Shown here in pieces: positions 1 through 64,000 of a stretch of 64,000 nucleotides of DNA. A program made the position numbers and the translations under genes. Position 1 is the first letter of the stretch, and the number at the start of each line of letters is the position of its first letter. The notes beneath the pieces were generated by a model. It was not told the DNA's origin. It made no database searches and was given only the letters and a program-made list of their open reading frames with translations. Source of the stretch: an uncultured virus (IMG/VR IMGVR_UViG_3300008261_000015) (taxonomy: Duplodnaviria; Heunggongvirae; Uroviricota; Caudoviricetes); the IMG/VR virus record IMGVR_UViG_3300008261_000015. One strand, written 5' to 3'.

Positions 1-193
1 CTTCCTCGTCCTCCCATTCAGTCCAATAAATTACATCGTCTGCATAAGCATCATCGATGTCTCTATACCCTTGGTCGATGCAATACTGCAATGCATCTGA
101 TTCGTACTTGAAGTACATTTCTCCATCATTTGCAACCCACCCCTCATTCATCCCCTCTCCCGTGATGTCGCATATTCTAGCGTAGTTTTCCAT
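1..193 (-). CDS. small acidic early protein, partial (runs off window edge)
   Basis: ATG at 193, open frame MENYARICDITGEGMNEGW...YWTEWEDEE to position 1; not in ORF track. Confidence 0.6.
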   Translation of the reverse strand, partial: MENYARICDITGEGMNEGWVANDGEMYFKYESDALQYCIDQGYRDIDDAYADDVIYWTEWEDEE

Positions 194-197
194 GATT

Positions 198-425
198 TTA
201 ATATAGTCTAGGTAAGAAAAATTCATCTCCACTTTTTAACCCATTGTAGTCGTGTATGATTGTACTAGCAACTAGGTCTGGGCAATTTTTATCGAGTGCT
301 ACCAACTTATCAAAGTTGATTTTCATGTCTAAAGTTTGAGCAATATGAATACAACCCATAAACGAGTGGTCTTTTCTCAGATACTTTTCAACGATTGCTA
401 GTGTTTTTAATATGTTACTTTCCAT
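198..425 (-). CDS. hypothetical early protein
   Basis: 75-aa ORF in tightly packed minus-strand run. Confidence 0.6.
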   Translation of the reverse strand: MESNILKTLAIVEKYLRKDHSFMGCIHIAQTLDMKINFDKLVALDKNCPDLVASTIIHDYNGLKSGDEFFLPRLY

Positions 426-445
426 GATTAATTTGTTTAGGTTAA

Positions 446-652
446 TTATTTGAAATATTGAACTTGGATAACTCCACCATGAAAGTGTGCCATGACCTTA
501 TCATCTGACATTAAAACTTTCAAAAATCCAGAGCATGAATCTGTTATTTCTACATGCTTTCTGCAACTAGATATTCTAAAACTAGGCTGACTTCCGCTAA
601 AGTTTCTTGCTAGGAATAAAACTTGGGATAAAGTGAATTCTAAAGTTTCCAT
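446..652 (-). CDS. hypothetical early protein
   Basis: 68-aa ORF, A-rich leader. Confidence 0.6.
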   Translation of the reverse strand: METLEFTLSQVLFLARNFSGSQPSFRISSCRKHVEITDSCSGFLKVLMSDDKVMAHFHGGVIQVQYFK

Positions 653-671
653 GTTTTGTATTGTTTAAGTT

Positions 672-779
672 TTACCAAGCGGTGTTTTCTAATTGGATTC
701 CGAAGTAACTTCCGATAAGGAACATAACTCCTAAGATTACTAGGGCGATTGCCCATGAGATAATTTCTTGCTTTTTCAT
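672..779 (-). CDS. 35-aa single-TM membrane protein
   Basis: MKKQEIISWAIALVILGVMFLIGSYFGIQLENTAW; A-rich leader; immediately downstream of the hammerhead ribozyme. Confidence 0.65.
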   Translation of the reverse strand: MKKQEIISWAIALVILGVMFLIGSYFGIQLENTAW

Positions 780-794
780 TTTGTTGTGGGTTAT

Positions 795-846
795 GGTTAA
801 GACTGCCTTTCGGCAGTTTCGACTATTTAAGTCTCTTCAGTTAACC
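795..846 (-). ncRNA. type I hammerhead ribozyme
   Basis: GGUUAA-CUGAAGA-GACU(UAAAU)AGUC-GAAA-CUGCC(GAAA)GGCAG-UC-UUAACC: full catalytic core, three perfect stems, GUC cleavage triplet. Confidence 0.93.
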
Positions 847-1050
847 TTTTTTTGTTATTCCCCATTCTTCCATAAATAGGTCTTGCATTTTATATTGGAT
901 AGCCAACTCTCGCTTAAGTGATGCACATGCTTTAATGAATTCGTCTCTTGTGCAATTATTTTCTACTCCTACTACCTTGGTTAAGTACTCAGATGCAAGA
1001 ACGAAATTTTTTAACTCTTCAATACTTGTTACGTTGTTTAAAGTTGTCAT
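841..1050 (-). CDS. hypothetical protein, first ORF of the early transcript
   Basis: 69-aa ORF; stop codon lies in ribozyme stem I. Confidence 0.65.
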   Translation of the reverse strand: MTTLNNVTSIEELKNFVLASEYLTKVVGVENNCTRDEFIKACASLKRELAIQYKMQDLFMEEWGITKKG

Positions 1051-1274
1051 GGTCTTGTTTGTTTATGGTTTAAAGTTTGTCCCCTTTTGCAATCGAATGC
1101 CACACCGAACTCCGTGAGGGGATATTTTTACATTGGACATCTAGGTATAACGCTTAAGTGGATGCTACCTTACGATTCATCATTCGATGTCTAATGTCTT
1201 GTTTCTAATCCGTGCCCCAGTTACCCTCGCCGTTAGGTTGCTCTACTGGGTATTTTATGCACTTGTGTTGTGCC

Positions 1275-1308
1275 TTACCTTGAGGTAAATTTCAGCATGT
1301 CAAAGAAC
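1275..1308 (-). promoter_or_regulatory. boxA-like antitermination site with downstream hairpin (nut-like)
   Basis: GTTCTTTGACAT (1308-1297) resembles rrn/lambda boxA; TTACC-TCAA-GGTAA hairpin 8 nt downstream. Confidence 0.55.
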
Positions 1309-1481
1309 TTGTTACTCTACTCGTGATGTCTTCATGGCCATTTGGCGGAGTTCATTACACCTTGCGGTGGGTTTGTTATCGATTACTTTTAGACTATCGG
1401 CGTAGTGCCAGTCGCATCATTATCTCGCTCAAGTTTTGAACATCATGTGTATCTGGAGACCTTGTGTCGCCGTTGATGATT

Positions 1482-1514
1482 CAAAGATGCAGGGTGGGGC
1501 ATCAGAAATCCAAA
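1482..1514 (-). promoter_or_regulatory. Bacteroidota sigma-A-type early promoter
   Basis: TTTG(-33), 21-nt spacer, CATCTTTG (-7, one mismatch to TAnnTTTG), upstream A-tract. Confidence 0.6.
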
Positions 1515-1858
1515 TTTCATGCAAACTTTTTTTTCAACTTTCTTGTAACTGCTTGATAATCAGCGAGAAAATTTTCATTCCAGCATGGTAGCAATTACAT
1601 GGTCTCAGAGGGTATTTGGAGGATTTTAGGTCAAAATGGGTAAAAGTGTTCATTATCGGACACGTGGTAACGAATGTACTAGGAATCTCGTCAAATTCGC
1701 TGGTAATCAGTTAGTTATGATTTCGTTTTTCAAAATTTGTAGATTTTTTGAATTGCTCCAGATAAATGAGTGGTTAGGCAATCTCTGAGAACGTGTTGCA
1801 TAAAAATCCAATAAAGGAATCGCGCGTGTGCGTGACGTGTGCGCGTACGCGTAGGCAG

Positions 1859-1929
1859 TTGCTTATTTGCATAGGCGAATATGCTCGGAGTTCATCTGCT
1901 CATTTGCTTATTTGCTTAAGCGAATATGC
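1859..1929. repeat. 26-bp direct repeat pair
   Basis: ttgcttatttgcataggcgaatatgc (1859-1884) and ttgcttatttgcttaagcgaatatgc (1904-1929). Confidence 0.75.
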
Positions 1930-2044
1930 GTGAATTGACCAACGTTCAAGTTATCTTTTTAGTGTACATTTTACGTGACATCTGTAGTCCATGGCGTGAC
2001 AAAAGGACAGGCGACCACCCCCTACCCTGCCATGAAATGCCTAG

Positions 2045-2098
2045 AAAGTTGTCATGGTGACGGCCAAAAGTTGTCATGGTCGCACAGAAAGTTGTCAT
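2045..2098. repeat. three iteron-like direct repeats AAAGTTGTCAT
   Basis: copies at 2045, 2067, 2088 (22/21-bp period). Confidence 0.8.
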
Positions 2099-2443
2099 AA
2101 AAAGCCAAAAAATTAGGCATAAATGCAACAATGTTGCACCCCCACCCTCGAAAAATGATCACTTTCCCATCTGGGCCGCCTCGCGTAGTTTTGGGGTATA
2201 ACCCAAATAGTACAAATATCTAACGAAATATTCACATTATCGTGACAGCTTTTTCAAAAAATGACACTGGATTCCAGACTTTATGTACGATAACTTGCTG
2301 ATAGTCAGGAGTATGACAAGAATGCTCACTTTTATTACGTAAAATAAAAAAAAATAAAAACGTATTTATAGAAATATATATATATAATTTGCCCTCTTTT
2401 TTCTGACATTTCTGTCATGGCTTGATTATTGATCTTGGTTTCC

Positions 2444-2451
2444 TATATTTG
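2444..2451 (+). promoter_or_regulatory. -7 promoter element TATATTTG upstream of groEL
   Basis: matches Bacteroidota TAnnTTTG; same element at 4809, 5657, 14561, 20914, 23417, 27853, 35299, 49378, 49748, each just upstream of a start codon. Confidence 0.7.
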
Positions 2452-2472
2452 CGAACAATCAAATTTACTATT

Positions 2473-4020
2473 ATGAAGGTATACCTTGACCATGAAGGTC
2501 GCACAAAACTTTTGCAGGGTGTAAAGACCCTATCGGCTGCTGTGAAGAGCACGCTAGGTCCTAGCGGAAAGACGGTGATTATTGACTCACCTAACCACAC
2601 ACGTGGGCTTACTATTACCAAGGATGGTGTAACTGTTGCCAAGAGTGTTGTCTTGGATGACGCGTTGGAGAACATGGCTGTTCGAATCGTTCGGGAGGCC
2701 AGTGAGAGAACTGCGTTGACAGCAGGGGATGGAACTACGACAGCAGTTGTCATTACGGAGGCCCTAGTTGAGGGTGGGATGGCAATCAATGCGGACTGGA
2801 GCAGCGTGAAGCAGATCGAGGAGTTGGCGAAGCGGACTGAGAAGGAGCTTGAGAAGGTGTCCGTGCGGACAACCAACAGGTGGATCGAGGACATTGCCAC
2901 GATCTCTGCCAATAATGATCGGCACATTGGGAAGTTAATTGCTGACACGTACAAGAAGGTTGGCAAGAATGGCCTGGTGACGGTGGAGAAGTCCATGACT
3001 ACTGAGACCTACGCTGAGGTGATCAAGGGCATCCGCATGGATAGGGGTTATACGAACAAATTGTTCGTGAACAACCAGAAGAATGACGAGTTCGTGGCTG
3101 AAGATTGCTACATCTTGATGACTGACATCGAGCTTTCGTCCATTGAGCAAATCATTAACCTACTTGGGTCGTTTGTGCAGAGTCGGAAACCATTGTTGAT
3201 TGTGGCACCGTGCTCTCAGAACTTTACAAACACCATTGCTCTCAACAAAATGCAGAGCAACTTGAAGTTCTGCATCGTGGAGCCTCCTCAGTTTGGCTAC
3301 AAACAACACGAGTTGATGCAGGATTTGGCGGTTGCGACTGGTGGTCGTTTCTTTAGTGCCCTTGGAGGTGACGATACTGCGCTAATTTCGTTCACAGATC
3401 TTGGTCTCGCTTCGAAAGTAGTGGTATCAAGAGAGAAAACCGTGCTAGTACCGTCTCCAAGCGTAGACAATACGGAGACACTTGACGTTTTGGTGAGTGA
3501 ATTGAAGGCCGCGCACGACCAGGCTACTAAAAAAACAGATAGAGACTTCATCAAACAGCGTATTTCGTACCTAACTGGTGGTGTTGGCATCATTCACGTG
3601 GGTGGAAACTCAGATGTTGAGCAAAAAGAGCTGTACGATAGGGTAGATGACTCAGTTTGCGCAGTGCAGTCCGCCATGGAAGAGGGTATCGTTGCTGGTG
3701 GTGGGCTGGCCTTGTACCGTGTTGGGCAGAAGTTGCTCAAAGAGAGTTACAACGACAAGGTTGTGGAGTGTTTTGTGAATGCCATACAGGCACCACTGAA
3801 GCAAATCATCAAGAATGCGGACATTGACCTTGAAAAGACCATCAACGTAATTGAGAACTTGACTCTTGGAAACGAGGGATTGAACGTAAAAACTGACGAG
3901 CTTGGCGATATGTTCGAGATGGGGATCGTTGATCCCCTAAAAGTAACCAAGACCGCTCTGAAGAACGCGGTCTCTGTAGCAAATACAATTTTAACTACTA
4001 ATGCAATAATTTCGAACTGA
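2473..4020 (+). CDS. groEL: group I chaperonin GroEL (Cpn60)
   Basis: TLGPSG, TITKDGVTVAK, AGDGTTTA, IATISANND, AMEEGIVAGGG, GIVDPLKV; ATG 2473 preferred; no C-terminal GGM tail. Confidence 0.97.
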   Translation: MKVYLDHEGRTKLLQGVKTLSAAVKSTLGPSGKTVIIDSPNHTRGLTITKDGVTVAKSVVLDDALENMAVRIVREASERTALTAGDGTTTAVVITEALVEGGMAINADWSSVKQIEELAKRTEKELEKVSVRTTNRWIEDIATISANNDRHIGKLIADTYKKVGKNGLVTVEKSMTTETYAEVIKGIRMDRGYTNKLFVNNQKNDEFVAEDCYILMTDIELSSIEQIINLLGSFVQSRKPLLIVAPCSQNFTNTIALNKMQSNLKFCIVEPPQFGYKQHELMQDLAVATGGRFFSALGGDDTALISFTDLGLASKVVVSREKTVLVPSPSVDNTETLDVLVSELKAAHDQATKKTDRDFIKQRISYLTGGVGIIHVGGNSDVEQKELYDRVDDSVCAVQSAMEEGIVAGGGLALYRVGQKLLKESYNDKVVECFVNAIQAPLKQIIKNADIDLEKTINVIENLTLGNEGLNVKTDELGDMFEMGIVDPLKVTKTALKNAVSVANTILTTNAIISN

Positions 4021-4301
4021 TGAGACCAATTGGTAAGTACCTGGTAATTAGAAAGATAGAAAAAGAAGCCCGAACACAAGTCGGGCTTCTACTATCGGCT
4101 GACGACAAAAACAAAATGCGCTATGGCATAGGTCAGATTGTCAAGGTTGGTAGCGATGTAAACTCTGTCAAGGATGGCGAGTTTATTTACTATGACAAGT
4201 TTGCTTCTCATGAGATGATTATTTCAGGGGAGATTCTTTCGGTAATACTTGAGCGAGACGTTGTCGTCGTTCTGCAATCTCCTGACGATTTCTCCGCTTA
4301 G
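4020..4301 (+). CDS. groES: co-chaperonin GroES (Cpn10)
   Basis: MRPIG..LVI, T..GLLL mobile loop, GQIVKVG..V..VKDGE.IYYDK; coupled to groEL. Confidence 0.9.
   Translation: MRPIGKYLVIRKIEKEARTQVGLLLSADDKNKMRYGIGQIVKVGSDVNSVKDGEFIYYDKFASHEMIISGEILSVILERDVVVVLQSPDDFSA
4060..4090 (-). terminator. intrinsic terminator embedded antisense in groES
   Basis: AGAAGCCCGA-7nt-TCGGGCTTCT, followed on the - strand by a T-run; downstream of the 4219-4803 gene. Confidence 0.6.
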
Positions 4302-4803
4302 CTTCTTTCATCTCTAGGTTCATCTTGCGGATGAAGTTTCTCATGACTTTGTCAGTGTAGATTGTATCCTTCTTGAACATAGGGTTGGTGTGCCTGTCAG
4401 TTGAGATCTCTTCACGGTTCAACTTCTTGTACATCGTGTTGATGGCACGCCTTCCCTTTTCGGTTATTTCGTATAATGCCCTGGAGTTGTAAGTTTTTTC
4501 CCTCCACACGTGTATCCAACCTTCTTCAAGTAGTCTTCTGAACCTGTCAATGTCCCAGCTTAGGACGTTGTTGTACTCTTCAAAGCGTTCGTTATCGAAG
4601 TAACCCTCGCTGTAAAGGAATAGGAGCATGTCCAGGTCCTGGCTTTTTAGGTTGTACTTTCTCATGGTCCAGTAACGGATGACTCTCCAGTACTTTAGGT
4701 AGTCGTGTTCAGGGTGACGTCTGTCGTAAATGTCACGCACATTTCGGATTGGAACGTCATATTTATCCCAAACTCTTTTTGCTCTCCTTTTGAATGAATT
4801 CAT
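4219..4803 (-). CDS. winged-helix (MarR-like) DNA-binding protein
   Basis: LDMLLFLY, RRLLEEGWI, LYEITEKGRR pattern. Confidence 0.65.
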   Translation of the reverse strand: MNSFKRRAKRVWDKYDVPIRNVRDIYDRRHPEHDYLKYWRVIRYWTMRKYNLKSQDLDMLLFLYSEGYFDNERFEEYNNVLSWDIDRFRRLLEEGWIHVWREKTYNSRALYEITEKGRRAINTMYKKLNREEISTDRHTNPMFKKDTIYTDKVMRNFIRKMNLEMKEAKRRNRQEIAERRQRLAQVLPKESPLK

Positions 4804-4833
4804 ATTCGTATATTTGCGGTAAAGCTAATAAAA

Positions 4834-4989
4834 ATGATGGACAGACCAAAACTAAGTATGACTGGAATCGAGAAGTGTATTGCAGTCAAAAAAGCAAACG
4901 ACAAGAAAGAAGAACTAGCCGAGGCTGTAATTGAGGCTCTTGCTATGGTTAGAACCAAAGAAGCTCTAGGCTATGGTAAGAAAAAGTGA
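4834..4989 (+). CDS. 51-aa hypothetical protein
   Basis: ATG after TATATTTG at 4809; overlaps next gene. Confidence 0.55.
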   Translation: MMDRPKLSMTGIEKCIAVKKANDKKEELAEAVIEALAMVRTKEALGYGKKK

Positions 4990-5239
4990 GATGAAGTGTA
5001 ACTCTCCCAAGAGTACACCTTCACATCCTAAAAAATCTCACGTAGTTAAGGCTTGCTCTGCTGGTAAGGAGAAAGTTATCCGCTTTGGTGAACAAGGCGC
5101 GAAGACTGCTGGCAAACCAAAGATGGGTGAGTCTGACACTATGAAAAAGAAAAGAGCGTCTTTTAAGGCAAGACATAGTAAAAATATTGCTAAAGGACCA
5201 ATGTCAGCAGCTTATTGGGCAGATAAGGTAAAATGGTGA
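4973..5239 (+). CDS. small basic phage protein
   Basis: KVIRFG...RASFKARH...SAAYWA..W motif, Lys-rich. Confidence 0.7.
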   Translation: MVRKSEMKCNSPKSTPSHPKKSHVVKACSAGKEKVIRFGEQGAKTAGKPKMGESDTMKKKRASFKARHSKNIAKGPMSAAYWADKVKW

Positions 5240-5415
5240 TGAAAAAGAAAAGCACTGTAAACTCAGCTGGTAACTACACTAAGCCTACCATGCGTAAAAC
5301 TTTGTTCGAAAAGATCAAGGCTGGCAGCAAAGGTGGTGATCCTGGTGAGTGGTCAGCTAGGAAAGCACAGCTTCTTGCTAGTGAGTACAAGAAGAAAGGT
5401 GGAGGATACAAATGA
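5233..5415 (+). CDS. small basic protein (GG..G.WSARKAQ family, N-terminal half)
   Basis: KGGDPGEWSARKAQLLASEYKKKGGGY. Confidence 0.7.
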   Translation: MVMKKKSTVNSAGNYTKPTMRKTLFEKIKAGSKGGDPGEWSARKAQLLASEYKKKGGGYK

Positions 5416-5648
5416 AGAAGCAGCAAAAAGACCTTATTCGTTGGACCGAACAGGAGTGGAGAACTCCAAGTGGTAAAAAATCTAAGGACACTGGTGAAGT
5501 TTACGCCCCAGCTAAGACAATAGCATCGCTTAAGAAGACTCCTGCTGGCCGTTCTAAACTTGCTAAGGCCACTGCTGAGAAGCGAGAGGCTACAAAAAAA
5601 GGAGAGCAATACGCAAAACACGGACTGCACAAGGGTAAAAAGCGATAA
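5412..5648 (+). CDS. small basic protein (probably C-terminal half of the same family)
   Basis: QKDLIRWTEQEWRT...YAP; ATGA overlap. Confidence 0.65.
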   Translation: MKKQQKDLIRWTEQEWRTPSGKKSKDTGEVYAPAKTIASLKKTPAGRSKLAKATAEKREATKKGEQYAKHGLHKGKKR

Positions 5649-5686
5649 AAAGTCAGTATATTTGTCAAGTTTAAAAAGCGAAAGAT

Positions 5687-5815
5687 ATGCCTCTAAAGTC
5701 TGGAAAATCACAAAAGGTTGTTAGTGAGAATATTAGAAAAGAAATCAAGGCTGGTAAACCTCGCAAGCAGGCTATAGCTATCGCTTTATCTAAGGCAGGT
5801 AAAACTAAAAAATAA
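5687..5815 (+). CDS. 42-aa basic protein
   Basis: [42 protein letters not shown]; follows TATATTTG. Confidence 0.7.
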
Positions 5816-5816
5816 C

Positions 5817-5969
5817 ATGGAGGGCTTAGGGGACTTAGTTGAAGTAGTTGCTAAAGGCACAGGGATAACACGAGTTGTTGAGCGTGTGACTAAAGGCAAA
5901 GATTGCGGATGCTCTGCAAGAAAGCAGAAGTTAAATAAGTTAGTTCCATTCTCTTTAAACAAAAACTAA
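5817..5969 (+). CDS. 50-aa protein with GLGD...DCGC motif
   Basis: MEGLGDLVE...GKDCGCSARKQKLN; fills the gap exactly. Confidence 0.7.
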   Translation: MEGLGDLVEVVAKGTGITRVVERVTKGKDCGCSARKQKLNKLVPFSLNKN

Positions 5970-5970
5970 T

Positions 5971-6237
5971 ATGGCAGTACAAAAACTACAGGCAGGTCGA
6001 GCTGCCGCAGTTACACCAAGCAACACCTTGAACATTCCAAGCGTAGCTACGCAAGATGGATCAGGTAATAATGGTTGTGTGCTTTACGTCGGAACTGGTG
6101 GTACCTTGAAGGTTACTACAGTTGGCGGAGATGAGGTCACCTTTACTGGTATCGTTTCTGGAACATTTATTCCAGTTCAGGTAATCAAGGTATGGGCTGA
6201 AGGAACATCGGCACTAAACATTTTAGCACTATGGTAA
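5971..6237 (+). CDS. small beta-rich virion protein (spike-base/decoration-like)
   Basis: AAAVTPS...LYVGTGGTLKV...G.FIPVQV..VW..GT.A. Confidence 0.7.
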   Translation: MAVQKLQAGRAAAVTPSNTLNIPSVATQDGSGNNGCVLYVGTGGTLKVTTVGGDEVTFTGIVSGTFIPVQVIKVWAEGTSALNILALW

Positions 6238-6259
6238 TTGCAATTGGAATAATCATCGG

Positions 6260-9200
6260 ATGAGATTTTCGGACTTTCTATTAGTAAGCGATCCTGCGGA
6301 TTTAGACTTCATTGTTGGTTATGCTGATGATCAGAACATTAGAATTGATGTGTCTGATTTTTTTGCTAGTAACATTAGTGGATCTGGGACACCTGGTTAT
6401 GTTCCTGTTTTTACATCAGCACAGGTAATAGGTGATTCAGTTATTTTTCAACATGGGTCAAACATTGTAATCGGAGGTGTAAATTCTCTAGGTTACAAGC
6501 TTGCTGTTAGTGGAAGTCTTTACGCTTCAAATGGAGCCGTAATAAATAGTACTATTTCAGGTGCTGACGCACTTAGAGTTATTGGTGGGGATGGTGACAT
6601 TTTTGTTATCCCAAACGACTTAGGTCAGCCAATATCTAGCTTAAGACGTATAAACCATCCGCCTGCTGTTCTCACAACTGAGTCTGCAACTTTAGGTCAG
6701 CTTAACAGCGCTATATCAACCCTTGAGGGAGATATTGAGATTTTGTTAGATCTTAAGGTTGACAAAACTTCCGTAGGAGTTCCTAACGGGGTTGCTTCTT
6801 TGGATGCTGGCGGTAAAGTGCCATTGTCTCAAATTCCTGACTCAATCATTGGCCAGGTACAGTACATGGGAACCTGGAACGCGCTTACTAATACACCAAC
6901 ACTAAATCCTCTTGTACCAGAAGAAAAAGGACACTACTACGTTGTTTCTGTAGCTGGAGTATTTGGAGGTGTAGATTATGCAGTAGGTGACTGGATTATA
7001 TCTAATGGATTAATTTGGGAGAAGGTAGATAATACTGATGCTGTTACAAGTGTCTTTGGAAGAATTGGAGCTATCCTGGCTTTGGAAGCAGACTACCAAT
7101 CTTTCTACCCAAGACTTTCTCAAGCTTACGATAATCCTACGTGGATTAACACGCTTGCTTTCTCAAAGATTACTGGCGTTCCTCCATTCCTTTTGGAGAA
7201 CCAAACCATAACGCTCTCTGGAGACATTACGGGCAGCGGTAAGACGTCCATTTCTACAACCATATCAGATAATGCTGTAACAGATTCGAAGCTCAGGAAC
7301 AGCGCAGGAACGTCTGTAATAGGACGTGCGTCATCTACTACTGGTGACCCAGCTGATATCCAAGCTACCACTGATGGACACGTGTTACTTAGATCTGGCG
7401 GGAATTTATTGTTTGGACTTATTTCAAGTGATTCGATTGGATCAATTGACTGGTCAAAAATAACAAACACTCCAACCACATTAAGTGGGTATGGAATTAC
7501 TGACGCTTATACTAAGACTGAGGCTGACAATAAGTTTGTTCCTTATACTGGAGCAAATGCTAACGTCAATCTTGGTTCAAACAATATTACAGCTAACTCA
7601 TTCATAAAAGCTGGAGGTACATCTGCTCAATTCTTGAAGGCTGACGGTTCTGTAGACACTAGTCAATACGTACCTACTACAAGATCGATAAATGCTGGTA
7701 CTGGTTTAACTGGTGGGGGCAACTTGTCATCAGACGTAAATATCGCTTTTGATACTACTTGGGGTGATACCAGGTATGCTTATAGAACTAGACAGTTAAC
7801 AATTAATGGAACTACATACGATCTATCGGCAGATAGAATATGGAATGTAGGTACCGTTACTTCAGTTGGACTTTCTATGCCATCTGCATTTACTGTATCT
7901 AACAGCCCTGTTATAGGAGCTGGAGTATTAACAGTTGTAGGGGCTGGTACTATTTTGGAATATGTTAGGGGAGATGGTTCTTTAGCTACGTTCCCATCAT
8001 TAACAGGGTATGTTCCTTACACAGGAGCAACCCAAGATGTCAACCTTGGCACCTATGGATTAATAGGTGACTTTGCTCAATTTAACACAACAACAACAAA
8101 TATTCCTTCCGCTGAAGGAGTGATGTCCTGGGACAATACTGATGGAACTGTACGTCTATCTGTTAAGGGTAATATATACAGTGTTCCGATTGGACAGAGC
8201 GTGATATCTAGAGTTCGTAATAATACTGATGTTGATTTATTAAGAACGAACTATCAAGTTGTAAAAGTATCTGGAGCTCAAGGGCAAAGGCTTGCTGTTT
8301 CATTAGCTCAGGCTAATAATGACTTAAATAGTGCCTCGACACTTGGTTTGGTTTGTGAGAACATATCAAAAAATCAAGATGGATTTATTATTAATATTGG
8401 TCAGATTGTCAACGTAAACACTACTGGTAATCTTCAGGGTGAAACATGGCTTGACGGTGATGTACTTTACTTAAGTCCAACCATTGCTGGGGCAATTACA
8501 AACATAAAACCAGTTGCCCCTCAGCATACTGTTATTCTTGGATACGTTGAGTACGCTCATGCTAATAATGGTAAGATCTATGTAAAGATTGACAATGGAT
8601 ATGAGCTAGAGGAGTTGCATGATGTTTCTGCTGAACCGTTTGTAAATAATGGATTGCTATACAGAGACACAACTCTTAATCTTTGGAAGAGTGCGACTAT
8701 CTCTACTATCCTTGGATATACTCCAGCCCCTCAAGGTAACTACATTACTTCACTTACAGGAGAGGCTACTGCTAGTGGTCCTGGTGCCGCAAGTGTTACG
8801 CTATCAAACTCTGCTGTAACAGGTAAGGTATTGACAGGATTAAACATAGCAGGAAATGAAATCCTTAGTACGGACTCAATATTAACTGCTTTTGGAAAGC
8901 TTCAGCATCAAGTAAACCAATTAGTTGGTGGATTGCAATATCAGGGTACTTGGAACGCATCAACAAATACTCCTACTATTACTTCAGGGGTTGGAACAGA
9001 AGGCGCATTCTACATTGTAAGTGTAGCTGGTACAACAAACATTAATGGGATTAATGATTGGCAGGTTGGTGACTGGATTGTATTCCATGATGTTGCTTGG
9101 CAGAAGGTCGATAACAGTGATTCAGTAAGCAGTGTATTTGGTAGGGTTGGTAACATTGTTGCTAATCAATCTGATTACTCAGCATTCTATCCTTTAATAG

Positions 9201-12200
9201 CAGATATTAAAAATGGAGTTCTTACTGTTCAGGGAACAGGAGTACTTTCAGGTTCAGGCACATTTAGTGCTAATCAGGCTACTAACAACACGATTACGCT
9301 CACACATAGTTCTATATCAAGAACAGACACAACATCTGCTCAGACTCCGTCTTTTGGTGGATCATTTAATGTTGTTGACAGTGTCACATCTTCTACTGAA
9401 GGGCATATCACTGCTATTGATACTAAGACTGTAACTATTCCTTCTACTGTTGCTACTTCTACGCAAACAGGATTGTTAAGCAATGCTGATTGGATTACAT
9501 TTAATGGCAAGCAGAATACTATTACACTTACAACAACTGGAACAAGTGGAGCGGCTACGTTAATAGGATCTACATTAAATATACCTAACTACGCTCCTGA
9601 TTTAAGTGGATACGTAACTTTAGCTACTGATCAGACTATTACTGGCCTTAAAACTATTGTTAGAGGTGGTGATGTGTTAAACTTTAAGATTGGCACTGAT
9701 ACTCTTTATGGTTTGAGGGTAGCTTATAATCAAAATGAGCTTGTCCCAAGTGGAGAGGCTACATGGAGCTTTGTAAATACTTTCAATAGAAATGGTAGCG
9801 GTTTTGAAACAACTCCTATCTCATTCTTTAGAGGTGTGCTTGTTACAGGAGAAAGACTTTTAAGTGCGTCTATTAACGCAAACCTTCTTGATTACTATGG
9901 TAACAACCCATCTGGTAGATACCCTGTGTATACTTACAATACTGGGGTACAACAGTTCTCTACTGGTATTATTGTTGGAAAGACTACTGGTGTTGTTAAC
10001 GCTGCAACAGGAGCTATTTCTGACTTGCCTTCTGGTGTTGTTGCTAACTTCAATGGTCGAGTTATTGGATCTAACGCTGTAAACTCAAACGAATTTGTTG
10101 CGCTTGGTCAGCTTGGTAGTTATGTTCCAACATCTAGAACTCTTACGATTAATGGAGTAAGTTATGACTTGTCTGCTGATAGATCATGGACTATTACAGC
10201 TGGAGTTTCATCGGTAACTGCATCAAGCCCATTGTTTTCAAGCGGTGGTTCCACTCCTAACATTACCATTCAACAAGCAACTGCATCACAAAATGGATTC
10301 TTATCTAGCTCAGATTGGAATACATTCAATAGCAAAGCAAATGCTAATGGTAGCAACGCAAGTGGTACATGGGGTATTAATATTACTGGTAATGCAGAGA
10401 CTGTTGATGGATTTAGTGCTTCTCAGTCTAATGTTGCAAATAATATTGTTGTAAGAGACTCTAGTGGTTACATCTTTGGTAGCTACATAAACATGACTGA
10501 TGATGGTAATCCAGGAGCAGGAACATCAATTACATCGTTTATTACCAAGCAGGGAGATAATTATTATAGATCTGTTTCTCCTACAAATGCAATGTCTTCA
10601 ATTAGAAGTGTTGCCTCTGGATCTTGGGGTATTAATATTACTGGTAATGCTACGTATGCATTAAACTCTACTAGGCTTTATGCTTCAGATCCTCCATATA
10701 CATACGGGGGTTCATCTCCATATTATATGTACATGAATTATGATGGTGGTAGCTATTGGGAACTTAAAGTTTCTCCAGCTACTCCTGGTACAGTTCGTGT
10801 TGCTTATTCAAATATTTCAGGAAGCTCAGGATCTGCAACAAATCTATATGGGCCAGGAGGATCTTATATTCAAAATACTTCTACAGGAACTTCATATCAA
10901 TATAATTATCAAGTAAGAGAAAATGTTGGAGGGTATGGTAGTACAAATGAAACGTATGCTCCACAATTAGCCTTCCATTGGGCTGGCATAGTAGCATCTA
11001 GTATAATGATGGAATCTAGTGGTAGAATAGCTATTAGAAATAATCCAGGAACTGGTTACGAAAACTTTATAGCTAATAATGTTTGGGCTACAACCGCATT
11101 AAGATCTCCTATTTTTTATGATGAAAATAATACTGCATATTATGTAGATCCTGCATCAGGATCTAGAATGAATTCTATTACCTATGACAATCTTTATTTT
11201 TCAGGAGATACTAGTTATGGATTCCTAGGAAGAAACGTATATGCAGATACAGTAAATGGTAGAGGGTCAGATCCTTTAGAACTTAATTATTACGATGGTG
11301 GAGAGGTTCATATTGGAGCAGGATATTCAAAAACTCTTAGAGCTGGTGCATTATATACTAATGGTGCTGTTTATGGATCTATATTTTATGATTCACAAAA
11401 CACTGCATATTATGTAGATCCTAATAGTACATCAGTATTTAGTAATGTTCAGGCAATTAAAACTTATCAGACTGAAAGATATTTGGATGTACCTGGATCT
11501 AATGATGGGTCATATAGATGGGTTAGATTCCCAATGGGATGGTTTAATGGGGGTGGAATGTCAGCAGAAATTGCTATTTCAAGATCAATTAATGATAATG
11601 GAAACAGTCCTTATGGAGGTTGCACATCTAGATTTATAATAAACTCTCGTGAGTGGCATAGCGGTCAAGATAACATGTGGTATTTTTATACTGAGCATGG
11701 GGCTAATAATGCGGCTAATGGTGCTTATGGTTATTATATTTATCAAGCAGGACCAAGAGATTTAGCTAGTGGAGGTTATTGGTTCTATATGAGGCTTCTT
11801 AGTGGAGTAAGATATAGAATGAGTGTATCTGCTGATATGAACTTTAATGGAAATCAAATGGGTGGTCCTGAATACGATGTTGCGGATCCAGGAGGAATTC
11901 AAAGAATTACATTAGGTTCAGGTGTTATTGGAAGTAATGGTAATTACAATAGATTATCATCACAATATGGATTTTATGGAAGTGACGTAAGAACACCTAT
12001 TTATTATGATTTAGATGATACATTTTATTTAATTGATCCAAATAGTGATTCAAGATTATTAAGATTGGGTATTGGTGGAATAACTCCAGATGTAAGACTA
12101 AGTGTTAGTGGAGACACTCACATATCTAGTACTTTATATATGGGTGGAACAGCTGGTAATTATAATAGCTGGGGATCAAGGACATACATGTCAGGAGGAA

Positions 12201-14197
12201 ACTACTACGTTAATGCTTCAAGGCATGAATGGAATAATGTTGGATATGGATCTACTTGGTCATTTGTAGTAGATGGTGGGGATTCATATATAACTAATTC
12301 TTCAAGAGCTCCAATATTCTATGATTCAAATAACACTGGATATTATTTAGATGCTGCTAGTATATCTAATTTAAACCAAGTTAACTTACAAGGATTCCTG
12401 AGAAGAAATACATCAGCGGCTGGTTATTTAGAAGGGAATTATGGAAATGCCACAAGTGCGAATAGTTCAGCTGCAATTTATACAATTGGAGGATCTTATC
12501 AGCCAGGGACTGAGAGTCTTGGAAACATGTATGGAATTGGTTACACAGTTGGTAATGGAAGTCCTAATCCAGGGCTTGGAATGGGGGGGTGGGGTCTTTA
12601 TGTGGCTTCTGGTGGAACATCTCGTATATTTTTAGATTCAGATAGTGGTGTAGGTATATCTACAAATTCATGGAGAGCTCCAATTTTCTACGACTCTAAT
12701 AACACTAGTTATTACTTAGATCCTGCTAGTACATCAGTACTAAATGGGTTAACGATAGGAGGAAGAACAGCTTTAAATACTGCATATTATCCATTTCACT
12801 CTGGTAGAGATTTTCCAAGTGGAACATTAGTTCAAACTAATATTAACTATTCTGTTACGTACGGAGATCCTTTTATTTTAGAAATTACAGGAAATGCTTA
12901 TGGGGCTCTTATACCTTTTGATATTCAAGTTCAGGGTTATATTTATTCTGACACTATTATTAACGCGGGGGGTATTTCTAATGGAACAAATATTAGTGGA
13001 GTAAGGGCGATAAATTTTAATGGCAACTTATGTTTTTGGTGGCCGTACCAATCTTATTGGCAAGGATTTAATGTTAAAGTTTATTCCGCTTATGCGACAT
13101 ATCCTGAAAACAGAGTAACATCTATAACTGATAGTGCTCAGCCAACCACGTCTAAACAATACAATTTTTCAATTAATCAGTCATTTCATACTGCAAACAC
13201 AAGTTTGTTTTCAAGTTATGACATAACATTTAATAGAGCATCATCCAACACGGACATGCGAGCTCCAATATTCTACGACTCTAATAATACTGGATACTAT
13301 GTTGATCCTGCTGGGACTACAAATTTAAATATACTTCAAGCTGGAGAAACATACTCAACTGGATGGTTTAGGAATAATAATTCAAATACTGGTTTATATA
13401 ATCAGAATACAACTCAACATTGGTCTTCTCAGACTAACGGATACTGGGATGCTTCTAGTACTACATCTATATCTGCAATTAGATTTTGGACTGGTGGACA
13501 CGTTACTTCTTTAAGAGGTTATGTATATGCGGATAATGGTAACAACATTGGATTTTTAAATAGCGGAGGTAACTGGTCATTGCTTTGTGACAATGCTGGA
13601 AATATATTTGCTACAACATCATATAGAGCTCCTATTTTCTATGACTCTAATAACACTGGATATTATTTAGATGCTGCTAGTAACTCTAATCTTGCGGCAC
13701 TTCAAGTTCAGACAGGTGTAGCGACCAACTCTTTCTATGCTACTGGTGCTGGTGGACAAATTACAATTACTGCCGCTACTGGTTCATTTGGTGGATATCT
13801 AAGAACTAGTGGGCACATGGTTCTAGATCAAAGTAATACTGGATACAATGTTTATGTACTTGATGGTAATAGTGTAGGTGTTGTTAAGAATGCTGGTTCA
13901 CAATCCTGGTCTGCATTTTCAGATGCAACAATTAAAACTGTTCACTCTACGATGGAAGATAATCTGTCAAAGCTTCAATCTATCACTCCAATTTATTATT
14001 CTTTTAATAACTTTGCAGACGATAAGAATAGAATAGGTTTGATAGCTCAGGAAGTTCAAGAGCATTTCCCAGAACTTGTTGAAGTAGAACCAAGAACTGA
14101 GAAGTTAACTCTTGACTACACAGGATTGATTCCTGTTCTTCTCGGAGCAATTAAAGAACTAAAAACAGAAATAGAAACTTTAAAAAAACAATTATGA
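6260..14197 (+). CDS. long modular tail fibre with C-terminal intramolecular chaperone (peptidase S74-like)
   Basis: 2645 aa, G/T/S/N-rich, internal repeats; ends SD...K...IGLIAQEVQ..FPELV...DY..LIPVLLGAIKEL. Confidence 0.9.
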   Translation: MRFSDFLLVSDPADLDFIVGYADDQNIRIDVSDFFASNISGSGTPGYVPVFTSAQVIGDSVIFQHGSNIVIGGVNSLGYKLAVSGSLYASNGAVINSTISGADALRVIGGDGDIFVIPNDLGQPISSLRRINHPPAVLTTESATLGQLNSAISTLEGDIEILLDLKVDKTSVGVPNGVASLDAGGKVPLSQIPDSIIGQVQYMGTWNALTNTPTLNPLVPEEKGHYYVVSVAGVFGGVDYAVGDWIISNGLIWEKVDNTDAVTSVFGRIGAILALEADYQSFYPRLSQAYDNPTWINTLAFSKITGVPPFLLENQTITLSGDITGSGKTSISTTISDNAVTDSKLRNSAGTSVIGRASSTTGDPADIQATTDGHVLLRSGGNLLFGLISSDSIGSIDWSKITNTPTTLSGYGITDAYTKTEADNKFVPYTGANANVNLGSNNITANSFIKAGGTSAQFLKADGSVDTSQYVPTTRSINAGTGLTGGGNLSSDVNIAFDTTWGDTRYAYRTRQLTINGTTYDLSADRIWNVGTVTSVGLSMPSAFTVSNSPVIGAGVLTVVGAGTILEYVRGDGSLATFPSLTGYVPYTGATQDVNLGTYGLIGDFAQFNTTTTNIPSAEGVMSWDNTDGTVRLSVKGNIYSVPIGQSVISRVRNNTDVDLLRTNYQVVKVSGAQGQRLAVSLAQANNDLNSASTLGLVCENISKNQDGFIINIGQIVNVNTTGNLQGETWLDGDVLYLSPTIAGAITNIKPVAPQHTVILGYVEYAHANNGKIYVKIDNGYELEELHDVSAEPFVNNGLLYRDTTLNLWKSATISTILGYTPAPQGNYITSLTGEATASGPGAASVTLSNSAVTGKVLTGLNIAGNEILSTDSILTAFGKLQHQVNQLVGGLQYQGTWNASTNTPTITSGVGTEGAFYIVSVAGTTNINGINDWQVGDWIVFHDVAWQKVDNSDSVSSVFGRVGNIVANQSDYSAFYPLIADIKNGVLTVQGTGVLSGSGTFSANQATNNTITLTHSSISRTDTTSAQTPSFGGSFNVVDSVTSSTEGHITAIDTKTVTIPSTVATSTQTGLLSNADWITFNGKQNTITLTTTGTSGAATLIGSTLNIPNYAPDLSGYVTLATDQTITGLKTIVRGGDVLNFKIGTDTLYGLRVAYNQNELVPSGEATWSFVNTFNRNGSGFETTPISFFRGVLVTGERLLSASINANLLDYYGNNPSGRYPVYTYNTGVQQFSTGIIVGKTTGVVNAATGAISDLPSGVVANFNGRVIGSNAVNSNEFVALGQLGSYVPTSRTLTINGVSYDLSADRSWTITAGVSSVTASSPLFSSGGSTPNITIQQATASQNGFLSSSDWNTFNSKANANGSNASGTWGINITGNAETVDGFSASQSNVANNIVVRDSSGYIFGSYINMTDDGNPGAGTSITSFITKQGDNYYRSVSPTNAMSSIRSVASGSWGINITGNATYALNSTRLYASDPPYTYGGSSPYYMYMNYDGGSYWELKVSPATPGTVRVAYSNISGSSGSATNLYGPGGSYIQNTSTGTSYQYNYQVRENVGGYGSTNETYAPQLAFHWAGIVASSIMMESSGRIAIRNNPGTGYENFIANNVWATTALRSPIFYDENNTAYYVDPASGSRMNSITYDNLYFSGDTSYGFLGRNVYADTVNGRGSDPLELNYYDGGEVHIGAGYSKTLRAGALYTNGAVYGSIFYDSQNTAYYVDPNSTSVFSNVQAIKTYQTERYLDVPGSNDGSYRWVRFPMGWFNGGGMSAEIAISRSINDNGNSPYGGCTSRFIINSREWHSGQDNMWYFYTEHGANNAANGAYGYYIYQAGPRDLASGGYWFYMRLLSGVRYRMSVSADMNFNGNQMGGPEYDVADPGGIQRITLGSGVIGSNGNYNRLSSQYGFYGSDVRTPIYYDLDDTFYLIDPNSDSRLLRLGIGGITPDVRLSVSGDTHISSTLYMGGTAGNYNSWGSRTYMSGGNYYVNASRHEWNNVGYGSTWSFVVDGGDSYITNSSRAPIFYDSNNTGYYLDAASISNLNQVNLQGFLRRNTSAAGYLEGNYGNATSANSSAAIYTIGGSYQPGTESLGNMYGIGYTVGNGSPNPGLGMGGWGLYVASGGTSRIFLDSDSGVGISTNSWRAPIFYDSNNTSYYLDPASTSVLNGLTIGGRTALNTAYYPFHSGRDFPSGTLVQTNINYSVTYGDPFILEITGNAYGALIPFDIQVQGYIYSDTIINAGGISNGTNISGVRAINFNGNLCFWWPYQSYWQGFNVKVYSAYATYPENRVTSITDSAQPTTSKQYNFSINQSFHTANTSLFSSYDITFNRASSNTDMRAPIFYDSNNTGYYVDPAGTTNLNILQAGETYSTGWFRNNNSNTGLYNQNTTQHWSSQTNGYWDASSTTSISAIRFWTGGHVTSLRGYVYADNGNNIGFLNSGGNWSLLCDNAGNIFATTSYRAPIFYDSNNTGYYLDAASNSNLAALQVQTGVATNSFYATGAGGQITITAATGSFGGYLRTSGHMVLDQSNTGYNVYVLDGNSVGVVKNAGSQSWSAFSDATIKTVHSTMEDNLSKLQSITPIYYSFNNFADDKNRIGLIAQEVQEHFPELVEVEPRTEKLTLDYTGLIPVLLGAIKELKTEIETLKKQL
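11102..13682 (+). repeat. seven RAPIFYDSNNTGYY(L/V)DP-type repeats
   Basis: copies near 11102, 11375, 11990, 12305, 12674, 13259, 13625. Confidence 0.9.
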
Positions 14198-14550
14198 TTT
14201 ACACTTGGAAAGTAACAGGCATGAAGGGCATTGACTTGCCAGAAGAGCCAAACACAATTATCCAGACTTACTGGACAAAGACTGGAGTAGATGAGCAAGG
14301 AAATGAAGGTGTGTTCTCAGGAGCGACTCCTTTCAATCCTGCTGACATTGATCCTGAAAATTTCGTTCCTTACGATCAGCTAACAGAAGAGATTGTACTA
14401 TCTTGGATTCAGGCTGTTGTAGTTGGGTCTTACGAAGAGCATGTAAACGCTCAGATTCAAAAGCAGATTGATGGCAAGAAGGTTAAAGAAGAGCCACTTC
14501 CTTGGGCACCCCCCACACCTGATCCTACACCAACTGCTATCGCAGAATAA
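14194..14550 (+). CDS. tail-fibre-associated protein
   Basis: YTW.V...FVPYDQLTEE.VL.W...LPW pattern, coupled to fibre gene. Confidence 0.7.
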   Translation: MIYTWKVTGMKGIDLPEEPNTIIQTYWTKTGVDEQGNEGVFSGATPFNPADIDPENFVPYDQLTEEIVLSWIQAVVVGSYEEHVNAQIQKQIDGKKVKEEPLPWAPPTPDPTPTAIAE

Positions 14551-14585
14551 AAATTAGTAGTATATTTGCCAAAAATCAAATCATT

Positions 14586-14981
14586 ATGAAAATCAAACTA
14601 AAATACCTAAATCCTCTACGTCAGGAGTTAAATGGTCTATCTGACCAAAACACTGGTCAAGTCTTTTACAAAGGCTTGTTGCTTCAGAATCTTCATTTCA
14701 AGCAGAAGTATCACTTGACAAAACTTGCGAAAGAACTTGATACTGAATTTGAGCAATTGCAGGAATCTCAGAAGGAGCTTTTAAAGAAGCACTTCGGTGA
14801 TGAGCAGCCAGTAGATAGCTTTGAGTTTCGTCAAAGTGAAGAGTTTAAAAACTTTGAGAAAGAGATTACAGATTTCTTTGAAGAAGAGGTTAACTTCTCT
14901 GATTTACAATTCTCAATCGATGACTTTGACTTTAAGTCATCTGAGTCTTATCCAGTCTTTATGGAGTTGTTTGTGAAGTAA
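14586..14981 (+). CDS. acidic helical protein, possible tail assembly chaperone
   Basis: 131-aa ORF after TATATTTG. Confidence 0.55.
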   Translation: MKIKLKYLNPLRQELNGLSDQNTGQVFYKGLLLQNLHFKQKYHLTKLAKELDTEFEQLQESQKELLKKHFGDEQPVDSFEFRQSEEFKNFEKEITDFFEEEVNFSDLQFSIDDFDFKSSESYPVFMELFVK

Positions 14982-15001
14982 TATCACAACATTATGTAAG
15001 G

Positions 15002-15041
15002 GAGTCCCACTTCGGCAGATGCTGTTGTGGGATTTCTTTTT
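15002..15041 (+). terminator. putative intrinsic terminator
   Basis: AGTCCCAC...GTGGGATT stem plus T-run. Confidence 0.5.
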
Positions 15042-15097
15042 GCCAAATTTTATGTCGTAAAAAAGCGCTATTTTTGAGAAAAAAAACGACAAGATAA

Positions 15098-15307
15098 ATG
15101 AGTAATATTCCACCGTTCGAGCAAGTTCTGGGTTTAGGCGTTATAGGGACAGTTACCTCGATAATCGACATGAACGAGTCACTTAAATTCCTAATTTTAA
15201 TATTCACGTTTCTTGGTTTGGTAGTCAAATTATGGGAGCAGATTAAAAAAAGTGAGTTTTTTTTGAATGATGTTACAAATATTTGGCGCAAAATCTTTAA
15301 GAAGTAA
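15098..15307 (+). CDS. holin/antiholin-like membrane protein
   Basis: 69 aa, hydrophobic segments, basic C-terminus, head of lysis cassette. Confidence 0.6.
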   Translation: MSNIPPFEQVLGLGVIGTVTSIIDMNESLKFLILIFTFLGLVVKLWEQIKKSEFFLNDVTNIWRKIFKK

Positions 15308-15309
15308 TT

Positions 15310-15540
15310 ATGAATAAGTTTTTAATTTGGGCAAAAGGGTTTCTATCCGAAAACGGAGAAGCGTCAAGCAAAAGATTTGTTGGAGTGTTTAGTGCTATCG
15401 CGCTTTGTTACACGCTATATGCTAACCACGATGCAGTCAATGAGCCATCTGAGGCTCTTGTATATTCAGTAGCTGCTTTGTCTGCTGCTGCGCTTGGAAT
15501 TAGTGCTGCTGAAAAGATATTCAAAAAACCCACTGAATGA
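15310..15540 (+). CDS. holin-like 2-TM protein
   Basis: SSKRF followed by two TM helices, upstream of endolysin. Confidence 0.7.
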   Translation: MNKFLIWAKGFLSENGEASSKRFVGVFSAIALCYTLYANHDAVNEPSEALVYSVAALSAAALGISAAEKIFKKPTE

Positions 15541-16289
15541 AGAACCTAAGCAAGGAGGAACTATTGAGTCGAATGGAGGCAATTAATCGAAGCAACGCGA
15601 TTATTTACTTCGACTTAAATGGTTTTATTCTTGGGGTAAATGTAATCTTCTTGAAGGCAATGGGGTTAGGTGAAGATGAGCATAACAAATTAATCGGGAA
15701 GCATCACTCAATATTTGTGAGTTACGAATATTCAAAGTCCGATGAGTATACTAAATTTTGGGAAACGCTACGAGACGGGAAGTATTTTGAAGGTGAATTT
15801 GAAAGACGTAAAATAGACGGAAGCCCAATCTATTTGCAGGCGACTTACAACCCAATCTTTGATGAAAGCGGATCGATTACTAAAATAATGAAAATCGCAA
15901 CCGATATAAGTCAAACTATTGTAAGCAAGAATAAAATTGAGGAACTTTCAAATAGTATAAAGGCTGAGTTGGAAAACTCTAACAAGTTAAAAGCTGCCAT
16001 TGAAATAGAAAAGGACGCAGCGCTAAATGACTTGGACGCAACTATCAAGAAGAGTCAAAACGAGTTAATTAAGGTGATTGTAAAGTCTGCTTTGTTCGTA
16101 ATTATGAGCGTAGGATTTATCACCACCCTAATGTACTCCTTTGCAATTTTATCAAATAAGGATACGCAGATTATAGGCTCAACTTGGAGCAATATGTTTT
16201 CAGTATTATTAACAAATGCCTTCTCTATAGTAGGCACAATCATGGGTATTAAATACGCAACTTCAGAAGATAAAAAATCAAAAGAATGA
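15537..16289 (+). CDS. PAS/PAC sensor domain, coiled coil and two TM helices (PAS-holin-like fusion)
   Basis: AIIYFDLNG.I...N..FL...G...LIGKHHSIF...EY..FWETL..G..FEGEF.R....G..IYLQATYNPI.D..G...KIMKIATDIS, then coiled coil and two hydrophobic helices. Confidence 0.85.
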   Translation: MKNLSKEELLSRMEAINRSNAIIYFDLNGFILGVNVIFLKAMGLGEDEHNKLIGKHHSIFVSYEYSKSDEYTKFWETLRDGKYFEGEFERRKIDGSPIYLQATYNPIFDESGSITKIMKIATDISQTIVSKNKIEELSNSIKAELENSNKLKAAIEIEKDAALNDLDATIKKSQNELIKVIVKSALFVIMSVGFITTLMYSFAILSNKDTQIIGSTWSNMFSVLLTNAFSIVGTIMGIKYATSEDKKSKE

Positions 16290-16891
16290 ATACTACAAAT
16301 CTAGCAGCAAAACTACCAAAGGCAGCATCTACTTATATGGTGCAGATTGTTGAAAAATACAACATTAAAAACCCTTTACATCTCGCGCATTTTCTAGCAC
16401 AGATCGGTCATGAATCGGGAAACTTTCAATATGTTTCTGAGAACCTAAACTATTCTGCTGATGGCCTTAGAAAGATATTCCCTAAGTACTTTGCTGACAA
16501 CATTACTGCAATGAAGTACGCTAGAAATAGCGAGGCTATTGGGTCTAGAGTTTATGCAAATAGAATGGGAAATGGAGATGAGGCTTCTAAGGAAGGATTC
16601 AAATTCCGTGGTAGAGGGTATATCCAGTTAACTGGAAAAGCAAATTACAAGGCATTTTCTGACTTCATTAAAGAAGACTGTGTTGCAAACCCAGATCTAG
16701 TAGCGACAAAGTATCCTATGGACTCAGCAATTTGGTTCTTCGACAAGAATAAACTTTGGGACATTTGCTCAAAAGGTGCTGACGATGCTACAGTAACCGC
16801 GGTTACTAAAAGAGTAAATGGCGGTACACATGGACTTGCTGACAGAATTGCTAAATTTAAATTGTACTATTCACTCTTAGAGCAAGCTTGA
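16286..16891 (+). CDS. endolysin, glycoside hydrolase family 19
   Basis: AHFLAQIGHESG, ENLNYS, YANRMGNG, FRGRGYIQLTG..NY, TKRVNGG..GL.DR. Confidence 0.93.
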   Translation: MNTTNLAAKLPKAASTYMVQIVEKYNIKNPLHLAHFLAQIGHESGNFQYVSENLNYSADGLRKIFPKYFADNITAMKYARNSEAIGSRVYANRMGNGDEASKEGFKFRGRGYIQLTGKANYKAFSDFIKEDCVANPDLVATKYPMDSAIWFFDKNKLWDICSKGADDATVTAVTKRVNGGTHGLADRIAKFKLYYSLLEQA

Positions 16892-16892
16892 T

Positions 16893-17426
16893 ATGAAAGA
16901 TGAAGTTCTAAAAGGATTGGTATTTTTTGCTTTAGGATGCATTGTGGCAGTTTTGCTTTATCCTTCTGATGAGTATGAAAGTACTTATAAAGTTGTGACA
17001 GAGGTAAGAACTGACACCGTGTACAATGAAAGTGTCGACACTATTTATGTGCCAAAAACTAAGATTAAAACAGAGTTTTTAAGGGATACAATCTTGGTTG
17101 ATTACAAGCCTACTATTAATGCATTTGAGACTACTTTTCCATTTGAATATGGAAGTACACAGGTTAGCGGAGAAGTGCTTGGAGAGGTACTTAAAATGAC
17201 CGCTAAGACTGAGTATAGTGTACCAGTGGTTACGAACACAATTACGAATACAGAAACCAATACTATTGTACAAAAGCCAAAAGGTTTGTATATTGGCGCA
17301 GGAATTAACTCTTTGCTCCAGCCTAGCGGTAAAGTGGCTTACTTAGACAACAAGTATTTGTTCGAGTACCAATACCAACCGCTGCAAAAGATGCATCAAA
17401 TCGGGGTTAGTAAAAGAATTTTCTAA
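16893..17426 (+). CDS. spanin-like membrane-anchored protein
   Basis: N-terminal hydrophobic anchor, DT-rich stalk, C-terminal beta strands; follows endolysin. Confidence 0.55.
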   Translation: MKDEVLKGLVFFALGCIVAVLLYPSDEYESTYKVVTEVRTDTVYNESVDTIYVPKTKIKTEFLRDTILVDYKPTINAFETTFPFEYGSTQVSGEVLGEVLKMTAKTEYSVPVVTNTITNTETNTIVQKPKGLYIGAGINSLLQPSGKVAYLDNKYLFEYQYQPLQKMHQIGVSKRIF

Positions 17427-17444
17427 AAAATATATTTAAATCAA

Positions 17445-17675
17445 ATGGCACAAATTGAAAAACAACAACTAGACAAGATTCACAACTTGCGTAGAGCTTA
17501 CGCTACCGCTAAACTTAGAATCGCAGAAATCGAGATTGAGAAGCAGGGTCTATTTATTGATCTAGCGTCAATCGCTGGTAAAATCACAGAGGAAGAAGAC
17601 GCTATCAAAACTCAGTTTGGAAGCGATGCAGTCATCGACCTCAAGACTGGGGAGGTTACTAATGCTAATTCGTAA
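17445..17675 (+). CDS. small coiled-coil protein
   Basis: helical, ends G....IDLKTGE. Confidence 0.65.
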   Translation: MAQIEKQQLDKIHNLRRAYATAKLRIAEIEIEKQGLFIDLASIAGKITEEEDAIKTQFGSDAVIDLKTGEVTNANS

Positions 17676-17895
17676 GGTATCTATTGGACCAGACTACAAG
17701 AGCAGTGCAATGCACTACGTTGTTGGTCAGCCCGTCTTTAATGAAATGTACAGGATACATGATATTAGAGAGAAGGATGGACGAGTGTCAATCTATGTGA
17801 TTCACGGAGAAGATGGTTCTGGAGAAATTTATCTCTGGAAGACCTTTAACCAGAACATGGCTATAACCTTCGAGTTTAATCTTGATTTTGAATGA
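17662..17895 (+). CDS. conserved hypothetical protein
   Basis: MLIRKVSIGPDYK..AMHY.VGQ; ATG at 17662. Confidence 0.65.
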   Translation: MLIRKVSIGPDYKSSAMHYVVGQPVFNEMYRIHDIREKDGRVSIYVIHGEDGSGEIYLWKTFNQNMAITFEFNLDFE

Positions 17896-18470
17896 GGTCA
17901 CCATTTCACTTTATCGTAGAGCCAGTTGGTGGATCTAGGTATGATAACGTGAAGAGCATCGGTGGAATAGACTTTATCACAAGCTCTTCTAAGGAGGATC
18001 ACAAGGCGTCTAACAGACACGCTAAGGTACTTGCTACCCCTATTGGGTATGAAGGAGAGGTTATGCCTGGAGACATCGTTATTGTGCATCACAACGTGTT
18101 TAAGTACTACAACGACATAAAAGGTAACGAGAGAAGTGGTCGTGCATTTCTGGGAGAAGGAATCTTTCTAATTGACGACGATCAGTTTTACTTGTATAAA
18201 AGAGATGGAGACTGGCAGGCACACTCTAGGTATTGCTTTGTAATACCAGAGAAAAGACAAGACAACTTCATTATGAAGAAACTAGGTACCGAAGAGTACT
18301 TACGTGGCACGTTAGCATATCCAAACAGAGAACTTATTGATAAGGGGTTGAAGAAGGGGGACAAAGTTGGTTTCCTTCCTGAGAGTGAATATGAGTTCCA
18401 GATAGATGACGTTACTATGTATCGGATGTATTCTAAAAACATTTGCTTAGAATTAAATGGAGATAAATGA
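17892..18470 (+). CDS. tandem double GroES-like co-chaperonin
   Basis: two GroES-like units: FIVEP...AKVLATP...V.PGDIVIV and CFVIP...GTLAY...GLKKGDKVGF....YEF.ID....YRM. Confidence 0.6.
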   Translation: MRSPFHFIVEPVGGSRYDNVKSIGGIDFITSSSKEDHKASNRHAKVLATPIGYEGEVMPGDIVIVHHNVFKYYNDIKGNERSGRAFLGEGIFLIDDDQFYLYKRDGDWQAHSRYCFVIPEKRQDNFIMKKLGTEEYLRGTLAYPNRELIDKGLKKGDKVGFLPESEYEFQIDDVTMYRMYSKNICLELNGDK

Positions 18471-18735
18471 AGCAAAGAGAAGGATAATCAAGGCTGGCAG
18501 AAAGGCCGTTGAGCATCTTATCGAGGTTGCCGAGGAAAAGATTTTAACTGGTGATGAGACTGACTTGTCAGCAGATAAATTGAAGAACGCGGCAGCAACT
18601 AAGAAGTTAGCAATATTTGATGCGTTTGAGATTCTCGAACGTATTGAAGCAGAGCAAGAACTACTTAATAAAACAGACACTGATGAAACAGGTAAGGGAG
18701 GCTTTGCTGAGCGAAGAGCCAAAAGACACGGGTAA
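18457..18735 (+). CDS. putative terminase small subunit
   Basis: helical 92 aa immediately upstream of TerL. Confidence 0.55.
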   Translation: MEINEAKRRIIKAGRKAVEHLIEVAEEKILTGDETDLSADKLKNAAATKKLAIFDAFEILERIEAEQELLNKTDTDETGKGGFAERRAKRHG

Positions 18736-20965
18736 ACCACTTTATTCTGTCATCGAAGTTATACCCGATAAGGATAGAATTAAAGGTAATACCAAGAAGA
18801 TATACCAGTACGGGTATAATTCTGAGTACGACCTTGTGGTTATATCTAAGGACGGAACCATTGGTGAGATTTATGAAATCAATGGGCTGAAGGTGGCATT
18901 GCCAGAAGAGCCTAAGAAAGTATACAGTAGATCTGCTAAGAATGATGACCAGTACTGGGAGAGAGCAGACTTCCCGTCTGCGCTGTCTAAAATTAAGTCT
19001 ATATTCCAGTGGAACAAGATGCCTCTTCAGTTTAGAAACTCTTGGGTTGATTACATCGACCAGGAGTTTGAGAGAAGAGACAATGGTTTTTGGTTTAAGA
19101 ACAACGGAGTGTCTACATACATTACAGGTGGTCACTACATGTACCTACAGTGGTCTAGCATTGACGTTGGGTTCCCCGACTTTAGAGAGGCTAACAGAAT
19201 TCTTTACATCTACTGGGAGGCTTGCAAGGCTGACCCAAGATCATTTGGAATGGTGTACCTAAAGATTCGTCGTTCTGGATTTTCATACATGGCTGACGGA
19301 GAGATTGTCAACATGGGTACGAACATTCACAATGGACGTATAGGGATACTGTCAAAGACTGGTCCTGATGCGAAGACCATGTTTACAGACAAGGTAGTAC
19401 CAACATTCAGGAACTACCCATTTTTCTTCAAGCCTATCCAGGATGGTATGGACAATCCAAGAACTGAGCTTGCGTTTAGAATCCCATCGTCAAAGATTAC
19501 TGCAAAGAACTTTAAGACGATGCACGATGATGAGGAGCCAGAGGAAGGACTTAACACTACGATTGACTGGAAGAACACCGCGGACAACAGTTACGATGGT
19601 GAGAAGCTGCAACTACTTGTACATGATGAAAGTGGGAAGTGGTCTCAGCCAAATAATATTTTGAATAACTGGCGTGTAACAAAAACATGTCTTCGATTAG
19701 GTAGAAAGATTATTGGAAAGTGTATGATGGGTTCAACGTCAAACGCGTTAGATAAAGGTGGCGAGAACTTCAAGAAGTTATATGAGGACTCTAACCCAAG
19801 AAGACGTTCGGATAACGACCAGACTAAGTCAGGTCTTTATGCGTTGTTTGTTCCGATGGAGTGGAACATGGAAGGCTTCATTGATAAGCATGGCATGCCA
19901 ATATTTAGAAAGCCTGAAAAGCCTGTTTTAGGCGTCGATGGAGAGATGATAAACTTAGGGGCTGTAGACTATTGGGAGAACGAAGTTAATGCCCTGAAAA
20001 GCGACCCTGATGCCTTGAACGAATTCTATCGTCAGTACCCACGGACAGAGTCTCACGCGTTCAGAGATGAGAGTAAGCAGTCGATATTTAACTTGACTAA
20101 GATCTACACTCAGATTGACTTCAACGACAGTTTGATTGCTGGTAGCTTTACGACTAGAGGGTTCTTTAGTTGGAGAGACGGAAAGAAAGACACTGAGGTT
20201 ATCTGGACTCCAGACCCACGAGGAAGGTTTAACATATCATGGGTGCCTCCACGTGGTTTACAGAATAGAGTTGAAAGAAAGGGTGACTTGTTCTACCCAA
20301 TGAATGAGCACATCGGTGCGTTCGGTTGTGACTCCTACGATATCTCAGGAACCGTAGATGGTTTCGGATCTAACGGTGCACTGCACGGACTAACTAAGTT
20401 CAACATGGAGGATGCTCCAAGCAACGAGTTCTTCCTTGAGTACGTTGCTAGACCTCAGACGGCAGAGATATTCTTCGAGGAGGTACTGATGGCTTGCTTC
20501 TTTTACAGTATGCCAGTACTAGCAGAAAACAACAAGCCCAGGTTACTATATCACTTTAAGAATAGAGGGTACAGACACTTCTGTTTGAATAGACCTGACA
20601 AGCCGTTGTCAAAGCTATCTACTACAGAAAGAGAGCTAGGTGGTATACCTAACTCAAGTGAGGATGTTAGACAGGCACACGCGTCAGCGATTGAGACGTA
20701 TATTGAGAAGTACGTTGGCTTTGATTTTGAGTCGACGTATAGAGACCCTTCAGAGATGGGTTCGATGTACTTCAACAGAACTTTAAATGATTGGGCTAAA
20801 TTTGATATCAGTAACAGAACAAAGTACGATGCGTCTATTAGCTCTGGATTATCCATTATGGCTAATCAAAAACACATGTATCAGCCTGAAAGAAAAGAGT
20901 CAAAAATAAGCATTAAATTTGCAAGATACAAGAACAATGGGACAACCAGTCAAATAATTAGCTAA
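18728..20965 (+). CDS. terL: terminase large subunit (start uncertain: ACG 18728 or ATG 18683)
   Basis: KIRRSGFS Walker A variant, LLVHDESGKW Walker B, MGST, C-terminal nuclease FGCDSYD...ENN...YDA. Confidence 0.9.
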   Translation, partial: TGKPLYSVIEVIPDKDRIKGNTKKIYQYGYNSEYDLVVISKDGTIGEIYEINGLKVALPEEPKKVYSRSAKNDDQYWERADFPSALSKIKSIFQWNKMPLQFRNSWVDYIDQEFERRDNGFWFKNNGVSTYITGGHYMYLQWSSIDVGFPDFREANRILYIYWEACKADPRSFGMVYLKIRRSGFSYMADGEIVNMGTNIHNGRIGILSKTGPDAKTMFTDKVVPTFRNYPFFFKPIQDGMDNPRTELAFRIPSSKITAKNFKTMHDDEEPEEGLNTTIDWKNTADNSYDGEKLQLLVHDESGKWSQPNNILNNWRVTKTCLRLGRKIIGKCMMGSTSNALDKGGENFKKLYEDSNPRRRSDNDQTKSGLYALFVPMEWNMEGFIDKHGMPIFRKPEKPVLGVDGEMINLGAVDYWENEVNALKSDPDALNEFYRQYPRTESHAFRDESKQSIFNLTKIYTQIDFNDSLIAGSFTTRGFFSWRDGKKDTEVIWTPDPRGRFNISWVPPRGLQNRVERKGDLFYPMNEHIGAFGCDSYDISGTVDGFGSNGALHGLTKFNMEDAPSNEFFLEYVARPQTAEIFFEEVLMACFFYSMPVLAENNKPRLLYHFKNRGYRHFCLNRPDKPLSKLSTTERELGGIPNSSEDVRQAHASAIETYIEKYVGFDFESTYRDPSEMGSMYFNRTLNDWAKFDISNRTKYDASISSGLSIMANQKHMYQPERKESKISIKFARYKNNGTTSQIIS

Positions 20966-23403
20966 TGCGGAAAGAGTCGAATATTGACATATCACCTATG
21001 CAGTTTCCTAGCCAGCTTGCCTCCGATGCGGAGAAAGCAAGTTTGGAGTTTGGATTACGAGTAGGCCAAGCCATTCAATACGAATGGTTTAGGAGAGACA
21101 GCGGATCTGCGAGATACTATAACCAATGGAAAGACTTTAATCGTCTAAGGTTGTATGCTCGTGGTGAGCAGTCGATTCAGAAATATAAGAACGAGCTTGC
21201 TATTGATGGTGACCTTTCTTACTTGAATATTGACTGGACCCCAGTTCCAATTATACCTAAGTTTGTCGATATCGTTGTGAACGGTATGTCTGACAGACTT
21301 TTTACAGTTAAAGCCTACGCGCAAGACGCTTTGTCTGCGGACAAGAGAAATCAATTCCAAGATATGATCGAGGGAGAGATGGCGGCAAAAGAGGTGTTGA
21401 TGGAGGTTCAGGATAAGTTTGGAGTTGATCCATTTATGGTTAGTCCAGAAGACTTGCCTAACGATGATCAGGAGTTGTCTTTGTTTATGCAGCTTAACTA
21501 TAAGCCTGCTATCGAGATTGCTGAAGAAGAGGCGATTAATACAATTCTTTTAGACAATCATTACGATGATATCAAGAGAAGATTTGATTACGACTTAGCT
21601 GTTCTTGGTATTGCTGTTGGTAAGCATGAGTTTCTTCCTGGAGAAGGAGTTAAACTTAATTATGTTGACCCAGCTAACGTGGTTTATAGTTATACTGAAG
21701 ACCCATACTTTAGAGATTGCTTCTACTGGGGAGAGATTAAGACTGTTCCAATGACGGAGCTAGTTAAGATTAAGCCTAACATTAGTAAGGAAGAATTAGA
21801 GATCATCTCAAAGACTAGCCAGTCGTGGGGCGAGTACTACTCAGTATCTAGATTCTATTCTGACGATGTATTCTCAAGAGACACCTGTACTCTTCTTTAT
21901 TTTAACTACAAGACTACTAAGACTTACGTTTACAAGAAGAAGATTCTAGATGGTAACGCCGCTAGAGTAATTGAGAAGGATGATACTTTTAACCCTCCTA
22001 TTGAAATGATGGAGGAAGGTAGATTTGAAAGAATTGAGAAGACCATCGATGTATGGTATGAGGGCGTAATGGTGGCGGGTACTCAGATTGTACTTAAGTG
22101 GCAGTTGATGGAGAACATGGTTCGTCCTAAGTCTGCATCACAGATGGCTCTGCCAAACTACATTGCTGTTGCACCAAGAATGTACAAGGGAACGATTGAG
22201 TCTTTGACTAGACGAATGATTCCTTTTGCTGACCTTATCCAAATCACTCACTTGAAGTTACAGCAAGTAATTTCTAGAATGGTACCAGATGGCGTGTTTA
22301 TTGACGCAGATGGTCTCAATGAGGTTGACCTTGGTAACGGAAATGCTTACAATCCAGAGGACGCTCTAAGACTATACTTCCAGACTGGTAGTGTTGTTGG
22401 TAGAAGTTACACTGGTGATGGAGACTTCAATAATGCACGAGTTCCAGTCCAGCCTCTCACGGGTACTACGGGGCAGTCTAAGATGTCCGCGTTGATAAAC
22501 AACTACAACCATTACCTTGAGATGATTCGAAGCGTGACGGGTCTAAATGAGGCTCGTGACGGAAGTGATCCAGATCCACGTGCGTTGGTTGGCGTACAGA
22601 AGCTTGCAGCTCTTAATTCTAACACTGCGACAAGACACATTCTTGACGCTGGTTTGTTTATGACTAAGACATTTGCCGAAGCCTTGAGTGTTCGTGTTTC
22701 TGACATTCTTGAGTATGCTGACTTTGCAGAGGAGTTTGCTATGCAGATTGGTAAGTACAATGTTAGTATCCTAAGAGAAATTAAGGACTTGTACTTGCAC
22801 GACTTTGGAATCTTTATTGAAGTATCTCCAGACGAAGAGCAGAAGGCACAACTTGAGCAGAACATCCAAGTGGCCTTGGCTAAAGGTGATATTAATCTTG
22901 AAGATGCTATTGACATTCGGGAGATTAAGAATATTAAGATGGCTAACCAACTTCTAAAGGTTAAGAGAGCTAAGAAGCTGGATACTGACCAGAAGAATGA
23001 CATGATGAAACAGCAGATGCAGGCTCAAATCAACATGCAGTCTCAGGAAGCAGCAGCTCAAGCAGCAATTCAAAAAATTCAACTTGAGACCGAAAGCAAA
23101 ATTCAAATCAAGCAGGCTGAGGTAGCGATGGATCTTGAAAAACTTAAGGGTGAAGCAATGCTTAAGTTGCAGTTGATGGAGCGTGAGTTCCAGTACAACA
23201 TGCAGATTAATGGAATGCAGACTCGATTGCTTAAAGATCGTGAGCAGATGAAGGAGGACAGAAAAGACGAGAGAATCAGTAAGCAAAATACTCAGCAATC
23301 TAAACTTATCAATCAAAGAAAGAATAACTTACCTCCAATGAAGTTTGAGTCAAACGAAGACACTTTCGATGGTTTTGACCTAGCTTCATTCGAACCAAAA
23401 TAA
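20965..23403 (+). CDS. portal protein
   Basis: 812 aa after TerL, PIIPKFVDIVV, TG.N..R.G, C-terminal Q-rich coiled coil. Confidence 0.85.
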   Translation: MRKESNIDISPMQFPSQLASDAEKASLEFGLRVGQAIQYEWFRRDSGSARYYNQWKDFNRLRLYARGEQSIQKYKNELAIDGDLSYLNIDWTPVPIIPKFVDIVVNGMSDRLFTVKAYAQDALSADKRNQFQDMIEGEMAAKEVLMEVQDKFGVDPFMVSPEDLPNDDQELSLFMQLNYKPAIEIAEEEAINTILLDNHYDDIKRRFDYDLAVLGIAVGKHEFLPGEGVKLNYVDPANVVYSYTEDPYFRDCFYWGEIKTVPMTELVKIKPNISKEELEIISKTSQSWGEYYSVSRFYSDDVFSRDTCTLLYFNYKTTKTYVYKKKILDGNAARVIEKDDTFNPPIEMMEEGRFERIEKTIDVWYEGVMVAGTQIVLKWQLMENMVRPKSASQMALPNYIAVAPRMYKGTIESLTRRMIPFADLIQITHLKLQQVISRMVPDGVFIDADGLNEVDLGNGNAYNPEDALRLYFQTGSVVGRSYTGDGDFNNARVPVQPLTGTTGQSKMSALINNYNHYLEMIRSVTGLNEARDGSDPDPRALVGVQKLAALNSNTATRHILDAGLFMTKTFAEALSVRVSDILEYADFAEEFAMQIGKYNVSILREIKDLYLHDFGIFIEVSPDEEQKAQLEQNIQVALAKGDINLEDAIDIREIKNIKMANQLLKVKRAKKLDTDQKNDMMKQQMQAQINMQSQEAAAQAAIQKIQLETESKIQIKQAEVAMDLEKLKGEAMLKLQLMEREFQYNMQINGMQTRLLKDREQMKEDRKDERISKQNTQQSKLINQRKNNLPPMKFESNEDTFDGFDLASFEPK

Positions 23404-23431
23404 ATTAAATAATAACTAAATTTGTAATCTA

Positions 23432-24499
23432 ATGGGAATCAAAGTAAGAGCTCTAGATGATCTAGAGCAAAAGTCTGCGCAAGAGATTGAAGCAGAAGTG
23501 CTAAGAAAACATGAGGAGCAGGTTGTTGCTTCCGAACAAGTTGAAACCACAACGGTGGTAGAGACTCCGCAAGTAGAGGATTTTGGAGATGACAAAGTCC
23601 TAGACTTTCTTGACAAAAAGTACGGCAAGAAATTTTCTAGTGTAGAAGATTTATTTGTGCCACAAAAAGATGAGTTGCCTGAAGACGTTTCCGCATTCTT
23701 GAATTTCAAGAAGGAAACAGGCAGAGGCCTTAACGATTTTGTAAGGATTAATAGTGATTTGGATTCTTTGAACCCAGATCAGTTGTTGAAAGAATATTAC
23801 TCTCAAAAGGAGAGTGATCTTGATGCTGAAGAAATCGAGTACTTGATTGCTGACAAGTTCAGTTATGATGAGGACTTAGATGACGAGAAGGACATCAAGA
23901 AGAAACAGATTGAAAAGAAAAAAGAACTTGCAAAAGCTAAGAAGTTCCTTGAGGAACAGAAGCAGAAATACAAGGCACCGCTTGAGTCAAGCTATGGTAG
24001 CCTTTCTGCTGAAGAACAAGAGGGGTTGAAAGCTTACAAGGAATATTCAGCGAAAGCGCAAAGTAGCCAGGAGCTAGAGCAGCGTCAGGCAGAGTGGTTT
24101 CTAAAGAAGACAGATGAGGTCTTCAATAATGATTTCAAAGGTTTTGATTTCAAGGTTGGAGATAAAGAGCTGAAGTTTTCACCAGGAGACTATAATGAAC
24201 TGAAGAAGACTCAGTCCAACATTAACAACTTCATTGGAAAATTTGTAAACAATGATGGGTTGATTGAGGACGCGAAAGGATACCATAAGTCATTAGCTGT
24301 TGCTATGAATCCAGAGAAGTTCGCCAAGTTTTTCTACGAGCAGGGGATTGCTGATGCTATCGAAAAAGAAGCTAAATCAAGCAAGAACATCAACTTCGAA
24401 GTCAGAAGGTCTCCTGAAGTAATTAACAAAGGTGGATTCAAGGTAACTAGCGTCGGGGAAAGCGATGGTCGCGGACTCAGAATTAGATTTAAAAAATAA
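23432..24499 (+). CDS. capsid scaffolding-like acidic protein
   Basis: E/D/K-rich 355 aa between portal and capsid. Confidence 0.65.
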   Translation: MGIKVRALDDLEQKSAQEIEAEVLRKHEEQVVASEQVETTTVVETPQVEDFGDDKVLDFLDKKYGKKFSSVEDLFVPQKDELPEDVSAFLNFKKETGRGLNDFVRINSDLDSLNPDQLLKEYYSQKESDLDAEEIEYLIADKFSYDEDLDDEKDIKKKQIEKKKELAKAKKFLEEQKQKYKAPLESSYGSLSAEEQEGLKAYKEYSAKAQSSQELEQRQAEWFLKKTDEVFNNDFKGFDFKVGDKELKFSPGDYNELKKTQSNINNFIGKFVNNDGLIEDAKGYHKSLAVAMNPEKFAKFFYEQGIADAIEKEAKSSKNINFEVRRSPEVINKGGFKVTSVGESDGRGLRIRFKK

Positions 24500-24511
24500 A
24501 CAAACAAAACA

Positions 24512-25930
24512 ATGGCAGGAACATTACAAACTGTACCTGGCTTTCAATTACAGCCAAGTGCAGAGCGAGTAGCCCTCGCAACTAACTACATTACCGACTT
24601 CAACTTCTTGAACCAGTATCTTCCTGATACCTACGAGAAAGAATTTGAGCGTTACGGTAACAGAAGCGTAGCATCTTTCTTGAGATTGGTGAGCGCTGAA
24701 TTGCCTTCCACTTCTGACTTGATCAAGTGGACTGAGCAAGGTCGTCTTCACACTAAGTACGTAAACGTAACTCAGGATGGAGCAGCAGGTGATTCCAATG
24801 CAACTTTTACAGTTCCAGCTGGTCAATTGTCTGGTAAGGGATTTGTAAATGGTAGCATTGCTATCCGTGTTGGACAAACTGTCCTTATTTCTGAAGAAGG
24901 AGCTGGAGCTCAAGGTCTAAACAAAGGTATCGTTACAGCTGTTGACTATGCAGCAAGAACTTTTGACGTAGCTTACTACGAGGTTGGTGGACAAACTTTC
25001 GCAGCAACTAAGACTGTGTCTGTATTTGTTTACGGTTCTGAATTTAAGAAAGGAACTCTTGGAATGGTTGAGTCTCTTGAGTCTGATGGCGAGATCTTCG
25101 AGAACTCTCCAATCATCATCAAAGACCACTATGCAGTATCTGGTTCTGACATGGCTCAGATCGGATGGGTAGAGGTTGAAGGTGACAATGGCCCAGGTTT
25201 CTTGTGGTACCTAAAGTCTCAGCATGAGACTCGTCTTCGTTTCGAAGATTATCTTGAGACTGCAATGATTGAAGCTATCCCAGCTGCAAACGTAACCGCA
25301 GGTGGAGCAAAAGCTCTAGGTTTCAAAGGATCTGAAGGTCTATTTGATGCAATCGGTAAGAGAGGTAACGTATGGGCTGGTGGTAACCCATCTACTTTGG
25401 ATGATTTCGATAGCATCGTATCTCGTCTTGACAAGCAAGGATCTATCGAAGAGAACGTAATCTTCTTGGATCGTCAGTTTGGTTTCGATATCGACGATAT
25501 GTTGGCAGCACAGAACAGCTACGGAGCTGGAGGTACTTCTTACGGTCTATTTGACAACGATGAGAAGATGGCCTTGACTCTTGGTTTCTCTGGATTCCGT
25601 CGTGGTTATGACTTCTACAAGTCTGACTGGAAGTACTTGAACGATCCTACCATGCGTGGTGGAATTGTAGGTGGCGGAATTAGCGGTGTTCTTGTTCCAG
25701 CTGGAACTACTACTGTGTACGACAACGTACTTGGTAAGAACGCTAAGCGTCCATTCTTGCACGTTCGTTACAGAGCTTCTGAGACTGAAGATCGTAAGTA
25801 CAAGACCTGGATCACTGGATCTGCTGGGGGTGCTGAAACTTCTAGCTTGGATGCAATGGAAGTTCACTTCTTGTCTGAAAGAGCGTTGTGCACAATGGGT
25901 GCTAACAACTTCTTCTTGTTCGAGAAGTAA
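24512..25930 (+). CDS. major capsid protein
   Basis: 472 aa, position, highly biased codons, strong terminator after it. Confidence 0.85.
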   Translation: MAGTLQTVPGFQLQPSAERVALATNYITDFNFLNQYLPDTYEKEFERYGNRSVASFLRLVSAELPSTSDLIKWTEQGRLHTKYVNVTQDGAAGDSNATFTVPAGQLSGKGFVNGSIAIRVGQTVLISEEGAGAQGLNKGIVTAVDYAARTFDVAYYEVGGQTFAATKTVSVFVYGSEFKKGTLGMVESLESDGEIFENSPIIIKDHYAVSGSDMAQIGWVEVEGDNGPGFLWYLKSQHETRLRFEDYLETAMIEAIPAANVTAGGAKALGFKGSEGLFDAIGKRGNVWAGGNPSTLDDFDSIVSRLDKQGSIEENVIFLDRQFGFDIDDMLAAQNSYGAGGTSYGLFDNDEKMALTLGFSGFRRGYDFYKSDWKYLNDPTMRGGIVGGGISGVLVPAGTTTVYDNVLGKNAKRPFLHVRYRASETEDRKYKTWITGSAGGAETSSLDAMEVHFLSERALCTMGANNFFLFEK

Positions 25931-25939
25931 TAGTAAATT

Positions 25940-25966
25940 AGGAGGGGCCGTTCGGCCTCTCCTTTT
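25940..25966 (+). terminator. intrinsic terminator
   Basis: AGGAGGGGCCG-TT-CGGCCTCTCCT-TTT. Confidence 0.8.
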
Positions 25967-25986
25967 ACCTTTAAACAAATAAGACA

Positions 25987-26271
25987 ATGGCTATTAAGAA
26001 AACAACAGCAATTAAAAAAAGTGATCCACCTAAAAAGGGATTTAATCCTACTCACACAATGATTACGGGTAAAGGAAAAAATGAGCGTTATTATCGTTAT
26101 GAGGAAGGCGGTCAAGGTATGGGCGGAATTAAAAAAGATGCTAATATCTATTTGAACCCTGCAACACAGGCCCCTACGATTAGCGAAATGGTAAGACGTC
26201 AAAGAACAAGAAAAGCAACTCCAAGTCCTGCTAAAAATTTATTGGGTGTAACTTCTAAGAAGAAAAAGTAA
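25987..26271 (+). CDS. Lys-rich basic protein
   Basis: 94 aa, K/G/P/T-rich. Confidence 0.65.
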   Translation: MAIKKTTAIKKSDPPKKGFNPTHTMITGKGKNERYYRYEEGGQGMGGIKKDANIYLNPATQAPTISEMVRRQRTRKATPSPAKNLLGVTSKKKK

Positions 26272-26272
26272 C

Positions 26273-26698
26273 ATGGCTATTCTATCTAAAGGCCCTGGAA
26301 AGGGTGGTAAGAAAAAAGACCAACCAAAATCAAAATGGGGGTCAAAAAATGGCCAGGTGGTTGCAGCTCCTGGGTATACATTGGGTCTAATGAGAAATGC
26401 GGAGCATACTAAGAACCCAACTAAGAAGATTACAATGGGTACAGGTCCTGGGGCTCCAAGTTACACTCAGCAACAAGGTATCATTGGTCCTATTAAAGCA
26501 GGTCCTGGTAAACCAGTCGCGGCTGCTCCAGTTAAGAAAAAAAGAACTGGAAGAACCGCTGTAGGTCAAGCATTATATAATGTAAAAGACACTATTGGAG
26601 ATGCTGCTTATGAATTAAAAAAATACAGTTTTAAAAATCCTTTTGGAGGAGGCGGAGGTCGAAGAAAAGGTGGCAAAACTTGCGCTGCTTACAGATAG
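26273..26698 (+). CDS. Lys/Gly-rich basic protein
   Basis: 141 aa, repeated GPG. Confidence 0.65.
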   Translation: MAILSKGPGKGGKKKDQPKSKWGSKNGQVVAAPGYTLGLMRNAEHTKNPTKKITMGTGPGAPSYTQQQGIIGPIKAGPGKPVAAAPVKKKRTGRTAVGQALYNVKDTIGDAAYELKKYSFKNPFGGGGGRRKGGKTCAAYR

Positions 26699-26713
26699 TA
26701 TTATTAATTAATT

Positions 26714-26742
26714 GAGGGGGTCGCTGTGACTCCCTCTATTTT
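26714..26742 (+). terminator. intrinsic terminator
   Basis: GAGGGGGTC...GACTCCCTC-TATTTT. Confidence 0.65.
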
Positions 26743-26756
26743 AACATTTAAAAATA

Positions 26757-27062
26757 ATGATGAGGAAAGCAACGAAAGGTCCAGGACCTAAAAGAACACC
26801 AGGCGCATCTAAACGAGAATATCGTGGTAACTTATTGACGGGTAAAAAAATAGAAGTTGTACCTAGTCGTGAGAAATATAACGCTAGTCAAGATGCTACA
26901 AGTGTGGTTAAGATAAAAAGAGTAGTACGCCCTATTGAACAACCAAGGGGAAAGATGCTCATGAAAAAAACAATGTCTTCCACTGCAAGTCAAGGAATTT
27001 CTGAAGCTGCTCAGCAAATAGTAAACACGGCTCTTAAAAAGAAGCCTGTTAGTAAAAAATAA
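26757..27062 (+). CDS. Lys/Arg-rich basic protein
   Basis: 101 aa, KGPG. Confidence 0.6.
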   Translation: MMRKATKGPGPKRTPGASKREYRGNLLTGKKIEVVPSREKYNASQDATSVVKIKRVVRPIEQPRGKMLMKKTMSSTASQGISEAAQQIVNTALKKKPVSKK

Positions 27063-27086
27063 TATTTCAAATTAAATTAAAATCAA

Positions 27087-27818
27087 ATGGAACAATTAAA
27101 ATCGAGAACTTATGTTCTCCTAAGATCAGACGCGCCACTTAGCTTGATGATCCCATCAAAAGGGACAGCTAGAAGGCCGCTACTTTATTTTGATGGAAAG
27201 GCAAACAGACAGCTGAGGTATTCAGCAAATCAACCAAGCCCATTCATTGACGAACAGGACGGAAACGTACTACTTGAGCCAATCGTATTTGAGGATGGCA
27301 TGTTGCACGTTCCAGAGAGTAATCCAATCCTTCAACAGTTTCTTTATTACCACCCTGGTAATGGAAAAATATTTGAAGAACTAGACTCTGAAAAAGATGC
27401 TCAAAGAGATTTGGAGTATCTTGATATTGAGGTTGACGCATTGATTGCAGCTAAGTCAATGGAGATTTCGATGATGGAGACTGTTGCTAGAATTGGACTT
27501 GGAGCACAGGCTGATAAGAAGACATCTGCCGAGCTTAAGAGAGACGTAATTGTGTTTGCTAAGAATCAACCATATCGATTTATGGAGATTCTTAATGATC
27601 CATTGTTGAAAGTTCAAGACATTGTTGCTAGAGCGTTCGAACAGCAGATTCTTAAAATGAGAAATAAGAATAGAGATATCTATTTCAACTTCCCTGAAAA
27701 TAAGAGTAAATTCATGACGATCCCATTTGGGGAACATAGAATTTCAACAGTATCTAAGTACTTGCAGTCCGATGAGGGTATCGAGACTCTAAAGTTACTA
27801 GAGAGACACGTAGAGTAA
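27087..27818 (+). CDS. conserved morphogenesis-region protein
   Basis: 243 aa, LRY..NQ.SPF.DEQ...I.FEDG.L.V. Confidence 0.7.
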   Translation: MEQLKSRTYVLLRSDAPLSLMIPSKGTARRPLLYFDGKANRQLRYSANQPSPFIDEQDGNVLLEPIVFEDGMLHVPESNPILQQFLYYHPGNGKIFEELDSEKDAQRDLEYLDIEVDALIAAKSMEISMMETVARIGLGAQADKKTSAELKRDVIVFAKNQPYRFMEILNDPLLKVQDIVARAFEQQILKMRNKNRDIYFNFPENKSKFMTIPFGEHRISTVSKYLQSDEGIETLKLLERHVE

Positions 27819-27820
27819 AT

Positions 27821-27850
27821 TAGAGAGGGGTAAAACCCTCTCTTTTTTTT
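27821..27850 (+). terminator. intrinsic terminator
   Basis: AGAGAGGG-GTAAAA-CCCTCTCT plus T-run. Confidence 0.8.
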
Positions 27851-27875
27851 ATTATCTTTGTACAAAAAGAATGGA

Positions 27876-28577
27876 ATGATAAACTCAGTAAGAAATACGG
27901 TTCTATCGGTTCTGAACAAGAATAATTACGGCTACATCAGCCCTAATGACTTCAACCTATTTGCCAAGCAGGCACAGCTTGACATATTTGAGAATTACTT
28001 TTACAGATACAACTACCAGATCTTGAAGGAGAATGCTAGAGAATCTGGTATTGGTTATGCAGATATTAAGAAGCAGTACGAAGAAGTTATTGACTCGTTT
28101 AGTAAATCAGTTGCACTGACTAAGACGTCAGGCACTTTTGCTTTGCCTACAGATTACTACACCATTGTTAGAATTATTCATACAAACAATGTTGGAAAGA
28201 TGGTTGAAATTGAGAAAGTTTCAATGGCTAGAGCTCAACAATTGTTGATGTCAAACCTAACTCAACCTATTGAGTTGTTTCCTGCTTACGTTCAGTCAGA
28301 GAATAAAGTTACTGTTTACCCAGACACTATTAGTACTGGGGTTTCTTGCTATTACGTAAGGTACCCTAAAGATCCTAAGTGGACTTATACTCTTGTTGCT
28401 GGTGAGCCTTTGTTTAACCAGAATGCTGTTGATTATCAAGATTTTGAGTTACCAAATACAGATGAGCCAACGCTTGTCGCTAAGATTTTACAGTTTGCTG
28501 GAATGTCTATTAGAGAGACTGAAGCTCTTAACTTTGCCACTCAGCAAGAACAATCAGAAATAGTTGTTGAAAAATAA
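27876..28577 (+). CDS. head-tail adaptor / tail ring protein
   Basis: N....GYISP.DFN..A..AQ, LP.DY, Y.RYP..P.W; position. Confidence 0.7.
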   Translation: MINSVRNTVLSVLNKNNYGYISPNDFNLFAKQAQLDIFENYFYRYNYQILKENARESGIGYADIKKQYEEVIDSFSKSVALTKTSGTFALPTDYYTIVRIIHTNNVGKMVEIEKVSMARAQQLLMSNLTQPIELFPAYVQSENKVTVYPDTISTGVSCYYVRYPKDPKWTYTLVAGEPLFNQNAVDYQDFELPNTDEPTLVAKILQFAGMSIRETEALNFATQQEQSEIVVEK

Positions 28578-29554
28578 TGGGTCTATATAATAAATATCTA
28601 TCTGATCTTCAGTACTATAGCAACAATGGTAATACGCCAGAGGATGCTAATTGGGGATCTTATCAATACATATCTCTAGAGGATATTGTCAACAACTTTA
28701 TGTTGATGTATCAGGGAGATCATGAGTTGATGAATAACCTAAATAGGTATAAGGTTTTATTCTACGCGAAGAGAGGCATCCAGGAACTTAACTACGATGC
28801 GATGAAAGAGATTAAAGTTCTCCAGCAGTCAGTAGGTCCTAACCTTAAGTTTGTACTTCCGTCTGATTACGTGAACTGGATTAGAATCTCTCTATACAAA
28901 GATGGCTTAATTATGCCATTGACAGAGAACATCCAAGTGAACTTTGCAAAAGAGTACGTTCAGGATAATAACTACAAAGTTGTTGTAGATCAGAATGGAA
29001 TAGTAATTGAGGCTCAAACATCAGACCTTGATCACGATAGATTGAACAATATTCAGAAAAGCATTTATCTAAATCCTTCCAGTCCATACCACAATATGTG
29101 GGGATGGGAGTACGGAGGAAACTGGTACTTTGACTACGCTGTTGGAAGTAGATATGGTTTAAATACTGAGACCGCGAATCAGAACCCAACATTCAAGATT
29201 GACAAGAAGTCTGGAGTAATTAACTTTAGTCATGATATGGCTAACCAGTCATGCATCCTTGAGTATATCTCAGATGGAATGGAGTACACATCTGTTGCCA
29301 CTGCACCTCCTGGGAAACCAGTTGCTTCTAGAAACGACTCTGCTATCAGTGTAAATAAGATGTTTGAGAATTACATTTACTCATTTATCAAGTATTCTAT
29401 TGTCAGCAATAAACTAGGAGTTCAAGAGTACGTTGTGGCTAGATCTAGAAAAGAGATGACTGCCCTATTGAGAAACGCAAGAATCAGAATTAGCAATATT
29501 CACCCAGGTCGACTTCTTATGAACATGAGAGGTCAGAACAAGATGATTAAATAA
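28577..29554 (+). CDS. tail ring / tubular protein
   Basis: KRGIQEL.YD, LP.DYVN..RIS, LEYISDG. Confidence 0.7.
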   Translation: MGLYNKYLSDLQYYSNNGNTPEDANWGSYQYISLEDIVNNFMLMYQGDHELMNNLNRYKVLFYAKRGIQELNYDAMKEIKVLQQSVGPNLKFVLPSDYVNWIRISLYKDGLIMPLTENIQVNFAKEYVQDNNYKVVVDQNGIVIEAQTSDLDHDRLNNIQKSIYLNPSSPYHNMWGWEYGGNWYFDYAVGSRYGLNTETANQNPTFKIDKKSGVINFSHDMANQSCILEYISDGMEYTSVATAPPGKPVASRNDSAISVNKMFENYIYSFIKYSIVSNKLGVQEYVVARSRKEMTALLRNARIRISNIHPGRLLMNMRGQNKMIK

Positions 29555-29556
29555 AC

Positions 29557-32500
29557 ATGGATTTAGTAAAAACCTTTGTAAAGGGCAGGATGAATAAAAG
29601 CCTTGACGAAAGGCTTATACCCGATGGCGAGTACATAAATGCCGTCAATGTTCGCGTTGGTTCTACTGAGCTGAGTGATATTGGTTCTTTAGAAAATACA
29701 AGGGGTAATGTTAAGATTTCTGAAATATTATATAACAATAATCCTCTTGATCAAACAGCTACTGTTATTGGAGCTTTTCAGGATGGTGTAAACAATACTA
29801 TCTATTGGTTTATTCACTCTCCAGTAGACGGAGTAGACATGATCGTATCAATGAATGTTGAGACTGGACTTACAGTGTATCATGTAATCAGCACATCTGT
29901 TTTAAACTTTAGCAGACAACATTTAATTAATGGAGTAAACAAAGTAGAAGATTTGCTATTTTTCACAGATGGATATAACCCTCCACGAAAGATAAATGTA
30001 ACTAGATCATATCCATCAGAACCAGAATTAACAGAGGCTGACATTTCTGTTATTGTTGCACCCCCAGCAGAGGCTCCATCTATAGAACTTCTAAATATTA
30101 ATGGTGACGAAAACTATATTGAGGACAAGTTCTTGTCATTTGCTTATAGATACAAGTGCTTAGATGGTGAGTATAGTGCAGTTTCTCAATTTAGTGAGAT
30201 AGCATTTGAACCTGGGTTTTTTAATTTTGACTTTAAAACTTTTGAAAACAGCGGAATGAGAAACTCATTTAACGCTGTTAATGTCACATTTAATACTGGT
30301 GGAGAAAATGTAGTTGGTATTGACCTTCTATTTAAGAACTCAGTATCAAATGTTATAAATGTTATAGAGAAGTACGATAAGAGTACTTTAAGTCTTACAG
30401 ATAATTCAGAACACACAGTTCAGTTTAGTTCTAAAAAAATACTTACAACTCTACCTGAGTCTGAGGGGGTTAGAATGTTTGACAATGTTCCTTTGTTAGC
30501 GAAGGCTCAAACTGTTATGTCAAACAGATTGTTTTACGGGAATTATAAGGACGGATACGATGTAGTAGACTCTAACGGGAAACAAATTGACGTTAAGATC
30601 AATGCTTCATTAGTATCTCAGGAATTAGGATATTTAGAGGTGCCTACGATTGAGGCTTCCTCTCAGTACAATATTGTTCCTCCTTCTACTCAAACGTATA
30701 ACGATACGCTTCTAACTATAAATCTTGACAATGTTGATTTAAAGACTGGGTCAGCCATAGGCATAGACTTAACACTTGACGGTAAGCTGGTTTCTAATCC
30801 AAGCGCTATAGCAAATAGTTTGGTACAATCTTTTTACTTTCAACTACAGAAAGACTATAATTCGGTATACGAGTTAGTTACAAGCCAAGAATTTAAGGAC
30901 GCAATAGGCTCTGAAACATTCCACGCTGATATTACAGATTGCGGAACATCTGCACAAGGAACATCATTGACAGATAAAATATCTTGTCAAGCAACTGCTC
31001 CAGTAGGATTTACTAGTTACGGATATGGTATCAATACTGTAGGAGAAGGTATCAAAATTATTGCTACACCAGGTTCTTCATCTTTTTCATTGCAAATGAT
31101 TGTAATGGTTTATCAAGATAATGTTAACCCTACAGTTTTTAATTACGAATATTTTTCATTAGCATTTGCATCAGCTGAGTTTATAAGTCAATCTGACGCA
31201 AGCAGTTTGCACAGCAACAGAGACTTTTCTTTGGGGATAATCTACATGGATGACTTCAATAGATCTACAACTGTATTGGTTTCTGAAAACAACTCAATAC
31301 ACGTACCTGCCGCAAACTCTGTGAAGAAGAATTCAATAAAGGTTGATATACTTTCTGACGCTCCTTATTGGGCCAAGAAATACAAGTTTGCATTACTACC
31401 ATCTGGATTAGACTATGAGACTATCTACAGCTCTCTTTATTTCTTAAATCCTGGAGATGGTTCTGTGTACTTGAATCTAGAAGGTAATAACCAAAACAAG
31501 GCGAAGGTTGGTGACACGCTGATTGTTAAGAGAGATAGCAACGGCCCTGTTCTTGACTTGGTGAAGTGTGACATATTAGACATCGTAGCAAAGCCTGCTG
31601 ATTTTATTGAAGGTGGTTCTGAAGAACCTGCTGGACTTTACATGAAGATAAAGCCTGTAGGGTTTTCTATAGATACATCAACAAAAGTTATTTTAGGTAA
31701 CGAAACATTTACAAGCAACTTTACACCATTCACTGACCCAGCATATCCAGCAGTTTCTGTGCCTTTATTTACAGAGGACCCAATTGGAACATTTACTCCC
31801 TGGGAGATTACTGAGGGAAGTATTATTGAATTTGATATTGTAATCAATAGACCAGATAAAAGCAACAAGGTAGGCCAGAGAAGATATGTTTATAAGGAGC
31901 AGTTTATTGCAGCTTCTAACTATAATAATCTATATGAATTTGCAACTGCTCAAAACATAGACTTTAGTACTGGAGATAGTACTGAGACTGGTGATGAGGT
32001 TCCAAACGTGAATACATTTATCACATCTTTAGGAACTTCATATCCATCAGCAACTGGTGGAGTTAATAAGTATCAGTTCTTTGAGAATCCATTGACACCA
32101 GGGAAACTATACTTTGGTATAAGATCTGGAACTCCAGATAGAGTTGGGGCAAAGTCAACTATAACTGCATCTGTTAGTGTTATTAGACAGGGGGCTTTAA
32201 TCGTATTTGAAACAGAGCCAACAGATCCTTTACCAGCTTTATATTACGAGGGAAGTCAAACATTTTACATTGTTGATGGAGAGCATGAGGATACTAGCAT
32301 CGTTCTAAATTTCTTCGATTGTTTTACATTTGGTAACGGTGTAGAAAGTTACAAGATTGAAGATTCATTGGGAGCTCCTTATTTTAGACTAGGTCAAAGG
32401 GTGTCCTCTGTTTCTGGTCAGGATTTTCAGTTAGCAAATAGATTTGCCTCTATAACTTATAGCGGTGTATTTAATCCAGAGAATAACGTAAACAAGTTGA

Positions 32501-33798
32501 ACGAATTCAATTTAGGACTAGCTAACTTTAAGGATCTAGAAAGAAGATTTGGTTCAATTCAAAAGTTGTCTGGAAGACAAACTGACATTCTTGTTTTGCA
32601 AGAAGATAAGGTTTCTTACGTACTTGCTGGAAAGAATGTACTATCTGACGCTGCCGTTGGAGGTGGATCTATTGCAGCTATACCACAAGTTCTTGGTAAT
32701 CAAATTGCAAGAATTGAAGAGTATGGAATCAGTTTAAACCCAGAAAGCTATGTTGAGTGGGGCTTCTACAAGTACTTTACAGATCAAAAAAGAGGTGCTG
32801 TAATTCAGTTAGCTGGAGATGGGCCAGACGAGAAACTAGAAGTGATATCTAATCAGGGCATGAGACCTTGGTTTAGGGACTTATTTATAAACGAGTGGAA
32901 TACTCAGAAACTAGGTGGATATGATCCATACATGGATGAGTATGTTCTTAGCTCAAATGACATTGAAGTTATTCCAGACATGTATACCGTTGGTTGTGGA
33001 ACTGAAATTCAAATAAGAAATGGTTTGGATGGACTTCCTCCAACTAATGTAAATCTTGGGGAGTACACTGGTCAAGTTTCTGTAAGTCTTACTATAGACT
33101 CCATTGGATCAGGAGAGACACTTAATATGTCTTTCTTATACGATGGCGTAACTTATAGCAGTGGAAATACTTCTGAGGACGACACATTTGTTTTTACTAA
33201 GACAGCAAAAGACACTGGCGTGCTAAGTGTTGTTCAGAATGCGGCTATGGCATCATTTAGAATTACAGTTGGTTGCCCATCTACAGAAGGATTGACAGTC
33301 GTATCAGTGACAGTTAACGATAAGTCTTATGAAGGTAAGGTTATAACTGACGAATACTCAGTTGGAACAAATGTGTCTGGTAAGTTAGTAAGCATGCTTG
33401 GCGGAACAACCAACCCTATCGTATCCAACTACGGAACTGTATTTGGGCCTGAAGGATTTGGTTCAATACCTAATAATGGAGATGTTGTGAAAATTACATC
33501 TAGAAAAGGCACAACTGGAACAATGCAGTTCAATCCAGCTACACATAAGTTGAGATATCTAATGTCAAACACTTTGTATACACAAGCAAATGTGTTATCT
33601 TTATTGAACGCTTCAACTGTTGCAAGTCCAGTATTAAACCCATCAACTGGCGTTTATTCTGCAAACTTCACATACACGAGCGGATCTGACTACTTGTATA
33701 TTATTCACGACTACAGAAATATTTACAGTCAAGACTTGTGCTACAGCAGTGTATCTGCAAGCGAGGCTTGCTGTGAGTGTGGAGGTGGACCTTCATAA
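29557..33798 (+). CDS. tail nozzle / stabilisation protein
   Basis: 1413 aa; F..G.MNK.LDER.IP.GEY..A.N, LFFTDG.NPPRKIN, NRL.YGNY, YG.S.NPES, YF.D.KRG. Confidence 0.8.
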   Translation: MDLVKTFVKGRMNKSLDERLIPDGEYINAVNVRVGSTELSDIGSLENTRGNVKISEILYNNNPLDQTATVIGAFQDGVNNTIYWFIHSPVDGVDMIVSMNVETGLTVYHVISTSVLNFSRQHLINGVNKVEDLLFFTDGYNPPRKINVTRSYPSEPELTEADISVIVAPPAEAPSIELLNINGDENYIEDKFLSFAYRYKCLDGEYSAVSQFSEIAFEPGFFNFDFKTFENSGMRNSFNAVNVTFNTGGENVVGIDLLFKNSVSNVINVIEKYDKSTLSLTDNSEHTVQFSSKKILTTLPESEGVRMFDNVPLLAKAQTVMSNRLFYGNYKDGYDVVDSNGKQIDVKINASLVSQELGYLEVPTIEASSQYNIVPPSTQTYNDTLLTINLDNVDLKTGSAIGIDLTLDGKLVSNPSAIANSLVQSFYFQLQKDYNSVYELVTSQEFKDAIGSETFHADITDCGTSAQGTSLTDKISCQATAPVGFTSYGYGINTVGEGIKIIATPGSSSFSLQMIVMVYQDNVNPTVFNYEYFSLAFASAEFISQSDASSLHSNRDFSLGIIYMDDFNRSTTVLVSENNSIHVPAANSVKKNSIKVDILSDAPYWAKKYKFALLPSGLDYETIYSSLYFLNPGDGSVYLNLEGNNQNKAKVGDTLIVKRDSNGPVLDLVKCDILDIVAKPADFIEGGSEEPAGLYMKIKPVGFSIDTSTKVILGNETFTSNFTPFTDPAYPAVSVPLFTEDPIGTFTPWEITEGSIIEFDIVINRPDKSNKVGQRRYVYKEQFIAASNYNNLYEFATAQNIDFSTGDSTETGDEVPNVNTFITSLGTSYPSATGGVNKYQFFENPLTPGKLYFGIRSGTPDRVGAKSTITASVSVIRQGALIVFETEPTDPLPALYYEGSQTFYIVDGEHEDTSIVLNFFDCFTFGNGVESYKIEDSLGAPYFRLGQRVSSVSGQDFQLANRFASITYSGVFNPENNVNKLNEFNLGLANFKDLERRFGSIQKLSGRQTDILVLQEDKVSYVLAGKNVLSDAAVGGGSIAAIPQVLGNQIARIEEYGISLNPESYVEWGFYKYFTDQKRGAVIQLAGDGPDEKLEVISNQGMRPWFRDLFINEWNTQKLGGYDPYMDEYVLSSNDIEVIPDMYTVGCGTEIQIRNGLDGLPPTNVNLGEYTGQVSVSLTIDSIGSGETLNMSFLYDGVTYSSGNTSEDDTFVFTKTAKDTGVLSVVQNAAMASFRITVGCPSTEGLTVVSVTVNDKSYEGKVITDEYSVGTNVSGKLVSMLGGTTNPIVSNYGTVFGPEGFGSIPNNGDVVKITSRKGTTGTMQFNPATHKLRYLMSNTLYTQANVLSLLNASTVASPVLNPSTGVYSANFTYTSGSDYLYIIHDYRNIYSQDLCYSSVSASEACCECGGGPS

Positions 33799-33801
33799 AA
33801 T

Positions 33802-34524
33802 ATGGCGACATACTACATAAATACAAATAGTTTTGCTACAGCAACAGGCATATGGACAGACGCTAATCTGACCACAAAGGCACCTAATGGATTCTATCAA
33901 AAAGATGGGGTCTATAGACAGATGTCTGGAGGTGAATTATTGGCGCCATTAAATTGCCCTGAATGTTTTAATCCTTATGGGTCAAGCCCAGTTGGAGTAG
34001 ACTCATCAGCAGCGTGTTCATCAACAATTAATCAGACTTACTACTTTGACAATGTAGATGGAGGTGTTGGTGAAACAGAACCAGAAGTTGGAGATTTAGT
34101 TTATAGCAACATAACAGGTACCACGCCTTTAGGGGCTGGGTTCTATAAGTTAGTATCTGGACAATACATTCAAGTAAATTCTAGTGGAGTTGTAATTGCA
34201 AAGGGAACATGTCCTGCTGTTGAGGATCAGTTCACTATTTACTTTGATGTGACTACAAATCCTAATACTTACGGATGGGGTAGTTCATCAGCTGCTTGCG
34301 CAGGAACAGGTACACCTTTGACAGTATACATTATTGGAACAGCTACTAGTTTGTATGATGCTTATCTTCAAGGAAAAGCTTTATACACAAATCCTGCTAG
34401 AACAACACCATATTTATTGAATGGTAACAATACACATTATAAAACTGTATCAGCCCCAGCTTCAGGACAAACTTTATTAATTGATGGGGTTGGAGTAATT
34501 TCAAGCTTTGGAGGACCTTGTTAA
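33802..34524 (+). CDS. tail accessory protein with duplicated Cys-containing module
   Basis: two SSAAC modules, G/T/S-rich. Confidence 0.6.
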   Translation: MATYYINTNSFATATGIWTDANLTTKAPNGFYQKDGVYRQMSGGELLAPLNCPECFNPYGSSPVGVDSSAACSSTINQTYYFDNVDGGVGETEPEVGDLVYSNITGTTPLGAGFYKLVSGQYIQVNSSGVVIAKGTCPAVEDQFTIYFDVTTNPNTYGWGSSSAACAGTGTPLTVYIIGTATSLYDAYLQGKALYTNPARTTPYLLNGNNTHYKTVSAPASGQTLLIDGVGVISSFGGPC

Positions 34525-34527
34525 TAT

Positions 34528-35301
34528 ATGAGCTACACACTAACATACAGCCAGGGAGTTGAGGGATGGCCTTCATTCTACACTTACTACCCTGAATTCA
34601 TGATCGGAATGAACCAGCATTTCTATACATTCGATAGAGGGAATTTATATAGACATAATGCTACTGGTCCTAGAAATACTTTCTATGGAACTTACTACCC
34701 ATCATCTGTAAGAGGTATAATAAACCAATCTCCTATAGAAAAGAAGGTATTTAAGACTATTGCTCTTGAATCTAACGCTGCTTGGAGCGCGTCATTGGTT
34801 ACAGATTTGGAAACTGGATTTATAGAAAAACAATACTTTGAGGATAAGGAAGCCACTTTCTTCGCATACATTAGGGGGGCTTCTGGTGGATTAACAAGTC
34901 CAAACTTTAAGTTAAGATCTACTCAGGGTATCGGTAATTCAACGCAAGTAAACTCAGCGACAATTACAGCTGTAACAGTTAAGTTTCCATTTATAGTTGA
35001 CTCGATGGTTAGTGTAGATGATCTCCTGTATCAGGTTAGCGTAACTACGGGACAAATGACATGGAGCGGAAACATAACTGGGGTATCTGGAGACACAATT
35101 ACTGTAAATTGTTTTTTCCCAGTAGGCGCTACGCCAAAAACAGTGCCTACTGTTGGACAGTATATGTTTTACGCAAAGAATCAAGTAGCTGAATCTCATG
35201 GCCTTAGAGGTGATTACCTAGATTATGTAATATCTAATGACGACAGTTCTGCTGTAGAATTATTTGCAATACGCTCTGAGGTATTCAAATCCTTTCCTTA
35301 A
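34528..35301 (+). CDS. tail protein (nozzle C-terminal-like)
   Basis: TLTYS....GW.SFY.Y.P, K.FKTI.LE, GLRG.Y...ELFA. Confidence 0.65.
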   Translation: MSYTLTYSQGVEGWPSFYTYYPEFMIGMNQHFYTFDRGNLYRHNATGPRNTFYGTYYPSSVRGIINQSPIEKKVFKTIALESNAAWSASLVTDLETGFIEKQYFEDKEATFFAYIRGASGGLTSPNFKLRSTQGIGNSTQVNSATITAVTVKFPFIVDSMVSVDDLLYQVSVTTGQMTWSGNITGVSGDTITVNCFFPVGATPKTVPTVGQYMFYAKNQVAESHGLRGDYLDYVISNDDSSAVELFAIRSEVFKSFP

Positions 35302-35310
35302 ATTTGCATT

Positions 35311-35721
35311 ATGCTACACGTAAGAAGTCTGACTTCAGAAGATTACAGTGAATACTTAGTAAAGTGGTGGAATGATTGGAGATGGACTCCTCCTCCACGC
35401 GAGTTTCTGCCTTACAACGGTACAGGTGGTTTTATGATTTGTGACGAAGATTATCCAGTAGTTGCTGGGTTTTTGTACACCACAAATTCAAGTGCAGCTT
35501 GGATGGAGTTTATTGTGTCAAACATGGAGTATAGACACAAAGAGAATAGAAAAGAGGCTATTAAGTTATTGATAATGAGCCTAGAAGAATTAGCAAAGAT
35601 TAACGGGAAAAAATATATTTACTCAAGCCTTAAAAACGAATCCCTCATAAACGCTTATATGGATTGTGGATTTGTAAAAGGTAGCAGTAACACACAAGAA
35701 ATGATAAAGACATGCCAATAA
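35311..35721 (+). CDS. GNAT-fold acetyltransferase-like protein
   Basis: AGFLY...AWMEFIVSN..YR...L...A...G...Y...GF. Confidence 0.6.
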   Translation: MLHVRSLTSEDYSEYLVKWWNDWRWTPPPREFLPYNGTGGFMICDEDYPVVAGFLYTTNSSAAWMEFIVSNMEYRHKENRKEAIKLLIMSLEELAKINGKKYIYSSLKNESLINAYMDCGFVKGSSNTQEMIKTCQ

Positions 35722-36443
35722 CTACAGCAGCAGCAGCAGCAATATCAGCAGGAACTCAATTGGTTGGAGCCGCAGCATCTTTTGCTCAAGCGGCTAAAAA
35801 TAACCGATTAAAAAGAGAGGCTGAAACTGCTGCAAAAAAATACATGGAGGATGCAGTAAAAGCATATAAGACAAACTACGCAGAAGATATTCAAGTACCT
35901 CTAGAGGGTTATGAAAGAGCAGCTGAGATGAATACTCAAGCTGCTGCTCAGTCTTTAGAAGCTATGAGAGAGTCTGGACAAAGAGCAGTAATTGGTGGTG
36001 TATCTGGACTACAGCAGCAAGCTCAACAAGGTTCAGAGGCTTTAAGAATGGCTATGCAACAAGACCTGTATAACAGAAACCTACAAATTGCCGAGGAGGA
36101 AGCTAACATTAGAGATAGATTGGCCACTATTGACCTGAATCAAGCTACTGGTGCTCAAGAAGCCGCAGCGGATGCTCAAGCGATGAAAGCTAAATCAGTA
36201 GAAAGTGGTTTTGGAAATATAGCTGGTGCTGGAAGTACTATTTATGAAGCATCAGATCTTTATAGAAAAAACGAAGAGGCTCAAAAATCAGGAATAGGGG
36301 CAATGTTCCCTGGGCTGTTTGGAGGATCTGCTGGCAATAAAACATCGGCGTCTAGTGTAGGAGGAACTACTCCTTATAGTAGAATGAGTAATCCAGCCGC
36401 AGGGGTTGGTAAGCCTAAAATCAAAATACCAACTGGTTTCTAA
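35712..36443 (+). CDS. internal virion / ejection protein
   Basis: A/Q/G-rich helical with hydrophobic N-terminus. Confidence 0.65.
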   Translation: MPITTAAAAAISAGTQLVGAAASFAQAAKNNRLKREAETAAKKYMEDAVKAYKTNYAEDIQVPLEGYERAAEMNTQAAAQSLEAMRESGQRAVIGGVSGLQQQAQQGSEALRMAMQQDLYNRNLQIAEEEANIRDRLATIDLNQATGAQEAAADAQAMKAKSVESGFGNIAGAGSTIYEASDLYRKNEEAQKSGIGAMFPGLFGGSAGNKTSASSVGGTTPYSRMSNPAAGVGKPKIKIPTGF

Positions 36444-36445
36444 AG

Positions 36446-37786
36446 ATGTCTACATACTATAATTACGTAAGAAGAGGTACTGAATCCCAGGTTGACTGGG
36501 GTAAGATTGGATCTGAGATATCTGGTGAGATTGATCGAGTAAGCCAAGAAAGACAGGCTAAAAGAGATGAACTTGATAAACTAAGCATGGACCTCGTTAG
36601 AGGGGCATCTCAAGTGTCTTTGCCTGAGCAAAACTATCTTAGAAACATGGTTCTTAACGGAACCAACGAGATGAAGGACTTAGCATTGACTCAGAACAGG
36701 CTATTAAAGGAGGGCAAGATTACGCCAGCACAATATAAAATGGTGATGGAGAACATGAAAAACAATGTTCAAAGTCTAGACACTGCTGTTAAATCTTTTT
36801 CACCATCTTACAAAAGAGACATAGATAGATTGTCTAAGGGTGAAATGAGTTGGAAGGAACAGCAAAAAAAAGAAAAGCTTTTTAAGTACGGTAATCTAGA
36901 AAATAAAGCGCTTATTGTAAACGCAGATGGAAACTTTGTTTTTACAGATTTAGATCAGAATGGAGATCCTATAGCAGATCCAAGCAGAATGATGAGCGTA
37001 GGCGTACTTGCTCAGGGTCTTGAGGCTATAGAGCCAAAGTTTGACGTGAAGAAAGAGTTGGAAGATTCTTTTGCATCCATAGGAGAAGTAACTAAAATAT
37101 TAAGACAAGGAGGGATAGAATCTGAAACATCCGTTCTTAACAATGAAAACTATACAAAAGTTAGAGACAGCGTGGTTGACTCTATTGTTGAAGATCCTGA
37201 CAAGTTAGTTGAGGTAATGGGTGGATATTATGGAGGTTATACTGCGGTTTATGATAAGTCTAAAGCTGGTGGGAAAAACATTTATATCGACGCTAACGGT
37301 AATGCATACCCTACAGATGATCAGAAAAAGGAAATCAAAGATAAACTGACTAAAGAGTTTGATGCTAAAGTTAGCATTGAAAGAAAAGGAACAGCTGTAT
37401 TTAGTCCTTACACTAGAACTCCTAAAGAAGAGGATTTAGAAGAAGATCTTGGATTTATACCTTTGTATGAACTACCATTTGGCGCTACTGGAGCTGAAAT
37501 TGCTGAAGATGCAATATTAGCTGTTGGTTCTGATATAGATGATGTAGACGAGCTTAATAGGGTTCTTAGAAGAATTTCCGCTAACATAACAGCTCAAGCT
37601 GTTGATGGGCCTGGGACAGATAATCAAATTATAATTTCTGCACCTGGAGTAACCCCTATAACGATAGATGAAGATGATGACAACGCGCTATTAGACGCCA
37701 TAGATCAAATAAGACGACAGTTGTACGACGCAGGACTTGGAGGTACTGGTGGAGGAACAGGTGCAGGTGGAGGAGTATTAGATTAA
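36446..37786 (+). CDS. internal virion / ejection protein
   Basis: 446 aa, between ejection-type genes. Confidence 0.6.
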   Translation: MSTYYNYVRRGTESQVDWGKIGSEISGEIDRVSQERQAKRDELDKLSMDLVRGASQVSLPEQNYLRNMVLNGTNEMKDLALTQNRLLKEGKITPAQYKMVMENMKNNVQSLDTAVKSFSPSYKRDIDRLSKGEMSWKEQQKKEKLFKYGNLENKALIVNADGNFVFTDLDQNGDPIADPSRMMSVGVLAQGLEAIEPKFDVKKELEDSFASIGEVTKILRQGGIESETSVLNNENYTKVRDSVVDSIVEDPDKLVEVMGGYYGGYTAVYDKSKAGGKNIYIDANGNAYPTDDQKKEIKDKLTKEFDAKVSIERKGTAVFSPYTRTPKEEDLEEDLGFIPLYELPFGATGAEIAEDAILAVGSDIDDVDELNRVLRRISANITAQAVDGPGTDNQIIISAPGVTPITIDEDDDNALLDAIDQIRRQLYDAGLGGTGGGTGAGGGVLD

Positions 37787-37809
37787 TAAAAAAATATTAA
37801 ACAAACAGC

Positions 37810-40800
37810 ATGAACGAGTTAGAAAAACTTTACAATGTATTAATTGAAAAGGGTTTATATACTAAGTCTTTTCAAGAATTTCAGCAGAGATATAGTCAAG
37901 ACGAAGAATACAAGAATAAAGTATATAACGTCGTTTCTAATAAAGGTCTTTATACTAAAGATAGAAATTCTTTTTTCCAGAAATATTCAGGAGTAGCTCA
38001 ATCTTTGGAAGATTTAAAGGTTGAATACAAAGAACCTAAAAAAAAAGTCGCTACGGGCTCGTCTGGAACGGCTGGTTCATCGGTATCTGCAAGGATTCCT
38101 AGATTTGATGCAGCGAAGCCTGAAGTAGTAGCTAGTGAATCTACTAGAGTTCCTAATGTTAGAATCCCTCAAAAAGAGCAAGCTCCTGACAAGATAGATG
38201 AAAAACTACAAATTATTCAGGAGGAAGAAAGAGAGGCGAAGCGAATTATTGAAGAGGCGCAAAGAGTTGAAGATCAAAAAGCCTATGACAAGCTTGAAAA
38301 AAATCCATTTGTAAGTTTTGGTAAGAAGTTTTGGGAAACTTTATCAATGCAAATTCCTTCCGCAATGGAAGCAAAGGGTGCTCAAAGAATAAGCAATATG
38401 GCAGAATCTGACATAAGATTATTGAAGTCAGTAGCTAATGTTCCAGATGATGAAATAATTGAAATGCCAAGTCTTACAGATCCTAGAGCTGGAAGAACTA
38501 CAAAATATAAAGCTGGAGAATATAAAAAACTCATTACAGATAAAATAGCCAAAGGAAATAATGCAACTAGCGCTGCATTAGAATTAGCTATTAAACTAAA
38601 TAAAGATTTAGAGAATAGCGATGTTATATCATCATTATCTCAAGTAAAAGATGGATATGATTTAGTAAATTTTATATCGTCTTCTGTTGGACAAGCAACA
38701 GCTCAAATTCCATTAGCGGTTGCGACTGGTGGTGGTATGAGTTACGCTATGGAGTCTGGTAACATATACCTTGAAACTGTTAAAGAAATAGCTAAAAAGG
38801 AAGGAATAACACCTATTCAAGTTATTCAACAAGGTAAGGATCAAGTTGCGTTAGCAGAAATAGGTGGGGCATTATCTGGAGCTCTTGAGCTTTTTGGAGC
38901 TAAAAAAGTTTTAGATATATTCGGACTAGAAAATATTAAAAAAGATTTAAGGAAGAAAGCATTAACAATTTTAGTAAATAGCCAGATTGAGGGGGCTACT
39001 GAAGTAGGGCAAGAATATGTATCTAGCGCAGCTAAAGGAATTGGAGTTGAAGGAGAATTAAAAACTCCAACTTTGACTCAATCTCTTGACGCTTACGCAG
39101 CTGGTATGTTTGGAGCAGCTGGTATACAATCTCCAGCATTATTATTTGGGTCAAAAAAGACAGCAGAAACCAAGAAAGAAGAAGAGAAGAAAGAAGAAGA
39201 GAAGACTGAGTTTAAGCCAGGCGAAACTGTAACTTTAGACACAAAAACTAAAACTCCAAAAGTTCAGCCTGTTGAAGAAATACTTGAACCAGTAATACTA
39301 GATTACGGAGACTCTAAATTTGGATTCATTAGAGATGAATCTGGAGATATGGAGCTCACCAAAGAGTTGGATACCGAAGAACAAGCAATATCCATGGCGG
39401 AGATGCTTGGGAAGACCTACAAAAAACTTGACTTTACTATTCAAGAAGTAGATTCAACAGATCCGTATACTCCAACTAAATATAAAATTGTCGCCAGAGA
39501 AAAGGCTCCTACTCAAGCTGAAGTATCATACACTATTGATGGGTCTAAAATGGACCGAGCAAGGTTCGTTGCTGCTGTAGGCGAGGCTAAGACTGAGGAT
39601 GCTCTTAATGAGTTGGATACAACTGATCCAGATGTTCAGAAAATCATTGACGCTAAGAGAGCAGAGATTACTGGTCAGCCAGTCACTAAAGCAGAACCTC
39701 AAACCAAAGAAGGTCAAGAAGAAGTAACTCCTGAAGTAGATAGTAGAACTATTGCTGAAAGACAGGTGGAGACTGAGTCGAAAATAAAGCGTAAAGATTT
39801 ATTTATGGGTGTAGGTGAATTTTCACTTGAACTTGGAGGTAGCGATAAATCAGCTGTTCCTGTAACTCATAAGGAAGTAAATGGAATTGAATTTGTGGAG
39901 TACGCACACCCTGACACTGGCAGCGTTGATGTGGTTGTTACTGGAACCTCAGAAAATGATTTTGTTGGATTTTACAGAATATATGAAAATGGTAAGCCAA
40001 CAAATAAGTGGAGTTCTAAATTTGAAAACCAATCAAGAAATAAAGAATCATTTAAAACAATGATTGGTGGTGTACAAGAAATGTTACCACAAGGACATGA
40101 GTACACTGAAAAAACAAGCATATCAACTGATGGGTTAAGGGTATGGGGACAGCAATTAGATAGAGGTTACGAGTTGCAATATGATGAGAATGGTAAATTA
40201 AAAACTCAACAAGTTGCTATTAATGGTGATGCAATACAAAATGTTCTTGGAGTACCTGTTCAGCCAGGACAATTTGATAATATAAGAGTAAATTCTGAAG
40301 AACAATTTAATACAGTAAAAAAAGCATTGTTGCCATTTTTACAAAAATTTGGACTAAACGAGAGCAATATAAGACGAGATGGAAGCGCTGTAAAAATTGA
40401 CTTACCTATACTAAAAAAACAATCTCAAACCAAACAAGGTCAAGAAAAAATAAATGAGATTGAAAAAAGAAGACAGGAAGAATTAAGTAATCTTGGTCAA
40501 AAACAATTAACCAGTGGTTTTAATAAACTAACTGAAGCCAAAACTCCAGAACAAGCTGCAAAAGTTATAAAAGAAATTGAACAAAATGTTAGCCAAGGAG
40601 CTAAGTTGTCATCAGAGCAATCTAAACAATTATCAGATGCTAAAGAGCAACTAAAAAATAATGGTTATGAAATTATAGAAAGCCCTACTTATAGACAAGG
40701 AGAAAATAAAATAGTTCAAAGTTCTAAAGAATATGAAGGGGAAGTTCTTACAGAGCAGCAGGTAAAAGAGATTGAAAGCTCAATTAATAGTAAAGAAAAA

Positions 40801-43800
40801 AGAGGATTAGAGGTTGATGTCGAAGATTTACCTTCTCCAGTAACAAGAGTTGTAAAACCTCAATTAAACAAAGATGGCAAAATGGTTCAAGCTGCTGAAG
40901 TAAATACTATTGTATTTGATTCAGTAGAACAAGCAAAAAATGCTATTAGGAAATCTAAAGAAGCAGGATATAAACAATCTAAACCGTCTGATAACATCAA
41001 TGCTAAATATGATGCAGAACTAGCTGATTTAGAAAAGACTACCAAAATACAGCCAGATTCTGATGTAATTACTGACGAAGTATACAATAATTTTGTAGAC
41101 AAAAATGTTGTCCCAGATGATGTTTTAAATAGTATTGCTGATAAAGTAATTAGCCGTACAGATTTATCAGAAAAAGAAACAGCAATATTTAATGGAAAGA
41201 CATCCGAGATAAACGAGATAATTAAAGATAAAGCTTCTCAAGAAAAAATAACTGAGATTGAGGAGAAAAGAAAAGTTGCTTTAAGAAATATTGTACAAAT
41301 TCTTGGCGATGAAGGTATTGAATTTGGAGCGGCAGCCTGGGATGAGAATGGTACAAACATTTTAAGTGATATATTTAATGTATCTGGAAAAACAAAAGAG
41401 GAAGCAGTAGGTAAAATCAATGCTAAATATGACGCAGACATAGCTGCTTTAAAAAAACCAGTGACAATTAATGTCGCTGACCAGTATACTACTGATGAGG
41501 TTAATAGAGTAAAAACATTACCAATTGAAAACGAGGATGGAGCCACGATGAACCTTGATGGTACTAAGTACGAAAAAGGCGGCCTAGTTATTCCATTGGC
41601 ATCTAGAAATCTACCTATAGAGGAACTTACACCTGAAAAGATAAATGAGTTTGTTAACGAGAACTCTGAGTCTATAGGATCTGATCTTGTAAAGGTTGGT
41701 ATCTACAAGTTCCCAGGTCGTGCAGAAGCATCTATTGACATCAATATAGTCGCAGATAGATCTAAAAGAAAGGAAGCGTTAAAGATTGCTAGAGAGCTTG
41801 GGCAGGAGTCTATTTTTGATCTAGACACATTCGAGAACATTAAGACTGGTGCCACTGGTAAAAACCCAAAAGTTTTAACTCCAAAAGAGTTTTTAGAAAT
41901 ACAGGAGAGACTTTCTGAAAAGCCTAAAAAAGGTGCTAAGGGGTCAAGAGCTAGACTAAGTTCTGGCGTTGAGCAACAAGACACTAGAACCCAAGAGGAG
42001 GAGATCGTTCGAGAGATGGATAAACTTGCCGAGCAAAGTCCAGAGGAAGCTGCTTTTGAAGAAGTTCAAGACGCAGGGAAAAAGGACATTGGAGAGGCAG
42101 TTGCTCAGAACCCTACACCAAACAAGAAGAGTTTCATAAAGAAGGCGCTTGAATTTCTGGGTCTATCTAGTGAAAATCAATTGTACAGAAAGATAGAGGA
42201 CTTCGCGAACATGCCTATGATGATAGGTATTTCAGATACTCTAGGCAGTGGCGTTTTCAAGGATGCTTTGGGCAACCCTATGAATGTAGATGGTGGTTTG
42301 CTATTTAACCTATTCAGAAACCCAGCCCTTGCTTGGGCTAACGTAGATAAGAAATACGCTGAAAACTTAGTTAAGCAAGCAAAGCAAGTATACGCATCAA
42401 ACAAAGAACTATACGACAGACTTTGGAAAGAAGGAGCACTTCCTGAAGGTCACATCCCTTACGCAATTGTACGTATGGGTGACGACGCCTTGTATTCAAA
42501 CGAAGCTATATTCAGATACCTATCTCCATGGGTTAAGACACTTCCATTGGAGAATAGACAAGCTGCACTTGAAGTATTGAAAAAAGAGTTAGAAACTTCT
42601 GCTAAAGATCAAACTGGTATTAGTTGGATTTTTGAACTTCAAGATAATATAGAAAATGGTTCTATTGAGAATTTTAATGGGCTTCTATCCTACATTAAAA
42701 ATCTTAAAGAGAATGCTAAAACTGAAACCGCGATCAGCAGTATAACTTCATTAGAAAATCAAATAAAAAAGCTAAGGGGAGATGAGGCTTTCTCTGATGG
42801 TATTCAAATAATTAGTGAAATACTTGACAAAAAAGCTCCAATTGCAGTTTTAAATTTTATAGAAAAAAATAACATCACGACAGTAGATCAGTTATTTGAC
42901 GCTATAGCTGAAGATGCTGTAAAAAGAGCTAAAGCAGATCCAAATAATAAGAGTGACTTAAGCTTACCACTTAGAGCTTTTATATCTACAAAGATATTCT
43001 CAACAGAGCCATTAACCACTGGTAAGCCTAGCAGTAACTTTAGTAAAGCGTTGCTTGGTAAAACTGAAAACCCTCTATGGGCAGACGTTGATAAGTTGAC
43101 TCTACCTTACATCAAAGATCAGATCAGTGAGCCAGCAATGATCGCTGCAAGACCTGGTGATATCGTGGCCATAATGGGCATAGACGTGAGAGAAGGATCT
43201 GCTGGAGTAGCCAAGGCAAACCACAACAACTATGGTTTCGGTCCAAAAGGTAAACTTATAGGATACTTAAAAGAGCCAGCAAGAGCGTTCGATGTATTTG
43301 CTGAGCTAAAGGCTAAGGCGCCAAGATTATTTAAGCCAAATAAATCTGGAGTATACCCATCACCAGAGTCTGTAATAAGACAGGCTGGCGGAGTGGCTTA
43401 CGTTGACGTGCCATTCAGAGGAGCTAGGCTTTTAACAGGTGGAGTGACCAACCTTGATCTTATCATTGGTAACTTGCGTACAGCATTCCCTGAAGTAGGA
43501 GTGTTTACTACAGAGCAAGAGTTTGACGAATTCTTGAAGCAGGAGGGTATTAGATCTAGAAAAGATCAAAATGGTAACATCATCTATGGTATTACTAAGG
43601 ATGGAAAAGTATTTCTAAATCCAGACAACAAGTCTCTAAGAACACCTATTCACGAATTCGCCCACATCTGGGTTGATTACTTGAGATCTAAGGCTTCTGG
43701 TAACAGAGGCAAGGATTTGCTTAGTAAAGGTCTACAGCTTGTTGATGGAACACCAGAGTACACTGAGGCTCTTGAAAAGTACGGAGAAAGAGATCTTGCA

Positions 43801-46800
43801 CTAGAAGAGGCACTAGTTGAATTGATTGCCACGAAGGGTGACACCATAATCAACGCTTCTCAGAAAAGCAAATTCAAGAACTGGTTAAACGCGCTATTCA
43901 AGTACATCAAAGAAAAGTTTGTTTCAACAAAGAGACTATTTGACACAAAGAAAACTGGAGATGTAGAGTTCAAGAAGTTTATCGAGAACATGACTATCGA
44001 CGACTTCATGAACATATCACTTGCTGACTTGTTCGGAATGTCTATAGTTAGCAGAAAGTTCAAACCTTCTGAGGCATCTACTAGCGCTAAGGCCAGAATG
44101 TCATTGGGCAAGTTGCCATCTAGGATAAATGAAGAGATAAATAAAATAATCTCTGAGCAAAAAGCTCTTGGAAAGAAGCCAGTTGAAGTTGCCAGAGAGG
44201 CAGCTAAATACTTAAAGAACACTGAAGCTTACAAAAAGTTAGGAGATAGAGAAAAAGCTAAGGCTCTATATGGAGTTAAGAGACTTTCTGGTATGAGAGT
44301 TAGTGTCACTACAGATGAATATGCTGCACTTAAAGACCAGATAAAACTAGAAGCAAAGGCTGCTAGAGAATCTGCTATAGATTATAAGAAGTCTATATCT
44401 AACTTGGTTTCATACGTAAGATCACTAGTTAAGGATGGCAAGATTAGCACATTTAAAGCTGGAGTAATTATTGGAAGAATAGCAAATACAAATCTATCAA
44501 GCCCAGAGTCTGTAAACAAAACAATTAGTTACGTTGCAGATGTATTCGATAGTGCAAACTTAGCAATGAAAATTAGCCGTGCTAAGTCTCTTGTTAAAAA
44601 CGCTAAGAGAAACATCAAGAGTAAGATTGGTCAGAGCCCAGACTTATTTACAGCAGCTAAGGTTCTATTGTCTATAGATCCTCACTTCATACCTACGCCT
44701 TTGATTGACGATTACTTAAACATCATGGAGGTAATTGGAGAAAGAGCTAGAGTTCTATCAATTAAAGATGCTGGAGAAATGGCAGCTAAGATGAACGTGA
44801 TCATCAACGCTGTAATAAATGAGTCAGAAACTGGGGTTACTTCGGCTGAAGAAACTAAAGTTAAGGCTACACCAGAAGAAAGCGCTCAGGAAGCAGAATC
44901 ACTAATCAGACAGATTGAATCTGAGACACTAAATACTTCAAAGGTTCTTGATAAAAATTCTAACGCTGTAGCTAGAAAGGTAGCGTCTATCAATAGAAAA
45001 GATATGACGGAGTTGCTATCTACAGATAAAGATGGTGTAGTTGATTACTCTAAGCTGAAACTTTTGTTAGGTATTAGAGATAACATCAAAGCTGGTATTG
45101 TAACAAACGAAGCGTTGAACCTAGTTACCACTGTAGAGCAGAATAGAGGAGTTGACACATTCTCTAAACTTCTACCTAAAATTAATGGTATGAGCATTTT
45201 GAACGGAGTTACTAGAACTTTAGGTGAAGTTAAGTCTTTGATTACTAATAAGTCTGGGGTACTACAGGCAATGAGATCAACAGGTACTCCTAGCGTAGAT
45301 GATGTGTTAGGAAACTTTAATGACACAACTATATACAAACTTACATTCGGTAAACTTGCATCTGCTAAAGGAAAACTTGACGCTACTTTGTCTGACAGAT
45401 CTGCAAAAGCTAGTGCGGCAGAAATTCTATTTCAAAACGGAGTAGGGATTGGTCCATTAAGAGGCACACTTAGAACAAATAATGAAGTTGTTAAAGCGAA
45501 GTACAAGGTTCAAGCTCTATTGCTACAAAAGGAATTTGAATCAAATCCTGGAAGTGAATCCGTATCTCCAGCTATAGATTTCATTAATGCTACCATTAAG
45601 GCTGTAACTAGAAAAGAGTCTTCGCTTACAAAGCACGACGCCAAGATACTTAGAGAGATTAAGACTGAGTTTGGAGCAAAAGACGCTGATGGAAAAGAGA
45701 CTTTGAACTTCAAGAAGATGGAAGAGTCTCTAACTGCTAACGATAAAAAGGCAATGAAGCTGATTGAGGAGATTAACGCTTCGACAGCTGAGGAGGCTTT
45801 ATTCACAAGTTCTGTAATCAGAGGAAAAAGAGTTGATATATTAAACAATTACGTTCACCACGCTGTAAGTGATAGAAATTTGATGAATCAAATGGTGGAT
45901 TTGGTTAATAAGTTACTTGGAAGAGGACCTGACGGAAAGCCGTCTACCAAAGCAGGTACGCTAAATGAAAGAACCCCTGGGGCTAAGGCAATTATATTTG
46001 ATCCAGTGTTCTCTTCAATGAAGGGTGCTAGAGAAACATTGACTGACTTTTACATGACAACAGCCATTAGAGAGGTTAGTGGTATGCTTGATAAACTTGA
46101 GAATAAAGTGCTTGATGATGATAATACTACAGAGGCTCAAAGAGATTCAGTTCAAGCTGTAAAAGAAGCTGTAAAAGAAGCCCTAGAGATTACATTCCAA
46201 AATCACTTTAGCGAAGACACATTTGGTGAAGCACTCATAAATGCGATTAAGAAACTAGGATATCAGTCTATGTTGGCCTCACTTCCAAGAGCTGGCGCTG
46301 AATACTTGTCGAACATGAGTTATGCGGTATTATCAGATCCTGTAACAATGGCACAATCTGTTGGATTGTCTGACTTTGCTTACTCTTCTGATATGCTTGG
46401 ATTCTTGGAGAATATAGGAAGTTCTGAGTCTACACGTCTTGCTGGTAATGAAATGCTAACTAGCAAGTATGCTGAAGGTGGATTTGCTTCTGGATATGGA
46501 AGGACATCTAAGTCTGGAGCGTCATCAAAGGTTATGAACTACGCTTCATTTATTGCAGACATGACAGCTGGTAATGTATTTAGGACAAATGATGTAACTG
46601 CTGACTTAGTTGTATCTACACCAGACAAGGCTATTTCAAAGCCTTACTATGCACAATTCTTTGTGAATAAATTTAAAGAGTTGACTGGAGTTGAACTTTC
46701 AAAGTCAGAACTTAGAAAAATTGCTAATGGTACATCAGAATATCTTTCTCCAAAGTACGAGAATGCAATTGCAAAATCTAGAGAAGACGCTGACTTAGCA

Positions 46801-47769
46801 GTTATTAGAATGGCTGGATCAACAAACTCATTTAACACTATTCTAAAGAACGTACCTAGAAAGACTGACAAGCCTTGGACTTCAGCGTACAGAGCTATAA
46901 ATTCATTGATGGCTAGATTCTACCTGACTGAATACGGAACTCTAAGATCTGCTGTAATAGCTTTATTCAAGTCTGGCCAAATTAGCAGGCTGACTGCTGT
47001 TGGACTGATAGCTGGATCTTTGACTAGAATGAGTATGTACCTAGTTGCATTTGGATTACTAGCAAAATTGTTCGACTCAGCTATCGCTAACTTACTTGAC
47101 CTTGAAGAGCCAGAGGAGGAGGATGAAGACTTGATGACTACAATTAAGAGAAGTATAGTTGGTTCTGGTGTAAATGCACTTACGAGAAGAACTCTAGGAA
47201 ACGTGCCATACATTCCAATTGCGTTGGGAGTAGAGCTGATGAACGAGGAACTTGGTGAAGATTACGGATTAAGAGATGGTGACTATGACCCATATAAAAA
47301 TTCATTAGTCTTCTCAAGAATAACAAATGAAGACTTCTACACGAAAAGTCCTTATGAGATTTTTGGAAAAGTTGTAGCTGGGCCATTCTCTCCAATAGTG
47401 TCAACTGGATTTAGAGCCATTACTTTGGGCGCTAGAGCCACTAAAGAAGGTTCTAAGCCAGAGACTAAGAAGAGGGCTATGGATGAGCTTGAGCAGAGAA
47501 TGAGTATGGAGGCAATTGGAAACTTTGGTCTTATTCCTTTCTACAAGGACACAAGAAGAATCATGATGAATGATTTTTATGCGAGAAATTACGATAAAAA
47601 AGAAGATTCTTCTTTCACTATCACGGAAAAACAAATAGATTTGGTCAGAAAATCAAATCCTGCTGCCGCTAGAAGAATGAGATTGTTCAAAGAACAACAG
47701 AAAAAAATAGAAGCAAGAAGGAGAGCGATTAAGAAAAAGTTTGAAAAGAAACAAACCAAATCCAATTAA
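37810..47769 (+). CDS. giant polyvalent virion (ejected) protein with zincin metallopeptidase motif
   Basis: 3319 aa; HEFAH at 43651-43665 plus downstream EEAL; internal repeat-bounded modules. Confidence 0.8.
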   Translation: MNELEKLYNVLIEKGLYTKSFQEFQQRYSQDEEYKNKVYNVVSNKGLYTKDRNSFFQKYSGVAQSLEDLKVEYKEPKKKVATGSSGTAGSSVSARIPRFDAAKPEVVASESTRVPNVRIPQKEQAPDKIDEKLQIIQEEEREAKRIIEEAQRVEDQKAYDKLEKNPFVSFGKKFWETLSMQIPSAMEAKGAQRISNMAESDIRLLKSVANVPDDEIIEMPSLTDPRAGRTTKYKAGEYKKLITDKIAKGNNATSAALELAIKLNKDLENSDVISSLSQVKDGYDLVNFISSSVGQATAQIPLAVATGGGMSYAMESGNIYLETVKEIAKKEGITPIQVIQQGKDQVALAEIGGALSGALELFGAKKVLDIFGLENIKKDLRKKALTILVNSQIEGATEVGQEYVSSAAKGIGVEGELKTPTLTQSLDAYAAGMFGAAGIQSPALLFGSKKTAETKKEEEKKEEEKTEFKPGETVTLDTKTKTPKVQPVEEILEPVILDYGDSKFGFIRDESGDMELTKELDTEEQAISMAEMLGKTYKKLDFTIQEVDSTDPYTPTKYKIVAREKAPTQAEVSYTIDGSKMDRARFVAAVGEAKTEDALNELDTTDPDVQKIIDAKRAEITGQPVTKAEPQTKEGQEEVTPEVDSRTIAERQVETESKIKRKDLFMGVGEFSLELGGSDKSAVPVTHKEVNGIEFVEYAHPDTGSVDVVVTGTSENDFVGFYRIYENGKPTNKWSSKFENQSRNKESFKTMIGGVQEMLPQGHEYTEKTSISTDGLRVWGQQLDRGYELQYDENGKLKTQQVAINGDAIQNVLGVPVQPGQFDNIRVNSEEQFNTVKKALLPFLQKFGLNESNIRRDGSAVKIDLPILKKQSQTKQGQEKINEIEKRRQEELSNLGQKQLTSGFNKLTEAKTPEQAAKVIKEIEQNVSQGAKLSSEQSKQLSDAKEQLKNNGYEIIESPTYRQGENKIVQSSKEYEGEVLTEQQVKEIESSINSKEKRGLEVDVEDLPSPVTRVVKPQLNKDGKMVQAAEVNTIVFDSVEQAKNAIRKSKEAGYKQSKPSDNINAKYDAELADLEKTTKIQPDSDVITDEVYNNFVDKNVVPDDVLNSIADKVISRTDLSEKETAIFNGKTSEINEIIKDKASQEKITEIEEKRKVALRNIVQILGDEGIEFGAAAWDENGTNILSDIFNVSGKTKEEAVGKINAKYDADIAALKKPVTINVADQYTTDEVNRVKTLPIENEDGATMNLDGTKYEKGGLVIPLASRNLPIEELTPEKINEFVNENSESIGSDLVKVGIYKFPGRAEASIDINIVADRSKRKEALKIARELGQESIFDLDTFENIKTGATGKNPKVLTPKEFLEIQERLSEKPKKGAKGSRARLSSGVEQQDTRTQEEEIVREMDKLAEQSPEEAAFEEVQDAGKKDIGEAVAQNPTPNKKSFIKKALEFLGLSSENQLYRKIEDFANMPMMIGISDTLGSGVFKDALGNPMNVDGGLLFNLFRNPALAWANVDKKYAENLVKQAKQVYASNKELYDRLWKEGALPEGHIPYAIVRMGDDALYSNEAIFRYLSPWVKTLPLENRQAALEVLKKELETSAKDQTGISWIFELQDNIENGSIENFNGLLSYIKNLKENAKTETAISSITSLENQIKKLRGDEAFSDGIQIISEILDKKAPIAVLNFIEKNNITTVDQLFDAIAEDAVKRAKADPNNKSDLSLPLRAFISTKIFSTEPLTTGKPSSNFSKALLGKTENPLWADVDKLTLPYIKDQISEPAMIAARPGDIVAIMGIDVREGSAGVAKANHNNYGFGPKGKLIGYLKEPARAFDVFAELKAKAPRLFKPNKSGVYPSPESVIRQAGGVAYVDVPFRGARLLTGGVTNLDLIIGNLRTAFPEVGVFTTEQEFDEFLKQEGIRSRKDQNGNIIYGITKDGKVFLNPDNKSLRTPIHEFAHIWVDYLRSKASGNRGKDLLSKGLQLVDGTPEYTEALEKYGERDLALEEALVELIATKGDTIINASQKSKFKNWLNALFKYIKEKFVSTKRLFDTKKTGDVEFKKFIENMTIDDFMNISLADLFGMSIVSRKFKPSEASTSAKARMSLGKLPSRINEEINKIISEQKALGKKPVEVAREAAKYLKNTEAYKKLGDREKAKALYGVKRLSGMRVSVTTDEYAALKDQIKLEAKAARESAIDYKKSISNLVSYVRSLVKDGKISTFKAGVIIGRIANTNLSSPESVNKTISYVADVFDSANLAMKISRAKSLVKNAKRNIKSKIGQSPDLFTAAKVLLSIDPHFIPTPLIDDYLNIMEVIGERARVLSIKDAGEMAAKMNVIINAVINESETGVTSAEETKVKATPEESAQEAESLIRQIESETLNTSKVLDKNSNAVARKVASINRKDMTELLSTDKDGVVDYSKLKLLLGIRDNIKAGIVTNEALNLVTTVEQNRGVDTFSKLLPKINGMSILNGVTRTLGEVKSLITNKSGVLQAMRSTGTPSVDDVLGNFNDTTIYKLTFGKLASAKGKLDATLSDRSAKASAAEILFQNGVGIGPLRGTLRTNNEVVKAKYKVQALLLQKEFESNPGSESVSPAIDFINATIKAVTRKESSLTKHDAKILREIKTEFGAKDADGKETLNFKKMEESLTANDKKAMKLIEEINASTAEEALFTSSVIRGKRVDILNNYVHHAVSDRNLMNQMVDLVNKLLGRGPDGKPSTKAGTLNERTPGAKAIIFDPVFSSMKGARETLTDFYMTTAIREVSGMLDKLENKVLDDDNTTEAQRDSVQAVKEAVKEALEITFQNHFSEDTFGEALINAIKKLGYQSMLASLPRAGAEYLSNMSYAVLSDPVTMAQSVGLSDFAYSSDMLGFLENIGSSESTRLAGNEMLTSKYAEGGFASGYGRTSKSGASSKVMNYASFIADMTAGNVFRTNDVTADLVVSTPDKAISKPYYAQFFVNKFKELTGVELSKSELRKIANGTSEYLSPKYENAIAKSREDADLAVIRMAGSTNSFNTILKNVPRKTDKPWTSAYRAINSLMARFYLTEYGTLRSAVIALFKSGQISRLTAVGLIAGSLTRMSMYLVAFGLLAKLFDSAIANLLDLEEPEEEDEDLMTTIKRSIVGSGVNALTRRTLGNVPYIPIALGVELMNEELGEDYGLRDGDYDPYKNSLVFSRITNEDFYTKSPYEIFGKVVAGPFSPIVSTGFRAITLGARATKEGSKPETKKRAMDELEQRMSMEAIGNFGLIPFYKDTRRIMMNDFYARNYDKKEDSSFTITEKQIDLVRKSNPAAARRMRLFKEQQKKIEARRRAIKKKFEKKQTKSN

Positions 47770-47771
47770 TA

Positions 47772-48617
47772 ATGCAAATCAAAGTTCAAAATGACTCGTT
47801 TCTTGTGGAGGTTCCACTAAAAGATGGGGCCGATCAGAATAGTATCTTGTTCATTTCTGATCTTCACTTCGACTCAAAGAAGTGTAACAGAAGAGCCTTA
47901 AAGGCTATGATGGATGAAGCGGTTGAAAGAGATGCGAAGATTGCTATCTTCGGAGACATCCTGGATATCATGGGAGCTAAGTTTGATCCTAGATCAAGCA
48001 AGGGTGACATTAGACCAGAGTACAGCACCAATAACTACTTCATGGACGTGTTGGACGACGCAGTAAGATTCTTTGGTCAGTATGCAGACAGAATTTTATT
48101 CTTGTCCATGGGTAACCATGAGGACTCTGTAAAGAAGAGACACGAGTTTGACTTGTTGTCGATAATGTCTTACAAGTTGAAGCAGGAGTACAACTGGAAG
48201 GGTTTAACTGGACCTTACGAAGGTTGGTTGTTGTTCAGGGTTCTAGAAGGATCTACATCAATCAACAGAGGTACCATTAAGGCTTACTACACGCACGGAG
48301 CAGGAGGTAACGCACCAGTGACTAGAGGTGTTATTCAAACATCTAGAAGACAGGTACAGATTAGTGCAGACATGTTCATTTCTGGACACATTCACACTCA
48401 GTTTGCATTCCCTATTCCACAGCGTGTGGTAAACAACCATGGTGTTGAAGAAATAAAGGACATCGTTCACTTACAACTAGGATGTTTTAAGGAAAGCCAC
48501 AGAGGTTCTTGGGAAGCTCAGAGAGGTTTTGGCCCTGCAAACATCGGTGGTTACTGGGTGAAGTTTTTACTTAAGGACAAGAAGCCAAGATTTATCGAAG
48601 AAAGAACTATCTATTAA
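47772..48617 (+). CDS. calcineurin-like metallophosphoesterase
   Basis: SDLH, GDILD, GNHE, THG, GHIH motifs. Confidence 0.88.
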   Translation: MQIKVQNDSFLVEVPLKDGADQNSILFISDLHFDSKKCNRRALKAMMDEAVERDAKIAIFGDILDIMGAKFDPRSSKGDIRPEYSTNNYFMDVLDDAVRFFGQYADRILFLSMGNHEDSVKKRHEFDLLSIMSYKLKQEYNWKGLTGPYEGWLLFRVLEGSTSINRGTIKAYYTHGAGGNAPVTRGVIQTSRRQVQISADMFISGHIHTQFAFPIPQRVVNNHGVEEIKDIVHLQLGCFKESHRGSWEAQRGFGPANIGGYWVKFLLKDKKPRFIEERTIY

Positions 48618-48859
48618 TGAAAGAAACTGCAAAGTATTACAGCGAGAACCCTGAAGCAAAGAAGAAGAAGGGTGAGTACGACAAAAAGTACAACAAGGAG
48701 ACTGTTGAGGATCGCGTGGAAAGAAACCGTGCCAGACGAGAAGCAATGAAGAAAGGGAGAGTTAGAAAAGGTGACGGCATGGATGTGGATCACGTTGATG
48801 GCATCAAGTCTAAAAAAACTAGAGTAATGACCGCGTCAAAAAATAGAGCAAAGAAATGA
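48617..48859 (+). CDS. small basic HNH-like protein
   Basis: KGDGMDVDH...S.NRA. Confidence 0.55.
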   Translation: MKETAKYYSENPEAKKKKGEYDKKYNKETVEDRVERNRARREAMKKGRVRKGDGMDVDHVDGIKSKKTRVMTASKNRAKK

Positions 48860-49101
48860 ATCAATTCGAAAATCCTTTTGCAGGTAGCGCACTAAAAGTA
48901 TTGAGAGCAATCGATGAGTCGAAGCTTTCAACATGTGCCATGCAAGACAAAATTAAATCAACTCCAATAGAAGAAGAAAATGAGTTTTACACACTATTCA
49001 ACGACGGCACGCTTATCAAAAGAACAAGATCAAAGTTCCCAACAAGCGGATACCTCAAAGGAGAAAAAAGAATCTCATTCGTCGAGCATTACGGATTTTG
49101 A
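48856..49101 (+). CDS. hypothetical protein
   Basis: 81 aa, ATGA-coupled. Confidence 0.6.
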   Translation: MNQFENPFAGSALKVLRAIDESKLSTCAMQDKIKSTPIEEENEFYTLFNDGTLIKRTRSKFPTSGYLKGEKRISFVEHYGF

Positions 49102-49345
49102 GAGGTCTCTGGTAAGCGTTCTCAGGGATGTAGGTAAACTGCTATCTGAGAAGAATAGACTCTATGGTAACGCTTATTTCGAGCCTACAGGAGTCTTCTC
49201 AAAGTTAACTCCACTAGAGAGAATAGACGCAAGGATTGATGAGAAGCTGGCACGAATAAAGTCAGCACAGAACGATGATCAGGAGGACACTACGAACGAC
49301 TTAATTGGTTTACTAGTGATACGGAAGATCTGCTTAATGAAGTAA
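49091..49345 (+). CDS. DUF1599-like nucleotide-modification-associated helical protein (start uncertain, ACG proposed)
   Basis: LL..KN..YGN....P...RIDEKLARI...EDT..DLIG. Confidence 0.6.
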   Translation, partial: TDFERSLVSVLRDVGKLLSEKNRLYGNAYFEPTGVFSKLTPLERIDARIDEKLARIKSAQNDDQEDTTNDLIGLLVIRKICLMK

Positions 49346-49349
49346 GAAG

Positions 49350-49372
49350 AAGCCCAGAAAAACTGGGCTTTT
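49350..49372 (+). terminator. intrinsic terminator
   Basis: AAGCCCAG-AAAAA-CTGGGCTT-TT. Confidence 0.6.
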
Positions 49373-49409
49373 CTTATTATATTTGTGTGAACCTAAAACA
49401 AAAAAGAAA

Positions 49410-49700
49410 ATGGAGAAGTTTTTAAGTATCCCAGTAACGAACGAGCAGAATCAATTGCTATCTGCCACAGGTATCGTATTAATTGTACAAGCGTCAACAA
49501 CTACTGTTGCCGTACACTACAAGTCAAGCACAGGAACTGATGTTGTGACAATCACTCATGCGGCAGCTCCTTCTGGTAATGAGGCCCAGCGTGACGCTAT
49601 TCAGAATGCAGTTGTTGCTGCATTGGGAACATCATGGACAAAGGTAGCGTTCCAAGTTGAGAACCTACCTTATGCCGTGTCAGCTATTGCAATTGCTTAA
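49410..49700 (+). CDS. small beta-rich, probably structural protein
   Basis: ATG 49410, own promoter element and terminator. Confidence 0.6.
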   Translation: MEKFLSIPVTNEQNQLLSATGIVLIVQASTTTVAVHYKSSTGTDVVTITHAAAPSGNEAQRDAIQNAVVAALGTSWTKVAFQVENLPYAVSAIAIA

Positions 49701-49773
49701 GATTACCAACCTATTAAGAAAGCCATTCTTCGGGATGGCTTTTTTATTATCTTTGCGTTCAAACTACTAATCA

Positions 49774-49905
49774 ATGGCAGGTAAAAATAAAGCAGCTGCG
49801 GCTCAGGTAAAGATTTCATTCGGTAAACGAAGAACAGGTGTAGCAAAAAAAAGCTTCTCTAAGTATGAAGAGAAGCCAAAGAAGTATAGAGGTCAGGGTA
49901 GATAA
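49774..49905 (+). CDS. 43-aa basic protein ending KKYRGQGR
   Basis: MAGKNKAAAAQVKISFGKRRTGVAKKSFSKYEEKPKKYRGQGR after TATCTTTG; last + strand gene. Confidence 0.7.
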   Translation: MAGKNKAAAAQVKISFGKRRTGVAKKSFSKYEEKPKKYRGQGR

Positions 49906-50250
49906 TTACTTTTTATCTAACTTAATTTCACCATCTAAGTACGCCAATATAACTTCTGAAAGTTCAGAGAACTTCTCTGGATCTTCAATGGAAAACATTT
50001 GCTCAAACATATTAGTAACGGCAAAGAACCAATCTCTAGATGGACTTCCTTCAACGTAGGAGAACGACTTGCTAGATACTCTCTCGAAGTTAGCCTTTAG
50101 ATTTTTTAATTTATTTTCAAGCGATGGATCATAAACTCTAAGCATGTTAGACTTTGACAATTGATCTAGCATGAGTTCATTCAACGCTTCGAATCTCATG
50201 TAGCAAGTTACTTGATCTTTTAATTTCTGAGGCACTTCCATATTATTCAT
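49906..50250 (-). CDS. hypothetical protein
   Basis: 114 aa, last gene of the minus arm. Confidence 0.6.
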   Translation of the reverse strand: MNNMEVPQKLKDQVTCYMRFEALNELMLDQLSKSNMLRVYDPSLENKLKNLKANFERVSSKSFSYVEGSPSRDWFFAVTNMFEQMFSIEDPEKFSELSEVILAYLDGEIKLDKK

Positions 50251-50322
50251 TGTTTTTTATTTGCTCTATTTCAATTATTGCTCTACCAACAAATATAGAC
50301 ATTGCTATAATAAGTAGAGATA

Positions 50323-50517
50323 TTAAGATTGAGTAGTCCATATTTTAAATAATTCTTTATCTTCTGCTTTATTTATAGTAAACCTCTTTCCATATTTTTT
50401 ATACGCATATTCAAAAGCATTGCTATACGTACCATAGAATTTATCATTGTAGTCAAAATCATCAATTTCTTTATTCCATTCAATAAAGTCGTCTGCATAT
50501 ATTACGTACCATTCCAT
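50323..50517 (-). CDS. hypothetical protein
   Basis: ATG 50517. Confidence 0.5.
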   Translation of the reverse strand: MEWYVIYADDFIEWNKEIDDFDYNDKFYGTYSNAFEYAYKKYGKRFTINKAEDKELFKIWTTQS

Positions 50518-50571
50518 ATTTGATTTTTGTAAGAGTTGTCCTCGCTTTTCGGACAAATTCCGAATTAGTGC

Positions 50572-50733
50572 TTATTTATTTGCATGAATTTTTACTAAGT
50601 ATTCATTCACTATATCCTTAATCATAACCTCTTTATCCTGACTATTCACATAGCAAAATAGACCGTCAATAGTTGCAGTGCTGTAGTGCTTGATTAACCA
50701 GTTTAGAAATAGTCCATAATCATTCGCCTTCAT
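50572..50733 (-). CDS. hypothetical protein
   Basis: MKANDYG start, overlap-coupled. Confidence 0.5.
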   Translation of the reverse strand: MKANDYGLFLNWLIKHYSTATIDGLFCYVNSQDKEVMIKDIVNEYLVKIHANK

Positions 50734-50959
50734 AAACTTCTTTGTAGTATTCTTCAAACGCAACGTGAGAATCAAAAGGCGTATAGTAATGAGTGTCTGT
50801 AAAAGCATCCTTCATCTGCTCCTTCTCCATTTCTTTTGCTGGGTAAAAAAGATTATGTTTCATTATAAGAAAATCTGTAGGAGAAATTTGTTTTGCTTCA
50901 TACTTTTCAAATAAAGAATTAACTTCTTTTTCATACCAATCTACTGCTGTCTGTTTCAT
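50720..50959 (-). CDS. MKQTAV-family protein, paralog 2
   Basis: MKQTAVD...AKEMEKEQ...YY.E.Y. Confidence 0.7.
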   Translation of the reverse strand: MKQTAVDWYEKEVNSLFEKYEAKQISPTDFLIMKHNLFYPAKEMEKEQMKDAFTDTHYYTPFDSHVAFEEYYKEVYEGE

Positions 50960-51156
50960 AGTTCTTCGTATGTTTCTTGATAGTATGTTTCTGAATTTAC
51001 GTATTTCTTATTATCATATTTACCCTCGATGAAAGCCGTTCTTATCTGCTCTTGTTCCATTTCTTTGGCTTCATTTAAAATGCTATTCCAAACAAACTTA
51101 TCCTTTGGTGCTTCCCATAGTTTAGTAAATAACAAATCAACCGCTGTCTGTTTCAT
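50956..51156 (-). CDS. MKQTAV-family protein, paralog 1
   Basis: MKQTAVD...AKEMEQEQ...YY.E.Y. Confidence 0.7.
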   Translation of the reverse strand: MKQTAVDLLFTKLWEAPKDKFVWNSILNEAKEMEQEQIRTAFIEGKYDNKKYVNSETYYQETYEEL

Positions 51157-51344
51157 TTGACTATCTCTTTTAGCTGATTCCAAATATTAATTTGGTTCTC
51201 TCCCCAGTACATGTCACACTTACCATCCTTGATTGGTGGACTCATAAAGTAGGATTGCCTATACTCATTGGGAGTTGCCGTGAACCTATAGCAGGATTCT
51301 TTGTGGGGACAATCTGTCCCTACGCACATTGTGATATCAGCCAT
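51153..51344 (-). CDS. small Cys-rich protein
   Basis: DITMC.G..CP....CYRF...C. Confidence 0.7.
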   Translation of the reverse strand: MADITMCVGTDCPHKESCYRFTATPNEYRQSYFMSPPIKDGKCDMYWGENQINIWNQLKEIVK

Positions 51345-51473
51345 GATTTTTTATAATGTTAAACATGTTTTACAAAAACTGCCAAATTGTAAAATATATT
51401 TTACTTTTGGCAACTTATCTAATAAAGTGCCGAAATATAGTGGTCGCAATTTTCGATCGCAAATTATGGCAAA

Positions 51474-51602
51474 TTATTCAAATAAGTCTTCCCCGTTGTA
51501 GTCAGGATAGTTTTTATGCATTTTATCAATGCCTCTGACCCAAAGAAATGAAATGACTGAGGAGATAATTAAGATAACTCCAATTACTATTAAATTTCTC
51601 AT
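51474..51602 (-). CDS. 42-aa single-TM protein
   Basis: MRNLIVIGVILIISSVISFLWVRGIDKM..YPDY.GEDLF. Confidence 0.6.
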   Translation of the reverse strand: MRNLIVIGVILIISSVISFLWVRGIDKMHKNYPDYNGEDLFE

Positions 51603-51619
51603 ATATGTTTATGTTTATG

Positions 51620-51691
51620 AGCTCCCTCGAGGAATCGAACCCCGTTATTCTGAGTACAAATCAGACGCATCACCATTTATGCTTAGGGAGC
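51620..51691 (-). tRNA. tRNA-Thr(UGU)
   Basis: acceptor GCTCCCT/AGGGAGC, D-stem GCAT/ATGC, anticodon arm TCTGA-TTTGTAC-TCAGA, T-loop GGTTCGATTCC; A at position 8; CCA not encoded. Confidence 0.88.
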
Positions 51692-51785
51692 AGTGCTCGT
51701 CTTTCCGAGCCGTCAACATTTTAACACAAAAGCCACTGGAAAGCACTGGCGACTTAGTTTAACATAACCCAAAATGAAAACTTCA

Positions 51786-51947
51786 CTACTCATCATCAAA
51801 ATCTGTAATAATATCTCTAAGGAGTCGTATAGCATGTTTGCACTTCTTAATGGACTCCTCTTTATCGTGATCCATCATGAGTTCATACAACTCATCTATG
51901 CAATTGTGAAGTTCTTCAATACAGAAGATAATGTACGACTCTCTCAT
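51786..51947 (-). CDS. 53-aa hypothetical protein
   Basis: ATGA-coupled to the upstream gene. Confidence 0.55.
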   Translation of the reverse strand: MRESYIIFCIEELHNCIDELYELMMDHDKEESIKKCKHAIRLLRDIITDFDDE

Positions 51948-52246
51948 GATATTTTTATATTATTTTCAAAATCTGAAAACTTTAACCCCCACACTAAAGC
52001 AACCATACCCATCTCTCTTTCAGCTCCAAATTTAGACATTCCGAGGTTTTTAATTAAATATTTTTCACCCCATTCTTTCCACCTTTCATTCTGATCCATC
52101 GTAATTGTCCAATCAGTATACCAATCGTCTCTCCTGTCTTTAATATCATCATGTGTAACTGAATGACCAGCAATCTCAAACATCTTATTGATTAAATCAA
52201 TAATTGCTTTTTCTTTCTTTTCTTTAACGGTTAACCTTTTCCCCAT
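51944..52246 (-). CDS. hypothetical protein
   Basis: Trp-rich; ATG 52246. Confidence 0.6.
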   Translation of the reverse strand: MGKRLTVKEKKEKAIIDLINKMFEIAGHSVTHDDIKDRRDDWYTDWTITMDQNERWKEWGEKYLIKNLGMSKFGAEREMGMVALVWGLKFSDFENNIKIS

Positions 52247-52478
52247 CGAAAACTTCGGCCTTACAGCCATGATCTTTTAGTTCCTTTATCCTATAATCTT
52301 GTAACACGGATGGCTTCTTACCAGGAACCTTGACTTCGTAGAACTCTACTGGACAACCTGGTGGTATGGCAACAACGTCAGGGATACCATTTTTGTTGGT
52401 CTTGATCAACTTGATTACGTAGTAACCCTGACTTTCTAGACTCTTTATGAGTTTAGATTGTATTGCCTGCTCTCTCAT
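52224..52478 (-). CDS. VRR-NUC nuclease (resolvase-like)
   Basis: E..IQ..L, GIPD, EVK..G...S..Q. Confidence 0.85.
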   Translation of the reverse strand: MREQAIQSKLIKSLESQGYYVIKLIKTNKNGIPDVVAIPPGCPVEFYEVKVPGKKPSVLQDYRIKELKDHGCKAEVFDGEKVNR

Positions 52479-52660
52479 ATTTCTCGAAATATAGAACTAT
52501 TCGGTAAAAAGAGAAACTAATGTTGAGAAAATTATCAGAAAATTAACGCAGAAACACAAATAAACTATATATTTCATACTTTTTCTCCTGAATTCAAGTT
52601 CTAAAGTCACTTCATACAAGAAATAGTAGAAGAAAATTTGACTAAGTGCTATGATTAAAA

Positions 52661-53884
52661 TCATAAGAAATCTTTTTTAAAGTGTGACAACGTGTAATCT
52701 TTTTTCTTAGAGACAGCGTCATAAATTCTTTTCTCAATACCAACGTCAGAGAATACCCAGTACACACTACTACTCAATCGATCTATAGTAGTCATCCTGT
52801 CTCTGCTCTGCCAATAACTTGTGGCTGAGAAGTCGATGTTGAAATATACTAACGCTTCAGCATTTCTCAAAGAAATTCCCTCTCTACCAGATACAATTTG
52901 CAACGCAATGTTCTTATCTGTTGAATTAAACTCATCTAACTCAGTGGTCAATCTATCTTTGTAAACTGACTTGAGTAGATCCAACTCAGACTTGAACTTG
53001 TAAAAGATCCCAATCTTGGTACCCTTGAAGAAGTCAAAAATGAAGTCAGCCTTCGAGAAGTCAGTGATCAAGTAAGCGCCATCTTCCGTCTTCACTGATC
53101 CAGACGCAATCTGATGGATCTTAGTCATGAGTTTAACCGACGTGTCTCCAAGAACCACGTTGCCCTTCCCAAAATCCAAAACAAGATCTTTCTTTAACTT
53201 CTTCACTATCATGTGTGTCTCGTCAGACATCTTACAACTCAAGACAATCTCTGTCGTATTTACGACAAACCCTGCCTCCTTCTGAGTGTAATTAATCATG
53301 AAGGGTTTCATCTTATCTAGGATCTCATTCTTACCGTCAGAGTAATCGTTGACAGAGAAGCCGTTGATGATCTTAGAACTTACACGAACGTAGTCCTTAG
53401 CGAACTGGTAGAAGTTCTTGTAACTCCTAAACGGGTTTCCTTTTATCCCAAATACTTGATGATAGATCTGGGAGTAAGATTCTGGAGTAGGAGTACCGCT
53501 AAGAAGTATAACCTTTGAAGCCTTAGCAACGAGATCCTTAGAGAGTTTCGCTCTTCCACTTGGTTTAGGGAATGCTCCAAGACCATGAGCCTCGTCAAGT
53601 ATAAGAACATCAAACCACTGGAACTCCCTCTTGTGTGCACTTTCATAATTAATTACCTCGATTAAATAGTCTGGAGATAAAGCCTCGTAGTCCTTTTGTA
53701 CCGAAGAGATTGCTTTCTTCTTTGTCAAAAACAGAACCCTTTTCGGATTCAGCCTCTGACAGATACCAAGGCTCGTTAGAGTCTTCCCAGTACGAACTTC
53801 CATTGCTAGGTAGACAAATGTCTCCGTAGATAAGATGTTCATCGACTGATCGATTATCTCTTGTTGATAGTCTCTGAATTTCAT
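52661..53884 (-). CDS. SF2 (SNF2/DEAH-like) helicase
   Basis: RDYQ, TGKT, DEAH, SGTP, EGISL, Q..DR. Confidence 0.9.
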   Translation of the reverse strand: MKFRDYQQEIIDQSMNILSTETFVYLAMEVRTGKTLTSLGICQRLNPKRVLFLTKKKAISSVQKDYEALSPDYLIEVINYESAHKREFQWFDVLILDEAHGLGAFPKPSGRAKLSKDLVAKASKVILLSGTPTPESYSQIYHQVFGIKGNPFRSYKNFYQFAKDYVRVSSKIINGFSVNDYSDGKNEILDKMKPFMINYTQKEAGFVVNTTEIVLSCKMSDETHMIVKKLKKDLVLDFGKGNVVLGDTSVKLMTKIHQIASGSVKTEDGAYLITDFSKADFIFDFFKGTKIGIFYKFKSELDLLKSVYKDRLTTELDEFNSTDKNIALQIVSGREGISLRNAEALVYFNIDFSATSYWQSRDRMTTIDRLSSSVYWVFSDVGIEKRIYDAVSKKKDYTLSHFKKDFL

Positions 53885-54101
53885 TTTTGATTTTATTTAG
53901 TCGTGAACAGCACTCGTATTCTTCGATCGACTCCAGCACACGTATGAGCCTGTCCAGATCCTCCGTGGAGGGATCTGAATCAGGATCATGTGCAAATGGA
54001 ATCACGCTGTTTGGTTTATACACCATTAAATCATATAGACTCATAATTTTAGTAATAACTTTATATGAGTTCCAGACGGCTTCAGTTTCAAAATTTGTCA
54101 T
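53649..54101 (-). CDS. hypothetical protein with UVR-like helix pair; C-terminal half overlaps helicase
   Basis: L..LE..EEYE.C..L; coupled to primase gene. Confidence 0.5.
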   Translation of the reverse strand: MTNFETEAVWNSYKVITKIMSLYDLMVYKPNSVIPFAHDPDSDPSTEDLDRLIRVLESIEEYECCSRLNKIKNEIQRLSTRDNRSVDEHLIYGDICLPSNGSSYWEDSNEPWYLSEAESEKGSVFDKEESNLFGTKGLRGFISRLFNRGN

Positions 54102-56518
54102 AGTTCAAGTGTTTCTTGCTCATAAATTACAGACTTTTTTCTTAATCTAAACCATCTACCTCTAGTATCACGTCCTTCCTCTGGCGCCAGTCCTTCCTTG
54201 AAGTTAGCGTAAGCAACCAACCAGCGGTTGAATTCGATCCTAGATACCGCCCTCTTAGACCTTGGAGCAAAGTCAGAGTAGTCACCAACGAAGTCATCAA
54301 ACAAGTCTGTCTTGTAGATCTTCTCCATGTTCATGAATCTAGTAAAAAGGTTAGAAGGGTTGTTATCGTTGATAAGCCCGCAGTACTCAACAAACTCGTG
54401 ACAAGTCTCAGCAGAAAGCTGACGTATCTTAAGATTAACAAACTTACTTCTAACCATACCATTTTCCATGTAGAACTGCAAACACTTAATCATGAACATA
54501 TCGAACTGGCACCACTCATCATCATCCCAGTCTGAAAAGAACATTCGACCAAACTCTTGGAAAGGAGTAAAGTCTTCTCTGTAGTGATTATGAAACTCTA
54601 ACTCCCACTTACGTCTGGAGAATGAGTTACCTTTACCCTTAATCGCGTAGTTCGTAGTGATTGCAATCTTTGGAGAGTTTTCATAAGGAATCTTGATAGC
54701 ATCCTTATTTTTCTTTTCTAGGGTAATACCCTCTGTAATATCTGAGAACAAAGACTCAAAGTCAAACCCCTTCTTGACGTCATCAAAGCATAGTATCTGG
54801 GTATCAGCAGACACGAGTTGATATGGGAAAGACTGAGTAAAACTAAACTGCTTACCATTAATAGTTACAACCTTCTTGATCTTTGATATAGCCTTCATGT
54901 ACAAACCCTTACCAGTACCACCCTCTGGGTTGTCGCTGATCAACTCATCGTTAAGGATCACAGCCATAGACTTGGATAAGTCCTTGTACTGGTGGAGGAG
55001 ATAACCTGTTGTAGACCTTAAAGACTTGAACCTGTCATCATCCTTAGCACAGATGTTGTACATAAACTTCTCGAAGTCACATCCTGTGTACTCGCAGTCA
55101 AGGTACATACGATCAATCACGTGATCCTTCCAAACGTAACCAGCAAGGTCGATGTAGTCGATGGCATCAACAGAATCCTTAGTTACCTTGACAGCGCAGT
55201 TCTTGTAGTAGATGTATGCCTCACTCGAAGTATCCTTAATGAATAGAACATCTACTGGAGACAGCAAGGTAAGGAAGTCCTCACTAAAGAACTTGGTCTT
55301 CTCAGCAAAGAAGTTATATACTGATTTGTTGTTTGACTTAAGCAAGTAATCCAATACAAAATCCTTGATCTCATCATCACTACTATTGCTTATCAAGTTG
55401 TTTACAACGCGCACGAATATGTGCTGAGTAGAACCAGAAGGGTAGTACTTAAAGAATCCATTGTCTTCAAGAAAGTTCTTGAACATGATTGGGATGATCT
55501 TTATTTGACCACTCTTAGGGTTTTCACTCCAGAAAAGTTCTGGCTTCTCTTCCTCCTCGATTTTTGAGATTATATCCTCAGCGTCCGCTCCAATCAGGCC
55601 GAAGGACTCCACCTGAAGGAGCAATTCTTTTTTTGAATCACCTCTCCTAATACCATCTCTAACTAGATCAATACGTTCTCTATCCTCATAGAACTTAGTT
55701 CTAAACTTGTCCTTATTTCTATCGTAAGCGTTGTCTATGGTCTGATATATTTCCTTGAGAGTAAACCCTTCCTCGGCGTACTGGCTGAGCACAGATGATG
55801 CGAACGACTTAGGCACACCAAACTCATTGAATGCCATGGCAAGAGTGAACGCGGAGTTGTTTCTGTTACCCTCGTTCATTGGAAAGTTCTTCGTCCACCA
55901 CTTGATAAGGATCTCTGCCACTTTGTTTTCATCAGTAATTGGAATGGTCGGAATTCCATCCCTTACCTCTGTGTAGTCATCTTCTAGTGTATCCTCCCAC
56001 ACAGAAGAATTCTCATTGATATATATCGTAGGATCGTAAGACTCGTAGCATACACGAGACACGTTCTTAGAAGTTGTATCGAAGTGTGAGTTGTTGAAGA
56101 ACTTACCAAGCGCGTTAAAATAATTCTTATGCTTAGACGCATCAGCTGGTATCTTAACTAAAACCTTGAGCCCGTTGCCAGATGGTGAAACGAATACAGA
56201 GTACACGTACTTTGACTTACAGAAAAACTCCCTGTCATCGTACATATCTGTACGCTTCTTATACTTGTCAAAATCTAAACATATTAAACCGCTATGCTCT
56301 ACAAGAGAATCGTCATTCCTCTTATTGAACTTACCAGAGAAGCAAATTGCAGGAAGTTTTAACTTCAATTCATATTGCTCTTGCTGAGTGTCGCACTCTC
56401 TGATTTCTTTGATCAGATTCTTTGACGCTCCAGACCTAATCCTCTCTAGCACATAAGTGACGTCTCTATAGAAAGGTTGGTCAGTATTTTTCACGTGTGA
56501 AAAAACTGTAACTTGCAT
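54098..56518 (-). CDS. primase-helicase (BT4734/VirE-N AEP, PriCT, SF3-like helicase)
   Basis: KLP...FSG.F..R...HSGLICLDFD, SPSGNGLK, D....NVSR.CY.SYD, GNRN, EGGTGKG, FDD, ITTN. Confidence 0.88.
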   Translation of the reverse strand: MQVTVFSHVKNTDQPFYRDVTYVLERIRSGASKNLIKEIRECDTQQEQYELKLKLPAICFSGKFNKRNDDSLVEHSGLICLDFDKYKKRTDMYDDREFFCKSKYVYSVFVSPSGNGLKVLVKIPADASKHKNYFNALGKFFNNSHFDTTSKNVSRVCYESYDPTIYINENSSVWEDTLEDDYTEVRDGIPTIPITDENKVAEILIKWWTKNFPMNEGNRNNSAFTLAMAFNEFGVPKSFASSVLSQYAEEGFTLKEIYQTIDNAYDRNKDKFRTKFYEDRERIDLVRDGIRRGDSKKELLLQVESFGLIGADAEDIISKIEEEEKPELFWSENPKSGQIKIIPIMFKNFLEDNGFFKYYPSGSTQHIFVRVVNNLISNSSDDEIKDFVLDYLLKSNNKSVYNFFAEKTKFFSEDFLTLLSPVDVLFIKDTSSEAYIYYKNCAVKVTKDSVDAIDYIDLAGYVWKDHVIDRMYLDCEYTGCDFEKFMYNICAKDDDRFKSLRSTTGYLLHQYKDLSKSMAVILNDELISDNPEGGTGKGLYMKAISKIKKVVTINGKQFSFTQSFPYQLVSADTQILCFDDVKKGFDFESLFSDITEGITLEKKNKDAIKIPYENSPKIAITTNYAIKGKGNSFSRRKWELEFHNHYREDFTPFQEFGRMFFSDWDDDEWCQFDMFMIKCLQFYMENGMVRSKFVNLKIRQLSAETCHEFVEYCGLINDNNPSNLFTRFMNMEKIYKTDLFDDFVGDYSDFAPRSKRAVSRIEFNRWLVAYANFKEGLAPEEGRDTRGRWFRLRKKSVIYEQETLEL

Positions 56519-56699
56519 GACAACTTTTTTTGATGTAAATGATTGATTTTCAGGGTAATGACAGAAATGCTCACTTTTTTTTCCTAATAAAAAAAAATAA
56601 AAAAAAGATCAATAAATAAAATCAAAAATAAATGGAGGGCAAATTCTTGTCATTCTTGTCATTTGCCCATCCATTCATTTAAACTTAACTAACTGACTA

Positions 56700-56936
56700 T
56701 CAGAAGTCTACTGAATCATCCTTTGATTTACTACCAAAGTCGTTGAACTCAAAGTAGAATCTTCCATCCTTAGTTTGTTTCAGGTCGAAGTTCACCCAAC
56801 CCTTTTGGTTTTTCTTTTGATCTGCCCACTTTGAGAATGGCTCAACCTCAAGTGATAGGGTTGATAGTATCCAATCTGGTGCTTTTGGATTTTTTTCGAA
56901 TCTAAATCCATCTGGTTTTTTTGGTTTTTCACTCAT
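56700..56936 (-). CDS. small SSB-like protein
   Basis: aromatic/basic core with acidic DDSVDF tail, next to recombination genes. Confidence 0.5.
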   Translation of the reverse strand: MSEKPKKPDGFRFEKNPKAPDWILSTLSLEVEPFSKWADQKKNQKGWVNFDLKQTKDGRFYFEFNDFGSKSKDDSVDF

Positions 56937-57661
56937 AACGTTTGATTTAAATAAAATTTATTGGGGTTTAAAGATTTATTTTCTCCAAAGAACAACTCGT
57001 AGTTCTCACAGGCAGACTTTACTTTGTAGTATCCTCTCTCCAGAAACTCGTCTGAACAATTGAAGACTGCCAAATTACAGGTTTCTTTTTCAACTACAAA
57101 AAACTTTAGTTTTCTTCCGAATATTTCTTGGTAGATGTACGCTTGGCTATCGTAGTTGTACTTGTTTGCTGACCACTTGAAGTCCTTGATTGAACTGGTG
57201 GTCTTTAGATCGATCACGAAGTTGTCAGACACGATGTCTGCCTTACCCTTCCATGGCAATCCGAAGATCGTGGTGGTACCTGCTGACTCATACTCGTTAC
57301 CAAATTGGTAGATCTCGTTATAGAAATCATCATTAGTCTTCATGGTTTCAACCATGTCCTTTACTTGATCAGCCTCAGACTGCAATAGGGCTATCTCTAG
57401 GCCACGTTCTTCAACGAACTCCTTGTACACCTTGGTAGTTCTAGTGGACGCGTCTATCACCATTGAATTGAACTCCTCGACTCTGTCTGGTTCAATCATT
57501 AGCGCGTGGAACAAAGACCCAGCAAGCATGTCCTTGGTGGTCTCCTTGTCTTGCTTGAACGCCTTCGGGTTGTAAAGTAAGGCATCGATGTCTGAGTTGG
57601 AAAGGTAAGCCTTGCCTACCTCTCCGTAATAGATCTTAGGATCGTTGAGATTTGAACTCAT
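56933..57661 (-). CDS. PD-(D/E)xK exonuclease VIII / RecE-like
   Basis: LSNS, GS.FH....EP, KGKAD, DLKTT, Y..QA..Y. Confidence 0.85.
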   Translation of the reverse strand: MSSNLNDPKIYYGEVGKAYLSNSDIDALLYNPKAFKQDKETTKDMLAGSLFHALMIEPDRVEEFNSMVIDASTRTTKVYKEFVEERGLEIALLQSEADQVKDMVETMKTNDDFYNEIYQFGNEYESAGTTTIFGLPWKGKADIVSDNFVIDLKTTSSIKDFKWSANKYNYDSQAYIYQEIFGRKLKFFVVEKETCNLAVFNCSDEFLERGYYKVKSACENYELFFGENKSLNPNKFYLNQTL

Positions 57662-58232
57662 TTTCTATTCTTGTTTTAGTTTCTGGATTGATTGAATACT
57701 TGGTGGAGATTCTCTTGACGATCTCAGTCAAGCCTAGTTCTTTGTTGTTTTGTATCATGTCGACAACATTCACCCACTTGTCTTCTGGAAGTTCTGGAAG
57801 TGTTACAACCTTGGCAGGCTTAGGCTCTACGTAGATTGGCTTCTTGTCTGAATGATCATTACTTGCATCTGGATCTAAATAACTATCATCGATGAGGAGG
57901 AGGCCTGAAAGCGCATACTTCCGAGCATACGAGGAGGACGCTCCGAAGGACTGCCCTACATCCATACCCTTTCTATTGACATCTATTCCCGCTTGAGCGG
58001 TCACTGATCTCCCCTCCAACTCTTTCTGAATTGATACGGTAGACTCAATAAATACTAGGCCACCCACTTCTTTAACTTCGTCATGAATGGTCAAGGTGCA
58101 CCCGTACTTTAAAAGTAAAGGCTTAAGCGCCTCAAGGATGTCCTCACATGATCTGTACTTGTACTTACCAAATGAGTTGAACTGACTCTTTGGCGCCTTA
58201 AGTTCTGATTGGATTTGAATTAGTTCTTTCAT
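57636..58232 (-). CDS. ERF-family ssDNA annealing protein
   Basis: KAPK...N.FGKYKYRS.EDILEA.KP, Q..GA.SSYARKYAL. Confidence 0.9.
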   Translation of the reverse strand: MKELIQIQSELKAPKSQFNSFGKYKYRSCEDILEALKPLLLKYGCTLTIHDEVKEVGGLVFIESTVSIQKELEGRSVTAQAGIDVNRKGMDVGQSFGASSSYARKYALSGLLLIDDSYLDPDASNDHSDKKPIYVEPKPAKVVTLPELPEDKWVNVVDMIQNNKELGLTEIVKRISTKYSINPETKTRIENEFKSQRS

Positions 58233-58576
58233 TTGCTATTTAGTTTAATATATCTGTCAATAAGTTTCTTCTTGTTTACGTAACGCTTCCACATTCTCTT
58301 GTCATCCTTCTTTGGTGACGGCTCTTTACTAAGTAGTAGTAAGTTGTATTGAAACATCACACTCTCATAGTCATCATACCCAGATTTCAAAGCGAACTCC
58401 TTCGTGTAGTCAGCACCCAAGTATTCAGTCATGACACCATAGAACATGGTTCTAGGAGTTTCTAATGTGTCTTCAAACCTAGTGTTAGCATTCAAAGATT
58501 TACCCTCTCTGGAGAATGCAAAGTTTGCTTTTACGGCCTTTTGTAGTAGGTATACAAATTGTTCTTCACTTGTCAT
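58229..58576 (-). CDS. hypothetical protein
   Basis: packed ORF. Confidence 0.6.
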   Translation of the reverse strand: MTSEEQFVYLLQKAVKANFAFSREGKSLNANTRFEDTLETPRTMFYGVMTEYLGADYTKEFALKSGYDDYESVMFQYNLLLLSKEPSPKKDDKRMWKRYVNKKKLIDRYIKLNSK

Positions 58577-58811
58577 AAATTAAATTGTCTTTAGTTGGAT
58601 ACAGGTCGTAGTCAACCCTCTCCTTGTTTAAAATGATTTCGATTTCAGTTTTTCTTTTTCTTTTATTTAATAAGTCAATCTGCTTTTGTATCAACTTCTT
58701 ATCGATGAATGTACCCATGCCGTGATCTTGCCACGGCAATGGGTATCCATTGTCATCAAAGAACCTCCTCCTTATTGAGTAGTTTGGCTTTGATACAACT
58801 TGCTTTTTCAT
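58566..58811 (-). CDS. hypothetical protein
   Basis: packed ORF. Confidence 0.55.
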   Translation of the reverse strand: MKKQVVSKPNYSIRRRFFDDNGYPLPWQDHGMGTFIDKKLIQKQIDLLNKRKRKTEIEIILNKERVDYDLYPTKDNLIYDK

Positions 58812-58932
58812 TTTAGTGGTTTTCTAGATTCTTTGAAGATATGTTGGAATGTCTCATTGAAACTATAGTTTGATCTGATAGTACTTCTCACACCCTTTGG
58901 CGCAAGGTCATTTGGTCTCTTGATTTGATCTT

Positions 58933-59124
58933 TCATCTGAAGTTTTCTTTTGCTTTTCGTAATGCTTCTAACTCTGTGTCAGCGGATCCGCTGTCGTATG
59001 CCCATCCATCGGTAAACCAATAAACCCAGTCACCAGACTTGGATTGGAAAACGCCCACGGATTTTTTAGGTATGTCCATGTTGTAGAACATTTTTTTTGC
59101 TTGGTCGCCGATGTACACATTCAT
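58933..59124 (-). CDS. hypothetical protein
   Basis: packed ORF. Confidence 0.55.
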   Translation of the reverse strand: MNVYIGDQAKKMFYNMDIPKKSVGVFQSKSGDWVYWFTDGWAYDSGSADTELEALRKAKENFR

Positions 59125-59330
59125 AGTTCGTATGCTTGCTGAACGATTTTATCTAACTTACTAATCAACTCATCCTCTGGAGAATCTAAGTACAATGTGT
59201 CCGTGGATACGCAATCAGAAGTTCTGAATATACTTACACCCATGGTGTGTACACTGAAACTATAATGGTGACCTAACTCAAGCGCTAAGTCAAGCAAGGT
59301 GTGTGCGATCGATTTCTGTAGTCTCGTCAT
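59121..59330 (-). CDS. hypothetical protein
   Basis: packed ORF. Confidence 0.55.
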   Translation of the reverse strand: MTRLQKSIAHTLLDLALELGHHYSFSVHTMGVSIFRTSDCVSTDTLYLDSPEDELISKLDKIVQQAYEL

Positions 59331-59620
59331 TCTTTTACAAATTTTCCGTCAATTAACTTACCCTTTCTTTCTTTAATTACATTGTAGGCCGACTCAACAC
59401 ACTCCGTGAAGTCTAGTCCTTGCATTCTGGCTTGGATCACCAGAGTTACCACAATGTCACCGATCGCGTCTACGACCTCTGGTCGATCATTCTTAGTTAC
59501 CGCGTCAAGGAGTTCAAAGCACTCCTCCATGGTCTTCTCTGCTTGTTTCCTTGGCGTTGATCCTGCAATGATGTTGCGATCCTCTGCCCATTGTTCGATT
59601 TTCTCAATTATATTCTGCAT
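59327..59620 (-). CDS. MazG-like NTP pyrophosphohydrolase
   Basis: WA.DR...Q..K..EE..EL...DAIGD..V.L...AYN.IK.RKG. Confidence 0.88.
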   Translation of the reverse strand: MQNIIEKIEQWAEDRNIIAGSTPRKQAEKTMEECFELLDAVTKNDRPEVVDAIGDIVVTLVIQARMQGLDFTECVESAYNVIKERKGKLIDGKFVKE

Positions 59621-59835
59621 ATTTTTGCTAAACTGGTTTCTTTAATGTTATACTTGTTTGAAATTTCTACTGCCTTCTCAAGGTGCATGTCATAAAACTT
59701 TTTCCACCCAGCGTTCAATATAATTCCTTGATCTTTGGATTCCTTCTGGACTTGCTTTTTAAAAGCCAGATACTCCTTTGTTGCTTCCTCCACCCTAGTG
59801 CAGTACGCGTCCAAACTTTCTTCTTTCACTATCAT
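59608..59835 (-). CDS. hypothetical protein
   Basis: packed ORF. Confidence 0.5.
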   Translation of the reverse strand: MIVKEESLDAYCTRVEEATKEYLAFKKQVQKESKDQGIILNAGWKKFYDMHLEKAVEISNKYNIKETSLAKICRI

Positions 59836-60152
59836 TTCTTTAGATTTAAAATTCTGGTAATTAATGTTCTGTTGTCACCACACTTCGCGCGTAACTCAGC
59901 GTAGTACCTTACTTCTGCCATAAGCACAAATGCAAAGGCGACCATAAAAACAAGAGCAAGGAACTTTCTCATTTCAGTTCCATGCTAATTAGTTGTGGCC
60001 TCACGAATGACTCCTCGTGAATTCTTACTGCCAAATCCATGGCGCTCTTCTTAGATGTATGGGCGCCACCAATTGGGCACCCATTAAGCATCAATATATG
60101 CACGTATCTCATTGTATTAAATTGTTTTTTGATGAGTGGTAGTATGTTGTTA

Positions 60153-60380
60153 CTAGCGGATACCTAACGCAAGGTCTTCATTGTATTCCCACACGCCAGT
60201 CTGTAATGACTTGGCTATCTCCTCAGCGTACATGTGCTCCATAGTCTTGCCGTCAACAATCACCGTGAACGTCTGTCTTCCTTCCACGAGATCCGACTTA
60301 CGAATCACCACGTCAGAATTTTTGTGTATCCCAAATGTTGATAGGAGACCCATACCGATAAATAAGATTATTGTTTTCAT
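60153..60380 (-). CDS. hypothetical protein with N-terminal hydrophobic segment
   Basis: packed ORF. Confidence 0.55.
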   Translation of the reverse strand: MKTIILFIGMGLLSTFGIHKNSDVVIRKSDLVEGRQTFTVIVDGKTMEHMYAEEIAKSLQTGVWEYNEDLALGIR

Positions 60381-60637
60381 GATAAGTTTTTGTCTAAAAA
60401 TCCTGCAATTGTTTCAATGTGCATTTTATCAATACTTTGGCCATCCCAGATTACCCCATCGTGTTCAATCTCAAACTGATTAGTCAAGTCTATACATAAG
60501 TCATACAGACCATCAGAACCTAAATCACCTAAAGTATTTTTGATGACTTTAGGCATCAGTTCACATTCAAGTGCAAGGGTGATTTGCGCCACAATCTCGT
60601 GATGCGTCTTCGCCCAACTTCTGAATCCATTTGTCAT
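60377..60637 (-). CDS. hypothetical protein
   Basis: packed ORF. Confidence 0.6.
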   Translation of the reverse strand: MTNGFRSWAKTHHEIVAQITLALECELMPKVIKNTLGDLGSDGLYDLCIDLTNQFEIEHDGVIWDGQSIDKMHIETIAGFLDKNLS

Positions 60638-61230
60638 ATCTCTACCTCCTTACCTTTCTTGCAGTCGTATAAAGATTTCTGGTAGTTGCCAAGCGCAACC
60701 CTCTTTGCCCAACCCTTGTCTTGGATGTTCTCACAAATCTGGATGATAAGGTCGCCTTTGCGTTCTTTAATCGACAGATAGCCAAGTGATGATGCCTTCC
60801 AGTACAACTGCTTCAAGATGTCACTTGCCTCTTGCCATGGTAAGGATGCGTAACGCTCAACACGTGTAATGATGGCGGGAGATGCACTGCATACAACGTA
60901 ACCCTCGTTGAATCTAATCTCGTTCGAATCCCAGTCAAGAAACAAATCCTTCACACCTTCGTTTAAGGCCGACTTAATCTTTGCATCCAGATTCTTTACT
61001 TGCGTAGCAATCTGGTAAACTGATGTAGTCTTGTAACCTAAGTTCATTTGTCTACTACTAAGTTCTTCGTTCTTGGCTTGTTCAATCTGTAACTTGCTGA
61101 ATACAGATGTTACTAAGTCAAAATGTTGTTGAGTTACCTTGTCTGCAAAGTACAATGCGTCAGAAACAACTTGTTCTGCGCGTTCCAAATCGAATCCGTT
61201 TGGCACGTTAATTTCAATTGTGTATTTCAT
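60634..61230 (-). CDS. hypothetical protein
   Basis: 198-aa ORF. Confidence 0.65.
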   Translation of the reverse strand: MKYTIEINVPNGFDLERAEQVVSDALYFADKVTQQHFDLVTSVFSKLQIEQAKNEELSSRQMNLGYKTTSVYQIATQVKNLDAKIKSALNEGVKDLFLDWDSNEIRFNEGYVVCSASPAIITRVERYASLPWQEASDILKQLYWKASSLGYLSIKERKGDLIIQICENIQDKGWAKRVALGNYQKSLYDCKKGKEVEI

Positions 61231-61502
61231 TTTCTTTCTAAGTTTAAGTCTTCTGCAAAATAATCTATTGAATCATAAATAGCCTCAATGGTATGGTCAT
61301 TTGTCAATGACTTGTACAAGATGTCTTGTGCCGTATCTTCATCGCAATCATAGTTAGTCATCACATCTTCCACGTGCCATAAGTTTATCACGAAGTATCC
61401 ATGGCGTTCTAAAATCTTTTTAGCATCCTCAATGCTAAGGTGCTCTTTTGCGTACTCCAATACCTCTTGCTTGGCAGTATCACTTGCTGGTGTGAATTTC
61501 AT
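61227..61502 (-). CDS. acidic hypothetical protein
   Basis: LW.VEDV motif. Confidence 0.6.
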   Translation of the reverse strand: MKFTPASDTAKQEVLEYAKEHLSIEDAKKILERHGYFVINLWHVEDVMTNYDCDEDTAQDILYKSLTNDHTIEAIYDSIDYFAEDLNLERK

Positions 61503-61714
61503 ATTTGAATTTGTTTTGGTTCTATAATTATATTGTCTCTGTATACATACTCTAACTCGTCCACCAAGTCTTCGTTGGTGTAGTCCTCGTTCAAGTCGCG
61601 CTTACGTTCAACGAACGGCACGAGAACGTCCATGATTTGACGTTCCGTTAGGTCGGTAGCAATCATGAAGTTCTCCTCGTCCCATGCAGTTGTCTTGATT
61701 TCAAATGCTCTCAT
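61499..61714 (-). CDS. acidic hypothetical protein
   Basis: ATG 61714. Confidence 0.6.
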   Translation of the reverse strand: MRAFEIKTTAWDEENFMIATDLTERQIMDVLVPFVERKRDLNEDYTNEDLVDELEYVYRDNIIIEPKQIQI

Positions 61715-62243
61715 ACAACTCCTTAAGTTCGTCCAAGTCATCAGCAGTTACGTATGTGAACTGAGACAACCACTCATCTAAAGTCAACACCTCGTCAGCG
61801 TAGTCAAGTCCTTTCTCTACCTCGAATAGGAACGACTCGTAATCGAAGTGGTACAACCCCTCAAGGAATGGATACCTTACATCCTTCTCTCCTTTAGAGT
61901 CGATCGAAAAGATTCCCATGTAGTCATTACCAGACTCGCTGTACTTGTTGTCTACGTTAACTCCGTACTGCTCGTGTAGTACCCGTAGGAATCCGTTGCA
62001 TGGTTCCCATGGAGTCTGGATATTCATGGAGATGTAGTCGTCCTCCAGAAACATTCCGTCCAAGTCAATCAACACATCCCACTTGCAACCCCACCTTTTT
62101 ACGTTTGCTACAACGTCACCACCTTGGTAGTCCTTGTCCAATGCGCGGAACATACGTCCGCTTGGGTTGGCTTCCAATACTTCTTTAATCTTGGAGACTC
62201 CATCTCCACTGATTTGAATAAAATTGTTACATAAATTTGCCAT
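61701..62243 (-). CDS. YubB/DUF1281-like ferredoxin-fold protein
   Basis: N.C.N...I.G, WG.KWD, TPW.P, Y.E.G. Confidence 0.65.
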   Translation of the reverse strand: MANLCNNFIQISGDGVSKIKEVLEANPSGRMFRALDKDYQGGDVVANVKRWGCKWDVLIDLDGMFLEDDYISMNIQTPWEPCNGFLRVLHEQYGVNVDNKYSESGNDYMGIFSIDSKGEKDVRYPFLEGLYHFDYESFLFEVEKGLDYADEVLTLDEWLSQFTYVTADDLDELKELYESI

Positions 62244-62477
62244 GATTCTTATAAGTTAGTTGTTCCAATTACTTTTACTCTATCTTGATTACTATCCATC
62301 CACCTAAGCCAATTCTCTAGGTGGTTGTTGTCCTTGAACTCCTTCACCTGCGTGAAGTACGTCCCGTAGGTACTCTTCATGTCTACCTTTACTTTCATTG
62401 CTCTAGTATTTTAAGTCCAAGCATAAATCCAATTATGAATATTGGAGATAGTGCTATAATTGTGTAGATAATTTCAA

Positions 62478-62654
62478 TTAGTTTTCGCATAACGTTGATA
62501 CTTGAATGTGTTTTAAATAATTTTTCTTACTCTTTACCTTGTCCACCGCAATGTCACATGCGTGGTCTTCGTTGTTGGCGACCACCCTCATTCGAGTGGT
62601 ACGCCATGTCAACTTATCTGATTGCCAGTCCACAACTACACTATAGTATCTCAT
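62478..62654 (-). CDS. hypothetical protein
   Basis: ATG 62654. Confidence 0.55.
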   Translation of the reverse strand: MRYYSVVVDWQSDKLTWRTTRMRVVANNEDHACDIAVDKVKSKKNYLKHIQVSTLCEN

Positions 62655-62881
62655 GCTAACATCCATTGGTCGTATATGTAGTCGTAGTCGCACTCCATTA
62701 CTTCAGCAAGTCGCTCGAATACTCTTTCACGAATCACTGAATCACTAACTCCGATGTACTTGTATACATCCTTGTACCTATCTAGTTGTCTAAACAATCC
62801 CTCGAATGTTGCCTCGGGGTGAATCTCGTAACCCAAGTCATCTGTTGGGTAGTTTTCGGTGTACCAATCAATTATCTTCAT
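62651..62881 (-). CDS. acidic hypothetical protein
   Basis: YPTDDLG...DS.IRERVF. Confidence 0.65.
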   Translation of the reverse strand: MKIIDWYTENYPTDDLGYEIHPEATFEGLFRQLDRYKDVYKYIGVSDSVIRERVFERLAEVMECDYDYIYDQWMLA

Positions 62882-63194
62882 AGTGTAGAAAGTATTTTGG
62901 ATCGAACTGATATTTTTCTCCGTTAAACAATGGGCTGTAAATTAACTTACCCTCATTTGTTTCATGGTCGAAAATTGCAATGCACTCTTGCGTCATGATT
63001 TCGCACAACGCCTCAACAAAATTTCTATTGATGTAGTCCAACACTCCTACGAATGTTGGTTCTTCAGCACCTTCGTACTGGCCTATCTTCTCTTGGTACT
63101 TCTCAAGTCCAAAGATTTTGAATTCATTAAGTAACTTGGCTACTTGTTGCAGGGTAAGTGGGTTATTGTTTAACCCGATGTTGATTGTGTACAT
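62868..63194 (-). CDS. hypothetical protein
   Basis: NIGL...EPT...QECIA...F.P.YF. Confidence 0.65.
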   Translation of the reverse strand: MYTINIGLNNNPLTLQQVAKLLNEFKIFGLEKYQEKIGQYEGAEEPTFVGVLDYINRNFVEALCEIMTQECIAIFDHETNEGKLIYSPLFNGEKYQFDPKYFLHYEDN

Positions 63195-63355
63195 AGTTTT
63201 AATTGTCTTCTAAGTTTTTCCAGTCTGGATTGATTTCGATATACTCTTTAATTAACCTAGCGTTATCTTCGCTAAGACTTGCCAGATTTTCTAGCAGTTC
63301 TACAAATAGGTAGGAACATGCATCTTGCACATCCTCCGATACCCTTTCTCTAATT

Positions 63356-63760
63356 TTACTGAGGTGTTGGTTCATAATTAAATTGTTTGAAACTTGAAAA
63401 TATTCTGTATCCTCTTATCACTACATCATCACGCTCGTTTCTTTTGGTGGAAGTCTCAACTTCAAGTATCCATTCATCACCAACGTGTGTATACTTTACG
63501 TCTGAAGAGTTAGAGAATTTTTCAATAATTATATTCTCAATAGCCAAGTCTAGTTCATCACTTGTGCCATCAAGCAGTAACGTATTCCCGTCTGTATTCG
63601 CTCTGTAGTTAGCGTAGTGTTGAGTGTAAAAGTAATCACCTTTACAACCGCAACCACATGCATTTAATACTCCTTTATAAACTCCAGATATGTTTTCCCA
63701 ATTGATTTTGAAGTTCATTGGTTCATATAATGGGGTTGCATTTTTGATTTGAAATTCCAT
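63356..63760 (-). CDS. hypothetical protein with CGCGC motif
   Basis: Y.G...ACGCGCKG.Y. Confidence 0.6.
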   Translation of the reverse strand: MEFQIKNATPLYEPMNFKINWENISGVYKGVLNACGCGCKGDYFYTQHYANYRANTDGNTLLLDGTSDELDLAIENIIIEKFSNSSDVKYTHVGDEWILEVETSTKRNERDDVVIRGYRIFSSFKQFNYEPTPQ

Positions 63761-63761
63761 G

Positions 63762-63938
63762 TTATCCTTCGGTTTCAAGTTCAATTTTTTCTTCAGTTAC
63801 ACAACACTGCTCCAACTCTATGGTATAAATCATGTCGCCTAGTTCGTTCAATTTTTTGAACGCGTCCTGCTCGTTTTCAGCGTCAACTACAATGAGTGTT
63901 TCGTACACTCTGGTCATTTTGAATGTGTAAGTTTTCAT
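63762..63938 (-). CDS. hypothetical protein
   Basis: MKTY...V.AE....A. Confidence 0.6.
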   Translation of the reverse strand: MKTYTFKMTRVYETLIVVDAENEQDAFKKLNELGDMIYTIELEQCCVTEEKIELETEG

Positions 63939-64000
63939 TTTGTTATGGGTTATGGTTTTAAATAAATAGCACCTACTCGCAATCAAATGCCACGCTCTAG

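Follow-up and report, generated by a model that had tools for sequence, protein, structure and literature searches.

The window, a 64,000 nucleotide stretch of DNA from an uncultured freshwater Caudoviricetes virus [IMG/VR IMGVR_UViG_3300008261_000015], contains a gene for a 250 aa protein in which a PAS domain is predicted to be joined through a long helical stalk to a two-helix membrane hairpin. The gene is an optional component of the lysis cassette, and its product belongs to a large, phage-only family of 'input - stalk - hairpin' proteins. The location of an optional PAS-helix-hairpin protein between a holin-like gene and an endolysin gene suggests that the phage probably times the bursting of its host by an intracellular signal. 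For a lytic phage, the time of lysis is the principal life-history decision; to our knowledge, it has so far been found to be set by holin clocks or, in a small number of phages, by superinfection-sensing antiholins. If a sensor in the cassette, or a phage-encoded kinase relay, is indeed wired to a membrane effector, this would be a new route for reading host physiology.

Gene structure and predicted architecture

Table 1. Coordinates of the PAS-stalk-hairpin gene, the segments of its product and the adjacent genes in the window
Feature	Position	Strand	Basis or remark
69 aa small membrane protein; its gene opens the closely packed cassette	15098..15307	+	ORF, hydropathy
76 aa two-TM holin-like protein, cluster c1	15310..15540	+	Hydropathy, neighbourhood in relatives
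PAS-stalk-hairpin gene, 250 aa	15537..16289	+	ATG start
PAS domain, residues ~13-125	15573..15911	+	Pfam profiles, model, Foldseek
Stalk (cytoplasmic part of a single long helix), residues 126-176	15912..16064	+	AlphaFold2 model
TM1, residues 177-205	16065..16151	+	Hydropathy peak 185-199
Short inter-TM loop, residues 206-216	16152..16184	+	Model loop 206-210; mean pairwise identity 0.88
TM2, residues 217-241, invariant	16185..16259	+	Hydropathy peak 221-235; alignment of 56 distinct sequences
Short charged C-terminal tail and stop codon	16260..16289	+	Least conserved part (pairwise identity 0.47)
GH19 endolysin	16286..16891	+	PF00182 Glyco_hydro_19 (E 5.1e-8); phrog_181 endolysin (E 3.3e-67)
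177 aa protein, cluster c8, one N-terminal TM	16893..17426	+	Hydropathy peak 8-22

Four Pfam profiles, PAS_3 (E 4.1e-9, residues 35-120), PAS_9 (E 1.6e-8, residues 26-126), PAS (E 8.8e-8, residues 20-124) and PAS_4 (E 2.1e-5), match the 250 aa protein, all with scores exceeding the Pfam gathering thresholds. An AlphaFold2 model generated from a 57-row alignment (mean pLDDT 76.4) has a PAS fold at residues 6-123, an unbroken helix at 125-205, a short loop and a second helix at 211-244. Pfam, the model and hydropathy confirm the order of parts given in a preliminary description of this DNA, namely a complete PAS domain, a coiled-coil stalk, two TM helices and a short charged tail, and the final 12 residues include 4 K/R and 3 D/E. 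An N-in/C-in topology is suggested by the type of PAS domain and by lysines on either side of the TM helices. Hence the sequence and the model point to a cytoplasmic sensor joined to a membrane hairpin.

The earlier statement that there is no kinase, MCP or GGDEF output domain also holds, as MCPsignal, HisKA/HATPase_c, GGDEF or any other output domain was not found in the 250 aa protein by Pfam at E≤1. In PHROGs the sole matches were two families of unknown function, phrog_1544 (E 8.6e-4) and phrog_20335 (E 0.084). The best relatives reach E 1e-178 in a protein search, and with relatives of this strength the observation of the gene is far beyond chance.

The lysis cassette

The PAS gene overlaps the stop of the 76 aa gene by an ATGA at 15537-15540 and the start of the endolysin gene by a second ATGA at 16286-16289, and both junctions are as previously described. 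The 76 aa protein, c1, has hydrophobic segments at residues 23-37 and 50-64 and a charged tail, and the 69 aa protein has segments at 9-24 and 29-45 and a basic C-terminus. Neither protein matched a Pfam or PHROG family. Among 83 viral loci that contain a relative of the PAS gene, c1 was found in 48 and adjoins the PAS gene in 39, and a homologue of the 69 aa protein was found in 7. The window endolysin has no hydrophobic segment in its hydropathy profile, i.e. no signal or SAR segment, and its gene, which is 69% identical to Flavobacterium phages, was the only one matched in a DNA search. The 177 aa c8 protein, which has a homologue in 16 of the 83 loci and matches no Pfam or PHROG family, is from its position a possible candidate for an envelope or spanin-like component.

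Occurrence in related viral loci

In 76 of the 83 related loci an endolysin gene is located within 3 kb of the PAS gene, immediately after it in 53 and immediately before it in 8. This supports the assignment of the PAS gene to the lysis cassette. These endolysins are of four unrelated types, M15 (40 loci), GH19 (24), GH24 (10) and phrog_3000-like (2). Of the 7 loci without an endolysin, 6 are truncated by the end of the contig immediately downstream of the PAS gene, and locus L067, which has full flanks, has no recognisable endolysin nearby.

The PAS gene is absent from 43 of 80 loci that carry c1; in 29 of these 43, c1 and the endolysin gene are direct neighbours, spaced by -1 to 18 bp. The PAS gene is therefore not an essential holin in this lineage, where two small two-TM candidates are already present upstream. 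It sits exactly between c1 and the endolysin gene in 34 of the 80 c1 loci, and other inserts in the same slot are a spanin-like pair (10 loci), two multi-TM proteins (3 loci) and two small TM proteins (1 locus). c1 is missing from 35 of the 83 PAS-gene loci, and copies of the gene that are 87-88% identical to that in the window occur beside Phage_holin_4_1 or other TM proteins. The ORF calls and the TM scan used simple in-house methods, and this crude scan detected no other small TM protein within three genes in 14 of the 83 loci, several of these 14 being cut off by a contig end.

The C-terminal 125 aa are matched by 96 cluster representatives and by at least 590 viral stretches. A conserved TM2 motif, a single helix running from the input to TM1, an N-terminal input part and a viral context define the family, and the window gene has all four. 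The family is modular and abundant in freshwater viral data (hundreds of loci). The hairpin is covered by 3 of 80 kept genome-contig matches, all of them MAG contigs of 5-32 kb with lysis genes. A larger count of 4611 matching proteins takes in any PAS protein of similar length and does not represent family size. Among annotated phage records, 3 were matched, in the PAS part only. In a literature search that covered parts of the published texts, including PMC7824862, no description of this PAS-hairpin lysis system or of a PAS-holin was found, in agreement with the preliminary description.

The stalk and the membrane hairpin

The helix between the sensor and TM1 is unbroken in both predicted structures, and its length is quantised in heptads. 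The motif at the end of the PAS domain and the motif preceding TM1 are 50 residues apart in 71 of the 83 loci (12 unanchored), and an independent PAS fusion has a stalk of 43 residues. With strict anchors, in an untuned run, all 6 stalk lengths in 51 sequences fall into one residue class modulo 7; looser anchors gave spurious distances from wrong anchor sites. Anchors refined post hoc place 66 of 67 sequences, with 8 lengths, in one class, the single exception being a stalk of 15 residues.

TM2 is 100% identical across 56 distinct sequences. For this segment pN is 0 and crude pS is 0.86, with variation in 22 of the 25 codon columns and 45 nucleotide haplotypes. Selection on the 25 residues thus appears absolute, or near-absolute, at the protein level while synonymous sites are near saturation. 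Ser or Thr occupies positions 218, 222, 226, 230 and 234, Asn positions 219 and 227, and Gly positions 233 and 237. All 14 invariant positions of TM1 fall on the same half of the helix, its variable positions being mostly on the opposite half, whereas TM2 has no variable face. TM2 is unchanged beside the c1 family, Phage_holin_4_1, an XhlA-like protein or no recognised neighbour.

Class II holins and pinholins such as S21-68 of phage 21 have two TM helices, a charged C-terminal tail and a gene placed directly before that of the endolysin. The predicted topology of the hairpin, its charged C-terminus and the endolysin-adjacent gene correspond to this pattern, and to that extent the earlier description of a holin-like tail stands. 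It does not extend to family membership or necessity, as the hairpin has no similarity to Pfam or PHROG holin or antiholin families (window protein plus 38 and 16 relatives) and the gene is dispensable where c1 abuts the endolysin gene. A protein of 250 aa is also much larger than holins, which argues against a holin-type effector, and identification as a small holin without a soluble domain, or as a member of a known holin family, was rejected given the size, the PAS domain and the Pfam and PHROG results. In the ESM Atlas the hairpin part matched unnamed viral clusters alone (scores ≤0.88).

The PAS domain and its closest relatives

Foldseek matched the PAS domain to many PAS/LOV structures at a probability of 1.00, with short LOV proteins, the NifL PAS domain and MmoS at the top. 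The best sequence match among solved structures is MmoS [PDB 3ewk] (E 5.7e-8), and the FAD-PAS domain of NifL [PDB 2gj3] is among the top folds. The nearest solved PAS domains are flavin binders, and by analogy a flavin or redox-type signal might be considered, though only as a lead. LOV photoreceptors carry a flavin-adduct cysteine in a conserved turn; in the window protein S58 of the motif GKHHSIF stands in the phototropin adduct-cysteine column, and a LOV photoreceptor was rejected. The domain is under purifying selection (pN/pS 0.11).

The window PAS domain is 47% identical to PAS2 of a phage-encoded kinase, and another fused PAS domain is 58% identical to PAS1 of the phage kinase. Of 19 nearest cellular PAS carriers checked, 7 are Bacteroidota hybrid kinases and 11 are MCPs of other phyla. 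It had been suggested that the phage captured a chemoreceptor PAS domain; with the phage kinase and the Bacteroidota hybrid kinases among the nearest relatives, this comparison with the phage kinase and 19 cellular carriers does not specifically support such an origin. One source labels relatives of the window protein as MCPs, an identity that was rejected given the lack of an MCPsignal domain (PF00015) at E≤1, and the label reflects PAS similarity alone.

Input parts and relatives lacking a PAS domain

Fused forms of the hairpin protein carry PAS, tandem PAS or GAF as the input. Relatives of the C-terminal part without PAS, which the preliminary description had proposed to look for in lysis cassettes, do exist, with a 36-residue head on the same hairpin. 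A receiver gene precedes in 75 of 80 of these, and a PAS-PAS-HATPase_c kinase gene is at position -2 in 62; the phage kinase has HATPase_c and PAS matches and no HisKA at E≤0.01. The expected cassette position was found in part of them, a GH19 endolysin gene lying within 3 kb in 38 of the 80, and the link to lysis is therefore weaker for these kinase-type relatives. For the other 42, no endolysin gene occurs within 3 kb, and DnaK and tRNA-synthetase-like genes are in the vicinity.

Sampled hairpins were always accompanied by an input part. A search for hairpins without a sensor yielded 52 complete ORFs, every one of them with an input part (51 head types of 224-225 aa and 1 tandem PAS). The 97 aa P0154 was considered as a sensor-less hairpin and rejected, as its first 20 residues and the hairpin were not matched jointly at any viral locus. 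P0179, P0195 and P0196, in which a head or PAS start is joined directly to TM2, may be assembly or gene-call artefacts, as may P0133, P0137 and P0155, in which fragments of SOUL, TsaD and GT2, respectively, precede the hairpin.

Proposed role and alternatives

Our tentative interpretation, which we rate somewhat short of an even chance, is that the gene product is an accessory effector of lysis timing that is gated by its sensor and acts through a self-assembling hairpin. The PAS domain, probably as a dimer, would take up a signal inside the infected cell, and the signal would pass mechanically along the register-keeping coiled-coil stalk directly into TM1. It would thereby switch the TM1/TM2 hairpin to another state within the inner membrane, and the hairpin would self-assemble there as a holin- or pinholin-like trigger, helping or hindering the firing of whichever holin the phage has. 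Where no other candidate is nearby, the hairpin may itself be the holin. Self-assembly is favoured over recognition of one particular holin. Dimerisation, the direction of control (speeding or delaying lysis) and a pore-forming or depolarising activity are parts of this model that we infer.

A broader, somewhat doubtful extension is that the family could constitute a private signal chain of phages that infect freshwater Bacteroidota-type hosts, in which the output is the invariant hairpin and not transcription. The chain would take the form of a three-gene relay (PAS kinase, receiver and head-stalk-hairpin protein) or of one-piece fusions with PAS, tandem PAS or GAF. In that case the hairpin would serve as a universal depolarising trigger, gated by the sensor, that fires or holds back lysis with any holin and endolysin, and the time of bursting would be set by the energy or redox state of the cell.

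Alternatively, the product could be a sensor-controlled antiholin whose hairpin binds the phage's holin, here the 76 aa or 69 aa protein, in the membrane and inactivates or primes it, with the state of the PAS domain setting its release. Such a protein would be a counterpart of lysis inhibition that senses the cytoplasm. Like antiholin genes, the PAS gene is accessory and can be dispensed with, it lies between c1 and the endolysin gene in 34/80 c1 loci and next to c1 in 39/83 loci, and translational coupling at both ends would give fixed ratios. Known lysis inhibition likewise involves a sensing antiholin bound to a holin, according to excerpts of PMC11413866 and PMC8385771. However, an interface specific to one partner should change along with that partner, and TM2 is the same in all 56 sequences although the neighbouring candidate holin switches family. 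As there is also no similarity to any annotated antiholin family in PHROGs, we consider an antiholin rather doubtful.

The invariance of TM2 fits a conserved host membrane target equally well as a self-assembling trigger. The protein could accordingly be a membrane-anchored sensor with a role other than lysis, for example in superinfection exclusion, in disturbing a conserved host membrane protein or host signalling, or in late envelope maintenance, and would owe its position to a late, mosaic region that tolerates insertions. The acceptance of other inserts in the c1-endolysin slot (10, 3 and 1 loci) and the 42 of 80 kinase-type loci that lie near DnaK and tRNA-synthetase-like genes, with no endolysin within 3 kb, are consistent with this. 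Yet those inserts are themselves lysis-type genes, the ATGA overlaps tie the gene to both neighbours, and adjacency to the endolysin is kept through four endolysin types, which is hard to obtain by chance, making a non-lysis role unlikely.

A spanin-like or purely structural coiled-coil membrane protein with a non-signalling PAS fold would account for a long coiled coil with a membrane anchor in a lysis cassette and for a PAS domain with no assigned cofactor or ligand, but is highly improbable given that C-terminal TM helices, an N-terminal cytoplasmic-type PAS domain and no signal peptide are the reverse of an i-spanin (N-terminal TM and periplasmic coiled coil; rejected as an identity), that the PAS domain is under purifying selection at the pN/pS given above, that the same hairpin is tied to a kinase and receiver in relatives, and that cassettes contain separate spanin-like candidates.

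Its abundance, its modular build and the strongly selected TM2 make the family a sharp, testable target and a possible part for switchable lysis in engineered bacteria.

Comparison with known systems

Linkers between PAS/LOV domains and their effectors work in heptad steps. The best fold and sequence matches of the window PAS domain with its C-terminal helix are PAS/LOV-coiled coil-effector proteins, comprising short LOV proteins and LOV-histidine kinases [PDB 7a6p, 7r5n, 8a52, 4gcz], the NifL PAS domain [2gj3] and MmoS [3ewk]. The effector in the window protein is predicted to be a membrane hairpin instead of a kinase or a DNA- or RNA-binding domain, and the PAS domain has S58 in place of the LOV adduct cysteine.

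Pinholins of the S21-68 type share with the hairpin two TM helices, a presumed N-in/C-in topology, a charged tail and a TM2 rich in Ser, Thr, Gly and Asn. In contrast to these, the window protein has ~175 cytoplasmic residues ahead of the hairpin in its 250 aa, matches no family and is optional beside other holin-like genes. The window endolysin lacks a SAR or signal segment, and its release would therefore require more than a pinhole.

Excerpts of PMC11413866 and PMC8385771 describe lysis inhibition in phage T4 as involving the holin T and the antiholins RI (periplasmic) and RIII (cytoplasmic), with RI a small periplasmic protein that is said to sense superinfection. In T4, as proposed here for the window, an accessory phage protein that senses a cue sets the time of holin-mediated endolysin release. 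There is no sequence similarity, and the sensor here would be a cytoplasmic PAS domain, GAF domain or relay on a coiled coil with its own two-TM hairpin. In F1-cluster mycobacteriophages, two holin-like proteins, one of them two-TM and N-in/C-in, jointly regulate lysis according to an excerpt of PMC13056207. The presence of more than one membrane protein in the cassette, including one of this topology, is shared with the window, but the mycobacteriophage proteins have no sensor domain, are from another host type and are not homologous.

The kinase-type relatives resemble two-component systems with single-domain receivers. Their hairpin gene directly follows a PAS kinase gene and the gene of a separate receiver, an order that makes the hairpin protein resemble a relay output. 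The window itself differs in that no two-component kinase or receiver domain was found by Pfam or PHROG in the PAS gene or its six neighbours. The literature covered, in part as excerpts, contained no description of a phage-encoded relay that has a membrane hairpin as its output.

Transcription signals

In one metatranscriptome run, small contigs cover 15136-15318 and 15353-15559, the latter spanning the junction of c1 and the PAS gene with zero mismatches. A further contig at 16140-16290 has 13 mismatches and continues into dissimilar sequence. As DNA can occur in such libraries, the contigs are at most a weak hint of transcription. A sigma-70 scan detected 17 promoter-like sites where 11.9 were expected, and a terminator scan detected 4 terminator-like sites where 2.5 were expected. 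These scans are uninformative, and promoters of another kind are probably used by the host.

The PAS gene within a five-gene cassette

The PAS gene is the third of five closely spaced genes (15098..17426), listed in the Table with other features discussed here. It had been described from the sequence alone as a PAS domain with a holin-like membrane tail, overlapping both neighbours by ATGA junctions and lacking an output domain. The open reading frame was confirmed as real, with the junctions at 15537-15540 and 16286-16289. Four Pfam PAS families were above threshold over residues ~20-126, and no output domain was found in Pfam at E<=1. The AlphaFold2 model (57-row alignment, mean pLDDT 76.4) has a PAS fold (residues 6-123) followed by a single continuous helix (125-205), which a short loop joins to a second helix (211-244). 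These helices span the stalk (126-176) and a hairpin made up of TM1 (177-205), a loop (206-216) and TM2 (217-241).

The window is phage DNA, with genes for terminase, portal, virion proteins, and GroEL- and GroES-like proteins, and replication genes on the opposite strand. The 2645-aa ORF terminates immediately 5' of the cassette, and relatives of its C-terminal part (cluster c3, tail-fibre-like by position) adjoin the PAS gene elsewhere. A relative of the DUF7936 protein was detected by tblastn in 7 of 83 related loci.

Table. Features of the window and of related loci
Feature	Coordinates	Strand	Details
GroEL-like chaperonin	2422..4020	+	phrog_5725, E 1e-129
2645-aa ORF	6260..14197	+	giant ORF
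DUF7936 protein	14194..14550	+	E 3.3e-13; between 2645-aa ORF and cassette
69-aa gene	15098..15307	+	two hydrophobic segments
76-aa gene (cluster c1)	15310..15540	+	two hydrophobic segments, charged end
PAS gene (250 aa)	15537..16289	+	ORF, PAS profiles, AlphaFold2 model
GH19 endolysin	16286..16891	+	PF00182 E 5.1e-8, phrog_181 E 3.3e-67; without hydrophobic segment
177-aa gene	16893..17426	+	single N-terminal TM segment
GroES-like co-chaperonin	17892..18470	+	phrog_13932, E 3.6e-22; directly past lysis cassette
3319-aa ORF	37810..47769	+	giant ORF
tRNA-Thr (anticodon TGT)	51619..51691	-	lone tRNA
Slot insert: TM/coiled-coil protein + 119-aa lipoprotein (spanin-like pair)	~3190..3890		n=10: L264, L265, L268, L269, L271, L277, L286, L289, L293, L296
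Slot insert: two 92/93-aa multi-TM proteins			n=3: L258, L279, L280
Slot insert: two small TM proteins			n=1: L298
Kinase-type neighbour, L221 (example)	3381-5243
Kinase-type neighbour, L220 (example)	3322-4152
d19 gene, L203 (example)	4692-5300	-	202-aa protein, weak GAF match (E 0.0014)

Relatives of the PAS gene are linked to lysis genes

The viral collection contains 266 relatives of the PAS gene, and 80 viral loci together with 3 MAG contigs were analysed. The best 120 whole-protein matches are longer (356-386 aa), carrying an extra PAS copy, and cover 93-96% of the query at 67-79% identity. One PAS is present in 70 of the 83 loci and two in 13, so the one-PAS form is common and not a single deletion event. 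Of 80 matches listed from the genome collection, only 3 cover the hairpin, all in MAG contigs (5-32 kb) with lysis genes; the remaining listed matches cover the PAS part alone, at <=50% identity.

Neighbours were identified from our own ORF calls, BLASTP clustering and annotation of cluster representatives. In 76 of the 83 loci an endolysin gene is no more than 3 kb away, which bears out the proposed association with lysis. It directly follows the PAS gene in 53 loci, directly precedes it in 8 and is placed two genes downstream in 9. It belongs to one of four unrelated kinds, Peptidase_M15 (40), GH19 (24), GH24 phage lysozyme (10) or phrog_3000-like (2). Six of the 7 loci without an endolysin stop at a contig edge right behind the PAS gene; L067, with complete flanks, has none nearby. 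The c1 gene, encoding the 76-aa holin-like protein, is present in 48 loci and adjoins the PAS gene in 39. Other neighbours include Phage_holin_4_1 (7) and XhlA-like proteins (7), as well as several spanin-like-looking lipoproteins or single-TM proteins.

The PAS gene is an optional part of the cassette

A search with the c1 protein recovered 80 loci, and a locus was scored as lacking the PAS gene only where the sequence downstream extended for 900 bp or more. The PAS gene separates c1 from the endolysin gene in 34 loci, is absent from 43, and 3 are cut. Where it is absent, c1 directly abuts the endolysin gene in 29 (gap -1 to 18 bp), and in the other 14 the slot is filled by other genes (Table). 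As c1 loci are often without it, the PAS gene is accessory to a mosaic lysis cassette, and it is not the essential holin of the c1 lineage.

TM2 is invariant

Mean pairwise identity among 56 distinct one-PAS sequences is 0.84 for the PAS, 0.72 for the stalk, 0.77 for TM1, 0.88 for the loop, 0.47 for the tail and 1.00 for TM2. However, 22 of the 25 TM2 codon columns are variable, with 45 nucleotide haplotypes, and pN is 0 against a crude pS of 0.86, indicating selection at the protein level rather than recent spread of a DNA segment. The pN/pS ratios for the PAS and stalk are 0.11 and 0.18. On a helical wheel all 14 invariant positions of TM1 fall within 280 to 100 degrees and the variable positions mostly at 120-260 degrees, suggesting that one side of TM1 faces lipid. 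TM2 has no variable face, and includes Ser/Thr at 218, 222, 226, 230 and 234, Asn at 219 and 227, and Gly at 233 and 237; it appears to be constrained all round, as in an oligomer core or against a fixed partner.

Interchangeable inputs and stalk register

When the C-terminal 125 residues were searched against 1.84 billion cluster representatives, 96 matched; their N-termini are diverse, and a few of these may be artefacts. Among the inputs are a different PAS type (P0135, an independent fusion) and a GAF (P0130); the commonest is a small head with a very long helix. In P0179, P0195, P0196, P0182 and P0190, a PAS start, head or kinase N-terminus is fused straight to TM2; these could have arisen by natural deletion or by chimeric assembly at the invariant TM2 sequence.

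The head type is encoded in at least 590 viral stretches, of which 80 loci were kept for context. Its model (pLDDT 88) has a 36-residue head, a helix (37-184), a loop and a second helix (190-221). A receiver-domain gene is immediately upstream in 75 of the 80 (4 cut, 1 other), and a PAS-PAS-HATPase_c gene is second upstream in 62 (11 cut); HisKA gave no match in this kinase-like gene at E<=0.01. PAS-less homologues of the hairpin, which the preliminary description proposed to look for in phage lysis cassettes, exist; a GH19 endolysin with PG_binding_1 is within 3 kb in only 38 of the 80. These kinase-type loci (L161-L240) are on large viral contigs of up to 322 kb. Near the kinase-receiver-hairpin trio they carry a full Hsp70/DnaK gene (E 6.5e-259) together with a class II tRNA-synthetase-like gene, and in several loci the d19 gene is directly behind the hairpin gene on the opposite strand.

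Stalk length in the head type was measured from the start of the long helix to a motif preceding TM1. With strict anchors (51 sequences) the lengths are 45, 52, 59, 66, 87 and 94, and all six share one class modulo 7. Looser anchors yielded some false distances and were then refined post hoc, placing 66 of 67 anchored sequences, with eight lengths, in one modulo-7 class (18 of 85 unanchored); the exception is a head-type protein with 15 residues between anchors. Among the PAS fusions, 71 of 83 loci have a corresponding distance of 50 residues (12 unanchored), and P0135 has one of 43. Whole-heptad steps are as expected for a coiled coil delivering input to TM1 at a fixed rotational register.

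Origin of the PAS domain

The PAS of the window is 47% identical to PAS2 of the phage kinase (129 residues, E 4e-37), and that of P0135 is 58% identical to PAS1 (116 residues, E 7e-46). The one-piece proteins therefore share two sensor types with the three-gene relay and, judged from these sequences, look like short circuits of the relay, or the relay like their expansion. The 19 cellular PAS carriers checked comprise 11 PAS-MCPsignal proteins from other phyla, 7 hybrid histidine kinases, all from Bacteroidota, and a cut GAF-PAS protein. Capture of a chemoreceptor PAS, as suggested earlier, is not specifically supported, since the likeness to cellular PAS (<=50% identity among matches listed) is no greater than that to the phage kinase.

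The nearest solved structure by sequence is MmoS (3ewk, E 5.7e-8), which is also among the nearest folds, together with short LOV proteins and the FAD-containing NifL PAS (2gj3). A LOV photoreceptor was rejected because the position of the adduct cysteine is aligned to S58. That the signal is of a flavin or redox type is no more than a lead.

Possible modes of action

The PAS gene may, tentatively, encode a sensor-gated membrane trigger that acts by itself. TM2 is constant while adjoining holin candidates switch family, copies 87-88% identical to that of the window occur in cassettes lacking c1, and the hairpin has the position and predicted topology of a class II holin. Some loci have no other small multi-TM protein nearby in a crude scan, though some of these loci are cut. 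Against such a trigger, the gene is optional, the hairpin resembles no holin family in Pfam or PHROGs, two holin-like genes are immediately upstream in the window, and the endolysin link is weaker in kinase-type loci. A sensor-gated antiholin that binds the holin is considered less likely than the trigger, and a role outside lysis slightly less likely again. A spanin-like or structural protein is highly improbable.

Occurrence in other datasets

In the literature consulted, including parts of a jumbo-phage review (PMC7824862), no PAS-, GAF- or kinase-coupled lysis protein was found described. At least half of the words of a 2.6-kb stretch of the window were found in 19 runs, 3 of which may be the source, all labelled as lake water, freshwater or aquatic metagenome. 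A 2479-base contig from a different study spans window positions 14900-16785 with 7 differences. One RNA library gave small contigs, one spanning the c1/PAS-gene junction with zero mismatches, which is a weak hint of transcription. Another metatranscriptome contig of this library (run X20) matches the hairpin end (window 16140..16290) at 13 differences before passing into dissimilar sequence, presumably from a relative with a different endolysin behind the same gene.
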